Shown: positions 1-64,000 of the stretch, piece by piece
How positions within the stretch are numbered: the stretch's first letter is position 1
How the letters are laid out: every line of letters begins with the position of its first letter
Assembly: GCA_046563655.1 (NCBI GenBank)
Contig: JAJCTO010000010.1
Coordinates: 868,001 to 932,000, forward strand
Length of the DNA stretch: 64,000 nt
Reading direction: 5' to 3'
From: Yuukianura sp. NJ FZ-2021
Taxonomy: Eukaryota
Notes under the pieces: generated by a model
The model's database searches: none
What the model saw: only the letters and a program-made list of their open reading frames with translations
Told to the model about the DNA's origin: nothing
Made by a program: the position numbers and the translations under genes

Positions 1-3000
1 TTCGTTAAAACCATATTTCAGAAGGTTGGATAAACCGTACGTTACTCCGTTTTTATTATGCACCCCTCCAACACCAGAAAAATTACAACTGACTCTCAAA
101 TCATAATGTGTTTTCAACCGAACCTGCAAATGTACCTGTTTTATTGCGTTCAAACCCACTTTGCAGAAAGTTGGTATCTCGACAAGTTACCAGCACAATT
201 GCATGCCTGTATTTACTCAACCACAGCAGAAATAGTTTATGCTACAGGATGAGGCGACCCTCATTGATTATGAAATTTAGTGAAATATTCAGTTTCAATA
301 AAGCTACTTGGTTTCGGGGGCGTGTGACTGCTCTAAGTTAACAAAACGAGCTGCACTCTGTCTGGATCTTGTACGCGTTCCGGTGTCGATTTGTTGAGAT
401 GGCTTTTGTGTAGCAGGTATTCGCCTCAAGGAATTATAAACCACTCTAAAACCCAATAGTAACTAGCCTGGTTAGAAACCGCGCAATGCCATCACTGACA
501 ACAGCTAATGGATATTCAAGAGGAAATAAGTAAAAGTTTGAACGATATTTGAAACTACGAAGTCGGTTGCTTGATATAGTTCCAAGTTTGGTAACTTATA
601 AATGGTTTCTTGCAGCAAATTTTGTACGATTTGTATTTCCCAATAGCGTATTAGGCAAACTTTGAACCCAGGTATTTAAGATCGCCGCTCCGATGCGATG
701 AAACGTTCGTTAAAACCATATTTCAGAAGGTTGGATAAACCGTACGTTACTCCGTTTTTATTATGCACCCCTCCAACACCAGAAAAATTACAACTGACTC
801 TCAAATCATAATGTGTTTTCAACCGAACCTGCAAATGTACCTGTTTTATTGCGTTCAAACCCACTTTGCAGAAAGTTGGTATCTCGACAAGTTACCAGCA
901 CAATTGCATGCCTGTATTTACTCAACCACAGCAGAAATAGTTTATGCTACAGGATGAGGCGACCCTCATTGATTATGAAATTTAGTGAAATATTCAGTTT
1001 CAATAAAGCTACTTGGTTTCGGGGGCGTGTGACTGCTCTAAGTTAACAAAACGAGCTGCACTCTGTCTGGATCTTGTACGCGTTCCGGTGTCGATTTGTT
1101 GAGATGGCTTTTGTGTAGCAGGTATTCGCCTCAAGGAATTATAAACCACTCTAAAACCCAATAGTAACTAGCCTGGTTAGAAACCGCGCAATGCCATCAC
1201 TGACAACAGCTAATGGATATTCAAGAGGAAATAAGTAAAAGTTTGAACGATATTTGAAACTACGAAGTCGGTTGCTTGATATAGTTCCAAGTTTGGTAAC
1301 TTATAAATGGTTTCTTGCAGCAAATTTTGTACGATTTGTATTTCCCAATAGCGTATTAGGCAAACTTTGAACCCAGGTATTTAAGATCGCCGCTCCGATG
1401 CGATGAAACGTTCGTTAAAACCATATTTCAGAAGGTTGGATAAACCGTACGTTACTCCGTTTTTATTATGCACCCCTCCAACACCAGAAAAATTACAACT
1501 GACTCTCAAATCATAATGTGTTTTCAACCGAACCTGCAAATGTACCTGTTTTATTGCGTTCAAACCCACTTTGCAGAAAGTTGGTATCTCGACAAGTTAC
1601 CAGCACAATTGCATGCCTGTATTTACTCAACCACAGCAGAAATAGTTTATGCTACAGGATGAGGCGACCCTCATTGATTATGAAATTTAGTGAAATATTC
1701 AGTTTCAATAAAGCTACTTGGTTTCGGGGGCGTGTGACTGCTCTAAGTTAACAAAACGAGCTGCACTCTGTCTGGATCTTGTACGCGTTCCGGTGTCGAT
1801 TTGTTGAGATGGCTTTTGTGTAGCAGGTATTCGCCTCAAGGAATTATAAACCACTCTAAAACCCAATAGTAACTAGCCTGGTTAGAAACCGCGCAATGCC
1901 ATCACTGACAACAGCTAATGGATATTCAAGAGGAAATAAGTAAAAGTTTGAACGATATTTGAAACTACGAAGTCGGTTGCTTGATATAGTTCCAAGTTTG
2001 GTAACTTATAAATGGTTTCTTGCAGCAAATTTTGTACGATTTGTATTTCCCAATAGCGTATTAGGCAAACTTTGAACCCAGGTATTTAAGATCGCCGCTC
2101 CGATGCGATGAAACGTTCGTTAAAACCATATTTCAGAAGGTTGGATAAACCGTACGTTACTCCGTTTTTATTATGCACCCCTCCAACACCAGAAAAATTA
2201 CAACTGACTCTCAAATCATAATGTGTTTTCAACCGAACCTGCAAATGTACCTGTTTTATTGCGTTCAAACCCACTTTGCAGAAAGTTGGTATCTCGACAA
2301 GTTACCAGCACAATTGCATGCCTGTATTTACTCAACCACAGCAGAAATAGTTTATGCTACAGGATGAGGCGACCCTCATTGATTATGAAATTTAGTGAAA
2401 TATTCAGTTTCAATAAAGCTACTTGGTTTCGGGGGCGTGTGACTGCTCTAAGTTAACAAAACGAGCTGCACTCTGTCTGGATCTTGTACGCGTTCCGGTG
2501 TCGATTTGTTGAGATGGCTTTTGTGTAGCAGGTATTCGCCTCAAGGAATTATAAACCACTCTAAAACCCAATAGTAACTAGCCTGGTTAGAAACCGCGCA
2601 ATGCCATCACTGACAACAGCTAATGGATATTCAAGAGGAAATAAGTAAAAGTTTGAACGATATTTGAAACTACGAAGTCGGTTGCTTGATATAGTTCCAA
2701 GTTTGGTAACTTATAAATGGTTTCTTGCAGCAAATTTTGTACGATTTGTATTTCCCAATAGCGTATTAGGCAAACTTTGAACCCAGGTATTTAAGATCGC
2801 CGCTCCGATGCGATGAAACGTTCGTTAAAACCATATTTCAGAAGGTTGGATAAACCGTACGTTACTCCGTTTTTATTATGCACCCCTCCAACACCAGAAA
2901 AATTACAACTGACTCTCAAATCATAATGTGTTTTCAACCGAACCTGCAAATGTACCTGTTTTATTGCGTTCAAACCCACTTTGCAGAAAGTTGGTATCTC

Positions 3001-6000
3001 GACAAGTTACCAGCACAATTGCATGCCTGTATTTACTCAACCACAGCAGAAATAGTTTATGCTACAGGATGAGGCGACCCTCATTGATTATGAAATTTAG
3101 TGAAATATTCAGTTTCAATAAAGCTACTTGGTTTCGGGGGCGTGTGACTGCTCTAAGTTAACAAAACGAGCTGCACTCTGTCTGGATCTTGTACGCGTTC
3201 CGGTGTCGATTTGTTGAGATGGCTTTTGTGTAGCAGGTATTCGCCTCAAGGAATTATAAACCACTCTAAAACCCAATAGTAACTAGCCTGGTTAGAAACC
3301 GCGCAATGCCATCACTGACAACAGCTAATGGATATTCAAGAGGAAATAAGTAAAAGTTTGAACGATATTTGAAACTACGAAGTCGGTTGCTTGATATAGT
3401 TCCAAGTTTGGTAACTTATAAATGGTTTCTTGCAGCAAATTTTGTACGATTTGTATTTCCCAATAGCGTATTAGGCAAACTTTGAACCCAGGTATTTAAG
3501 ATCGCCGCTCCGATGCGATGAAACGTTCGTTAAAACCATATTTCAGAAGGTTGGATAAACCGTACGTTACTCCGTTTTTATTATGCACCCCTCCAACACC
3601 AGAAAAATTACAACTGACTCTCAAATCATAATGTGTTTTCAACCGAACCTGCAAATGTACCTGTTTTATTGCGTTCAAACCCACTTTGCAGAAAGTTGGT
3701 ATCTCGACAAGTTACCAGCACAATTGCATGCCTGTATTTACTCAACCACAGCAGAAATAGTTTATGCTACAGGATGAGGCGACCCTCATTGATTATGAAA
3801 TTTAGTGAAATATTCAGTTTCAATAAAGCTACTTGGTTTCGGGGGCGTGTGACTGCTCTAAGTTAACAAAACGAGCTGCACTCTGTCTGGATCTTGTACG
3901 CGTTCCGGTGTCGATTTGTTGAGATGGCTTTTGTGTAGCAGGTATTCGCCTCAAGGAATTATAAACCACTCTAAAACCCAATAGTAACTAGCCTGGTTAG
4001 AAACCGCGCAATGCCATCACTGACAACAGCTAATGGATATTCAAGAGGAAATAAGTAAAAGTTTGAACGATATTTGAAACTACGAAGTCGGTTGCTTGAT
4101 ATAGTTCCAAGTTTGGTAACTTATAAATGGTTTCTTGCAGCAAATTTTGTACGATTTGTATTTCCCAATAGCGTATTAGGCAAACTTTGAACCCAGGTAT
4201 TTAAGATCGCCGCTCCGATGCGATGAAACGTTCGTTAAAACCATATTTCAGAAGGTTGGATAAACCGTACGTTACTCCGTTTTTATTATGCACCCCTCCA
4301 ACACCAGAAAAATTACAACTGACTCTCAAATCATAATGTGTTTTCAACCGAACCTGCAAATGTACCTGTTTTATTGCGTTCAAACCCACTTTGCAGAAAG
4401 TTGGTATCTCGACAAGTTACCAGCACAATTGCATGCCTGTATTTACTCAACCACAGCAGAAATAGTTTATGCTACAGGATGAGGCGACCCTCATTGATTA
4501 TGAAATTTAGTGAAATATTCAGTTTCAATAAAGCTACTTGGTTTCGGGGGCGTGTGACTGCTCTAAGTTAACAAAACGAGCTGCACTCTGTCTGGATCTT
4601 GTACGCGTTCCGGTGTCGATTTGTTGAGATGGCTTTTGTGTAGCAGGTATTCGCCTCAAGGAATTATAAACCACTCTAAAACCCAATAGTAACTAGCCTG
4701 GTTAGAAACCGCGCAATGCCATCACTGACAACAGCTAATGGATATTCAAGAGGAAATAAGTAAAAGTTTGAACGATATTTGAAACTACGAAGTCGGTTGC
4801 TTGATATAGTTCCAAGTTTGGTAACTTATAAATGGTTTCTTGCAGCAAATTTTGTACGATTTGTATTTCCCAATAGCGTATTAGGCAAACTTTGAACCCA
4901 GGTATTTAAGATCGCCGCTCCGATGCGATGAAACGTTCGTTAAAACCATATTTCAGAAGGTTGGATAAACCGTACGTTACTCCGTTTTTATTATGCACCC
5001 CTCCAACACCAGAAAAATTACAACTGACTCTCAAATCATAATGTGTTTTCAACCGAACCTGCAAATGTACCTGTTTTATTGCGTTCAAACCCACTTTGCA
5101 GAAAGTTGGTATCTCGACAAGTTACCAGCACAATTGCATGCCTGTATTTACTCAACCACAGCAGAAATAGTTTATGCTACAGGATGAGGCGACCCTCATT
5201 GATTATGAAATTTAGTGAAATATTCAGTTTCAATAAAGCTACTTGGTTTCGGGGGCGTGTGACTGCTCTAAGTTAACAAAACGAGCTGCACTCTGTCTGG
5301 ATCTTGTACGCGTTCCGGTGTCGATTTGTTGAGATGGCTTTTGTGTAGCAGGTATTCGCCTCAAGGAATTATAAACCACTCTAAAACCCAATAGTAACTA
5401 GCCTGGTTAGAAACCGCGCAATGCCATCACTGACAACAGCTAATGGATATTCAAGAGGAAATAAGTAAAAGTTTGAACGATATTTGAAACTACGAAGTCG
5501 GTTGCTTGATATAGTTCCAAGTTTGGTAACTTATAAATGGTTTCTTGCAGCAAATTTTGTACGATTTGTATTTCCCAATAGCGTATTAGGCAAACTTTGA
5601 ACCCAGGTATTTAAGATCGCCGCTCCGATGCGATGAAACGTTCGTTAAAACCATATTTCAGAAGGTTGGATAAACCGTACGTTACTCCGTTTTTATTATG
5701 CACCCCTCCAACACCAGAAAAATTACAACTGACTCTCAAATCATAATGTGTTTTCAACCGAACCTGCAAATGTACCTGTTTTATTGCGTTCAAACCCACT
5801 TTGCAGAAAGTTGGTATCTCGACAAGTTACCAGCACAATTGCATGCCTGTATTTACTCAACCACAGCAGAAATAGTTTATGCTACAGGATGAGGCGACCC
5901 TCATTGATTATGAAATTTAGTGAAATATTCAGTTTCAATAAAGCTACTTGGTTTCGGGGGCGTGTGACTGCTCTAAGTTAACAAAACGAGCTGCACTCTG

Positions 6001-9000
6001 TCTGGATCTTGTACGCGTTCCGGTGTCGATTTGTTGAGATGGCTTTTGTGTAGCAGGTATTCGCCTCAAGGAATTATAAACCACTCTAAAACCCAATAGT
6101 AACTAGCCTGGTTAGAAACCGCGCAATGCCATCACTGACAACAGCTAATGGATATTCAAGAGGAAATAAGTAAAAGTTTGAACGATATTTGAAACTACGA
6201 AGTCGGTTGCTTGATATAGTTCCAAGTTTGGTAACTTATAAATGGTTTCTTGCAGCAAATTTTGTACGATTTGTATTTCCCAATAGCGTATTAGGCAAAC
6301 TTTGAACCCAGGTATTTAAGATCGCCGCTCCGATGCGATGAAACGTTCGTTAAAACCATATTTCAGAAGGTTGGATAAACCGTACGTTACTCCGTTTTTA
6401 TTATGCACCCCTCCAACACCAGAAAAATTACAACTGACTCTCAAATCATAATGTGTTTTCAACCGAACCTGCAAATGTACCTGTTTTATTGCGTTCAAAC
6501 CCACTTTGCAGAAAGTTGGTATCTCGACAAGTTACCAGCACAATTGCATGCCTGTATTTACTCAACCACAGCAGAAATAGTTTATGCTACAGGATGAGGC
6601 GACCCTCATTGATTATGAAATTTAGTGAAATATTCAGTTTCAATAAAGCTACTTGGTTTCGGGGGCGTGTGACTGCTCTAAGTTAACAAAACGAGCTGCA
6701 CTCTGTCTGGATCTTGTACGCGTTCCGGTGTCGATTTGTTGAGATGGCTTTTGTGTAGCAGGTATTCGCCTCAAGGAATTATAAACCACTCTAAAACCCA
6801 ATAGTAACTAGCCTGGTTAGAAACCGCGCAATGCCATCACTGACAACAGCTAATGGATATTCAAGAGGAAATAAGTAAAAGTTTGAACGATATTTGAAAC
6901 TACGAAGTCGGTTGCTTGATATAGTTCCAAGTTTGGTAACTTATAAATGGTTTCTTGCAGCAAATTTTGTACGATTTGTATTTCCCAATAGCGTATTAGG
7001 CAAACTTTGAACCCAGGTATTTAAGATCGCCGCTCCGATGCGATGAAACGTTCGTTAAAACCATATTTCAGAAGGTTGGATAAACCGTACGTTACTCCGT
7101 TTTTATTATGCACCCCTCCAACACCAGAAAAATTACAACTGACTCTCAAATCATAATGTGTTTTCAACCGAACCTGCAAATGTACCTGTTTTATTGCGTT
7201 CAAACCCACTTTGCAGAAAGTTGGTATCTCGACAAGTTACCAGCACAATTGCATGCCTGTATTTACTCAACCACAGCAGAAATAGTTTATGCTACAGGAT
7301 GAGGCGACCCTCATTGATTATGAAATTTAGTGAAATATTCAGTTTCAATAAAGCTACTTGGTTTCGGGGGCGTGTGACTGCTCTAAGTTAACAAAACGAG
7401 CTGCACTCTGTCTGGATCTTGTACGCGTTCCGGTGTCGATTTGTTGAGATGGCTTTTGTGTAGCAGGTATTCGCCTCAAGGAATTATAAACCACTCTAAA
7501 ACCCAATAGTAACTAGCCTGGTTAGAAACCGCGCAATGCCATCACTGACAACAGCTAATGGATATTCAAGAGGAAATAAGTAAAAGTTTGAACGATATTT
7601 GAAACTACGAAGTCGGTTGCTTGATATAGTTCCAAGTTTGGTAACTTATAAATGGTTTCTTGCAGCAAATTTTGTACGATTTGTATTTCCCAATAGCGTA
7701 TTAGGCAAACTTTGAACCCAGGTATTTAAGATCGCCGCTCCGATGCGATGAAACGTTCGTTAAAACCATATTTCAGAAGGTTGGATAAACCGTACGTTAC
7801 TCCGTTTTTATTATGCACCCCTCCAACACCAGAAAAATTACAACTGACTCTCAAATCATAATGTGTTTTCAACCGAACCTGCAAATGTACCTGTTTTATT
7901 GCGTTCAAACCCACTTTGCAGAAAGTTGGTATCTCGACAAGTTACCAGCACAATTGCATGCCTGTATTTACTCAACCACAGCAGAAATAGTTTATGCTAC
8001 AGGATGAGGCGACCCTCATTGATTATGAAATTTAGTGAAATATTCAGTTTCAATAAAGCTACTTGGTTTCGGGGGCGTGTGACTGCTCTAAGTTAACAAA
8101 ACGAGCTGCACTCTGTCTGGATCTTGTACGCGTTCCGGTGTCGATTTGTTGAGATGGCTTTTGTGTAGCAGGTATTCGCCTCAAGGAATTATAAACCACT
8201 CTAAAACCCAATAGTAACTAGCCTGGTTAGAAACCGCGCAATGCCATCACTGACAACAGCTAATGGATATTCAAGAGGAAATAAGTAAAAGTTTGAACGA
8301 TATTTGAAACTACGAAGTCGGTTGCTTGATATAGTTCCAAGTTTGGTAACTTATAAATGGTTTCTTGCAGCAAATTTTGTACGATTTGTATTTCCCAATA
8401 GCGTATTAGGCAAACTTTGAACCCAGGTATTTAAGATCGCCGCTCCGATGCGATGAAACGTTCGTTAAAACCATATTTCAGAAGGTTGGATAAACCGTAC
8501 GTTACTCCGTTTTTATTATGCACCCCTCCAACACCAGAAAAATTACAACTGACTCTCAAATCATAATGTGTTTTCAACCGAACCTGCAAATGTACCTGTT
8601 TTATTGCGTTCAAACCCACTTTGCAGAAAGTTGGTATCTCGACAAGTTACCAGCACAATTGCATGCCTGTATTTACTCAACCACAGCAGAAATAGTTTAT
8701 GCTACAGGATGAGGCGACCCTCATTGATTATGAAATTTAGTGAAATATTCAGTTTCAATAAAGCTACTTGGTTTCGGGGGCGTGTGACTGCTCTAAGTTA
8801 ACAAAACGAGCTGCACTCTGTCTGGATCTTGTACGCGTTCCGGTGTCGATTTGTTGAGATGGCTTTTGTGTAGCAGGTATTCGCCTCAAGGAATTATAAA
8901 CCACTCTAAAACCCAATAGTAACTAGCCTGGTTAGAAACCGCGCAATGCCATCACTGACAACAGCTAATGGATATTCAAGAGGAAATAAGTAAAAGTTTG

Positions 9001-12000
9001 AACGATATTTGAAACTACGAAGTCGGTTGCTTGATATAGTTCCAAGTTTGGTAACTTATAAATGGTTTCTTGCAGCAAATTTTGTACGATTTGTATTTCC
9101 CAATAGCGTATTAGGCAAACTTTGAACCCAGGTATTTAAGATCGCCGCTCCGATGCGATGAAACGTTCGTTAAAACCATATTTCAGAAGGTTGGATAAAC
9201 CGTACGTTACTCCGTTTTTATTATGCACCCCTCCAACACCAGAAAAATTACAACTGACTCTCAAATCATAATGTGTTTTCAACCGAACCTGCAAATGTAC
9301 CTGTTTTATTGCGTTCAAACCCACTTTGCAGAAAGTTGGTATCTCGACAAGTTACCAGCACAATTGCATGCCTGTATTTACTCAACCACAGCAGAAATAG
9401 TTTATGCTACAGGATGAGGCGACCCTCATTGATTATGAAATTTAGTGAAATATTCAGTTTCAATAAAGCTACTTGGTTTCGGGGGCGTGTGACTGCTCTA
9501 AGTTAACAAAACGAGCTGCACTCTGTCTGGATCTTGTACGCGTTCCGGTGTCGATTTGTTGAGATGGCTTTTGTGTAGCAGGTATTCGCCTCAAGGAATT
9601 ATAAACCACTCTAAAACCCAATAGTAACTAGCCTGGTTAGAAACCGCGCAATGCCATCACTGACAACAGCTAATGGATATTCAAGAGGAAATAAGTAAAA
9701 GTTTGAACGATATTTGAAACTACGAAGTCGGTTGCTTGATATAGTTCCAAGTTTGGTAACTTATAAATGGTTTCTTGCAGCAAATTTTGTACGATTTGTA
9801 TTTCCCAATAGCGTATTAGGCAAACTTTGAACCCAGGTATTTAAGATCGCCGCTCCGATGCGATGAAACGTTCGTTAAAACCATATTTCAGAAGGTTGGA
9901 TAAACCGTACGTTACTCCGTTTTTATTATGCACCCCTCCAACACCAGAAAAATTACAACTGACTCTCAAATCATAATGTGTTTTCAACCGAACCTGCAAA
10001 TGTACCTGTTTTATTGCGTTCAAACCCACTTTGCAGAAAGTTGGTATCTCGACAAGTTACCAGCACAATTGCATGCCTGTATTTACTCAACCACAGCAGA
10101 AATAGTTTATGCTACAGGATGAGGCGACCCTCATTGATTATGAAATTTAGTGAAATATTCAGTTTCAATAAAGCTACTTGGTTTCGGGGGCGTGTGACTG
10201 CTCTAAGTTAACAAAACGAGCTGCACTCTGTCTGGATCTTGTACGCGTTCCGGTGTCGATTTGTTGAGATGGCTTTTGTGTAGCAGGTATTCGCCTCAAG
10301 GAATTATAAACCACTCTAAAACCCAATAGTAACTAGCCTGGTTAGAAACCGCGCAATGCCATCACTGACAACAGCTAATGGATATTCAAGAGGAAATAAG
10401 TAAAAGTTTGAACGATATTTGAAACTACGAAGTCGGTTGCTTGATATAGTTCCAAGTTTGGTAACTTATAAATGGTTTCTTGCAGCAAATTTTGTACGAT
10501 TTGTATTTCCCAATAGCGTATTAGGCAAACTTTGAACCCAGGTATTTAAGATCGCCGCTCCGATGCGATGAAACGTTCGTTAAAACCATATTTCAGAAGG
10601 TTGGATAAACCGTACGTTACTCCGTTTTTATTATGCACCCCTCCAACACCAGAAAAATTACAACTGACTCTCAAATCATAATGTGTTTTCAACCGAACCT
10701 GCAAATGTACCTGTTTTATTGCGTTCAAACCCACTTTGCAGAAAGTTGGTATCTCGACAAGTTACCAGCACAATTGCATGCCTGTATTTACTCAACCACA
10801 GCAGAAATAGTTTATGCTACAGGATGAGGCGACCCTCATTGATTATGAAATTTAGTGAAATATTCAGTTTCAATAAAGCTACTTGGTTTCGGGGGCGTGT
10901 GACTGCTCTAAGTTAACAAAACGAGCTGCACTCTGTCTGGATCTTGTACGCGTTCCGGTGTCGATTTGTTGAGATGGCTTTTGTGTAGCAGGTATTCGCC
11001 TCAAGGAATTATAAACCACTCTAAAACCCAATAGTAACTAGCCTGGTTAGAAACCGCGCAATGCCATCACTGACAACAGCTAATGGATATTCAAGAGGAA
11101 ATAAGTAAAAGTTTGAACGATATTTGAAACTACGAAGTCGGTTGCTTGATATAGTTCCAAGTTTGGTAACTTATAAATGGTTTCTTGCAGCAAATTTTGT
11201 ACGATTTGTATTTCCCAATAGCGTATTAGGCAAACTTTGAACCCAGGTATTTAAGATCGCCGCTCCGATGCGATGAAACGTTCGTTAAAACCATATTTCA
11301 GAAGGTTGGATAAACCGTACGTTACTCCGTTTTTATTATGCACCCCTCCAACACCAGAAAAATTACAACTGACTCTCAAATCATAATGTGTTTTCAACCG
11401 AACCTGCAAATGTACCTGTTTTATTGCGTTCAAACCCACTTTGCAGAAAGTTGGTATCTCGACAAGTTACCAGCACAATTGCATGCCTGTATTTACTCAA
11501 CCACAGCAGAAATAGTTTATGCTACAGGATGAGGCGACCCTCATTGATTATGAAATTTAGTGAAATATTCAGTTTCAATAAAGCTACTTGGTTTCGGGGG
11601 CGTGTGACTGCTCTAAGTTAACAAAACGAGCTGCACTCTGTCTGGATCTTGTACGCGTTCCGGTGTCGATTTGTTGAGATGGCTTTTGTGTAGCAGGTAT
11701 TCGCCTCAAGGAATTATAAACCACTCTAAAACCCAATAGTAACTAGCCTGGTTAGAAACCGCGCAATGCCATCACTGACAACAGCTAATGGATATTCAAG
11801 AGGAAATAAGTAAAAGTTTGAACGATATTTGAAACTACGAAGTCGGTTGCTTGATATAGTTCCAAGTTTGGTAACTTATAAATGGTTTCTTGCAGCAAAT
11901 TTTGTACGATTTGTATTTCCCAATAGCGTATTAGGCAAACTTTGAACCCAGGTATTTAAGATCGCCGCTCCGATGCGATGAAACGTTCGTTAAAACCATA

Positions 12001-15000
12001 TTTCAGAAGGTTGGATAAACCGTACGTTACTCCGTTTTTATTATGCACCCCTCCAACACCAGAAAAATTACAACTGACTCTCAAATCATAATGTGTTTTC
12101 AACCGAACCTGCAAATGTACCTGTTTTATTGCGTTCAAACCCACTTTGCAGAAAGTTGGTATCTCGACAAGTTACCAGCACAATTGCATGCCTGTATTTA
12201 CTCAACCACAGCAGAAATAGTTTATGCTACAGGATGAGGCGACCCTCATTGATTATGAAATTTAGTGAAATATTCAGTTTCAATAAAGCTACTTGGTTTC
12301 GGGGGCGTGTGACTGCTCTAAGTTAACAAAACGAGCTGCACTCTGTCTGGATCTTGTACGCGTTCCGGTGTCGATTTGTTGAGATGGCTTTTGTGTAGCA
12401 GGTATTCGCCTCAAGGAATTATAAACCACTCTAAAACCCAATAGTAACTAGCCTGGTTAGAAACCGCGCAATGCCATCACTGACAACAGCTAATGGATAT
12501 TCAAGAGGAAATAAGTAAAAGTTTGAACGATATTTGAAACTACGAAGTCGGTTGCTTGATATAGTTCCAAGTTTGGTAACTTATAAATGGTTTCTTGCAG
12601 CAAATTTTGTACGATTTGTATTTCCCAATAGCGTATTAGGCAAACTTTGAACCCAGGTATTTAAGATCGCCGCTCCGATGCGATGAAACGTTCGTTAAAA
12701 CCATATTTCAGAAGGTTGGATAAACCGTACGTTACTCCGTTTTTATTATGCACCCCTCCAACACCAGAAAAATTACAACTGACTCTCAAATCATAATGTG
12801 TTTTCAACCGAACCTGCAAATGTACCTGTTTTATTGCGTTCAAACCCACTTTGCAGAAAGTTGGTATCTCGACAAGTTACCAGCACAATTGCATGCCTGT
12901 ATTTACTCAACCACAGCAGAAATAGTTTATGCTACAGGATGAGGCGACCCTCATTGATTATGAAATTTAGTGAAATATTCAGTTTCAATAAAGCTACTTG
13001 GTTTCGGGGGCGTGTGACTGCTCTAAGTTAACAAAACGAGCTGCACTCTGTCTGGATCTTGTACGCGTTCCGGTGTCGATTTGTTGAGATAGCTTTTGTG
13101 TAGCAGGTATTCGCCTCAAGGAATTATAAACCACTCTAAAACCCAATAGTAACTAGCCTGGTTAGAAACCGCGCAATGCCATCACTGACAACAGCTAATG
13201 GATATTCAAGAGGAAATAAGTAAAAGTTTGAACGATATTTGAAACTACGAAGTCGGTTGCTTGATATAGTTCCAAGTTTGGTAACTTATAAATGGTTTCT
13301 TGCAGCAAATTTTGTACGATTTGTATTTCCCAATAGCGTATTAGGCAAACTTTGAACCCAGGTATTTAAGATCGCCGCTCCGATGCGATGAAACGTTCGT
13401 TAAAACCATATTTCAGAAGGTTGGATAAACCGTACGTTACTCCGTTTTTATTATGCACCCCTCCAACACCAGAAAAATTACAACTGACTCTCAAATCATA
13501 ATGTGTTTTCAACCGAACCTGCAAATGTACCTGTTTTATTGCGTTCAAACCCACTTTGCAGAAAGTTGGTATCTCGACAAGTTACCAGCACAATTGCATG
13601 CCTGTATTTACTCAACCACAGCAGAAATAGTTTATGCTACAGGATGAGGCGACCCTCATTGATTATGAAATTTAGTGAAATATTCAGTTTCAATAAAGCT
13701 ACTTGGTTTCGGGGGCGTGTGACTGCTCTAAGTTAACAAAACGAGCTGCACTCTGTCTGGATCTTGTACGCGTTCCGGTGTCGATTTGTTGAGATGGCTT
13801 TTGTGTAGCAGGTATTCGCCTCAAGGAATTATAAACCACTCTAAAACCCAATAGTAACTAGCCTGGTTAGAAACCGCGCAATGCCATCACTGACAACAGC
13901 TAATGGATATTCAAGAGGAAATAAGTAAAAGTTTGAACGATATTTGAAACTACGAAGTCGGTTGCTTGATATAGTTCCAAGTTTGGTAACTTATAAATGG
14001 TTTCTTGCAGCAAATTTTGTACGATTTGTATTTCCCAATAGCGTATTAGGCAAACTTTGAACCCAGGTATTTAAGATCGCCGCTCCGATGCGATGAAACG
14101 TTCGTTAAAACCATATTTCAGAAGGTTGGATAAACCATACGTTACTCCGTTTTTATTATGCACCCCTCCAACACCAGAAAAATTACAACTGACTCTCAAA
14201 TCATAATGTGTTTTCAACCGAACCCGCAAATGTACCTGTTTTATTGCGTTCAAACCCACTTTGCAGAAAGTTGGTATCTCGACAAGTTACCAGCACAATT
14301 GCATGCCTGTATTTACTCAACCACAGCAGAAATAGTTTATGCTACAGGATGAGGCGACCCTCATTGATTATGAAATTTAGTGAAATATTCAGTTTCAATA
14401 AAGCTACTTGGTTTCGGGGGCGTGTGACTGCTCTAAGTTAACAAAACGAGCTGCACTCTGTCTGGATCTTGTACGCGTTCCGGTGTCGATTTGTTGAGAT
14501 GGCTTTTGTGTAGCAGGTATTCGCCTCAAGGAATTATAAACCACTCTAAAACCCAATAGTAACTAGCCTGGTTAGAAACCGCGCAATGCCATCACTGACA
14601 ACAGCTAATGGATATTCAAGAGGAAATAAGTAAAAGTTTGAACGATATTTGAAACTACGAAGTCGGTTGCTTGATATAGTTCCAAGTTTGGTAACTTATA
14701 AATGGTTTCTTGCAGCAAATTTTGTACGATTTGTATTTCCCAATAGCGTATTAGGCAAACTTTGAACCCAGGTATTTAAGATCGCCGCTCCGATGCGATG
14801 AAACGTTCGTTAAAACCATATTTCAGAAGGTTGGATAAACCGTACGTTACTCCGTTTTTATTATGCACCCCTCCAACACCAGAAAAATTACAACTGACTC
14901 TCAAATCATAATGTGTTTTCAACCGAACCTGCAAATGTACCTGTTTTATTGCGTTCAAACCCACTTTGCAGAAAGTTGGTATCTCGACAAGTTACCAGCA

Positions 15001-18000
15001 CAATTGCATGCCTGTATTTACTCAACCACAGCAGAAATAGTTTATGCTACAGGATGAGGCGACCCTCATTGATTATGAAATTTAGTGAAATATTCAGTTT
15101 CAATAAAGCTACTTGGTTTCGGGGGCGTGTGACTGCTCTAAGTTAACAAAACGAGCTGCACTCTGTCTGGATCTTGTACGCGTTCCGGTGTCGATTTGTT
15201 GAGATGGCTTTTGTGTAGCAGGTATTCGCCTCAAGGAATTATAAACCACTCTAAAACCCAATAGTAACTAGCCTGGTTAGAAACCGCGCAATGCCATCAC
15301 TGACAACAGCTAATGGATATTCAAGAGGAAATAAGTAAAAGTTTGAACGATATTTGAAACTACGAAGTCGGTTGCTTGATATAGTTCCAAGTTTGGTAAC
15401 TTATAAATGGTTTCTTGCAGCAAATTTTGTACGATTTGTATTTCCCAATAGCGTATTAGGCAAACTTTGAACCCAGGTATTTAAGATCGCCGCTCCGATG
15501 CGATGAAACGTTCGTTAAAACCATATTTCAGAAGGTTGGATAAACCGTACGTTACTCCGTTTTTATTATGCACCCCTCCAACACCAGAAAAATTACAACT
15601 GACTCTCAAATCATAATGTGTTTTCAACCGAACCTGCAAATGTACCTGTTTTATTGCGTTCAAACCCACTTTGCAGAAAGTTGGTATCTCGACAAGTTAC
15701 CAGCACAATTGCATGCCTGTATTTACTCAACCACAGCAGAAATAGTTTATGCTACAGGATGAGGCGACCCTCATTGATTATGAAATTTAGTGAAATATTC
15801 AGTTTCAATAAAGCTACTTGGTTTCGGGGGCGTGTGACTGCTCTAAGTTAACAAAACGAGCTGCACTCTGTCTGGATCTTGTACGCGTTCCGGTGTCGAT
15901 TTGTTGAGATGGCTTTTGTGTAGCAGGTATTCGCCTCAAGGAATTATAAACCACTCTAAAACCCAATAGTAACTAGCCTGGTTAGAAACCGCGCAATGCC
16001 ATCACTGACAACAGCTAATGGATATTCAAGAGGAAATAAGTAAAAGTTTGAACGATATTTGAAACTACGAAGTCGGTTGCTTGATATAGTTCCAAGTTTG
16101 GTAACTTATAAATGGTTTCTTGCAGCAAATTTTGTACGATTTGTATTTCCCAATAGCGTATTAGGCAAACTTTGAACCCAGGTATTTAAGATCGCCGCTC
16201 CGATGCGATGAAACGTTCGTTAAAACCATATTTCAGAAGGTTGGATAAACCGTACGTTACTCCGTTTTTATTATGCACCCCTCCAACACCAGAAAAATTA
16301 CAACTGACTCTCAAATCATAATGTGTTTTCAACCGAACCTGCAAATGTACCTGTTTTATTGCGTTCAAACCCACTTTGCAGAAAGTTGGTATCTCGACAA
16401 GTTACCAGCACAATTGCATGCCTGTATTTACTCAACCACAGCAGAAATAGTTTATGCTACAGGATGAGGCGACCCTCATTGATTATGAAATTTAGTGAAA
16501 TATTCAGTTTCAATAAAGCTACTTGGTTTCGGGGGCGTGTGACTGCTCTAAGTTAACAAAACGAGCTGCACTCTGTCTGGATCTTGTACGCGTTCCGGTG
16601 TCGATTTGTTGAGATGGCTTTTGTGTAGCAGGTATTCGCCTCAAGGAATTATAAACCACTCTAAAACCCAATAGTAACTAGCCTGGTTAGAAACCGCGCA
16701 ATGCCATCACTGACAACAGCTAATGGATATTCAAGAGGAAATAAGTAAAAGTTTGAACGATATTTGAAACTACGAAGTCGGTTGCTTGATATAGTTCCAA
16801 GTTTGGTAACTTATAAATGGTTTCTTGCAGCAAATTTTGTACGATTTGTATTTCCCAATAGCGTATTAGGCAAACTTTGAACCCAGGTATTTAAGATCGC
16901 CGCTCCGATGCGATGAAACGTTCGTTAAAACCATATTTCAGAAGGTTGGATAAACCATACGTTACTCCGTTTTTATTATGCACCCCTCCAACACCAGAAA
17001 AATTACAACTGACTCTCAAATCATAATGTGTTTTCAACCGAACCTGCAAATGTACCTGTTTTATTGCGTTCAAACCCACTTTGCAGAAAGTTGGTATCTC
17101 GACAAGTTACCAGCACAATTGCATGCCTGTATTTACTCAACCACAGCAGAAATAGTTTATGCTACAGGATGAGGCGACCCTCATTGATTATGAAATTTAG
17201 TGAAATATTCAGTTTCAATAAAGCTACTTGGTTTCGGGGGCGTGTGACTGCTCTAAGTTAACAAAACGAGCTGCACTCTGTCTGGATCTTGTACGCGTTC
17301 CGGTGTCGATTTGTTGAGATGGCTTTTGTGTAGCAGGTATTCGCCTCAAGGAATTATAAACCACTCTAAAACCCAATAGTAACTAGCCTGGTTAGAAACC
17401 GCGCAATGCCATCACTGACAACAGCTAATGGATATTCAAGAGGAAATAAGTAAAAGTTTGAACGATATTTGAAACTACGAAGTCGGTTGCTTGATATAGT
17501 TCCAAGTTTGGTAACTTATAAATGGTTTCTTGCAGCAAATTTTGTACGATTTGTATTTCCCAATAGCGTATTAGGCAAACTTTGAACCCAGGTATTTAAG
17601 ATCGCCGCTCCGATGCGATGAAACGTTCGTTAAAACCATATTTCAGAAGGTTGGATAAACCATACGTTACTCCGTTTTTATTATGCACCCCTCCAACACC
17701 AGAAAAATTACAACTGACTCTCAAATCATAATGTGTTTTCAACCGAACCTGCAAATGTACCTGTTTTATTGCGTTCAAACCCACTTTGCAGAAAGTTGGT
17801 ATCTCGACAAGTTACCAGCACAATTGCATGCCTGTATTTACTCAACCACAGCAGAAATAGTTTATGCTACAGGATGAGGCGACCCTCATTGATTATGAAA
17901 TTTAGTGAAATATTCAGTTTCAATAAAGCTACTTGGTTTCGGGGGCGTGTGACTGCTCTAAGTTAACAAAACGAGCTGCACTCTGTCTGGATCTTGTACG

Positions 18001-21000
18001 CGTTCCGGTGTCGATTTGTTGAGATGGCTTTTGTGTAGCAGGTATTCGCCTCAAGGAATTATAAACCACTCTAAAACCCAATAGTAACTAGCCTGGTTAG
18101 AAACCGCGCAATGCCATCACTGACAACAGCTAATGGATATTCAAGAGGAAATAAGTAAAAGTTTGAACGATATTTGAAACTACGAAGTCGGTTGCTTGAT
18201 ATAGTTCCAAGTTTGGTAACTTATAAATGGTTTCTTGCAGCAAATTTTGTACGATTTGTATTTCCCAATAGCGTATTAGGCAAACTTTGAACCCAGGTAT
18301 TTAAGATCGCCGCTCCGATGCGATGAAACGTTCGTTAAAACCATATTTCAGAAGGTTGGATAAACCATACGTTACTCCGTTTTTATTATGCACCCCTCCA
18401 ACACCAGAAAAATTACAACTGACTCTCAAATCATAATGTGTTTTCAACCGAACCTGCAAATGTACCTGTTTTATTGCGTTCAAACCCACTTTGCAGAAAG
18501 TTGGTATCTCGACAAGTTACCAGCACAATTGCATGCCTGTATTTACTCAACCACAGCAGAAATAGTTTATGCTACAGGATGAGGCGACCCTCATTGATTA
18601 TGAAATTTAGTGAAATATTCAGTTTCAATAAAGCTACTTGGTTTCGGGGGCGTGTGACTGCTCTAAGTTAACAAAACGAGCTGCACTCTGTCTGGATCTT
18701 GTACGCGTTCCGGTGTCGATTTGTTGAGATGGCTTTTGTGTAGCAGGTATTCGCCTCAAGGAATTATAAACCACTCTAAAACCCAATAGTAACTAGCCTG
18801 GTTAGAAACCGCGCAATGCCATCACTGACAACAGCTAATGGATATTCAAGAGGAAATAAGTAAAAGTTTGAACGATATTTGAAACTACGAAGTCGGTTGC
18901 TTGATATAGTTCCAAGTTTGGTAACTTATAAATGGTTTCTTGCAGCAAATTTTGTACGATTTGTATTTCCCAATAGCGTATTAGGCAAACTTTGAACCCA
19001 GGTATTTAAGATCGCCGCTCCGATGCGATGAAACGTTCGTTAAAACCATATTTCAGAAGGTTGGATAAACCGTACGTTACTCCGTTTTTATTATGCACCC
19101 CTCCAACACCAGAAAAATTACAACTGACTCTCAAATCATAATGTGTTTTCAACCGAACCTGCAAATGTACCTGTTTTATTGCGTTCAAACCCACTTTGCA
19201 GAAAGTTGGTATCTCGACAAGTTACCAGCACAATTGCATGCCTGTATTTACTCAACCACAGCAGAAATAGTTTATGCTACAGGATGAGGCGACCCTCATT
19301 GATTATGAAATTTAGTGAAATATTCAGTTTCAATAAAGCTACTTGGTTTCGGGGGCGTGTGACTGCTCTAAGTTAACAAAACGAGCTGCACTCTGTCTGG
19401 ATCTTGTACGCGTTCCGGTGTCGATTTGTTGAGATGGCTTTTGTGTAGCAGGTATTCGCCTCAAGGAATTATAAACCACTCTAAAACCCAATAGTAACTA
19501 GCCTGGTTAGAAACCGCGCAATGCCATCACTGACAACAGCTAATGGATATTCAAGAGGAAATAAGTAAAAGTTTGAACGATATTTGAAACTACGAAGTCG
19601 GTTGCTTGATATAGTTCCAAGTTTGGTAACTTATAAATGGTTTCTTGCAGCAAATTTTGTACGATTTGTATTTCCCAATAGCGTATTAGGCAAACTTTGA
19701 ACCCAGGTATTTAAGATCGCCGCTCCGATGCGATGAAACGTTCGTTAAAACCATATTTCAGAAGGTTGGATAAACCATACGTTACTCCGTTTTTATTATG
19801 CACCCCTCCAACACCAGAAAAATTACAACTGACTCTCAAATCATAATGTGTTTTCAACCGAACCTGCAAATGTACCTGTTTTATTGCGTTCAAACCCACT
19901 TTGCAGAAAGTTGGTATCTCGACAAGTTACCAGCACAATTGCATGCCTGTATTTACTCAACCACAGCAGAAATAGTTTATGCTACAGGATGAGGCGACCC
20001 TCATTGATTATGAAATTTAGTGAAATATTCAGTTTCAATAAAGCTACTTGGTTTCGGGGGCGTGTGACTGCTCTAAGTTAACAAAACGAGCTGCACTCTG
20101 TCTGGATCTTGTACGCGTTCCGGTGTCGATTTGTTGAGATGGCTTTTGTGTAGCAGGTATTCGCCTCAAGGAATTATAAACCACTCTAAAACCCAATAGT
20201 AACTAGCCTGGTTAGAAACCGCGCAATGCCATCACTGACAACAGCTAATGGATATTCAAGAGGAAATAAGTAAAAGTTTGAACGATATTTGAAACTACGA
20301 AGTCGGTTGCTTGATATAGTTCCAAGTTTGGTAACTTATAAATGGTTTCTTGCAGCAAATTTTGTACGATTTGTATTTCCCAATAGCGTATTAGGCAAAC
20401 TTTGAACCCAGGTATTTAAGATCGCCGCTCCGATGCGATGAAACGTTCGTTAAAACCATATTTCAGAAGGTTGGATAAACCGTACGTTACTCCGTTTTTA
20501 TTATGCACCCCTCCAACACCAGAAAAATTACAACTGACTCTCAAATCATAATGTGTTTTCAACCGAACCTGCAAATGTACCTGTTTTATTGCGTTCAAAC
20601 CCACTTTGCAGAAAGTTGGTATCTCGACAAGTTACCAGCACAATTGCATGCCTGTATTTACTCAACCACAGCAGAAATAGTTTATGCTACAGGATGAGGC
20701 GACCCTCATTGATTATGAAATTTAGTGAAATATTCAGTTTCAATAAAGCTACTTGGTTTCGGGGGCGTGTGACTGCTCTAAGTTAACAAAACGAGCTGCA
20801 CTCTGTCTGGATCTTGTACGCGTTCCGGTGTCGATTTGTTGAGATGGCTTTTGTGTAGCAGGTATTCGCCTCAAGGAATTATAAACCACTCTAAAACCCA
20901 ATAGTAACTAGCCTGGTTAGAAACCGCGCAATGCCATCACTGACAACAGCTAATGGATATTCAAGAGGAAATAAGTAAAAGTTTGAACGATATTTGAAAC

Positions 21001-24000
21001 TACGAAGTCGGTTGCTTGATATAGTTCCAAGTTTGGTAACTTATAAATGGTTTCTTGCAGCAAATTTTGTACGATTTGTATTTCCCAATAGCGTATTAGG
21101 CAAACTTTGAACCCAGGTATTTAAGATCGCCGCTCCGATGCGATGAAACGTTCGTTAAAACCATATTTCAGAAGGTTGGATAAACCGTACGTTACTCCGT
21201 TTTTATTATGCACCCCTCCAACACCAGAAAAATTACAACTGACTCTCAAATCATAATGTGTTTTCAACCGAACCTGCAAATGTACCTGTTTTATTGCGTT
21301 CAAACCCACTTTGCAGAAAGTTGGTATCTCGACAAGTTACCAGCACAATTGCATGCCTGTATTTACTCAACCACAGCAGAAATAGTTTATGCTACAGGAT
21401 GAGGCGACCCTCATTGATTATGAAATTTAGTGAAATATTCAGTTTCAATAAAGCTACTTGGTTTCGGGGGCGTGTGACTGCTCTAAGTTAACAAAACGAG
21501 CTGCACTCTGTCTGGATCTTGTACGCGTTCCGGTGTCGATTTGTTGAGATGGCTTTTGTGTAGCAGGTATTCGCCTCAAGGAATTATAAACCACTCTAAA
21601 ACCCAATAGTAACTAGCCTGGTTAGAAACCGCGCAATGCCATCACTGACAACAGCTAATGGATATTCAAGAGGAAATAAGTAAAAGTTTGAACGATATTT
21701 GAAACTACGAAGTCGGTTGCTTGATATAGTTCCAAGTTTGGTAACTTATAAATGGTTTCTTGCAGCAAATTTTGTACGATTTGTATTTCCCAATAGCGTA
21801 TTAGGCAAACTTTGAACCCAGGTATTTAAGATCGCCGCTCCGATGCGATGAAACGTTCGTTAAAACCATATTTCAGAAGGTTGGATAAACCGTACGTTAC
21901 TCCGTTTTTATTATGCACCCCTCCAACACCAGAAAAATTACAACTGACTCTCAAATCATAATGTGTTTTCAACCGAACCTGCAAATGTACCTGTTTTATT
22001 GCGTTCAAACCCACTTTGCAGAAAGTTGGTATCTCGACAAGTTACCAGCACAATTGCATGCCTGTATTTACTCAACCACAGCAGAAATAGTTTATGCTAC
22101 AGGATGAGGCGACCCTCATTGATTATGAAATTTAGTGAAATATTCAGTTTCAATAAAGCTACTTGGTTTCGGGGGCGTGTGACTGCTCTAAGTTAACAAA
22201 ACGAGCTGCACTCTGTCTGGATCTTGTACGCGTTCCGGTGTCGATTTGTTGAGATGGCTTTTGTGTAGCAGGTATTCGCCTCAAGGAATTATAAACCACT
22301 CTAAAACCCAATAGTAACTAGCCTGGTTAGAAACCGCGCAATGCCATCACTGACAACAGCTAATGGATATTCAAGAGGAAATAAGTAAAAGTTTGAACGA
22401 TATTTGAAACTACGAAGTCGGTTGCTTGATATAGTTCCAAGTTTGGTAACTTATAAATGGTTTCTTGCAGCAAATTTTGTACGATTTGTATTTCCCAATA
22501 GCGTATTAGGCAAACTTTGAACCCAGGTATTTAAGATCGCCGCTCCGATGCGATGAAACGTTCGTTAAAACCATATTTCAGAAGGTTGGATAAACCGTAC
22601 GTTACTCCGTTTTTATTATGCACCCCTCCAACACCAGAAAAATTACAACTGACTCTCAAATCATAATGTGTTTTCAACCGAACCTGCAAATGTACCTGTT
22701 TTATTGCGTTCAAACCCACTTTGCAGAAAGTTGGTATCTCGACAAGTTACCAGCACAATTGCATGCCTGTATTTACTCAACCACAGCAGAAATAGTTTAT
22801 GCTACAGGATGAGGCGACCCTCATTGATTATGAAATTTAGTGAAATATTCAGTTTCAATAAAGCTACTTGGTTTCGGGGGCGTGTGACTGCTCTAAGTTA
22901 ACAAAACGAGCTGCACTCTGTCTGGATCTTGTACGCGTTCCGGTGTCGATTTGTTGAGATGGCTTTTGTGTAGCAGGTATTCGCCTCAAGGAATTATAAA
23001 CCACTCTAAAACCCAATAGTAACTAGCCTGGTTAGAAACCGCGCAATGCCATCACTGACAACAGCTAATGGATATTCAAGAGGAAATAAGTAAAAGTTTG
23101 AACGATATTTGAAACTACGAAGTCGGTTGCTTGATATAGTTCCAAGTTTGGTAACTTATAAATGGTTTCTTGCAGCAAATTTTGTACGATTTGTATTTCC
23201 CAATAGCGTATTAGGCAAACTTTGAACCCAGGTATTTAAGATCGCCGCTCCGATGCGATGAAACGTTCGTTAAAACCATATTTCAGAAGGTTGGATAAAC
23301 CATACGTTACTCCGTTTTTATTATGCACCCCTCCAACACCAGAAAAATTACAACTGACTCTCAAATCATAATGTGTTTTCAACCGAACTTGCAAATGTAC
23401 CTGTTTTATTGCGTTCAAACCCACTTTGCAGAAAGTTGGTATCTCCTGCAAATGTACCTGTTTTATTGCGTTCAAACCCACTTTGCAGAAAGTTGGTATC
23501 TCGACAAGTTACCAGCACAATTGCATGCCTGTATTTACTCAACCACAGCAGAAATAGTTTATGCTACAGGATGAGGCGACCCTCATTGATTATGAAATTT
23601 AGTGAAATATTCAGTTTCAATAAAGCTACTTGGTTTCGGGGGCGTGTGACTGCTCTAAGTTAACAAAACGAGCTGCACTCTGTCTGGATCTTGTACGCGT
23701 TCCGGTGTCGATTTGTTGAGATGGCTTTTGTGTAGCAGGTATTCGCCTCAAGGAATTATAAACCACTCTAAAACCCAATAGTAACTAGCCTGGTTAGAAA
23801 CCGCGCAATGCCATCACTGACAACAGCTAATGGATATTCAAGAGGAAATAAGTAAAAGTTTGAACGATATTTGAAACTACGAAGTCGGTTGCTTGATATA
23901 GTTCCAAGTTTGGTAACTTATAAATGGTTTCTTGCAGCAAATTTTGTACGATTTGTATTTCCCAATAGCGTATTAGGCAAACTTTGAACCCAGGTATTTA

Positions 24001-27000
24001 AGATCGCCGCTCCGATGCGATGAAACGTTCGTTAAAACCATATTTCAGAAGGTTGGATAAACCATACGTTACTCCGTTTTTATTATGCACCCCTCCAACA
24101 CCAGAAAAATTACAACTGACTCTCAAATCATAATGTGTTTTCAACCGAACCTGCAAATGTACCTGTTTTATTGCGTTCAAACCCACTTTGCAGAAAGTTG
24201 GTATCTCGACAAGTTACCAGCACAATTGCATGCCTGTATTTACTCAACCACAGCAGAAATAGTTTATGCTACAGGATGAGGCGACCCTCATTGATTATGA
24301 AATTTAGTGAAATATTCAGTTTCAATAAAGCTACTTGGTTTCGGGGGCGTGTGACTGCTCTAAGTTAACAAAACGAGCTGCACTCTGTCTGGATCTTGTA
24401 CGCGTTCCGGTGTCGATTTGTTGAGATGGCTTTTGTGTAGCAGGTATTCGCCTCAAGGAATTATAAACCACTCTAAAACCCAATAGTAACTAGCCTGGTT
24501 AGAAACCGCGCAATGCCATCACTGACAACAGCTAATGGATATTCAAGAGGAAATAAGTAAAAGTTTGAACGATATTTGAAACTACGAAGTCGGTTGCTTG
24601 ATATAGTTCCAAGTTTGGTAACTTATAAATGGTTTCTTGCAGCAAATTTTGTACGATTTGTATTTCCCAATAGCGTATTAGGCAAACTTTGAACCCAGGT
24701 ATTTAAGATCGCCGCTCCGATGCGATGAAACGTTCGTTAAAACCATATTTCAGAAGGTTGGATAAACCATACGTTACTCCGTTTTTATTATGCACCCCTC
24801 CAACACCAGAAAAATTACAACTGACTCTCAAATCATAATGTGTTTTCAACCGAACCTGCAAATGTACCTGTTTTATTGCGTTCAAACCCACTTTGCAGAA
24901 AGTTGGTATCTCGACAAGTTACCAGCACAATTGCATGCCTGTATTTACTCAACCACAGCAGAAATAGTTTATGCTACAGGATGAGGCGACCCTCATTGAT
25001 TATGAAATTTAGTGAAATATTCAGTTTCAATAAAGCTACTTGGTTTCGGGGGCGTGTGACTGCTCTAAGTTAACAAAACGAGCTGCACTCTGTCTGGATC
25101 TTGTACGCGTTCCGGTGTCGATTTGTTGAGATGGCTTTTGTGTAGCAGGTATTCGCCTCAAGGAATTATAAACCACTCTAAAACCCAATAGTAACTAGCC
25201 TGGTTAGAAACCGCGCAATGCCATCACTGACAACAGCTAATGGATATTCAAGAGGAAATAAGTAAAAGTTTGAACGATATTTGAAACTACGAAGTCGGTT
25301 GCTTGATATAGTTCCAAGTTTGGTAACTTATAAATGGTTTCTTGCAGCAAATTTTGTACGATTTGTATTTCCCAATAGCGTATTAGGCAAACTTTGAACC
25401 CAGGTATTTAAGATCGCCGCTCCGATGCGATGAAACGTTCGTTAAAACCATATTTCAGAAGGTTGGATAAACCGTACGTTACTCCGTTTTTATTATGCAC
25501 CCCTCCAACACCAGAAAAATTACAACTGACTCTCAAATCATAATGTGTTTTCAACCGAACCTGCAAATGTACCTGTTTTATTGCGTTCAAACCCACTTTG
25601 CAGAAAGTTGGTATCTCGACAAGTTACCAGCACAATTGCATGCCTGTATTTACTCAACCACAGCAGAAATAGTTTATGCTACAGGATGAGGCGACCCTCA
25701 TTGATTATGAAATTTAGTGAAATATTCAGTTTCAATAAAGCTACTTGGTTTCGGGGGCGTGTGACTGCTCTAAGTTAACAAAACGAGCTGCACTCTGTCT
25801 GGATCTTGTACGCGTTCCGGTGTCGATTTGTTGAGATGGCTTTTGTGTAGCAGGTATTCGCCTCAAGGAATTATAAACCACTCTAAAACCCAATAGTAAC
25901 TAGCCTGGTTAGAAACCGCGCAATGCCATCACTGACAACAGCTAATGGATATTCAAGAGGAAATAAGTAAAAGTTTGAACGATATTTGAAACTACGAAGT
26001 CGGTTGCTTGATATAGTTCCAAGTTTGGTAACTTATAAATGGTTTCTTGCAGCAAATTTTGTACGATTTGTATTTCCCAATAGCGTATTAGGCAAACTTT
26101 GAACCCAGGTATTTAAGATCGCCGCTCCGATGCGATGAAACGTTCGTTAAAACCATATTTCAGAAGGTTGGATAAACCGTACGTTACTCCGTTTTTATTA
26201 TGCACCCCTCCAACACCAGAAAAATTACAACTGACTCTCAAATCATAATGTGTTTTCAACCGAACCTGCAAATGTACCTGTTTTATTGCGTTCAAACCCA
26301 CTTTGCAGAAAGTTGGTATCTCGACAAGTTACCAGCACAATTGCATGCCTGTATTTACTCAACCACAGCAGAAATAGTTTATGCTACAGGATGAGGCGAC
26401 CCTCATTGATTATGAAATTTAGTGAAATATTCAGTTTCAATAAAGCTACTTGGTTTCGGGGGCGTGTGACTGCTCTAAGTTAACAAAACGAGCTGCACTC
26501 TGTCTGGATCTTGTACGCGTTCCGGTGTCGATTTGTTGAGATGGCTTTTGTGTAGCAGGTATTCGCCTCAAGGAATTATAAACCACTCTAAAACCCAATA
26601 GTAACTAGCCTGGTTAGAAACCGCGCAATGCCATCACTGACAACAGCTAATGGATATTCAAGAGGAAATAAGTAAAAGTTTGAACGATATTTGAAACTAC
26701 GAAGTCGGTTGCTTGATATAGTTCCAAGTTTGGTAACTTATAAATGGTTTCTTGCAGCAAATTTTGTACGATTTGTATTTCCCAATAGCGTATTAGGCAA
26801 ACTTTGAACCCAGGTATTTAAGATCGCCGCTCCGATGCGATGAAACGTTCGTTAAAACCATATTTCAGAAGGTTGGATAAACCGTACGTTACTCCGTTTT
26901 TATTATGCACCCCTCCAACACCAGAAAAATTACAACTGACTCTCAAATCATAATGTGTTTTCAACCGAACCTGCAAATGTACCTGTTTTATTGCGTTCAA

Positions 27001-30000
27001 ACCCACTTTGCAGAAAGTTGGTATCTCGACAAGTTACCAGCACAATTGCATGCCTGTATTTACTCAACCACAGCAGAAATAGTTTATGCTACAGGATGAG
27101 GCGACCCTCATTGATTATGAAATTTAGTGAAATATTCAGTTTCAATAAAGCTACTTGGTTTCGGGGGCGTGTGACTGCTCTAAGTTAACAAAACGAGCTG
27201 CACTCTGTCTGGATCTTGTACGCGTTCCGGTGTCGATTTGTTGAGATGGCTTTTGTGTAGCAGGTATTCGCCTCAAGGAATTATAAACCACTCTAAAACC
27301 CAATAGTAACTAGCCTGGTTAGAAACCGCGCAATGCCATCACTGACAACAGCTAATGGATATTCAAGAGGAAATAAGTAAAAGTTTGAACGATATTTGAA
27401 ACTACGAAGTCGGTTGCTTGATATAGTTCCAAGTTTGGTAACTTATAAATGGTTTCTTGCAGCAAATTTTGTACGATTTGTATTTCCCAATAGCGTATTA
27501 GGCAAACTTTGAACCCAGGTATTTAAGATCGCCGCTCCGATGCGATGAAACGTTCGTTAAAACCATATTTCAGAAGGTTGGATAAACCGTACGTTACTCC
27601 GTTTTTATTATGCACCCCTCCAACACCAGAAAAATTACAACTGACTCTCAAATCATAATGTGTTTTCAACCGAACCTGCAAATGTACCTGTTTTATTGCG
27701 TTCAAACCCACTTTGCAGAAAGTTGGTATCTCGACAAGTTACCAGCACAATTGCATGCCTGTATTTACTCAACCACAGCAGAAATAGTTTATGCTACAGG
27801 ATGAGGCGACCCTCATTGATTATGAAATTTAGTGAAATATTCAGTTTCAATAAAGCTACTTGGTTTCGGGGGCGTGTGACTGCTCTAAGTTAACAAAACG
27901 AGCTGCACTCTGTCTGGATCTTGTACGCGTTCCGGTGTCGATTTGTTGAGATGGCTTTTGTGTAGCAGGTATTCGCCTCAAGGAATTATAAACCACTCTA
28001 AAACCCAATAGTAACTAGCCTGGTTAGAAACCGCGCAATGCCATCACTGACAACAGCTAATGGATATTCAAGAGGAAATAAGTAAAAGTTTGAACGATAT
28101 TTGAAACTACGAAGTCGGTTGCTTGATATAGTTCCAAGTTTGGTAACTTATAAATGGTTTCTTGCAGCAAATTTTGTACGATTTGTATTTCCCAATAGCG
28201 TATTAGGCAAACTTTGAACCCAGGTATTTAAGATCGCCGCTCCGATGCGATGAAACGTTCGTTAAAACCATATTTCAGAAGGTTGGATAAACCATACGTT
28301 ACTCCGTTTTTATTATGCACCCCTCCAACACCAGAAAAATTACAACTGACTCTCAAATCATAATGTGTTTTCAACCGAACCTGCAAATGTACCTGTTTTA
28401 TTGCGTTCAAACCCACTTTGCAGAAAGTTGGTATCTCGACAAGTTACCAGCACAATTGCATGCCTGTATTTACTCAACCACAGCAGAAATAGTTTATGCT
28501 ACAGGATGAGGCGACCCTCATTGATTATGAAATTTAGTGAAATATTCAGTTTCAATAAAGCTACTTGGTTTCGGGGGCGTGTGACTGCTCTAAGTTAACA
28601 AAACGAGCTGCACTCTGTCTGGATCTTGTACGCGTTCCGGTGTCGATTTGTTGAGATGGCTTTTGTGTAGCAGGTATTCGCCTCAAGGAATTATAAACCA
28701 CTCTAAAACCCAATAGTAACTAGCCTGGTTAGAAACCGCGCAATGCCATCACTGACAACAGCTAATGGATATTCAAGAGGAAATAAGTAAAAGTTTGAAC
28801 GATATTTGAAACTACGAAGTCGGTTGCTTGATATAGTTCCAAGTTTGGTAACTTATAAATGGTTTCTTGCAGCAAATTTTGTACGATTTGTATTTCCCAA
28901 TAGCGTATTAGGCAAACTTTGAACCCAGGTATTTAAGATCGCCGCTCCGATGCGATGAAACGTTCGTTAAAACCATATTTCAGAAGGTTGGATAAACCGT
29001 ACGTTACTCCGTTTTTATTATGCACCCCTCCAACACCAGAAAAATTACAACTGACTCTCAAATCATAATGTGTTTTCAACCGAACCTGCAAATGTACCTG
29101 TTTTATTGCGTTCAAACCCACTTTGCAGAAAGTTGGTATCTCGACAAGTTACCAGCACAATTGCATGCCTGTATTTACTCAACCACAGCAGAAATAGTTT
29201 ATGCTACAGGATGAGGCGACCCTCATTGATTATGAAATTTAGTGAAATATTCAGTTTCAATAAAGCTACTTGGTTTCGGGGGCGTGTGACTGCTCTAAGT
29301 TAACAAAACGAGCTGCACTCTGTCTGGATCTTGTACGCGTTCCGGTGTCGATTTGTTGAGATGGCTTTTGTGTAGCAGGTATTCGCCTCAAGGAATTATA
29401 AACCACTCTAAAACCCAATAGTAACTAGCCTGGTTAGAAACCGCGCAATGCCATCACTGACAACAGCTAATGGATATTCAAGAGGAAATAAGTAAAAGTT
29501 TGAACGATATTTGAAACTACGAAGTCGGTTGCTTGATATAGTTCCAAGTTTGGTAACTTATAAATGGTTTCTTGCAGCAAATTTTGTACGATTTGTATTT
29601 CCCAATAGCGTATTAGGCAAACTTTGAACCCAGGTATTTAAGATCGCCGCTCCGATGCGATGAAACGTTCGTTAAAACCATATTTCAGAAGGTTGGATAA
29701 ACCGTACGTTACTCCGTTTTTATTATGCACCCCTCCAACACCAGAAAAATTACAACTGACTCTCAAATCATAATGTGTTTTCAACCGAACCTGCAAATGT
29801 ACCTGTTTTATTGCGTTCAAACCCACTTTGCAGAAAGTTGGTATCTCGACAAGTTACCAGCACAATTGCATGCCTGTATTTACTCAACCACAGCAGAAAT
29901 AGTTTATGCTACAGGATGAGGCGACCCTCATTGATTATGAAATTTAGTGAAATATTCAGTTTCAATAAAGCTACTTGGTTTCGGGGGCGTGTGACTGCTC

Positions 30001-33000
30001 TAAGTTAACAAAACGAGCTGCACTCTGTCTGGATCTTGTACGCGTTCCGGTGTCGATTTGTTGAGATGGCTTTTGTGTAGCAGGTATTCGCCTCAAGGAA
30101 TTATAAACCACTCTAAAACCCAATAGTAACTAGCCTGGTTAGAAACCGCGCAATGCCATCACTGACAACAGCTAATGGATATTCAAGAGGAAATAAGTAA
30201 AAGTTTGAACGATATTTGAAACTACGAAGTCGGTTGCTTGATATAGTTCCAAGTTTGGTAACTTATAAATGGTTTCTTGCAGCAAATTTTGTACGATTTG
30301 TATTTCCCAATAGCGTATTAGGCAAACTTTGAACCCAGGTATTTAAGATCGCCGCTCCGATGCGATGAAACGTTCGTTAAAACCATATTTCAGAAGGTTG
30401 GATAAACCATACGTTACTCCGTTTTTATTATGCACCCCTCCAACACCAGAAAAATTACAACTGACTCTCAAATCATAATGTGTTTTCAACCGAACCCGCA
30501 AATGTACCTGTTTTATTGCGTTCAAACCCACTTTGCAGAAAGTTGGTATCTCGACAAGTTACCAGCACAATTGCATGCCTGTATTTACTCAACCACAGCA
30601 GAAATAGTTTATGCTACAGGATGAGGCGACCCTCATTGATTATGAAATTTAGTGAAATATTCAGTTTCAATAAAGCTACTTGGTTTCGGGGGCGTGTGAC
30701 TGCTCTAAGTTAACAAAACGAGCTGCACTCTGTCTGGATCTTGTACGCGTTCCGGTGTCGATTTGTTGAGATGGCTTTTGTGTAGCAGGTATTCGCCTCA
30801 AGGAATTATAAACCACTCTAAAACCCAATAGTAACTAGCCTGGTTAGAAACCGCGCAATGCCATCACTGACAACAGCTAATGGATATTCAAGAGGAAATA
30901 AGTAAAAGTTTGAACGATATTTGAAACTACGAAGTCGGTTGCTTGATATAGTTCCAAGTTTGGTAACTTATAAATGGTTTCTTGCAGCAAATTTTGTACG
31001 ATTTGTATTTCCCAATAGCGTATTAGGCAAACTTTGAACCCAGGTATTTAAGATCGCCGCTCCGATGCGATGAAACGTTCGTTAAAACCATATTTCAGAA
31101 GGTTGGATAAACCGTACGTTACTCCGTTTTTATTATGCACCCCTCCAACACCAGAAAAATTACAACTGACTCTCAAATCATAATGTGTTTTCAACCGAAC
31201 CTGCAAATGTACCTGTTTTATTGCGTTCAAACCCACTTTGCAGAAAGTTGGTATCTCGACAAGTTACCAGCACAATTGCATGCCTGTATTTACTCAACCA
31301 CAGCAGAAATAGTTTATGCTACAGGATGAGGCGACCCTCATTGATTATGAAATTTAGTGAAATATTCAGTTTCAATAAAGCTACTTGGTTTCGGGGGCGT
31401 GTGACTGCTCTAAGTTAACAAAACGAGCTGCACTCTGTCTGGATCTTGTACGCGTTCCGGTGTCGATTTGTTGAGATGGCTTTTGTGTAGCAGGTATTCG
31501 CCTCAAGGAATTATAAACCACTCTAAAACCCAATAGTAACTAGCCTGGTTAGAAACCGCGCAATGCCATCACTGACAACAGCTAATGGATATTCAAGAGG
31601 AAATAAGTAAAAGTTTGAACGATATTTGAAACTACGAAGTCGGTTGCTTGATATAGTTCCAAGTTTGGTAACTTATAAATGGTTTCTTGCAGCAAATTTT
31701 GTACGATTTGTATTTCCCAATAGCGTATTAGGCAAACTTTGAACCCAGGTATTTAAGATCGCCGCTCCGATGCGATGAAACGTTCGTTAAAACCATATTT
31801 CAGAAGGTTGGATAAACCGTACGTTACTCCGTTTTTATTATGCACCCCTCCAACACCAGAAAAATTACAACTGACTCTCAAATCATAATGTGTTTTCAAC
31901 CGAACCTGCAAATGTACCTGTTTTATTGCGTTCAAACCCACTTTGCAGAAAGTTGGTATCTCGACAAGTTACCAGCACAATTGCATGCCTGTATTTACTC
32001 AACCACAGCAGAAATAGTTTATGCTACAGGATGAGGCGACCCTCATTGATTATGAAATTTAGTGAAATATTCAGTTTCAATAAAGCTACTTGGTTTCGGG
32101 GGCGTGTGACTGCTCTAAGTTAACAAAACGAGCTGCACTCTGTCTGGATCTTGTACGCGTTCCGGTGTCGATTTGTTGAGATGGCTTTTGTGTAGCAGGT
32201 ATTCGCCTCAAGGAATTATAAACCACTCTAAAACCCAATAGTAACTAGCCTGGTTAGAAACCGCGCAATGCCATCACTGACAACAGCTAATGGATATTCA
32301 AGAGGAAATAAGTAAAAGTTTGAACGATATTTGAAACTACGAAGTCGGTTGCTTGATATAGTTCCAAGTTTGGTAACTTATAAATGGTTTCTTGCAGCAA
32401 ATTTTGTACGATTTGTATTTCCCAATAGCGTATTAGGCAAACTTTGAACCCAGGTATTTAAGATCGCCGCTCCGATGCGATGAAACGTTCGTTAAAACCA
32501 TATTTCAGAAGGTTGGATAAACCGTACGTTACTCCGTTTTTATTATGCACCCCTCCAACACCAGAAAAATTACAACTGACTCTCAAATCATAATGTGTTT
32601 TCAACCGAACCTGCAAATGTACCTGTTTTATTGCGTTCAAACCCACTTTGCAGAAAGTTGGTATCTCGACAAGTTACCAGCACAATTGCATGCCTGTATT
32701 TACTCAACCACAGCAGAAATAGTTTATGCTACAGGATGAGGCGACCCTCATTGATTATGAAATTTAGTGAAATATTCAGTTTCAATAAAGCTACTTGGTT
32801 TCGGGGGCGTGTGACTGCTCTAAGTTAACAAAACGAGCTGCACTCTGTCTGGATCTTGTACGCGTTCCGGTGTCGATTTGTTGAGATAGCTTTTGTGTAG
32901 CAGGTATTCGCCTCAAGGAATTATAAACCACTCTAAAACCCAATAGTAACTAGCCTGGTTAGAAACCGCGCAATGCCATCACTGACAACAGCTAATGGAT

Positions 33001-35768
33001 ATTCAAGAGGAAATAAGTAAAAGTTTGAACGATATTTGAAACTACGAAGTCGGTTGCTTGATATAGTTCCAAGTTTGGTAACTTATAAATGGTTTCTTGC
33101 AGCAAATTTTGTACGATTTGTATTTCCCAATAGCGTATTAGGCAAACTTTGAACCCAGGTATTTAAGATCGCCGCTCCGATGCGATGAAACGTTCGTTAA
33201 AACCATATTTCAGAAGGTTGGATAAACCGTACGTTACTCCGTTTTTATTATGCACCCCTCCAACACCAGAAAAATTACAACTGACTCTCAAATCATAATG
33301 TGTTTTCAACCGAACCTGCAAATGTACCTGTTTTATTGCGTTCAAACCCACTTTGCAGAAAGTTGGTATCTCGACAAGTTACCAGCACAATTGCATGCCT
33401 GTATTTACTCAACCACAGCAGAAATAGTTTATGCTACAGGATGAGGCGACCCTCATTGATTATGAAATTTAGTGAAATATTCAGTTTCAATAAAGCTACT
33501 TGGTTTCGGGGGCGTGTGACTGCTCTAAGTTAACAAAACGAGCTGCACTCTGTCTGGATCTTGTACGCGTTCCGGTGTCGATTTGTTGAGATAGCTTTTG
33601 TGTAGCAGGTATTCGCCTCAAGGAATTATAAACCACTCTAAAACCCAATAGTAACTAGCCTGGTTAGAAACCGCGCAATGCCATCACTGACAACAGCTAA
33701 TGGATATTCAAGAGGAAATAAGTAAAAGTTTGAACGATATTTGAAACTACGAAGTCGGTTGCTTGATATAGTTCCAAGTTTGGTAACTTATAAATGGTTT
33801 CTTGCAGCAAATTTTGTACGATTTGTATTTCCCAATAGCGTATTAGGCAAACTTTGAACCCAGGTATTTAAGATCGCCGCTCCGATGCGATGAAACGTTC
33901 GTTAAAACCATATTTCAGAAGGTTGGATAAACCGTACGTTACTCCGTTTTTATTATGCACCCCTCCAACACCAGAAAAATTACAACTGACTCTCAAATCA
34001 TAATGTGTTTTCAACCGAACCTGCAAATGTACCTGTTTTATTGCGTTCAAACCCACTTTGCAGAAAGTTGGTATCTCGACAAGTTACCAGCACAATTGCA
34101 TGCCTGTATTTACTCAACCACAGCAGAAATAGTTTATGCTACAGGATGAGGCGACCCTCATTGATTATGAAATTTAGTGAAATATTCAGTTTCAATAAAG
34201 CTACTTGGTTTCGGGGGCGTGTGACTGCTCTAAGTTAACAAAACGAGCTGCACTCTGTCTGGATCTTGTACGCGTTCCGGTGTCGATTTGTTGAGATAGC
34301 TTTTGTGTAGCAGGTATTCGCCTCAAGGAATTATAAACCACTCTAAAACCCAATAGTAACTAGCCTGGTTAGAAACCGCGCAATGCCATCACTGACAACA
34401 GCTAATGGATATTCAAGAGGAAATAAGTAAAAGTTTGAACGATATTTGAAACTACGAAGTCGGTTGCTTGATATAGTTGCAAGTTTGGTAACTTATAAAT
34501 GGTTTCTTGCAGCAAATTTTGTACGATTTGTATTTCCCAATAGCGTATTAGGCAAACTTTGAACCCAGGTATTTAAGATCGAAGCTCCGATGCGATGAAA
34601 CGTTCGTTAAAACCATATTTCAGAAGGTTGGATAAACCGTACGTTACTCCGTTTTTATTATGCACCCCTCCAACACCAGAAAAATTACAACTGACTCTCA
34701 AATCATAATGTGTTTTCAACCGAACCTGCAAATGTACCTGTTTTAATGCGTTCAAACCCACTTTGCAGAAAGTTGGTATCTCGACAAGTTACCAGCACAA
34801 TTGCATGCCTGTATTTACTCAACCACAGCAGAAATAGTTTATGCTACAGGATGAGGCGACCCTCATTGATTATGAAATTTAGTGAAATATTCAGTTTCAA
34901 TAAAGCTACTTGGTTTCGGGGGCGTGTGACTGCTCTAAGTTAACAAAACGAGCTGCACTCTGTCTGGATCTTGTACGCGTTCCGGTGTCGATTTGTTGAG
35001 ATAGCTTTTGTGTAGCAGGTATTCGCCTCAAGGAATTATAAACCACTCTAAAACCCAATAGTAACTAGCATGGTTAGAAACCGCGCAATGCCATCACTGA
35101 CAACAGCTAATGGATATTCAAGAGGAAATAAGTAAAAGTTTGAACGATATTTGAAACTACGAAGTCGGTTGCTTGATATAGTTGCAAGTTTGGTAACTTA
35201 TAAATGGTTTCTTGCAGCAAATTTTGTACGATTTGTATTTCCCAATAGCGTATTAGGCAAACTTTGAACCCAGGTATTTAAGATCGCCGCTCCGATGCGA
35301 TGAAACGTTCGTTAAAACCATATTTCAGAAGGTTGGATAAACCATACGTTACTCCGTTTTTATTATGCACCCCTCCAACACCAGAAAAATTACAACTGAC
35401 TCTCAAATCATAATGTGTTTTCAACCGAACCTGCAAATGTACCTGTTTTATTGCGTTCAAACCCACTTTGCAGAAAGTTTGTATCTCGACAAGTTACCAG
35501 CACAATTGCATGCCTGTATTTACTCAACCACAGCAGAAATAGTTTATGCTACAGGATGAGGCGACCCTCATTGATTATGAAATTTAGTGAAATATTCAGT
35601 TTCAATAAAGCTACTTGGTTTCGGGGGCGTGTGACTGCTCTAAGTTAACAAAACCAGCTGCATTCTGTCTGGATCTTGTACGCGTTCCGGTGTCGATTTG
35701 TTGAGATAGCTTTTGTGTAGCAGGTATTCGCCTCAAGGAATTATAAACCACTCTGAAACCCAATAGTA
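1..35768. repeat. Tandem satellite array, 705-bp unit, about 50.7 copies, open at window start
   Basis: Sequence and ORF track recur with exact 705-bp period (58, 763, 1468...). The array stops mid-unit at ...caatagta (the unit would continue actagcc), where the LTR begins. Confidence 0.99.
23389..23502. repeat. 57-bp internal tandem duplication in one satellite unit (762-bp variant)
   Basis: (c/t)tgcaaatgtacctg...gttggtatctc is present twice (23389-23445, 23446-23502). Downstream register shifts by 57 bp. Confidence 0.97.
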
Positions 35769-36195
35769 TGTAACGTCGGATTTTGACTTCTCCCGGAATT
35801 CGTATTTCGGGACAAGTTAAAATCTGAACGAATTTCTAATTAGGAGTAATTAGTGATAAGGGTAAAATGAACGTGTATGCAAATTGATAAAACTCGCTTT
35901 TGCAACAAAGTTGCAAAGAGTTATGATCTTTGATCTGACAGGCCAGAGAAAGCCGACGCGACAATTCTACTTGTTTAACAAGTTTTACACTTGTTTGACA
36001 TGTAAAGTCATGCCATAAGCGAGTGATTTTAATTCAAATTGACGAGATGTCAATTTGCATACACTCGCAACTTTGTCTGATATCGGACATTAATGACTAA
36101 ACAGGATTATAAATCCTGGTCATTAACGTCCGATTGCGGACACAAGTTGCCAAGGGTAATTAGAATTAGAGGACAGAGTAGGTTACTAACTAGGT

Positions 36196-36317
36196 TATAA
36201 ATAGTAGTGAGAACTCTGTTAAAATTAAGTCATTTTCAAATTAGCTTTTCTCCTAAATCTCTCTGGGATCTACTTTCAAAAGGTTAGGTTGCGCTATACT
36301 CTCTTTTGGGAAATAAA
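36196..36317 (+). promoter_or_regulatory. LTR1 TATA box, initiator-like motif and poly(A) signal
   Basis: TATAAATA at 36196, aagtcatt about 30 nt downstream, AATAAA at 36312-36317. All three are conserved in LTR2. Confidence 0.75.
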
Positions 36318-36407
36318 CTCTGAAAAATCCAACTCTCTGCCGTTGTTGCATCTAAACTTCGCTCTTGCTGGAGTCCACTAACTACCGAGAATCCAACTGT
36401 AGCTGAA

Positions 36408-36416
36408 GAGGTAATT
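36408..36416 (+). promoter_or_regulatory. Putative splice donor in LTR1
   Basis: ctgtagctgaagag|gtaatt; LTR2 has ctgtagctgacagag|gtaagg at the homologous position. Confidence 0.6.
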
Positions 36417-36783
36417 GAAAACAATTACTATGTTGTTTAAGAGAGCTAGGTTTGGGCTTATTCTATAGTATCTTAGGCAGTTAGGACTGGCGGTGGGGCT
36501 GGTGGGACCAGGCCCCACCTGGGGTCAATGGCGGGTAATCAGGAGAAACAGGTGGATTAGGTAGGCTAGGCTTCATCCTCTTCTTGATCTCTGGCATTCA
36601 GATTAGTTCCTTAAGGGCCCGGGAGGGTCAAAGGGTTAGGTCACGAGGGGTACGCGGGTGTTAGACCCGCAGAGGACTTGGGGCCTCGGCTATTGGTAGT
36701 TTTCAGAGAACTACCAACAGTTTTCATTAAACAAAGGTACTTTTCCAAGTATTTTAAAGATGCGAAGAATTACCCCGTTTCAA

Positions 36784-36801
36784 TGGAGGTTCTACTGAGA
36801 T
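36784..36801 (+). promoter_or_regulatory. Primer-binding site, tRNA-Gln
   Basis: TGGAGGTTCTACTGAGAT versus the reverse complement of the metazoan tRNA-Gln 3' end (TGGAGGTTCCACCGAGAT); the two differences would be G:U pairs. Identical in element 2. Confidence 0.88.
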
Positions 36802-37556
36802 CCTCTCGTATAGCCCTTAAGGCTTCCAGTTAGGTTAATAGGCAGTTCACAAAGGTCAAAGTAATATATAGAGCTCATAATTATTTGAAAAATCAAAATC
36901 AGAAATGGCGCGAAAATTTGAATTTTTAAAAATCTGAAAAATCAGTAGTAGAAGGTAGGAAGGGACTTTGTCCCCAGCTAATAGTAGAAGGCAAGGGGAG
37001 AACTTAACCCTGGTCTAAATTTTGATCTGAAAAACTTTCCTATTAAAACTATTAAAACTGTTGAGCTATCAGAACCATAACGTTCACTTTTAATCAGTTC
37101 ATAATTCACAAAGTGAACTTTCAAATCCATAACGTTTTACACGAAATGAATTTTCCGAAAAACCAAAATCTTTACCAAAGCATTACAAATATTGTATTTA
37201 AAGTTTTGAACTCTGAAACTCATATTAGAAAAATGAATACTGAGACTACCCTGAGAACTCGATGAGTTTGATCAAATTAACAATAACGCTGTTTCATTTC
37301 CAAAAACATAACGGTTCCTTAACGCTCTCTGTTGACCTATGACATAACGCCCATACGGGATAACCATGGAATGGTGTCCATTAACCTATTGTTCTAAGAC
37401 TTCATGATCTCATTTCTTTTGGAATCCTAAAGACTGAAGAGAGAGAGAATTGTGGGAAAAGATTTCCAACTCGCTTAAAGAAAGTAGAATCTGGACGAGA
37501 GTTCAGTAGCTTAAGAGCATGCCTAAAAGGAAGCTCTTGTAGAAAAATTTCGATTT

Positions 37557-38311
37557 GAAAATGACTTCTTCACAGGGCGGGGTAGACCCTGTGAATAAGA
37601 GTACTGCCCATGGATGACGGCTTGAGGTCCGAGCCCATGTAAGGACTTGATCAATCCCGTCTGAAGGGACAAGTCAGGGTCATGAGGTAGACCCTTAGCA
37701 ACTGGTGTATGCTTTGACCAGGGCTATGGTTTGTGGCGAGAATGCCCCATAGCTGCTCTTATCATTTGGACAATCCGAACACTTGTAGGCGCTGGAGTCG
37801 CGACCAGCAGAAGCTAGTAATTAGGTAGGACAAAGGCCCAAATCCAGACGGCAGGATACCACGGTGAGCTCCGAGGTGGCGAAGGTTCCGCCTGGACCAA
37901 CGAGCTCAGCATAGTTAAGAGAAGGATAAGTCAAGTCTCCGTAGATGTTCCTAAAACGTATACTGGTGCGAAGGGACTAAGGTACCATAGTCCCTCTAGA
38001 AAATGGCTCCACTTTTTGAAAATTTTGCCAAGAATCTCAGTCCATGGAGCACCATGCCCAGACCTAGCCAGTCTGATAGGCAATTTCGTACTGATGACGT
38101 CGAAGGTTTCGACACACACACCCCATGCTCATGGAAGGGAGCATTCTTACCTCTGAGAGTTTGGACTGAGAGGGAACTGAGCCTACTACGAGAGATCTTG
38201 CTAGGGGTGCTAGGAATCTAAAAGCTAAGCAGGTTCCATTTCTTCTTGAATTGAAGAAGGAGTATTAACTCCATACAAACCCTTCCAGGAGAAGGAGATA
38301 GGAGCGACGAC
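37557..38311 (+). other. Large conserved cis-acting RNA structure upstream of the MMP start (candidate IRES and/or packaging signal), element 1
   Basis: Many hairpins with compensatory changes relative to 50148-50920 (listed under findings). Confidence 0.75.
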
Positions 38312-39679
38312 ATGACTCCATACTTTTTATTCTTGACGACGCTGATACTGATGGCCGAAGCATCCGTGCTCACCAGGGAGGAAGACGGTGCCATCCGCTG
38401 CTGGGAAGAGGATCCTGCAGACGTTTCGAGGACTAAGCGTCACGTTTTCAACCCAAGGATGTGGTCAACATTCCAGTTAGGATGGACCCTACAAGACGTA
38501 CCCTTGGAGGTAGACGAATTAAATGCTATGTCTGACGTTAAGTTAGCATTACTTAGATGGAACGAGGTTTCCAATTTCACTTTTGAAAATAAGCCAGGTG
38601 ACTCAACCGCGGAGATTCAAATTAAATTTGCAAAATTTGATCATAACGACTCAAAACCATTTGACGCTGAGGGTGGTATCCTAGGCCATGCATTCTACCC
38701 TAGTGAAGGACTAGGAGGAGATGTGCATCTAGACGCATCTGAAAAATGGGTAACAGGATTTAACACAACTGGAATTAATTTATATACAGTTCTTTTACAT
38801 GAGGTAGGCCATGCCCTTGGTCTTGTCCATACCTCTGAAAACAGTTCAATCATGTACCCTTGGTACAGAGTAAGGGACCCTAACTTAAAACTAAATAATT
38901 CGGACAAACAAGCCCTTGGTAAACTTTACGAACAAGCACATCTTGTGCTCCAAATTGATGAAGAACGAAAAGAAGTCCAAAGTAGACTAAATCGCGCTGT
39001 ATGCAAAGGACGCATTGAACATGCCTTTCGTCTGAATAACGTTTACTTTCTATTCCAAGGGTACGGGCACTTTCAAGTAGAAAAAGGGAAACTTAGTTAC
39101 CCAAGATTTATTATCAACCATCAATATTATCAATACTTTCCAGAAAATACCCAGATCGACCGAATTTTTAAATTCGACGGATTCATTTACATTTTTGCAA
39201 ACACACAATATTGGAAGTACTATACCTCTACCATTTTAGAAAAAGGATATCCCGAAGAGACCAGAAAGTTAGGGATTCTATCTCCAATTACTGGAGTAAT
39301 AACGCAGAGACGTAGCCTTTACCTACAGGTCAATGGTACTTGGCTTGGCTACTACCACTCTCAGGGAAAATTACACCCTCAGGATAAAACACAATTTCCG
39401 CCGCGGTTGAGCGAAGTTCGTACACCGATTATAAGCATTAACGAACATCACCTTGGTCTTTATTCCTTAGAACGAGGTCTTATTATGGAATATGACTGGA
39501 ACTTTCGTTTACACCGATATTACCGATTAGCCAAATTCCTGCAAATCAACTGTGAACCAGAATCCAGTGACTTGACTGCCGGGGCAGATAAGATAGGGTC
39601 ACTTGCATGGGCATTCTTCGGTGTCATAATAATATTCTCACTGATTTCAGTGATTATCATATGGAATTCAATCTATTAA
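38312..39679 (+). CDS. Membrane-anchored matrix metalloproteinase (matrixin/M10A-like), 455 aa
   Basis: Signal peptide; degenerate cysteine switch IRCWEEDP; furin site RTKR; structural-Zn segment DHNDSKPFDAEGGILGHAFYP...GDVHLD; catalytic HEVGHALGLVH; Met-turn SIMYP; hemopexin-like segments (YIFANTQYWKY...GYP); C-terminal hydrophobic anchor; no introns. Confidence 0.95.
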   Translation: MTPYFLFLTTLILMAEASVLTREEDGAIRCWEEDPADVSRTKRHVFNPRMWSTFQLGWTLQDVPLEVDELNAMSDVKLALLRWNEVSNFTFENKPGDSTAEIQIKFAKFDHNDSKPFDAEGGILGHAFYPSEGLGGDVHLDASEKWVTGFNTTGINLYTVLLHEVGHALGLVHTSENSSIMYPWYRVRDPNLKLNNSDKQALGKLYEQAHLVLQIDEERKEVQSRLNRAVCKGRIEHAFRLNNVYFLFQGYGHFQVEKGKLSYPRFIINHQYYQYFPENTQIDRIFKFDGFIYIFANTQYWKYYTSTILEKGYPEETRKLGILSPITGVITQRRSLYLQVNGTWLGYYHSQGKLHPQDKTQFPPRLSEVRTPIISINEHHLGLYSLERGLIMEYDWNFRLHRYYRLAKFLQINCEPESSDLTAGADKIGSLAWAFFGVIIIFSLISVIIIWNSIY

Positions 39680-39790
39680 GATCGAAGAACTAAATAAATC
39701 CACGACTTGGATTTTTGGGATTAACTGTTGACCCACATTTGTAAAGCTATTATATTGTTTCATTAAGGTTACTATTGCCTGGGTTAGGGC

Positions 39791-41309
39791 ATGAGTACTG
39801 GTGAATCCAGTTCGGGGAAAAAGAGAGATCGAGGGACACCAGAATTTTCATTCACTGCATTGGATACGGTGCTGAAAGATAATCGATCTAAGTCAAAGTC
39901 GCCTAAGAACCGAGAAGAGGAAATCGCTTCAGGCACACAAGCAGGGTCAAGTACCACTCCTACAAATCCGGGGATCAGGGCTATTCCAGAAGTAGTGGTT
40001 GAAACAGTCCAACTTCCGTCAAATCCCCCGATCACTGTGAAGGACGAACGTTTAGAAAGGAAAAGCCAACATACCACTAAGGCTACGAAGGCTGACAGGT
40101 CAGATCGTCCTATTTTAATTCCTACTCCTACTCAGGAGAGAGAAAGCTTACGTAGGGACTTGAGTCTTGATTTATCTGGCACTGTCGGAGGAGTTATGGC
40201 TGACCCAAATAATACTGGCGCAGGGGCTCCAGGGGAGTACCCCTGGTCCTGTAGCCTTGGTAGCACCTGGTGGGACAGGGAACGTGTTCGTTTCTGTATG
40301 GACCCCGCCAGGGGACCCTATGTTCGAAGGAAAAAGAGGGACGCATGCTACTAACTTCATGCAAACCTTTAAAGCCGTTGCAGCTACGCAGCATTGGGAC
40401 GACGCTGCGAAAGTCGTCCATTTTCCACTTTATCTAACCAAGTATGCTAAGACTTGGTGGTTAAATTATTGCATGGATTGGAAGAGAGATCCTGCAAATA
40501 TTGACGATGATGGTGAAGTAATACCGTTGTCATGGTCCAAAATTGAGGAAGATTTCAAAATAGCGTTCAAATCCCGTCTTACCGAAGACGCTCTTGAACA
40601 TAAACTTGCTCAAATGCGACGAGGAAAGAATGTTCGCATTGAAGAATACTGTAGTAATATTATGCGACTGTGTGACCAATTGGACAAAAGCCAGGGCACA
40701 GTCATGAAGGATGAAAAGCGCGTAAAGTACCTTTTGAAGGGGTTGAGCCATGACGAAAGTCATGAGGTCTTTCTCAGGCAACCTAAGACCCCGAAGGATG
40801 TTATCGATTTCTTAATTCAGAAAGAGGATTACGATTTCATGATGGATAGGAAGAAAGACCCTTCAGGTCAACGTAGAATGGTCACTAGGTTCAATGCTAT
40901 GACCGTCCAGGATGAGGGTAGAGGTTCAAACTCCGCAACAAACCAACCTCGTCAGCGAGGAGGTTATCGTGGCGGTTGGAAAAACAGTAATCGAGGTTTC
41001 GGAAAGGCCGGACACGGGTACTCTCGAGGTGGAGGTGGACCCAGAGGAGGAAATAATACTAATAATCAGGGGAATTACTCCAGAAATGAGCAAAGCTCAT
41101 ACCGCGGTCGGTGGAACAACCGAGGAAGCCGTGGATCTTGGACACCCCGCAACGCTGGTAGTAAAACCCAGCGTGCAGATGGCACTCCGATAGAATGTTG
41201 GGAATGTGGTGAGAATCATAGAAGGGCAGACTGCCCAAAATTTAAGAAAACGCCATTGGCGATTGAGGCACCGCCTGTTGAGTCGGAAAACTCCCCTGCA
41301 CGTCAGTAG
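39791..41309 (+). CDS. gag: Gag of element 1, interrupted by an apparent 2-nt deletion near 40232-40235
   Basis: ORFs 39791-40354 and 40167-41309 together align to the single 52392-53894 Gag. Capsid-like region, RGG-rich tract, zinc knuckle CWECGENHRRADC. Confidence 0.9.
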
Positions 41310-41341
41310 GGGGAGCTGACGTCGACGTTACATGTCCCCCT
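41285..41341 (+). promoter_or_regulatory. Gag-pol -1 ribosomal frameshift element (G_GAA_AAC plus H-type pseudoknot)
   Basis: pol is in the -1 frame and open from this heptamer. Stem 1 acgtcag/ctgacgt; loop aggggga pairs with tccccct. Confidence 0.8.
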
Positions 41342-41374
41342 ACTGTCATTCCAATCGAGCCAATTTTTAATTCA

Positions 41375-44300
41375 ATGCAACTTGACGTTTCGGACCCGAA
41401 ATTAAGAGGAAATTTTATCACTCCCATTTTCATTAACGAATCAGGAACCCTAAATCGCAAATCTTGCTTAATCGATAACGGAGCATCAGTCAGTATCGTT
41501 ACTTTAAATAACGTAACCACTTTTGAAAAACTTAAACAACCATTTAAAATTAAATTGGCTAACGACAATCAAGTGGAGATTATGGGCACGTGCCAACTTC
41601 GAGTTCATTTTACACGAGCCGAAGACGAATTTTTCGATTGGGATTTCTTTGTTATTAACAAAAGTTTTGTAGACTTTGTCATTGGACTCGATTTCCAAGC
41701 AGCCAATTTGATGCACTATCGTTTATTAAATCCCAATGGGTTAGCGGAATTCCAATTCCAGGGTATGCGTACCCCGAAACGACTTAACATTTTTCCCAAA
41801 ACAGGAACAGAAACAATTCTTAACTCCATACGCGTAGAAGAAGCTAACTTATGTAAGAAAAATCATCCATCCACACCCAAGGTTTTGACAATGGAAGAGG
41901 TGGTACTCCCACCATTTGCTACTACTCATGTAAAGGTATCACCGGTTCACACGATTTCAGGCACCCTAGCCTTCGAACCTAACTCCACCGGGTTAGACAA
42001 GCTAGGCATTTGCATTCCTCACCTAGCTCACATTCCTGAAGGAGAATTTACTTTACCGGTGGATAACCCCAGACCAATTCCGGTCACTCTTTATAGAGGC
42101 GTTAACGTTGGATGGATCAGTCGAGTTATCGTCAGAGACTCACAACCAGAGGAAGTCATACGAGCGGCTCGATTTAAATCCACTCGAGAAAATATAGATC
42201 AGATCGACATCAATCCCGAATTAGATCCAGAACAGAGACAACAATTGAGGGAACTCATTCTAGAATACGGTGATGTTTTTGCTTTCGATTTAACTCAATT
42301 AGGGAAAGCAAAGGATGTTAGTTTTCGCATCGATACAGGAGACGCCCTTCCAGTTAGTTGTCCTCCTTACAAAAAGTCTCCCATCGAAAAGAAAATCATA
42401 GAGAAGGAAGTTGAGACACTTTTGAATGCAGGCATTATTCGGGAAAGTCAGTCCCCTTGGTCGGCTGGAGTTTCTTTAGTACGAAAACAGAATAGTGACA
42501 AATTTCGGATGTGTGTAGATTGGAGACGTCTTAATTTTGTAACAAAAACTGTCGTCTGGCCCATGGCAATTATTAGCGAACTACTTGCATCTTTTAATGG
42601 TGCCAAGTATTTCAGCGTGATGGATTTAATGTCAGGTTATTTTCAGCTGCCTATCCATCCAGACGATGCTGAGAAGACCAGTTTTGTGACTCATACTGGG
42701 GCCTATGAATACTTATTTGTTGGTTTCGGTCTAACTAACGCCCCAGCAGCATTCTCTGCATTTTTAAAGACAGTGTTAGGCAATATGCTTCATTCCATTG
42801 CCACTGCGTATTTAGATGACGTCTGCTGCTATAGTAAGGACTTTCCAAGCCACTTGGTCAACCTGCGAAAGGTTTTTGAACAATTCCGTACTTACAATTT
42901 AACGTTACAGCCGCCAAAATGCCACTTTGGCCAAACTAAAATCGAACTGCTAGGTCATATTATTTCTGGTGATGGAGTGTCAGTTAATCCAAATAAGGTC
43001 AGTGCCATCTCGAAAATGCCTATTCCTACGAACATCGGAGAAGTACGAACTTTCCTAGGTATGGCTGGATATTACAGGCGATTCATTTCAAACTACAGCC
43101 TTATCGCTGCCCCATTAACTTCACTGACAAAGAAAAACGCTGCTTTTGTCTGGGGCCATGATCAACAGCAAGCTTTCGATACATTAAGGGAAAAGCTGAT
43201 GTCAGCACCTATTCTCACATTTTTCAATGAGAACGCAGACTTGGAACTTCACACCGATGCGTCCAATAAAGGTATTGGCGCAATCCTAAATCAAAGAGAC
43301 TCCGACGGAGTATTGCGCGTTGTCGCATACGCTAGTCGAACCTACCGTGGTGCGGAAGAAAGGTATAACACTAGCGAGCAAGAAGCGTTAGCGGTCGTTT
43401 GGGGATTGGAAAAATTTAGAGAATTTATTGGTTTTAAGGGAATTACCATCGTCGTAGATCATCATGCTCTATGCTATCTGAAAACATGTAAGAATTTAAG
43501 AAATAGTCGTCTCGCCCGTTGGGCTTCACGGCTTCAGGATGTTGTGTACGAAATCAAGCACGTAAACGGAAAAAGCCACGTCCAGGCTGACTGCCTTAGT
43601 CGTTTTCCTGTCCAGGAAACCGAGGACACAAAGACTTTCACCGACGAATTTCCAACAACATGGTATAGCATGCGGTTAGTGACACCGGTAGACTATACTG
43701 AGGACCTCGCAAATGAACAATTAAAGGATAAAAAGCTTGAACTCATCATAAACTCCCTTAAGGCAGGCAAACCAAAATATCAATCCAGTTTCGATTACTC
43801 GGATGATCTTTTAAAAATCCTATGTAAACAAACCAAGCATTACCTTCCCGTAATCCCAGCACACCTTGTCGAGTTTGCCATTCCTAGATTTCACGATGAT
43901 ACCTTGATGGGTCACTTAGGCATCGCCAGAACAATGGCAAGAATCCGCCAGAGTATTCTCTTTTTCAAAATGGAGAAACGAGTAACACAATACATTAAAC
44001 AATGTAAAACATGTCAATTACGGAAATCGAAAAACGTAAAGCCATACGGGCTGCTTTCATCCATTGACGTAAGCTCACTAGCTCTTTTTGACAAATGTAG
44101 CATCGATGTAATTGGTCCCCTAAATACCACAAAACGGGGTAATCGATATATTGTAGTCCTTGTCGAATTTGTGTCAAGATACATATTTGCCAAAGCTATT
44201 CCTGATAACAATACCAAAGAAATGATCGCATTTTTAATGGAAATTATACAAACCCATGGGGTTTTTAAGACTTTGCTGTCAGATAACGCGAGTACTTTTC

Positions 44301-45241
44301 AATCTTCTTTCTTTAAACAATTTAATAAGATGATTGGTATCACAAATTTATATTCTACTCCGTACCACAGCAGGACCAACGGTTTAGTCGAGCGGACTAA
44401 CCGAAGCCTCGAAGAGGTACTTACTAATTATGTCTCCAGCACTCAGCGTGATTGGGACAAATACCTAGGATCAGCCGTATACAGTCTAAACACCGCTGTC
44501 CACAAGGACAGCTCGGGTTTCAGCAGTTACTACATTTTGCATGGTCGAAACCCACAACATCCGTTAGACGTCGCCTTAGATACGACAAAAGATGTCGTGG
44601 ACGTTCCGTCACGAGTACGACGCATGGAGGATGCGCGTAACGCTGCCCGTGCAGGCCTCAAGAAAGCCCAGGCACATCAGGCCAAGCTGTTCGACCCGGG
44701 ACGTCAGCCGTTCGAATTCAACGTTGGCGATTTGGTACTCCTGAAAGTACATAAGCCGAAACCTGGTACAAGCCGTAAGCTTGCTATGCGTTATAAGGGT
44801 CCTTATGTTATAATCGGAAAGAAGTCGACCCTCACTTACTACTGTCGTCTTCGGGACGGGGATCCCGAGGCTACACCCACAAGGGTGCACATAGAGAACA
44901 TCAAATTGTTTCATGAGGCAGATATCTCATTTAAAGTTCCTGCCGAAGCTGCTCCAGGAGTAGCAGCAGAACAAGTTGGGGAAGGGCCGCTATTTGAGCA
45001 GCCTATACCCGAAATTTTTGAATTCCCGGTTGCAGAGTCTGATAGGAACCTAGACCCAACCGAGGACGATGATGAAACCGACGAGATAGGAGAAGACAAT
45101 CACATATCAACAGACGAGGATAACTCATCAGAGGAGGAGGAGATTAGGCTAGCACAGGAAATCAATGAGCAGGCGCAGGAACCCGTAGTGGTAACCCGCT
45201 CAGGAAGGGTCGTTAGAAAACCCGTTAGATTTCTGTCTTAA
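41375..45241 (+). CDS. pol: Pol polyprotein (PR, RT, RNase H, integrase); real entry probably by frameshift near 41285
   Basis: LIDNGAS protease; YLDD RT; HTDAS...EQEALA...DHHAL RNase H; HHCC and D,D35E integrase (IDVIGP, SDNAS, NGLVER); GPY motif; acidic tail ending TRSGRVVRKPVRFLS. Confidence 0.98.
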   Translation: MQLDVSDPKLRGNFITPIFINESGTLNRKSCLIDNGASVSIVTLNNVTTFEKLKQPFKIKLANDNQVEIMGTCQLRVHFTRAEDEFFDWDFFVINKSFVDFVIGLDFQAANLMHYRLLNPNGLAEFQFQGMRTPKRLNIFPKTGTETILNSIRVEEANLCKKNHPSTPKVLTMEEVVLPPFATTHVKVSPVHTISGTLAFEPNSTGLDKLGICIPHLAHIPEGEFTLPVDNPRPIPVTLYRGVNVGWISRVIVRDSQPEEVIRAARFKSTRENIDQIDINPELDPEQRQQLRELILEYGDVFAFDLTQLGKAKDVSFRIDTGDALPVSCPPYKKSPIEKKIIEKEVETLLNAGIIRESQSPWSAGVSLVRKQNSDKFRMCVDWRRLNFVTKTVVWPMAIISELLASFNGAKYFSVMDLMSGYFQLPIHPDDAEKTSFVTHTGAYEYLFVGFGLTNAPAAFSAFLKTVLGNMLHSIATAYLDDVCCYSKDFPSHLVNLRKVFEQFRTYNLTLQPPKCHFGQTKIELLGHIISGDGVSVNPNKVSAISKMPIPTNIGEVRTFLGMAGYYRRFISNYSLIAAPLTSLTKKNAAFVWGHDQQQAFDTLREKLMSAPILTFFNENADLELHTDASNKGIGAILNQRDSDGVLRVVAYASRTYRGAEERYNTSEQEALAVVWGLEKFREFIGFKGITIVVDHHALCYLKTCKNLRNSRLARWASRLQDVVYEIKHVNGKSHVQADCLSRFPVQETEDTKTFTDEFPTTWYSMRLVTPVDYTEDLANEQLKDKKLELIINSLKAGKPKYQSSFDYSDDLLKILCKQTKHYLPVIPAHLVEFAIPRFHDDTLMGHLGIARTMARIRQSILFFKMEKRVTQYIKQCKTCQLRKSKNVKPYGLLSSIDVSSLALFDKCSIDVIGPLNTTKRGNRYIVVLVEFVSRYIFAKAIPDNNTKEMIAFLMEIIQTHGVFKTLLSDNASTFQSSFFKQFNKMIGITNLYSTPYHSRTNGLVERTNRSLEEVLTNYVSSTQRDWDKYLGSAVYSLNTAVHKDSSGFSSYYILHGRNPQHPLDVALDTTKDVVDVPSRVRRMEDARNAARAGLKKAQAHQAKLFDPGRQPFEFNVGDLVLLKVHKPKPGTSRKLAMRYKGPYVIIGKKSTLTYYCRLRDGDPEATPTRVHIENIKLFHEADISFKVPAEAAPGVAAEQVGEGPLFEQPIPEIFEFPVAESDRNLDPTEDDDETDEIGEDNHISTDEDNSSEEEEIRLAQEINEQAQEPVVVTRSGRVVRKPVRFLS

Positions 45242-45298
45242 GAAGCCTCCTAATTAGCTTAGAATTTCGGTAAAGGGGTAGTTAGGGTAATTTAATAC

Positions 45299-45322
45299 TT
45301 AGGAACTTTTAATCCCTTCTAG
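45299..45322 (+). promoter_or_regulatory. Putative env splice acceptor, element 1
   Basis: ttaggaacttttaatcccttctag| lies 7 nt before the env ATG; conserved in element 2 amid otherwise diverged spacer. Confidence 0.65.
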
Positions 45323-45329
45323 AACAATA

Positions 45330-47479
45330 ATGGCAGCCATCCACGCAATTATCGCCTTCCTTCTACTCCCCACTATCAGCTCGTACGAAATCATACCCAA
45401 ACAAGTTCGAGTAACCACCGGAGCCTTAATCCGAGAAGTCAAGAACGTTGAATTGTATTCATCCAGCGTTCCCTTAATCTACGATGTCAACGCAACCTTC
45501 TCCGGATTACCTAAGGGAATTTTAACTCCCAAACGTTGTCAGACTGGGAGCAGCTGTGAATTCCCAATTACAATGCGTCCCTATGTGGAACATATCACGG
45601 ACGTCATGCAGAAAATCATCGATGACCTTTTAATGAGCTCTCCCAGGAACACAAGACAGAAGCGTTTTAGTCTAGATGACTATAACCCTCTTACATGGAT
45701 CGGTGACCTCTACTCCGCTTGTTGTGGAGTAGCATCGAAAAGAGATTTGAAAGAATACCAAGTTGATTCCCAGAAAGTACAGCAGTTTATGGAATCAATA
45801 AAGAAAGCCGTTGTAACATCCGATCAAAACGTAATTACTGTAAAAGACAGTTTCGAAATGTTCCGAAGCAACGTCTCGAGTATTGTTTCGAGAATCCATG
45901 ACACTATACACACCCTTTACGCTGAGCGAATCAACGCCTCAATTATTGAAACGCAGTTAGAACAACGCGTAACAGAAGCATTCGAAGAATTAGATTTCCA
46001 TAGAAGAGGATTTGTGCAGATCTACAATCACATCAACTCCCTCACAGAGATTATTCGATTTAAAGATCTTCAAGATCACTGCAGATCACAGACGATCCCA
46101 CTGTTAGCAATCCAACCGAAGAAGCTACAACGAGATTTGAGGGCCATCCGAAGACTTATCAACAAGGATGGATACGATCTTGTGATATCAGAAAACGAAA
46201 TTTCCAAATACTACAAACTCAAGATCACAGATTGTGTAACTACGGCCGAAGGGAGAATCGTCTTCAAACTCCGCATCCCAATAAAGAAAACCGAAGACGA
46301 TTGGCAGCTTCACGAGCTGGTCAACATTCCATTTGGTTACCGGGGTAGTACATGTATCATTCAACACGCTCCGACATACTTAGCTACAAGCAAAGGCAAC
46401 CTAGTAACTATTCAAGGTACTCAACTCCATCAATGTCAACCAGACACCGGACTTTGCAAAATTCCAAACTTCAACTCCGATCCTTTGTCTGGATATCTAT
46501 GTGCCCAAAGATTACTTCGCGGAGCCAGCGTTCGAGAACTGAACCAAGTCTGCCTATTTGAATGCCTCTCAGACCAAAATGAGTTTGCAATCACACAACT
46601 CGATTACCATACCTTCATCCTAACCGGAGCCCCGGAAGGAATGGCCGTACATTGTGGGACAGAAGACGCGGATAGGATCTATCCCTTGAGGACACCTGCC
46701 GATGGCATTGGTAGTATCGAAGTACAGCTACCTTGTGACTGTCAATTGATTATACCCGGAAGAATGCCGGTCAGACCACCTTATCCTTGTCCAACAGGAC
46801 CCATAATATATCCCAAGGTTAACATTGTCATTCCGGCAATGATGTCCAAAGTAGATTTGTTACTGAAAGCAACAGACTCTCGAGAAAACAAGGAAGCCAC
46901 TGTATTTCCCAGCATTGAAACAGTGTTCAATGAGACTTGGGAATTAGACTCACCTAAGTTAAATCTCACAGAGGTAACACAGCTGAAAACTTTGATTGTT
47001 CCTCAGTTGGTAGCCAAGATGGCACCATCCAGTAATACTGCTCTGATAATATGGAACATTTTAATAAGCTTAGTGTTAGCTTTTCTTTTCTACCGCGAAA
47101 TGAGCCGACATGGTGGTTACCTTCTTGGTCTCCCCATGTTAGGAGGACAACTCGGACATGCCCAAGCATCCGCCGAGATTCACGAACACCACACATGGAA
47201 TTTAGGAGTAACTTTACTCCTAATTATAGCATTCATCGCATTCTTTATGTTTGGCTATGCATACTCATATTACAGACGCCGCAAGAGCGGTAAGAATTGG
47301 CCCAGTGGCGAGATCAGGGCAGACGGTACCGATTTGAATAAGTTTGAGAAAGGGGTCGAACACCGTTTCACCCGCCTCTTGTAACTCAAGCTGTCCAGGT
47401 GATGGACACGATAATTGAAGAGAATGAGAGTATCACTTCTGAAAGTGATCATGTTGAGGAAGAGGTAGAAGAATTATGA
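45330..47479 (+). CDS. env: Env-like fusion glycoprotein; as written stops at 47384 because of an apparent 1-nt deletion in a G run (47352-47355)
   Basis: Signal peptide; furin site RQKR followed by fusion-peptide-like FSLDDYNPLTWIGDLYSACCGVA; heptad-like region; Cys-rich ectodomain; hydrophobic C-terminal segments. Adding one G restores an acidic tail (...EEEVEEL, TGA 47477-47479) homologous to element 2. Confidence 0.88.
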
Positions 47480-47826
47480 ACACCTCGAAACATCAAAAAT
47501 CCAAACAAGTAGTATCAACTTAAATCTCTCTTTTTAACAGTTAACCTTTCAAGTAATTAACTCAAAACGGAATGCCATCCTTAGTTATTAGAGTTCGAAG
47601 TATCCTCAGACATGAGTATGAAAACGTGGTTTAAAATTTATTCCAGTTGAGCATTCCCAACTAGCTATCATACTTAAAAATCAATTTCTTACACCCATAT
47701 TCTTCGGCAAAAGATTCCAAAATTAGCTCCCTGTTTCTAAGGACATAGAAAAGAGCACTCATGATTTTTTAGACCAAAGTTAGGAAAAACAAGCAAAAAT
47801 AAGTTAGAAAAATTTGTTACACTTAG

Positions 47827-48093
47827 ATGCCGCGAAACTGCACTTGGTGTGGCAGACCGAATTCCGGCGGAAAGCCGAGAACGCGGATTTTAAAACCAGA
47901 CTCCCTCAATCAGGACCTCCGCATCCCAATGGAGCATTTCTGGATGGAGTTCTGTGGAGCCTGTCAGAAGAAGGCTATGTGTGAATTAAAAGAGGGAGAC
48001 ACCCTTCGATTCTATATGGATTATCAGGCCAACCCCAGTTGCGCCTTGTCATTGTTTTGCAAAGAGAAACCCTTGCGATACTCCGCAAAATAA
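47827..48093 (+). CDS. Small Cys-rich ORF (88 aa) with two CxxC motifs, possible zinc-binding accessory protein
   Basis: ATG start; CTWC and CGAC motifs; more GC-rich than its AT-rich flanks. No homolog elsewhere in the window. Confidence 0.4.
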   Translation: MPRNCTWCGRPNSGGKPRTRILKPDSLNQDLRIPMEHFWMEFCGACQKKAMCELKEGDTLRFYMDYQANPSCALSLFCKEKPLRYSAK

Positions 48094-48117
48094 TTAGTTA
48101 ATAGTTAGCTATCAATC

Positions 48118-48130
48118 AGAAGATAGGGAA
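48118..48130 (+). promoter_or_regulatory. Polypurine-tract-like sequence immediately before LTR2
   Basis: agaagatagggaa (12 of 13 purines), then c, then TGTAAC. Confidence 0.55.
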
Positions 48131-48131
48131 C

Positions 48132-49134
48132 TGTAACGCCGGATTTCGAGCCACCCGGAGACTTTGAGATCTCCCGGTGGGCCGAAACCGGACGATTGTA
48201 AAATAAACATTAGTTTTAATAGAACAAGTAGGAAAGCAAAGACTCAGCTTCTTTTCCTCTTTCTTAAGAGGATCAAGTGTCAAAGATTTATGACAATTGA
48301 TCTTTGACATGACGGATCAGTGGGAGGGCAAGCAACAAAGTTGCTTGTTTAACAAGTTTTTCACTTGTTAGACATGTGAATGTCAACTCATCAAAAGTTG
48401 ACATTCATACAAAGTGCCCAGATAATCAACTTGCATAGTCCCACAACTTAGTTCAATCTTGGACTTTAATGACAGAACAGGATCATAGATCCTGGTCATT
48501 AACGTCCAACTATGAACTCAGGTCGCTAAGCGTCCCTCGGTTGAAGGACAAGCTGGGTCAAGAGTAAGGTTATAAATATAAGTAACAACTTGTTAGCGTT
48601 AAGTCATTTCTAGATTAGCTTCTGGCCAAGTACTCTCTCTCTCCAACTTAAGGTCTAAGGTCGAAACACTAAGTCTTTTGCAAATAAACACTGTTCTTGG
48701 GAAGATCTTTCGTCATTCTTCAACTCCACGTCTCACAGCTAAACGCATCTCCACGGCTTCATCTCCACAGCTCACGCATCTGCCACTGCCGCTTTCACCG
48801 ATCCGACTGTAGCTGACAGAGGTAAGGGAATCTTCCCTTCTTATATAGGTTCGAGAGTTAGTTAGACATCCACTTTTCAAGCGTCATTTAAGGTGGGTCC
48901 GGTGGGACCGGCCCCACCTAGATAGAAGGCAAGGTAGAGAATGAGACTGCGGCGTGGTTCACTTTGAGGTCATACATCCAAATGAGTCCCAGGGGACCCA
49001 GAAGGGTCAAGTTTCAGGTCAGGAGGGGTGGGGCGGGTGTTAGACCCGCCATTTTGATTGTTTTCAGAGAACAATCAAAGAGAATCATTATGATAAGTTA
49101 GCAAATCATCAAGCATCATTTTCACCCTGTTTCA
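48132..49134 (+). repeat. 5' LTR of element 2 (1003 bp)
   Basis: TGTAACG...TGTTTCA; TATAAATA 48571; AATAAA 48683; donor at 48822; followed by PBS. Clearly homologous to, but much diverged from, LTR1. Confidence 0.9.
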
Positions 49135-49135
49135 A

Positions 49136-49153
49136 TGGAGGTTCTACTGAGAT
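49136..49153 (+). promoter_or_regulatory. Primer-binding site, tRNA-Gln
   Basis: TGGAGGTTCTACTGAGAT, 1 nt after the LTR terminal CA. Confidence 0.88.
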
Positions 49154-50147
49154 CCTTCTGTATAGTCCCTAGATTCATTTAAGGTCAAGCGAGGTCAACT
49201 AGAATAACAGTTAACATAACGTCTGGAGAAAGCAGCTCTTAGAATTAGAAACTCGTTTTGGCGGGAAAATTCGAATTTGAAAATTTTTTTTTACTATATA
49301 CAAGGGTAGGCCTATAGCCCACAGCCTAAATGGCAAGTCCTCTTTCACATTTCTGAAGAACTTTTGAAGAATTACTTTTGGCGCGAAAATTTAAATTTTG
49401 AAAATTTAAAGTATGATGTATGGAAGAACATCAAGTCCTATCGTCTTGCAGTTTAGTAGTCAGTGTGAATCAAAATTTTTAAAGTTTCATGTGTTACATC
49501 TAATATTGTTCTCATTTCATAATTCTGTTTTTGCAAAAACGCCAAGAAGAGTACAAAATTTATCAGACTCATCTTTCATAAATTTATCAGCTGATTTGAA
49601 TTCATCTCAATAAAGTACAATTGCATAACGACATTTTAATACGTTAATTAACTACTATACAAATTTCATTGCATAAAGTTTTGAACTGAATTTCGGCGCG
49701 AACACTCAAAATTCAAACTAGTAGAATTCTTGCATGAACTTACATTTCAATTTTCTTCAAATGACAAATTCTTGAATTTCGAATTAAGTTTCAGTTGAAA
49801 ATTAAAATTTATCTTTTCGTTTAGTGTCTTTTCAAACATAGACAGGATTAACGTAAATTCGCATTCAGAAAAAGGCTTTTTGACGTTATGACCTCTCTTG
49901 ACCTCAACAGCTTTTGGTATAGGAGTAACTATACCCCTACAATGTAATCATCCACTGATCTCATACAAGTTTTTAAGGCTGAAATCGAAATAATGACGGA
50001 AACCTGTTTAGCTTTCTTCTGTTTCTTTTCTTCTCAAAGCTTTCACTTCATAATTAAAGAGTAGAGTGGAAGGGGGGAACCCTTCCCACAGTTAGTCGAC
50101 ACTAAGTAGAGTGAAGGGAAGAGCCTTCGCTCGAATTGCAGAAATTT

Positions 50148-50920
50148 AGAAATGACTTCGTCACGAGGGAGGATAGACCTCGTGACTATGTAGTACTGTT
50201 TAAGGACAATAGCTTTAGGTCTGAGTCCTCGTAAGGACTTGATGCTTCCCGCCTTTAGGGACAAGTCGGGGTCAAGAGGTAGACCCTTAGCAACTGGTGT
50301 ATGTTTGACCGGGGTCATGGTATTTGGCGAGAATGCCCCATGACTGCTCTTAGTCGAAGGATAATCCGAACACTTGCGGACGCTGGAGTCGCGACCAGCA
50401 GAAACTTGTTATTAGGTAGGACATAAGCTAGAATCTAGACAACAGGATACCGCGCTAGGTCCGGAGGTGGCGAAGGTTCCGCCTGAGACCGATGGGCTTA
50501 GCATAGTTAAAATCAGGGAAAAGGTCAAGTCTCTGCAGCTGTTCCTTAGAGCACTAGTGATGCGAAGGGGCGGGGTACCACAGCCCCTCTGAAGAATGGC
50601 TTTAGAATTTTTATAGAGTTGTCATTAACTCAAGGTTAGATCCCAGTCCATGGAGCATCATGCCCGGACCTAGCCAGTCCGATAGGCCATCTATCACACT
50701 GATGACGTCACATAAGTTGACAAATACACCCCATGCTCAAGGAAGGGAGCATTATTGGAAGTACCTCTGATAATTTGGACTGGGAGGGGACTGAACCTAC
50801 TGCAGGAGATCTTGCCAGGGTGTTAGGATCTAGCATTGAGTAGACCCTACCTTCATGAAATGAAGGAGGAGTATTAACTCCATACGCAACCTTCCAGGAA
50901 GAGGAAAACAGCAGAGAAGG
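50148..50920 (+). other. Conserved structured RNA upstream of MMP, element 2
   Basis: Homolog of 37557-38311 with compensatory base changes. Confidence 0.75.
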
Positions 50921-52300
50921 ATGTCTCTCTACGTTTTGCTGTTAATTACATTGACGCTGATGGCTGAAGGATCCGTGCTCACGAGAGAGGAGGATGGAGC
51001 CATCCGATGCTGGGAGGAAGACCCACTGGATAGTCTTAGGACAAAGCGTCATGTGTTCAATCCGAGGATGTGGAAAACGTTCCAACTAGGATGGACTTTA
51101 GAGGACGTACCCTCAGAGATCCGAAAAGCCGACGCCCTTACTGATATTAAGCTAGCGTTCCAGAGATGGAATGAGATTTCAAATTTCACATTTATGAATA
51201 AGCCAGGTGACTCAACTGCAGAGATCCAAATTAAGTTCGCCAAGTTTGATCATAACGATTCAAAACCATTTGACGCTGAGGGTGGTATCCTAGGCCATGC
51301 CTTCTATCCCAGTGAGGGGATAGGAGGAGATGTGCATTTAGACGCATCTGAAAAATGGGTTACAGGTCACAATGCCTCTGGCATTAACTTGTATACCGTA
51401 ATGTTACACGAAGTAGGTCATGCCCTGGGGCTTGTCCACACTTCGGTGAATAGTTCGATCATGTTCCCATGGTACAAGATGAGGGACCCCCAACTAAACT
51501 TGAGCATAGTGGACAAACAAGCTCTTGAGCGACTCTATGAGCAGGCTCACTTGATCCTGCAAATCGATGCTGAAAAGAAGGAAGTCCAACAGCAGCTGTA
51601 CCGAGCCGTGTGTTCAAAACTCATAGAGCACGTCTATCATCTAAACAGCGTTTACTTCTTGTTCCAAGGGTTTGGACACTACCAAGTAGAAAGAACTGGG
51701 AAACTTAGTTATCCTAGATTTGTGATCAATCATCAATATTTTCAATATTTTCCTGAAAATATACGAATCGAGAGGATCTTCCCATTCGATGGACATCTCT
51801 ACATTTTCGCCAACGGAAAGTACTGGAAATACTTTACCAACACCATCTTAGACAAAGGGTACCCAGCTGACACAAGGGAACTAGGAATTTCCACTCCAAT
51901 TACTGGAGTCATAACGCAGAGACGTACGTTGTACTTACAAGTAAATGGCACATGGCTAGGTTACTACCACTCTCAGGGGAAACTGTTTCCTCAAGATAAA
52001 GTTCATATCCCTGTACAGTTGAGTGAGGTGCATGCACCTGTTGTAAGCATAAATGAGCATCACCTGGGCTTTTATTCTTTAGAACACAGCCTTATCATGG
52101 AGTACGATTGGAATTTCCGACTCCACAGATACTATAAGCTAGCTAAGTTTCTCGGAATTGACTGTGAACCTAGTACAGGCGATCTGACTGCTGAGGTAGC
52201 AGAGATCGGAGCACTCACATGGGCATTTTTCGGTGTCATGATAATTTTCTCACTGATTGCAGTGACAATTATCTTTAATTCTATCCATTGTGATGAATAA
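50921..52300 (+). CDS. Membrane-anchored matrix metalloproteinase, 459 aa
   Basis: Same motifs as the 38312 ORF: IRCWEEDP, RTKR, HEVGHALGLVH, SIMFP, hemopexin-like region, C-terminal hydrophobic segment; frame intact. Confidence 0.95.
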   Translation: MSLYVLLLITLTLMAEGSVLTREEDGAIRCWEEDPLDSLRTKRHVFNPRMWKTFQLGWTLEDVPSEIRKADALTDIKLAFQRWNEISNFTFMNKPGDSTAEIQIKFAKFDHNDSKPFDAEGGILGHAFYPSEGIGGDVHLDASEKWVTGHNASGINLYTVMLHEVGHALGLVHTSVNSSIMFPWYKMRDPQLNLSIVDKQALERLYEQAHLILQIDAEKKEVQQQLYRAVCSKLIEHVYHLNSVYFLFQGFGHYQVERTGKLSYPRFVINHQYFQYFPENIRIERIFPFDGHLYIFANGKYWKYFTNTILDKGYPADTRELGISTPITGVITQRRTLYLQVNGTWLGYYHSQGKLFPQDKVHIPVQLSEVHAPVVSINEHHLGFYSLEHSLIMEYDWNFRLHRYYKLAKFLGIDCEPSTGDLTAEVAEIGALTWAFFGVMIIFSLIAVTIIFNSIHCDE

Positions 52301-52391
52301 AATCAAAGGTTTTATTTTCTGGGTTTGGATCTATGTTTAAAGTTGTATGTGTATGATTTGCTTAAGGTATTTCGCCCGTTTCAAAAAGGGC

Positions 52392-53894
52392 ATGAGTACT
52401 GGTGATTCCGGATCGGGGAAAAAGAGAGATCGAGGAACACCGGAATTTTCATTCACTGCATTGGATTCGGTGTTAAAGGACAATCGGTCCAAATCGAAGT
52501 CACCTAAGAATCGAGAGGAAGAAATTGCTTCAGGCACGCAAGCAGGGTCCAGCACCACTCCAACGAATCCAGAGATCAGGGCTATACCAGAGGTAGTGGT
52601 TGACCAACCTCCATCCAACCCATCGATCTTAGTGAAGGACGAGCGTGTGGCAAGGAAAAGCCAGCACACAGCTAAGGCCGCGAAGGCTGACAGGTCAGAT
52701 CGTCCAATTCTTATTCCAACTTCTACTCAGGAAAGAGGTAGTCTCCGTAGGGACTTAAGTCTCGACTTATCCGGCACTATCCAAGGCGACATGAGCGATC
52801 CAGATAATACTGGTGCAGGGGCTCCGGGTGGGAGTACCCCTGGTCCTGTGGCATTAGTGGCGCCCGGTGGAACCGGGAACGTGTTTGTTTCAGTATGGAA
52901 CCCGCCTGGTGACCCCATCTTTGAAGGAAAACGGGGATCCCAAGCCACGAATTTCATGCAAACTTTCAAAGCGGTTGCTGCTACGCAACACTGGGATGAC
53001 CCTGCGAAGGTCACCCATTTTCCTCTCTATCTCACTAAGTACGCTAAGACTTGGTGGCTGAACTACTGTACGGACTGGAAAAGGGATCCAGCCAACATTG
53101 ATGACGATGGCGAAGTGTTGCCATTGTCGTGGCCTAAAATTGAGGCAGCTTTTAAGTTGGACTTCAAGTCCAGGCTTACTGAAGACGCCCTTGAGCATAA
53201 ACTTGCTCAAATGCGGCGTGGAAAGAACGTCCGCATAGAGGAGTATTGTAGTAACATAGAGACATCAGACAAAAGCCAGGGAACCGTCATGAAGGATGAA
53301 AAACGAGTAAAATATTTACTGAAGGGTCTTGGTCAGGAGGAAAGTCATGAGGTCTTTCTCCGACAGCCCAAGACTCCTAAAGATGTTATTGATTTCTTGA
53401 TCCAAAAAGAGGACTACGAATTTATGATGGACAGAAAGAAAGATTCTAGTAGCCAGAAAAGGATGGTGGCTAGGTTCAATGCTATGGGGTTTGAGGAAGG
53501 TCAAGAAGATTCCAACACCAGCGGAAAGGACTCACGTCCTAGAGGAGGCTACCGCGGTAGCTGGAACAAGGGTAATAACCGTGGATACGGCAAGGCAGGA
53601 CATGGATACTCCCGTGGTGGAGGTGGGTACAAAAGGGACAATCCCAACAGTAGCCAGGGTGATTCTCGTAATGCACAGAGTTCATCCCGAGGACGTTGGA
53701 ACAGCCGCGGTGGTCGTGGATCGGGGCGATCCCGTGGGACCAGCAGTAAAACTCATCTTGCTGACGGTACCCCCATAGAATGCTGGACATGTGGAGAGAA
53801 TCACCGCCGAGTTGACTGTCCAAAACACAACAAACGACCATCGACAAACGCTACTCCGCCGACTGCTCCGGAAAACTCCACTGCACGTCAGTAG
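52392..53894 (+). CDS. gag: Gag of element 2 (start MSTG chosen by homology to element 1)
   Basis: Open frame; RGG-rich region; CWTCGENHRRVDC knuckle. In-frame lesion near 53258-53268 (MRLCDQL replaced by ETS). Confidence 0.92.
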   Translation: MSTGDSGSGKKRDRGTPEFSFTALDSVLKDNRSKSKSPKNREEEIASGTQAGSSTTPTNPEIRAIPEVVVDQPPSNPSILVKDERVARKSQHTAKAAKADRSDRPILIPTSTQERGSLRRDLSLDLSGTIQGDMSDPDNTGAGAPGGSTPGPVALVAPGGTGNVFVSVWNPPGDPIFEGKRGSQATNFMQTFKAVAATQHWDDPAKVTHFPLYLTKYAKTWWLNYCTDWKRDPANIDDDGEVLPLSWPKIEAAFKLDFKSRLTEDALEHKLAQMRRGKNVRIEEYCSNIETSDKSQGTVMKDEKRVKYLLKGLGQEESHEVFLRQPKTPKDVIDFLIQKEDYEFMMDRKKDSSSQKRMVARFNAMGFEEGQEDSNTSGKDSRPRGGYRGSWNKGNNRGYGKAGHGYSRGGGGYKRDNPNSSQGDSRNAQSSSRGRWNSRGGRGSGRSRGTSSKTHLADGTPIECWTCGENHRRVDCPKHNKRPSTNATPPTAPENSTARQ

Positions 53895-53926
53895 GGGGAG
53901 CTGGCGTCATTCATTCGTGTCCCCCT
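53870..53926 (+). promoter_or_regulatory. Gag-pol -1 frameshift element, element 2
   Basis: G_GAA_AAC; stem acgtcag/ctggcgt (G:U-tolerant change); aggggga/tccccct; pol in the -1 frame and open from the heptamer. Confidence 0.8.
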
Positions 53927-53971
53927 TCATCTCTCCACAACGAAACGTTAAATGAACCAATTTTAAATTCC

Positions 53972-56900
53972 ATGCAACTCGATGTAAATGATTCCAAACT
54001 TAGAGGAAATTTCATTACCCCAATTTTTATTAACGAATCTGGCACACTTTTCCGAAAGACTTGTTTAATTGACAACGGAGCTTCTGTTAGCATCGTTACA
54101 AAACATAACGTAGAGACATTCGACAAATTAAGCCAACCTTTCAAAATAAAATTAGCCAATGACAGCCATGTCAACATTTTAGGCACTTCCAGAATTAGGG
54201 TTCAGTTCACCCGCACTAAGGATGAATTCTTTGATTGGGATTTCTTTGTCATAGATAAAAGTTTTGTGGATTTTATTATTGGATTGGATTTTCAAGCGGC
54301 CAATTTAATGCAGTATCGTCTGCTTAATCCCAATGGGTTAGCAGAATTTCAATTTCAGGGAATGTGTCACCCTAAGCGTCTTAACGTTTTCCCTACTACA
54401 GGAACTAAAACAATTCTGAATTCAGTCAGAGTGGAAGAAAGTAATCTGTCCAAAAAGAATCATCCGTCCACACCTAAAGTCTTGACAGTAGAAGAGGTAG
54501 TTCTTCCACCATTCACCACTACTCAGGTGAAAGTATCTCCTGTCAATATGATTAGTGGAACTTTAGCTTTTGAACCAAATGGAACTGGGTTAGACAAATT
54601 AGGCATTTGCATCCCTCATTTAGCTCATATTCCAGAAGGGGAATTCCTTATTCCAGTCGATAATCCAAGACCAGTTCCTGTGACACTTTACAGAGGTGTA
54701 AATGTCGGATGGATTAGCCGAGTTATAGTTAGGGATTCGCAACCGGAAGAAGAAATTCGAGCAGCTCGATTTAAATCAACTCGGGAGAATATAGACTCCA
54801 TCGATATCAATCCAGAATTAGATCCTGCGCAGAGACAACAATTAAGAGAACTCATCTTGGAGTACGGAGATGTCTTCGCTTTCAATTTGGATCAGCTAGG
54901 GAAAGCTAAGGATGTTAGTTTCCGGATTGACACTGGAGATGCACTTCCTGTAAGTTGCCCTCCATACAAGAAATCCCCAGTTGAAAAGAAAATTATAGAA
55001 AAGGAAGTTGAAACATTGTTAAACGCAGGCATTATTCGGGAGAGTCAATCACCTTGGTCCGCAGGAGTCTCTTTAGTGCGAAAACAAAATAGTGACAAAT
55101 TTAGAATGTGCGTTGATTGGAGACGACTCAATTTTCTAACAAAAACTGTTGTATGGCCAATGGCCATCATCAGTGAGCTCTTAGCATCTTTCAACGGAGC
55201 CAAATATTTTAGTGTAATGGATTTGATGTCTGGTTACTTCCAACTTCCGATCCATCCTGATGACGTGGAGAAAACCAGCTTTGTAACACACACAGGAGCG
55301 TATGAATATCTCTTTGTAGGTTTCGGTCTAACAAACGCTCCAGCAGCATTTTCTGCCTTTCTCAAAACCGTACTGGGCAATCTGCTGCATTCCATTGCTA
55401 CTGCATACCTAGACGATGTATGTTGTTACAGTAAGGACTTTCCGAGTCATTTGACCAATTTGAGAAAGGTTTTCGAACAATTTCGCACGTATAATTTGAC
55501 TCTCCAACCACCAAAATGTCATTTCGGACAGACTAAAATCGAACTCCTAGGTCACATCATTTCAGGTGAAGGGGTTTCAGTTAATCCAAATAAAGTTAGT
55601 GCCATTTCCAAGATGCCTCCTCCTACCAACATCGGTGAGGTTCGAACTTTCTTAGGAATGGCGGGTTACTATAGGAGATTCATTCTAAACTACAGTCTCA
55701 TAGCAGCTCCACTGACTTCTTTAACCAAGAAAAATGCAGCTTTCAAATGGGATTTAGAACAACAACAAGCATTTGACACGCTACGAGAAAAACTAATTTC
55801 CGCTCCAATCCTCACATTCTTCAACGAGAATGCAGACTTAGAACTCCACACTGACGCTTCAAACAAGGGTATAGGTGCCGTCCTGAATCAGCGGGACCCA
55901 GATGGCGTCCTACGAGTAGTAGCTTACGCCAGTCGAACGTATCGTGGCGCCGAGGAACGCTACAATACTAGCGAGCAGGAGGCTCTAGCCGTGGTTTGGG
56001 GACTGGACAAGTTTAGAGAATTCATAGGTTTCAAGGGCATTACCATCGTCGTAGACCATCATGCCCTATGCTACTTAAAAACATGTAAAAATCTTAGGAA
56101 CGGTCGTCTTGCCCGTTGGGCCTTGCGACTTCAGGATGTTGTTTATGACATTAAACACATCAATGGTAAGAGCCATGTCCAAGCAGACTGCTTAAGTAGA
56201 TTTCCTATATCTGAACCAGAAGGTGAAAAGAAATTCATCGATGACTTTCCAACTACATGGTATAGTATGCAGTTAATCACTCCTGTAGACTATACTGAGA
56301 ATCTGGCTCAGGAGCAACTCAAAGACAGGAAATTAGAAACTATTATTCAATCTCTCCAAGCAGGGAAAACTAAATACTGTAAATCTTTCGACTATTCCGA
56401 GGATCTTTTGAAATTCATTTGCAAACAAACGAAACAATATTTGCCTGTCATACCAGCTCACTTGGTAGACTGTGCCATTCCTCGTTTTCACGATGATACC
56501 TTGGCTGGACACCTTGGTGTCGCCAGGACTATAGCTAGAATTCGTCAAAGTATTTTCTTCTTCAAAATGGAGAAACGTGTAACGTCGTACATCAGACATT
56601 GTCAGATATGTCAACTAAGAAAGTCTAAAAATGTGAAGCCTTACGGCCTCTTGACGCCGATTGACATAAGCTCTCTTGCTCTGTTTGACAAGTGCAGTAT
56701 TGATGTCATAGGCCCTCTAAACAGAACCAAGCGAGGGAATCGCTATATTGTTGTCCTAGTCGAATTCGTATCAAGATACATTTTTGCTAAAGCAATACCC
56801 GAAAATAACACCAAAGAGATGATCTCATTTCTGACAGAGATAATTCAAACCCACGGAGTTTTCAAAACTCTTCTTTCTGACAATGCTAGTACTTTTCAAT

Positions 56901-57832
56901 CCTCATTCTTTAAAGAGTTCAACAAATTGATTGGTATTACCAATCTGTACTCTACTCCGTACCACAGCAGGACCAACGGTTTAGTCGAGCGTACCAACCG
57001 AAGCCTCGAGGAGGTACTTACTAATTATGTCTCCAGCACCCAGCGTGATTGGGACAAATATTTAGGGTCTGCTGTTTACAGCTTAAATACTGCCGTCCAT
57101 AAGGACAGTTCGGGACTTAGCAGTTACTACATTCTCCATGGACGGAATCCACTACACCCTATGGACGTCGCTTTGGACACCGTCAAAGACGCAGTTGAAA
57201 TTCCGACGCGTATCCAACGAATGGAAGCAGCACGGAAAGCTGCACAGGATGGTCTTCGGAAAGCTCAGGCAAGGCAGGCGAGGTTGTTCGACCCGGGTCG
57301 TCAACCCTTCGAGTTTAAGGTCGGTGACCTAGTACTACTTAAAGTACATAAGACAAAACCAGGGATAAGCCGCAAACTCGCCATGCGGTTTAAAGGCCCC
57401 TACATCGTGATTGGGAAGAAGTCTTCCCTTTCTTATTATTGTCGGTTGCGGGACGCAGATCCCGACTCTAAGCTCACTCGAGTCCACATTGAAAACATGA
57501 AAGCGTTTCATGAATCCGACATATCGTACGTAACGACAGCTGCTTCAGGAGTAGCAGCAGTTCAAGTTGGGGAAGGGCGTGATAAGCCCACACCCGAAAT
57601 TTTTTTCGACCTTCCGGTCGCAGATAAAGAGATTAGCGAACCCGTCGACGATGACGCTGAGGTCGACACTGACGACGACAGTGACGTAGGTCAAGTATCG
57701 ACAGATGAGGACATTTCCTCAGAAGAAGAAGAAATTAGTAAGGCCAATATGGCCGATGAAAAGGCAAAAGAACCCGAGATAGTAACTCGCTCAGGAAGAG
57801 TCGTCAGAAAACCTGCGAGGTTCTTGTCATAA
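53972..57832 (+). CDS. pol: Pol polyprotein (PR, RT, RNase H, IN), 1286 aa
   Basis: LIDNGAS, YLDD, HTDAS, HHCC/DDE integrase, GPY, terminal TRSGRVVRKPARFLS. Confidence 0.98.
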   Translation: MQLDVNDSKLRGNFITPIFINESGTLFRKTCLIDNGASVSIVTKHNVETFDKLSQPFKIKLANDSHVNILGTSRIRVQFTRTKDEFFDWDFFVIDKSFVDFIIGLDFQAANLMQYRLLNPNGLAEFQFQGMCHPKRLNVFPTTGTKTILNSVRVEESNLSKKNHPSTPKVLTVEEVVLPPFTTTQVKVSPVNMISGTLAFEPNGTGLDKLGICIPHLAHIPEGEFLIPVDNPRPVPVTLYRGVNVGWISRVIVRDSQPEEEIRAARFKSTRENIDSIDINPELDPAQRQQLRELILEYGDVFAFNLDQLGKAKDVSFRIDTGDALPVSCPPYKKSPVEKKIIEKEVETLLNAGIIRESQSPWSAGVSLVRKQNSDKFRMCVDWRRLNFLTKTVVWPMAIISELLASFNGAKYFSVMDLMSGYFQLPIHPDDVEKTSFVTHTGAYEYLFVGFGLTNAPAAFSAFLKTVLGNLLHSIATAYLDDVCCYSKDFPSHLTNLRKVFEQFRTYNLTLQPPKCHFGQTKIELLGHIISGEGVSVNPNKVSAISKMPPPTNIGEVRTFLGMAGYYRRFILNYSLIAAPLTSLTKKNAAFKWDLEQQQAFDTLREKLISAPILTFFNENADLELHTDASNKGIGAVLNQRDPDGVLRVVAYASRTYRGAEERYNTSEQEALAVVWGLDKFREFIGFKGITIVVDHHALCYLKTCKNLRNGRLARWALRLQDVVYDIKHINGKSHVQADCLSRFPISEPEGEKKFIDDFPTTWYSMQLITPVDYTENLAQEQLKDRKLETIIQSLQAGKTKYCKSFDYSEDLLKFICKQTKQYLPVIPAHLVDCAIPRFHDDTLAGHLGVARTIARIRQSIFFFKMEKRVTSYIRHCQICQLRKSKNVKPYGLLTPIDISSLALFDKCSIDVIGPLNRTKRGNRYIVVLVEFVSRYIFAKAIPENNTKEMISFLTEIIQTHGVFKTLLSDNASTFQSSFFKEFNKLIGITNLYSTPYHSRTNGLVERTNRSLEEVLTNYVSSTQRDWDKYLGSAVYSLNTAVHKDSSGLSSYYILHGRNPLHPMDVALDTVKDAVEIPTRIQRMEAARKAAQDGLRKAQARQARLFDPGRQPFEFKVGDLVLLKVHKTKPGISRKLAMRFKGPYIVIGKKSSLSYYCRLRDADPDSKLTRVHIENMKAFHESDISYVTTAASGVAAVQVGEGRDKPTPEIFFDLPVADKEISEPVDDDAEVDTDDDSDVGQVSTDEDISSEEEEISKANMADEKAKEPEIVTRSGRVVRKPARFLS

Positions 57833-57923
57833 AACGCACCACTAATCAACTACTCATATAGAATTATGGAGGCGGGAAATTAGGTAGTTAAGGTAGTTAA
57901 GTGGTAGGACAGCTTCAGAATAT

Positions 57924-57946
57924 TTAGGAACTTTTCATTCCCCTAG
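57924..57946 (+). promoter_or_regulatory. Putative env splice acceptor, element 2
   Basis: ttaggaacttttcattcccctag| lies 9 nt before the env ATG. Confidence 0.65.
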
Positions 57947-57955
57947 AAAAGAAAA

Positions 57956-60112
57956 ATGGCGGCAATCTACGCCTCAATAACTCTTCTTCTACTCACCCCT
58001 GTCGCTGCATACGAAATAATACCAAAACAAGTACGAGTGACCACTGGAGCCTTAATCCGAGAGGTCAAGAACGTAGAATTGTACTCATCAAGCGTCCCCT
58101 TGATCTATGATGTCATGGCAAACTTCTCGGAATTACCAAAGGGCATCCTAACCCCCAAACGTTGCCAATCAGGACAAAATTGCGTGTTTCCGCTCACGAT
58201 GCGCCCTTATGTGGAACATGTCACTGATGTGATGCAAAAGATAATCGAGGACTTAATGATGAGTCCATCCAAAACCACGACCCGGCAGAAACGTTTCAGC
58301 ATAGACGACTACAACCCGTTGACATGGATTGGTGACCTTTACTCCATATGCTGTGGTGTAGCTTCTAAACGAGATCTGAAAGAATATCAAGTCGATTCCC
58401 AGAAGGTACAACAATTCATGGAATCAATCAAGAGAGCTGTGGTCACTTCAGACCAAAACATAATCACAGTAAAAGATAGTTTCGAGTTGTTTCGAAGTAA
58501 CATCTCCAGGTTTATGACTCGCATTCACGACAACATCCATACGTTGTACGCTGAGCAGTTGAACGTCACTATTCTTGAAACGCAGCTGGAACACCGCGTC
58601 GAAGAAGCATTCGAAGAATTGGACTTCCAACGAAGAGGATTTGTCCAAATCTACAACCACATCAATGCCATCACCGAGATTATCCGATTCAAAGATCTCC
58701 AGGACCACTGTAGGTCCCAGACAATCCCTTTGTTAGCGATCCAACCCAAGAAGCTGCAAAGAGACTTGAGAAGTATCAGGAGGCTCATCAACAAGGATGG
58801 TTACGACCTTGTTGTTCCAGAGACCGAAATCTCTAAGTACTACAAACTGAAGATCGCAGATTGCGTCACAACTACCGAAGGAAGAATTATCTTCCAACTA
58901 CGCATCCCAATCAGAAAAACTGAAGATGATTGGCAACTTCATGAGATGGTCAATATTCCCTTCAGCTACCGGGGAAGCACATGTATCATCCAACACGCTC
59001 CAACTTACTTAGCTACAAGTAAGAATAATCTGGTAACAATTTAAGGAACCCAACTCCACCAATGTCAACCTGACACAGGACTGTGTAAAATTCCGAACTT
59101 CAACTCCGATCCGTTATCCGGGTACCTTTGCGCACAAAGGTTATTACGAGGAGCTAGCGTTCAAGAGCTCAACCAGGTCTGTTTGTTCGAGTGCCTCTCG
59201 GATCAAAACGAATTCGCGATAACCCAGTTGGACTATCATACATTCATTCTGACCGGTGCTCCCGAAGGGATGGCCGTACATTGTGGAACAGAAGATGCCG
59301 ACCGAATCTACCCACTGAGGGTCCCCGCTGACGGTATCGGAAGTATTGAAGTACAGTTGCCATGCGATTGTCAACTAGTCATCCCAGGAAGAATGCCAGT
59401 CCGACCACCTTATCCTTGTCCAACAGGACCTATTACCTACCCTAAGGTTAATATAGTCATACCAGCAATGATGTCAAAGGTCGACCTGTTACTAAAGGCA
59501 ACAGAATCTCGAGACTCAAAGGAATCCACCATTTTTCCTAGCATCGAATCCGTCTTCAACGAAACATGGGAGTTAGACTCTCCAAAGCTAAACCTCACGG
59601 AGGTCACGCAGCTAAAGACACTGATTGTTCCTCAATTAGTAGCCAAAATGGCCCCATCAAGCAACACTGCACTAATAATATGGAACGTTCTGATGAGCCT
59701 AGTGTTAGCTTTTCTCTTCTATCGTGAAATCAGCCGGCATGGAGGTTACATGCTAGGTTTTCCTATGTTAGGAGGACAGTTCGGCCAAGCCCAAGCAACT
59801 GCCGAAGTCCACGAACACCATGCCTGGAACTTAGGAATCACTCTACTATTAATTTTGGTCTTCGTGGTATTTTTCATGTTTGGATACGCATACGCGATCT
59901 ATATGCGACGCAAGAGCGGCAGAAATTGGCCAAGCGGTGAGATCAGGGCAGATGGAACTGACCTCGACCAATTTGAGAAAGGAGGACGAACCTCATTCCA
60001 TTCACCACTCAAAGTCCAGGTCGTCCAGACGATGGACACCATTCAGGAGGAAGAAGAAGAAAGAGTTACTTCCGACAGTGACAGCGCTGCGGAAGAACAG
60101 GAGGAATTGTAA
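57956..60112 (+). pseudogene. env: Env of element 2 with a single premature stop (CAA>TAA at 59042-59044)
   Basis: ORFs 57956-59044 and 59183-60112 are in the same frame and align to element 1 Env, which has Gln at this codon. Confidence 0.9.
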
Positions 60113-61291
60113 TTCACCTCACAAGAAAAGATAGTAATATTGATTAGCATTAGTTAAGCTGTTAAATTTAACAATACCTAATTACTAAATGTGACCTCTC
60201 ATCCTGGGTGAACCAGGACTCAGGCCGCATACGTCGCCGCGTAACAGACGGACTACTGGCTGCTTGACCTCTGTGCCCAGGTCCGAACCCCACCGAGGTG
60301 GCGCAGGTCCTGGGTGCCAGCTCTACGGATCATGGCCGCAGAATATGGCTCAATGCCATCACAAAGGAAACAGTAAACGAAGGGAACGTGTGGCTACTCT
60401 CCTTTATTGCTTGTAGAATCTCCCTACTCCAGTAACTGGACGTCACCGTGACAGGCGCTGGGAAGAGGAGCTATCTCGAGGACAACTCCTCCTCAACCGA
60501 GCGCTCTCTACTCACTGACTGACCATCGGGATATGACTGAGAACCTAGCCTCATCCCGAGTGCCGTCACACACCTCTGCTTGGAGACGAAGTGAGGAATC
60601 CCGCCCGGCGGGGTTACTCACATACTCCCCAGGTCACGGCGAAATTCCAGTCAAGGAATTTGAACAGAGTCTAGTCACAGAAGTCATAGCTCATTTTTCT
60701 AACATTTTGAAATTTTTATGGATTTCTGTAGTACATGCTAATAGCCTAAGAGTCATACAACACGCAAATAATATGTATGTCAAGAGTATGTTAGATACAG
60801 TATGTGTACCGTAATAGTAACTACCGTAGGGACTAACGTAGAGGACAAAGTACTGAAAAGGTGTAATTTCATCCATGCGACTTACAAATAATAGTGTATC
60901 ATAATGTACAGAGAATGTATCATTAAAATAAAGACAAAGATATATTAAACAGTGTAAAGGTTAAGTGAAAGTAAAGTACTTAGACAAAACAGAAAGACAA
61001 TATTGTGTACAGAAGGAAAACAAAATATTGTGAAACATGAAAACGGAAAGTTCAAAAATTTAAACTAAATCTACGATAAGGTAAATATCTTTTTGTGACA
61101 TTTTTGTGAAACTTTTTTGGTTTACTTTTTAGGGATTTTTCTGTTATCATTAGTGTACCCACAATAACCCCCCCTTTTTTTCCGAGTTGTGTTGGATTTT
61201 ACTATTTTTACTGAATTTTATAAAATATGTTGGTGTGTGTATGTGATAACGCGTGGTAAGGGAAGGGTAGAAAGGAAAATGGAATGGAGTA

Positions 61292-62338
61292 TTACGGGTC
61301 ACATCTATCAATTTGGACCCCAAGCAAAGTGGCTGTAGGGGATCGGGCCAGTAAGTTGAGGTCTGTAAGTTCCTCGAACTCAGTATTTAATGCCACATGA
61401 TCATTCTGATTGACCAGTTCCTCGTCAAATCTGTCGTTAGTGACGACCAACCTCAGGTAGCCCTGGCTAAGTCCACAAATGTATGGGCGGAAGACAGTTG
61501 TGATCGTTAAATCTAAATGTGGGCAACGAATCATATTTTTGGCGATAAGACAAGTCTGATTGTAATAATGATAATGGTCACACGGCGGGTCCGGTTGAAA
61601 AATTTTGTATCTGCGTCCCCAAACGACTACAGACGTCAGTAAGTTGCAAGACTCCATGGCGATGTCGCAAGGGGCAACAGGGGAACGTTCGTCAATCGAA
61701 ATTAAGTGTTTGTTGTTCACCTTCATAGGATGGATACGGAGATAGTAATTCGTGACTCTATCGTAAATCGTAATAGGCCAAGTGTACCAAGTTTTCGGTC
61801 TGCGAGTCGTACCAAAAAATGTAGCATTGAACTGTGTCAAAGGGATGTTATCTGGGTCCCGATACGAACTGGCAAGACGTTGGCATTCAGCAATGGTCAT
61901 TGGGATCCAGTGATGTTCCTGGTGGTGGTATTGCGGTCCAAAGAAGTAATACGTTTTGTACTCGTAGATTTCTTGTTTGAGATATTCAAACGCCGTATAT
62001 TCGCGTTCTAAGGGGAAGGATGTGTGGAGATTCATATAGATGATGGATTGAGGGCCACCGTCTGGACTACAGCCAACGTGACTTTCTTGCGTGTGCTTAT
62101 ACATCATGGCCAATGTCCAGTGGGTTAGTTGGTTGGTATTATTGATAGGATATTTGTCCAGGGAAAGTTGTTGGGATTTTTCAACCGAAGGCGGATCCTC
62201 AATCAAAAGTTGGTGGAGGTCCGCGTCGGTATTATTGAGTAGGGCTACCAATTGGTTGTCATTCACGGCGATGATCTTAGCGCGGCAAACGGTAACACAC
62301 AATAGGGTGATGCCAAGAAAGATGTTTGAGAAGGCCAT
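61292..62338 (-). CDS. Secreted Cys-rich glycoprotein, rhabdovirus-G/class III fusogen-like ectodomain, 348 aa, no TM anchor
   Basis: Signal peptide MAFSNIFLGITLLCVTVCRA; N-glycosylation sequons; YYFFG and WYTWP at fusion-loop-like spacing; C..C..VVW..C..CP..ICG pattern. Family call is by-eye inference. Confidence 0.65.
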   Translation of the reverse strand: MAFSNIFLGITLLCVTVCRAKIIAVNDNQLVALLNNTDADLHQLLIEDPPSVEKSQQLSLDKYPINNTNQLTHWTLAMMYKHTQESHVGCSPDGGPQSIIYMNLHTSFPLEREYTAFEYLKQEIYEYKTYYFFGPQYHHQEHHWIPMTIAECQRLASSYRDPDNIPLTQFNATFFGTTRRPKTWYTWPITIYDRVTNYYLRIHPMKVNNKHLISIDERSPVAPCDIAMESCNLLTSVVVWGRRYKIFQPDPPCDHYHYYNQTCLIAKNMIRCPHLDLTITTVFRPYICGLSQGYLRLVVTNDRFDEELVNQNDHVALNTEFEELTDLNLLARSPTATLLGVQIDRCDP

Positions 62339-62596
62339 TGTGTACTTAAAAGAAAATGATTCACATAATTAAGACTAAGTTATCACATACACTAAATTGT
62401 ATACTAAAGAATTTGAAAACCCGAGAAGGAAAATATGACCTATCAGCAATAGAAAAGGAAAAAAGGTAGAGACTTGCCAATTGTCAGAAGTGGTGCTATT
62501 GAAACCCAAATTTTGTTAAAAATATGGTTGAATAAACAGATTACATTGAACTAGAAAAGACTAAACAGTGTACGAAAGGTGTGTAAAGATAGTTGG

Positions 62597-64000
62597 TTAG
62601 ATGTGGTTGAGTAGATCCGTCGAACGCGACTGAGCAGTCGTGATGACTGGTGGGTCCTTATATACCTGTTGCTGCTCAGCTTGATTACCTTCGACTTCTG
62701 GGTGCGGTCGCGTTAACAAAACCTGATAGAAGTGGGGTTCAAAAAAGTGGTTCTGTGCTCGACGTGTAGTATGGGAGTCTGGAAATTCTGGTTCGGAATT
62801 ATGGTCGTGTGCCGTCACCATGTGGTGGTTCTGTTCGAGTACGGCGGGATAGAAGGGTTGGCTGGCCTGCTCCAAAAGTTGATCATGGGCTCCCCTCATG
62901 TCTTCCTCTCCCTCATGATACAGAAAAATCGGAGGTCTGGAGCCATTACGGTGTGTTGTGAGCCCTGAATCGATGCTGTAATTTGGATAATTGTCCCATT
63001 GCGGGGAAATCGCCCAAGGATTGAGGCTGAATCGCTCCGGGTTTCCGCCAAAATTGTGAGACGAAGTTTTGGGGGTGACAGTTTCCTTATCAGCAGTTGG
63101 GACATATTCCCAATCCTGATCGGCTTCATTGGTATGGTACTGGACGGTGTGGGGTACGGATCCTGTCTCACAAGAGCTAATGTGTAAAATTTTTAAAAAT
63201 GACTGGCGTCCAAGTCGTACAGTTTCATACAGATGACGAAACTTCATATCGATGTGAAATTTTGCGGTGGTGTCAATTGTATCTTGTGTGGATGTATCCA
63301 ACTGGTTCGTCTCTTCGACTATTCCGCGACAAAGACCGAGTCTCGCTCCGCATGTGTCCACTTTGGTGTCCTGGTAATCCTGGACACTTAATCCAAATTC
63401 TGGACAAATGAGACTAGTGGGATTAATGTAGCATTCCGATGCTACTCGTTTCTGGAGCGTGCAGTTGGTATTCGCCTCGCCGTAGATTCGCCAAATAACG
63501 ACTCCGGTGGACGAGTAGCAAACATGGGAATCAAAAGGACAGTCGTTTTGTAAACCTTGTACATCGTGTGACCGAATAAATCCTGTGTATTGGTCATAGG
63601 AAATCTGTATTTCGGTGACGAAGTAGTTGACAATTCGATATCCCCAAGCTTTGGATGATCGGAACTGAGTGTCATTTGTTAAAAGTAGATTCTTTGTGCC
63701 ACGAGTGGTTTGGTTGATGGTAGACAATGGCCATCCCAGTGGATCAAATCCAGAGTTGATGAGATGAGCGCATTGATGCGGTTGTAAGTCGTCGGGTTTG
63801 GAAATGACAGTAGTTTTAAATGGCATCAGACTACTGGGCGTGCGAATGACCTCTGTTGTTTCCTTGACGCAGTGGTAGGCAGTAACACTGCGGGATGGGT
63901 GTTGAGTGCTCCAGAAAGCAGCGGAAACTAGAATGGAGTTCGAAAGTAAGTATGGGCAGGAGTCTGGCCTGGATTTCAAGACCCCCAGTGTCCAAATCCG
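62597..64000 (-). CDS. Paralogous rhabdovirus-G-like glycoprotein with low-complexity C-terminal tail, 5'-truncated by the window edge
   Basis: Frame stays open to 64000 (RIWTLGVLKSRPDSCP...). Aligns motif by motif with 61292-62338. Confidence 0.65.
   Translation of the reverse strand, partial: RIWTLGVLKSRPDSCPYLLSNSILVSAAFWSTQHPSRSVTAYHCVKETTEVIRTPSSLMPFKTTVISKPDDLQPHQCAHLINSGFDPLGWPLSTINQTTRGTKNLLLTNDTQFRSSKAWGYRIVNYFVTEIQISYDQYTGFIRSHDVQGLQNDCPFDSHVCYSSTGVVIWRIYGEANTNCTLQKRVASECYINPTSLICPEFGLSVQDYQDTKVDTCGARLGLCRGIVEETNQLDTSTQDTIDTTAKFHIDMKFRHLYETVRLGRQSFLKILHISSCETGSVPHTVQYHTNEADQDWEYVPTADKETVTPKTSSHNFGGNPERFSLNPWAISPQWDNYPNYSIDSGLTTHRNGSRPPIFLYHEGEEDMRGAHDQLLEQASQPFYPAVLEQNHHMVTAHDHNSEPEFPDSHTTRRAQNHFFEPHFYQVLLTRPHPEVEGNQAEQQQVYKDPPVITTAQSRSTDLLNHI

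What the first reader, a model, noticed from the sequence alone, without database searches (positions are those of the whole stretch)
37557..38311. About 750-nt covarying RNA structure ending just before the MMP start codon (candidate IRES)
Seen, element 1 versus element 2: ttcacaggg/ccctgtgaa vs gtcacgagg/cctcgtgac; gctatgg/ccatagc vs gtcatgg/ccatgac; tgagctc/gagctca vs ctaggtcc/gggcttag; ctcagtcca/tggactgag vs tcccagtcca/tggactggga; cagac/gtctg vs cggac/gtccg with a possible ccta/tagg pseudoknot; ttcttc/gaagaa vs ccttca/tgaagg; invariant ggagt-atta-actcc. A loop ggaagg could pair with ccttcc about 25-30 nt before the ATG. The AT-rich leader upstream is poorly conserved and contains many AUGs. 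Inference: a selected multi-domain RNA, plausibly an IRES driving the MMP, or a packaging domain.
Basis: partly seen in the sequence, partly recalled or inferred. Interest (0 to 1): 0.8.

Follow-up and report, generated by a model that had tools for sequence, protein, structure and literature searches.

The report
Structured leader RNA of a retroelement
The roughly 750 bases before the metalloproteinase gene of two diverged retrovirus-like elements fold into one shared, strongly selected multi-domain RNA, a real cis-acting leader domain whose exact job (packaging, translation or splicing control) still needs an experiment.

Summary
The window holds two Ty3/gypsy-like, env-carrying retroelements. 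Each has a matrixin (MMP) ORF before gag. Their synonymous sites are saturated (pS 0.73-0.79), yet the non-coding 37553-38311 is 578 of 755 aligned bases identical to 50144-50920.

One fold fits both copies: 185 pairs, 23 with changes on both sides. The consensus energy is -215 kcal/mol against -122.5 +/- 7.2 for 100 column shuffles. Twelve coding control windows give -79 to -165. A fold of element 1 alone keeps 19 of 20 doubly changed pairs in element 2, against 70 of 162 in controls. The + strand fits better than the - strand. There is no ORF and no Rfam match.

Function is inferred only. Conserved splice-donor-like (U5) and acceptor-like (23 nt before the MMP ATG) signals would place the domain in an intron of subgenomic mRNAs. 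That would leave it on genomic RNA only. Two hairpins carry invariant palindromic apical loops.

I favour a packaging/dimerisation domain (0.45) over an IRES (0.30). No further copies or RNA data could be obtained.

The parts
37553..38288 (+). Structured leader domain of element 1 (the finding). It has 34 helices, grouped as: hairpin 37569-37595; domain I 37604-37854; hairpin 37863-37910; domain III 37929-38202; 3' hairpins 38205-38237, 38241-38257 and 38259-38272.
   Evidence: RNAalifold and helix table; controls; no ORF.
50144..50897 (+). Homologous structured leader domain of element 2.
   Evidence: Alignments A1 and A2; 578 of 755 aligned bases identical.
37791..37808 (+). Invariant hairpin GCUGG/CCAGC. 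Its 8-nt apical loop holds the palindrome UCGCGA (37798-37803). Candidate kissing loop.
   Evidence: sequence read. Function is inferred.
37972..37995 (+). Hairpin with two doubly compensated pairs. Its apical loop holds the invariant palindrome GGUACC (37981-37986). Candidate kissing loop.
   Evidence: Function is inferred.
38259..38288 (+). Invariant hairpin GGAGU-AUUA-ACUCC containing a branch-point-like UAUUAAC (38263-38269), then the pyrimidine tract CCCUUCC and CAG|G (AG at 38287-38288). This is either an acceptor-like 3' splice signal or a Yn tract.
   Evidence: Read; conserved in element 2 (AG at 50896-50897). The splice-signal consensus is recalled, not tested.
38289..38311 (+). 23-nt purine-rich, ATG-free spacer before the MMP ATG (19 of 23 purines; 21 of 23 in element 2). 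The sequence is not conserved, but the composition is.
   Evidence: purines counted by hand.
38312..39679 (+). MMP ORF of 455 aa: signal peptide, RTKR, HEVGHALGLVH, C-terminal membrane anchor.
   Evidence: Pfam Peptidase_M10, E 4.6e-43; translation; dN/dS about 0.05.
36784..37552 (+). Primer-binding site (36784-36801, inside a 27-nt block identical in both elements), followed by the AT-rich, non-conserved leader.
36400..36418 (+). Conserved splice-donor-like site in U5. The cut would lie between 36410 and 36411 (48821|48822 in element 2).
   Evidence: Alignment A5; no ATG between the presumed start site (about 36231) and this site in either element. Inferred; no RNA data.
35769..36782 (+). 5' LTR of element 1 (TG...CA). 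TATA at 36196-36203, Inr-like TCATTT at 36230-36235, AATAAA at 36312-36317.
   Evidence: Loose ends at 48132 for the element 2 LTR start.

Best explanation
The domain is a cis-acting, multi-domain structured part of the 5' leader of the full-length (genomic) + strand RNA of an env-carrying Ty3/gypsy-like retroelement.

MOST LIKELY ROLE. It marks and organises the unspliced genomic RNA, as a packaging/dimerisation (Psi/DIS-like) domain.

HOW IT WOULD WORK.
1. Transcription starts in the 5' LTR.
2. Subgenomic mRNAs for the MMP and the env-like protein are made by splicing from a donor in U5 (36410|36411). The acceptors lie 23 nt before the MMP ATG and 7 nt before the env ATG.
3. The whole 740-nt domain is therefore intronic and is found only on unspliced RNA.
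4. Two apical loops with 6-nt palindromes could start RNA-RNA kissing.
5. The 3' end of the domain pairs over, or encloses, the branch-like site and the pyrimidine tract. This could also hold down use of the MMP acceptor.

SHOWN: the conserved, covarying + strand structure; its non-coding nature; strong purifying selection.
INFERRED: the start site, the splice sites, the intronic position, dimerisation and packaging.
For: STRUCTURE IS REAL AND SELECTED..
- Synonymous sites between the elements are saturated (pS 0.73-0.79, pN 0.09-0.14), while the leader differs at only 177 of 755 aligned sites.
- + strand: RNAalifold gives -214.9 against -186.8 for the - strand. The blind test keeps 19 of 20 doubly changed pairs on + against 10 of 15 on -. 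In the consensus, 17 pairs change between G-U and a Watson-Crick pair.
- Non-coding: 8-25 stops in every frame, and substitutions by codon phase are 60/60/57.

GENOMIC-RNA-ONLY PLACEMENT (inferred).
- A donor-like ...AG|GUAA sits within a 16-nt conserved block of an otherwise diverged U5.
- There are 0 ATGs in the 181- and 217-nt stretches from the presumed start site to the donor. Only 307 and 362 of 5000 shuffles give 0. The donor-to-acceptor interval holds 28 and 30 ATGs.
- Branch-like, pyrimidine and CAG|G signals are conserved 23 nt before the MMP ATG. A similar pyrimidine-TAG lies just before the env-like ATG.

PALINDROMIC LOOPS. UCGCGA and GGUACC are invariant in apical loops, and the GGUACC stem covaries.

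BY ELIMINATION. This is the only long conserved non-coding block between PBS and first ORF. It does not extend into the MMP ORF: third-base identity there is 0.41-0.44, which is background.

KNOWN PRECEDENT. Leaders of retroviruses and Ty1 carry packaging, dimerisation and translation signals together (PMC5454406 and PMC6844567; I saw only the starts of their abstracts in the listing).
Against: - There are only two sequences and no RNA, splice or packaging data.
- The domain is separated from the PBS by 770-1009 nt of unconserved sequence, whereas it abuts the MMP ATG. Known Psi regions usually follow the PBS closely and often run into gag.
- 740 nt is large for a packaging signal.
- Palindromic hexamers in apical loops are only suggestive. 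About 0.8 are expected by chance in the 53 loop windows (hand estimate). Three are seen in element 1, and two of them are conserved.
- If gag-pol is translated from the unspliced RNA, some internal initiation is still needed. That would favour an IRES somewhere in the element.
Confidence: 0.45

Rival explanations
1. IRES. The domain recruits ribosomes internally on the unspliced genomic RNA, or on an mRNA that keeps the leader, and places them on the MMP AUG. This bypasses a leader of about 2 kb holding 25-27 upstream AUGs.
For: - The domain ends at a fixed distance from the AUG in both elements. Its last conserved block is a pyrimidine tract followed by a 23-nt unstructured purine-rich spacer and the AUG. 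This resembles the Yn-Xm-AUG border of picornavirus IRESs (recalled).
- 15/16 AUGs inside the domain and 10/11 upstream make scanning implausible on unspliced RNA.
- A multi-domain architecture with long-range closing helices is IRES-like.
- The MMP ORF is under strong purifying selection (dN/dS about 0.05), so it must be expressed.
- IRES activity has been reported for retroviral leaders. For HIV-1 I saw the abstract start of PMC3319624 in the listing. For gypsy and Idefix I rely on recall.
Against: - Complete acceptor-like signals lie at exactly this border, and there is a conserved donor with an ATG-free first exon. These offer an ordinary cap-dependent route.
- No Rfam IRES model matches. 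The best is IRES_APC at 14.9 bits against a gathering score of 50, E 8.2.
- No apical 4-nt GNRA loop appears in the consensus fold.
- Conservation does not extend into the ORF.
Confidence: 0.3
2. Splicing or nuclear-export control element. The fold masks or exposes the MMP 3' splice site, or it binds an export factor (CTE/RRE-like). Either way, enough unspliced RNA would leave the nucleus.
For: - The branch-like A (38268) lies in the stem of the invariant hairpin.
- The pyrimidine tract and AG pair with the GGAAGG loop region in the minimum-energy fold of element 1. That helix has 11 pairs; 8 are invariant and 3 are unpaired in element 2 (helix 31).
- Retroelements with spliced mRNAs need a way to export intron-containing RNA (Cer1: abstract start of PMC10309623 in the listing).
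Against: - About 700 nt of conserved multi-domain structure is far more than is needed to mask one splice site.
- The masking helix has no covariation.
- No candidate adaptor protein was identified.
- Known CTEs are short and lie near the 3' end (recalled).
Confidence: 0.15
3. No RNA function. The apparent structure would be a by-product of DNA-level conservation (enhancer or insulator), or of chance in a two-sequence comparison.
For: - Only two sequences are available.
- RNAalifold always finds some compensated pairs (6-18 in coding controls).
- 5' UTRs of insect gypsy-like elements hold DNA regulatory sites (recalled).
Against: - z = -12.9 against column shuffles.
- 19 of 20 doubly changed pairs are kept in a fold blind to element 2, against 70 of 162 in controls. 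By hand binomial this is about 1e-6.
- Compensated helices join segments about 250 nt apart.
- G-U pairs favour the + strand.
Confidence: 0.03

Closest known systems
Retroviral 5' leader packaging/dimerisation domains (HIV-1 leader with DIS, MLV Psi, MMTV leader; recalled, plus PMC8096270 abstract start in the listing)
   Same: - A structured, multi-hairpin, cis-acting RNA of the genomic + strand.
- It lies downstream of the putative major splice donor and upstream of the first acceptor.
- It has apical loops with 6-nt palindromes.
   Different: - About 740 nt, against roughly 100-350 nt.
- It is separated from the PBS by 770-1009 nt of unconserved AT-rich sequence.
- It precedes an accessory MMP ORF rather than gag, and does not extend into the ORF.
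- There is no sequence or Rfam relationship.
Ty1 TIPIRT domain and Ty1/Ty3 encapsidation determinants (PMC5454406, PMC6844567, PMC4974528; abstract starts in the listing)
   Same: An LTR-retrotransposon 5' RNA region that combines translation, packaging and reverse-transcription signals. Dimerisation starts from palindromic kissing loops.
   Different: - The Ty1 domain overlaps the GAG coding sequence and the PBS, whereas this one is wholly non-coding and far from the PBS.
- The element family is different (Ty1/copia against Ty3/gypsy-like with env).
Picornavirus type I/II IRES, and IRESs reported in retroviral or gypsy/Idefix leaders (recalled; HIV-1: PMC3319624 in the listing)
   Same: A large multi-domain fold ending in a pyrimidine tract, a spacer of about 20 nt and the AUG. 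The leader is long and AUG-rich, which should block scanning.
   Different: - No match to any Rfam IRES model.
- Longer than the usual 450 nt.
- The same 3' border also reads as a full 3' splice site.
- No activity data exist.
HIV-1 RRE / MPMV CTE (export elements of unspliced retroviral RNA; recalled)
   Same: A structured element present only in intron-containing viral RNA.
   Different: - The position differs: 5' leader here, against env or the 3' end.
- No Rev-like ORF is recognised.
- No sequence relationship.

Membership tests
Any Rfam 15 family (including IRES, packaging-signal, CTE/RRE, ribozyme and ncRNA models) | Covariance-model score at or above the family's gathering score | tested here: not met
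   - (35500-64000, E up to 1): only mir-5615, 26.5 bits against 82, outside the region.
- (region alone, E up to 10): best scores 12-17 bits against gathering scores of 35-96. The hits differ between the two elements.
Retroviral/LTR-retroelement packaging-dimerisation (Psi/DIS) domain | Conserved + strand RNA structure in the 5' leader of the genomic RNA | tested here: met
   LTR, PBS and ORF order.
Retroviral/LTR-retroelement packaging-dimerisation (Psi/DIS) domain | Lies between the major splice donor and the first acceptor, so it is absent from spliced RNAs | tested here: inconclusive
   Donor-like and acceptor-like motifs are conserved at 36410|36411 and 38287-38288, and the first exon is ATG-free. 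No RNA data are available.
Retroviral/LTR-retroelement packaging-dimerisation (Psi/DIS) domain | Self-complementary apical loop able to form a kissing dimer | tested here: met
   The UCGCGA and GGUACC loops are invariant in both elements. This is weak as statistics: about 0.8 are expected by chance (hand estimate).
Retroviral/LTR-retroelement packaging-dimerisation (Psi/DIS) domain | Selective binding by Gag/NC and enrichment in particles | not testable with these tools
   Needs biochemistry.
Picornavirus-like (type I/II) IRES | Pyrimidine tract, spacer and AUG at the 3' border | tested here: met
   CCCUUCC, then 25 nt to the AUG in both elements. The motif definition is recalled.
Picornavirus-like (type I/II) IRES | Homology to known IRES domains, or a GNRA apical tetraloop in the central domain | tested here: not met
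   No Rfam IRES hit. The only 4-nt apical loop in the consensus is AUUA.
Picornavirus-like (type I/II) IRES | Cap-independent internal initiation | not testable with these tools
   Needs reporter or in vitro translation assays.
Ty3/gypsy (Metaviridae-like) LTR retroelement (the carrier) | Gag, then RT-RNase H-integrase in that order; an LTR beginning TG and ending CA; a PBS beginning TGG; a polypurine tract | tested here: met
   - Pfam: Retrotrans_gag/Ty3_capsid, RVT_1, RT_RNaseH, Integrase_H2C2, rve.
- LTRs at 35769-36782 and 48132-49134; PBS; a purine run before 48132.
- Not met: neither element has its own matching 3' LTR in the window.

The most novel reading that the evidence does not exclude
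The domain is a very large (about 740 nt) IRES of a new structural class. It would let the unspliced genomic RNA of an env-carrying gypsy-like retroelement translate a captured membrane-type matrix metalloproteinase. In that case one RNA fold would serve both translation of a host-derived accessory gene and genome packaging.
Probability: 0.25. Interest if true: 0.7.

Novelty: new member of a known kind. Interest (0 to 1): 0.45.

Why it matters
Structured 5' leaders are the control centres of retroviral RNA. They govern primer binding, dimerisation, packaging, splicing balance and translation. Outside vertebrate retroviruses and yeast Ty elements, almost none has a structure model.

Here two copies have diverged so far that synonymous sites are random, and they still share a 34-helix fold. 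That gives an unusually clean comparative model for an invertebrate-type gypsy-like element.

The element also carries an MMP gene under purifying selection. How an accessory ORF placed ahead of gag is expressed (splicing or internal initiation) is a concrete question, and RNA-seq could answer it. The reads show that the family has hundreds of copies in its host. A proper covariation test is therefore within reach once an assembly is available.

Tried and rejected
- WHOLE GENOME: none is held.
- EARLIER SCAN NOTES: nothing by place, by sequence or by words.
- MORE COPIES BY DNA MOTIF. Four window motifs were scanned.
  - An 18-mer gave 2 loci in viral contigs and 6 loci in metagenome contigs.
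  - Two other 18-mers gave 1 and 6 loci in viral contigs.
  - A 20-mer gave 0 loci in genome contigs.
  - All 15 loci match only the 18-23 nt seed by blastn, so they are chance hits.
- MORE COPIES BY PROTEIN: MMP in viral contigs and Pol in genome contigs and viral contigs found no relative.
- PROTEIN DATABASE: the best MMP relatives are 27-35% identical over their main alignments. The best Pol relatives are at most 43% identical. No close family member is on record.
- SEQUENCING RUNS: 4 DNA runs from 2 studies; no RNA holder is listed.
- LAID CONTIGS: many related copies exist (777, 229, 582 and 134 contigs laid), but their sequences cannot be retrieved. No variant rows were shown for 37553-38311. 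None of the 15 joints shown has GT..AG ends; 62 more joints were not shown.
- CODING READING: rejected.
- MINUS-STRAND RNA: rejected, although the - strand single-sequence z-score is lower (-6.24, against -2.65 and -3.66 for the + strand; 20 shuffles each).
- U5-TO-DOMAIN DUPLEX SEARCH: the best duplexes join GC-rich hairpins at homologous places in both elements. All partners are invariant, so this is no evidence.
- RAISED SYNONYMOUS CONSERVATION AT THE MMP START: not found.
- LITERATURE: no paper on an MMP or matrixin gene inside an LTR retroelement. In PMC13524379, a term search for metalloprote, splice, leader, packaging and IRES gave 0 hits.
- PBS IDENTITY: ARAGORN finds no tRNA gene in the window. 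The resemblance of the PBS to the 3' end of a tRNA-Gln is recall only.

Full report
LAYOUT OF THE WINDOW

Bases 1 to about 35768 are a tandem satellite with a 705-bp period. Two retroelements follow on the + strand. They align over 37553-47412 against 50144-60042 at 75.1% identity (blastn, 9990 columns).

Each element encodes the following, in order:
- a matrixin: Pfam Peptidase_M10, E 4.6e-43 and 3.4e-44, at 38312-39679 and 50921-52300;
- gag (Retrotrans_gag/Ty3_capsid);
- pol, in the order RT, RNase H, integrase;
- an env-like ORF with a signal peptide, an RQKR site and C-terminal membrane segments.

In element 1, gag stands as two ORFs. In element 2, the env-like ORF stands as two ORFs.

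LTRs begin with TGTAACG at 35769 and 48132. Several contigs break at 48132. The LTRs end in ...TTTCA at 36782 and 49134. One base later comes a PBS-like TGGAGGTTCTACTGAGAT, inside a 27-nt block that is identical in both elements. Neither element has its own matching 3' LTR in the window. The LTR at 48132 sits directly behind element 1.

THE OBSERVATION

Between the PBS and the MMP ATG lie two parts.
- An AT-rich part of 770 nt (element 1) or 1009 nt (element 2). It has GC 0.35/0.34, holds 10/11 ATGs, and has no detectable homology.
- A block of 759/777 nt that aligns from 37553/50144 to the ATG. It has GC 0.49 and 15/16 ATGs.

The block is non-coding. There are 8-25 stops in each of the six frames. 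Substitutions fall 60/60/57 by codon phase.

IS IT SELECTED?

Synonymous sites between the two elements are saturated (pS 0.73-0.79), while pN is 0.09-0.14. Third-base identity among identical residues is mostly 0.3-0.6. Against that background the leader block is identical at 578 of 755 aligned sites. For non-coding sequence, this level of identity points to strong purifying selection. The neighbouring AT-rich leader, which has drifted beyond recognition, serves as the internal contrast.

IS IT STRUCTURE?

RNAalifold on the pair gives 185 pairs in 34 helices. Of these, 23 pairs changed on both sides, 17 changed on one side and stayed paired, and none is broken. The energy is -214.95 kcal/mol. 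RNAalifold is built to find such pairs, so I ran three controls.

(a) Column shuffles. 100 shuffles of the alignment give -122.5 +/- 7.2 kcal/mol (z = -12.9). They give 10.7 +/- 2.8 compensated pairs, with a maximum of 18.

(b) Coding windows. Twelve 760-nt homologous coding windows of the same two elements give -79 to -165 kcal/mol and 6-18 compensated pairs.

(c) A blind test. I folded element 1 alone and asked what element 2 does to those 217 pairs.
- 133 are unchanged.
- 24 changed on one side and stayed paired.
- 35 changed on one side and broke.
- 19 changed on both sides and stayed paired.
- 1 changed on both sides and broke.
- 5 fall on gaps.
The same test in the twelve controls keeps 70 and breaks 92 doubly changed pairs. 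By hand binomial, 19 of 20 has a probability of about 1e-6. Sliding the 3' partners by 1-3 columns leaves 0-2 doubly changed pairs, and 0 of 500 shuffles reach 19.

Results less favourable to my reading:
- The reverse test (fold of element 2 alone) keeps 17 and breaks 7 doubly changed pairs.
- Many one-sided changes break pairs of the single-sequence folds. Parts of those folds are therefore wrong.
- Single-sequence z-scores are modest on the + strand: -2.65 and -3.66, from 20 shuffles each.

WHICH STRAND?

The - strand has a lower single-sequence z-score (-6.24). It does worse in comparison: RNAalifold gives -186.8, and the blind test gives 10 kept against 5 broken. The consensus also holds many G-U pairs and G-U to G-C or A-U switches, which would be A-C mismatches on the other strand. 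The folded molecule is therefore the sense RNA.

ARCHITECTURE
- A 5' hairpin at 37569-37595, with 3 compensated pairs.
- Domain I at 37604-37854. It is closed by CUGCC/GGCAG, which reads CUGUU/AACAG in element 2. Compensated inner helices lie at 37633-37643/37782-37790 and 37722-37729/37747-37754.
- A hairpin at 37863-37910.
- A purine-rich linker.
- Domain III at 37929-38202. It is closed by a 15-pair helix with 3 compensated pairs and holds the 10-pair helix 38035-38044/38162-38171.
- Three 3' hairpins.

Two apical loops carry invariant 6-nt palindromes: UCGCGA at 37798-37803, and GGUACC at 37981-37986 on a stem with two compensated pairs.

The GGAAGG loop can pair with CCUUCC at 38281-38286. 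In the minimum-energy fold of element 1 this is an 11-pair helix that also covers the AG. Eight pairs are invariant and three are unpaired in element 2 (helix 31). It has no covariation, so it remains unproven.

WHAT IS KNOWN THAT LOOKS LIKE IT?

No Rfam family matches, either in the broad search or in the two permissive searches of the region alone. No further copy could be found in the viral, metagenome or prokaryote-genome collections. All 15 motif hits are 18-23 nt chance matches. Protein-seeded scans found nothing.

The nearest proteins on record are distant. MMP relatives are about 27-35% identical, with animal MMPs on top. Pol relatives are at most 43% identical, with arthropod entries on top.

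Four DNA runs hold the sequence. When laid, they show that the family is highly repeated at all identity bands: 777, 229, 582 and 134 contigs.

HOW IT PROBABLY WORKS

This section is inference from sequence motifs whose consensus forms I recall. No tool tested them. The LTR has, in order:
- a conserved TATA (36196-36203);
- an Inr-like TCATTT (36230-36235);
- AATAAA (36312-36317);
- a conserved 16-nt block ending in AG|GUAAKKG (cut at 36410|36411 and 48821|48822), set in an otherwise diverged U5.

From the presumed start site to this donor-like site there is no ATG in either element (181 and 217 nt). Only 307 and 362 of 5000 shuffles give none. The next 1876/2074 nt hold 28/30 ATGs.

At the 3' border of the structured domain, both elements keep UAUUAAC (inside the invariant hairpin), then CCUUCC, then CAG|G. 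A 23-nt purine-rich, ATG-free spacer follows, and then the MMP ATG. A similar pyrimidine run plus UAG| lies 7 nt before the env-like ATG.

The economical reading is that the MMP and env mRNAs are spliced from the U5 donor. The structured domain would then be intronic and would remain only on full-length RNA. That is the position of retroviral packaging/dimerisation signals, and the two palindromic loops fit a kissing-loop start. I therefore favour a Psi/DIS-like genomic-RNA domain (0.45). Its 3' end may also damp use of the MMP acceptor.

THE RIVALS

IRES (0.30). The same 3' border reads as a Yn-Xm-AUG motif. The domain abuts the AUG and not the PBS, and it is large and multi-domain. It is also unclear how gag, which lies behind the MMP ORF, is translated from unspliced RNA.

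Splicing or export control element (0.15).

No RNA function (0.03). I regard this as excluded by the controls.

These roles are not mutually exclusive. Leaders of Ty1 and of retroviruses combine them (PMC5454406 and PMC6844567; abstract starts seen in the listing).

NOVELTY

A structured retroelement leader is a known kind of thing. This one has no database relative and is unusually long. It is detached from the PBS and sits before a captured MMP gene. I found no paper describing an MMP in an LTR retroelement. I rate it a new member of a known kind, of moderate interest. It would rank higher if the IRES reading were shown.

LIMITS

There are only two sequences and no RNA evidence. The start site, donor, acceptors and PBS assignment all rest on motif recognition. 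The host is unknown.

Noticed in passing
38312-39679 and 50921-52300: A matrix-metalloproteinase gene sits inside a gypsy-like retroelement, ahead of gag. It has a signal peptide, an RTKR furin-like site, the zinc motif HEVGHALGLVH and a C-terminal membrane anchor, so it resembles a membrane-type MMP. The two copies are 77% identical in protein with dN/dS about 0.05, so the gene is maintained. The nearest database proteins are only about 27-35% identical. No paper on such a capture was found.
   Followed up: partly
36905-36918; 49258-49271, 49378-49391, 49693-49706: A motif TTGGCGSGAAMAYT recurs only in the AT-rich leaders. There are 4 matches with at most 1 mismatch, against 0.23 expected; 0 of 100 shuffles reach 4. 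It resembles an E2F-type site (recalled). It may be a DNA-level regulatory repeat, like the factor-binding repeats in insect gypsy 5' UTRs.
   Followed up: partly
36490-36720 and 48893-49080: The U5 region downstream of the donor-like site holds conserved hairpins. Examples are GGUGGGNC...GGCCCCACC, GCGGGUGUUAGACCCGC, and a hairpin around an invariant UUUUCAGAGAAC loop whose stem shows two compensatory changes between the elements. These may also belong to the leader's cis-acting set.
   Followed up: no
38769 -> 40751: Contigs in two runs of one sample join 38769 to 40751 (skipping 1981 nt, ends TG..CA). This is a deletion derivative lacking the MMP C-terminal part and the gag N-terminal part while keeping the leader. 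By my hand count the junction keeps the MMP frame in phase with the downstream gag ORF of element 1.
   Followed up: no
35769-36782, 48132-49134, 60100-61300: The two elements lie head to tail with a single LTR between them. The two LTRs are only about 71-88% alike, and only in patches. No third LTR follows element 2; homology ends near 60042. This suggests recombination or truncation.
   Followed up: partly
39791-41309; 57956-60112: In element 1, gag stands as two overlapping ORFs in different frames. In element 2, the env-like ORF stands as two ORFs. Neither copy looks fully intact.
   Followed up: no
1-35768: About 36 kb of tandem satellite with a 705-bp period. Copies are 99-100% identical in the stretch examined. 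Element 1 is inserted at, or abuts, its end.
   Followed up: no
61292-62338 and 62597-63826, minus strand: Two ORFs of 348 and 409 aa have no Pfam match even at E up to 1. They may belong to another mobile element that cuts off element 2.
   Followed up: no
38552-38790, 39791-39910, 44315-44494: There are local peaks of third-codon-position identity (about 0.7, against a background of 0.3-0.6) between the two elements. The start of gag is also the most similar DNA stretch of all (87% over 217 nt). Further RNA elements may overlap coding sequence there.
   Followed up: no
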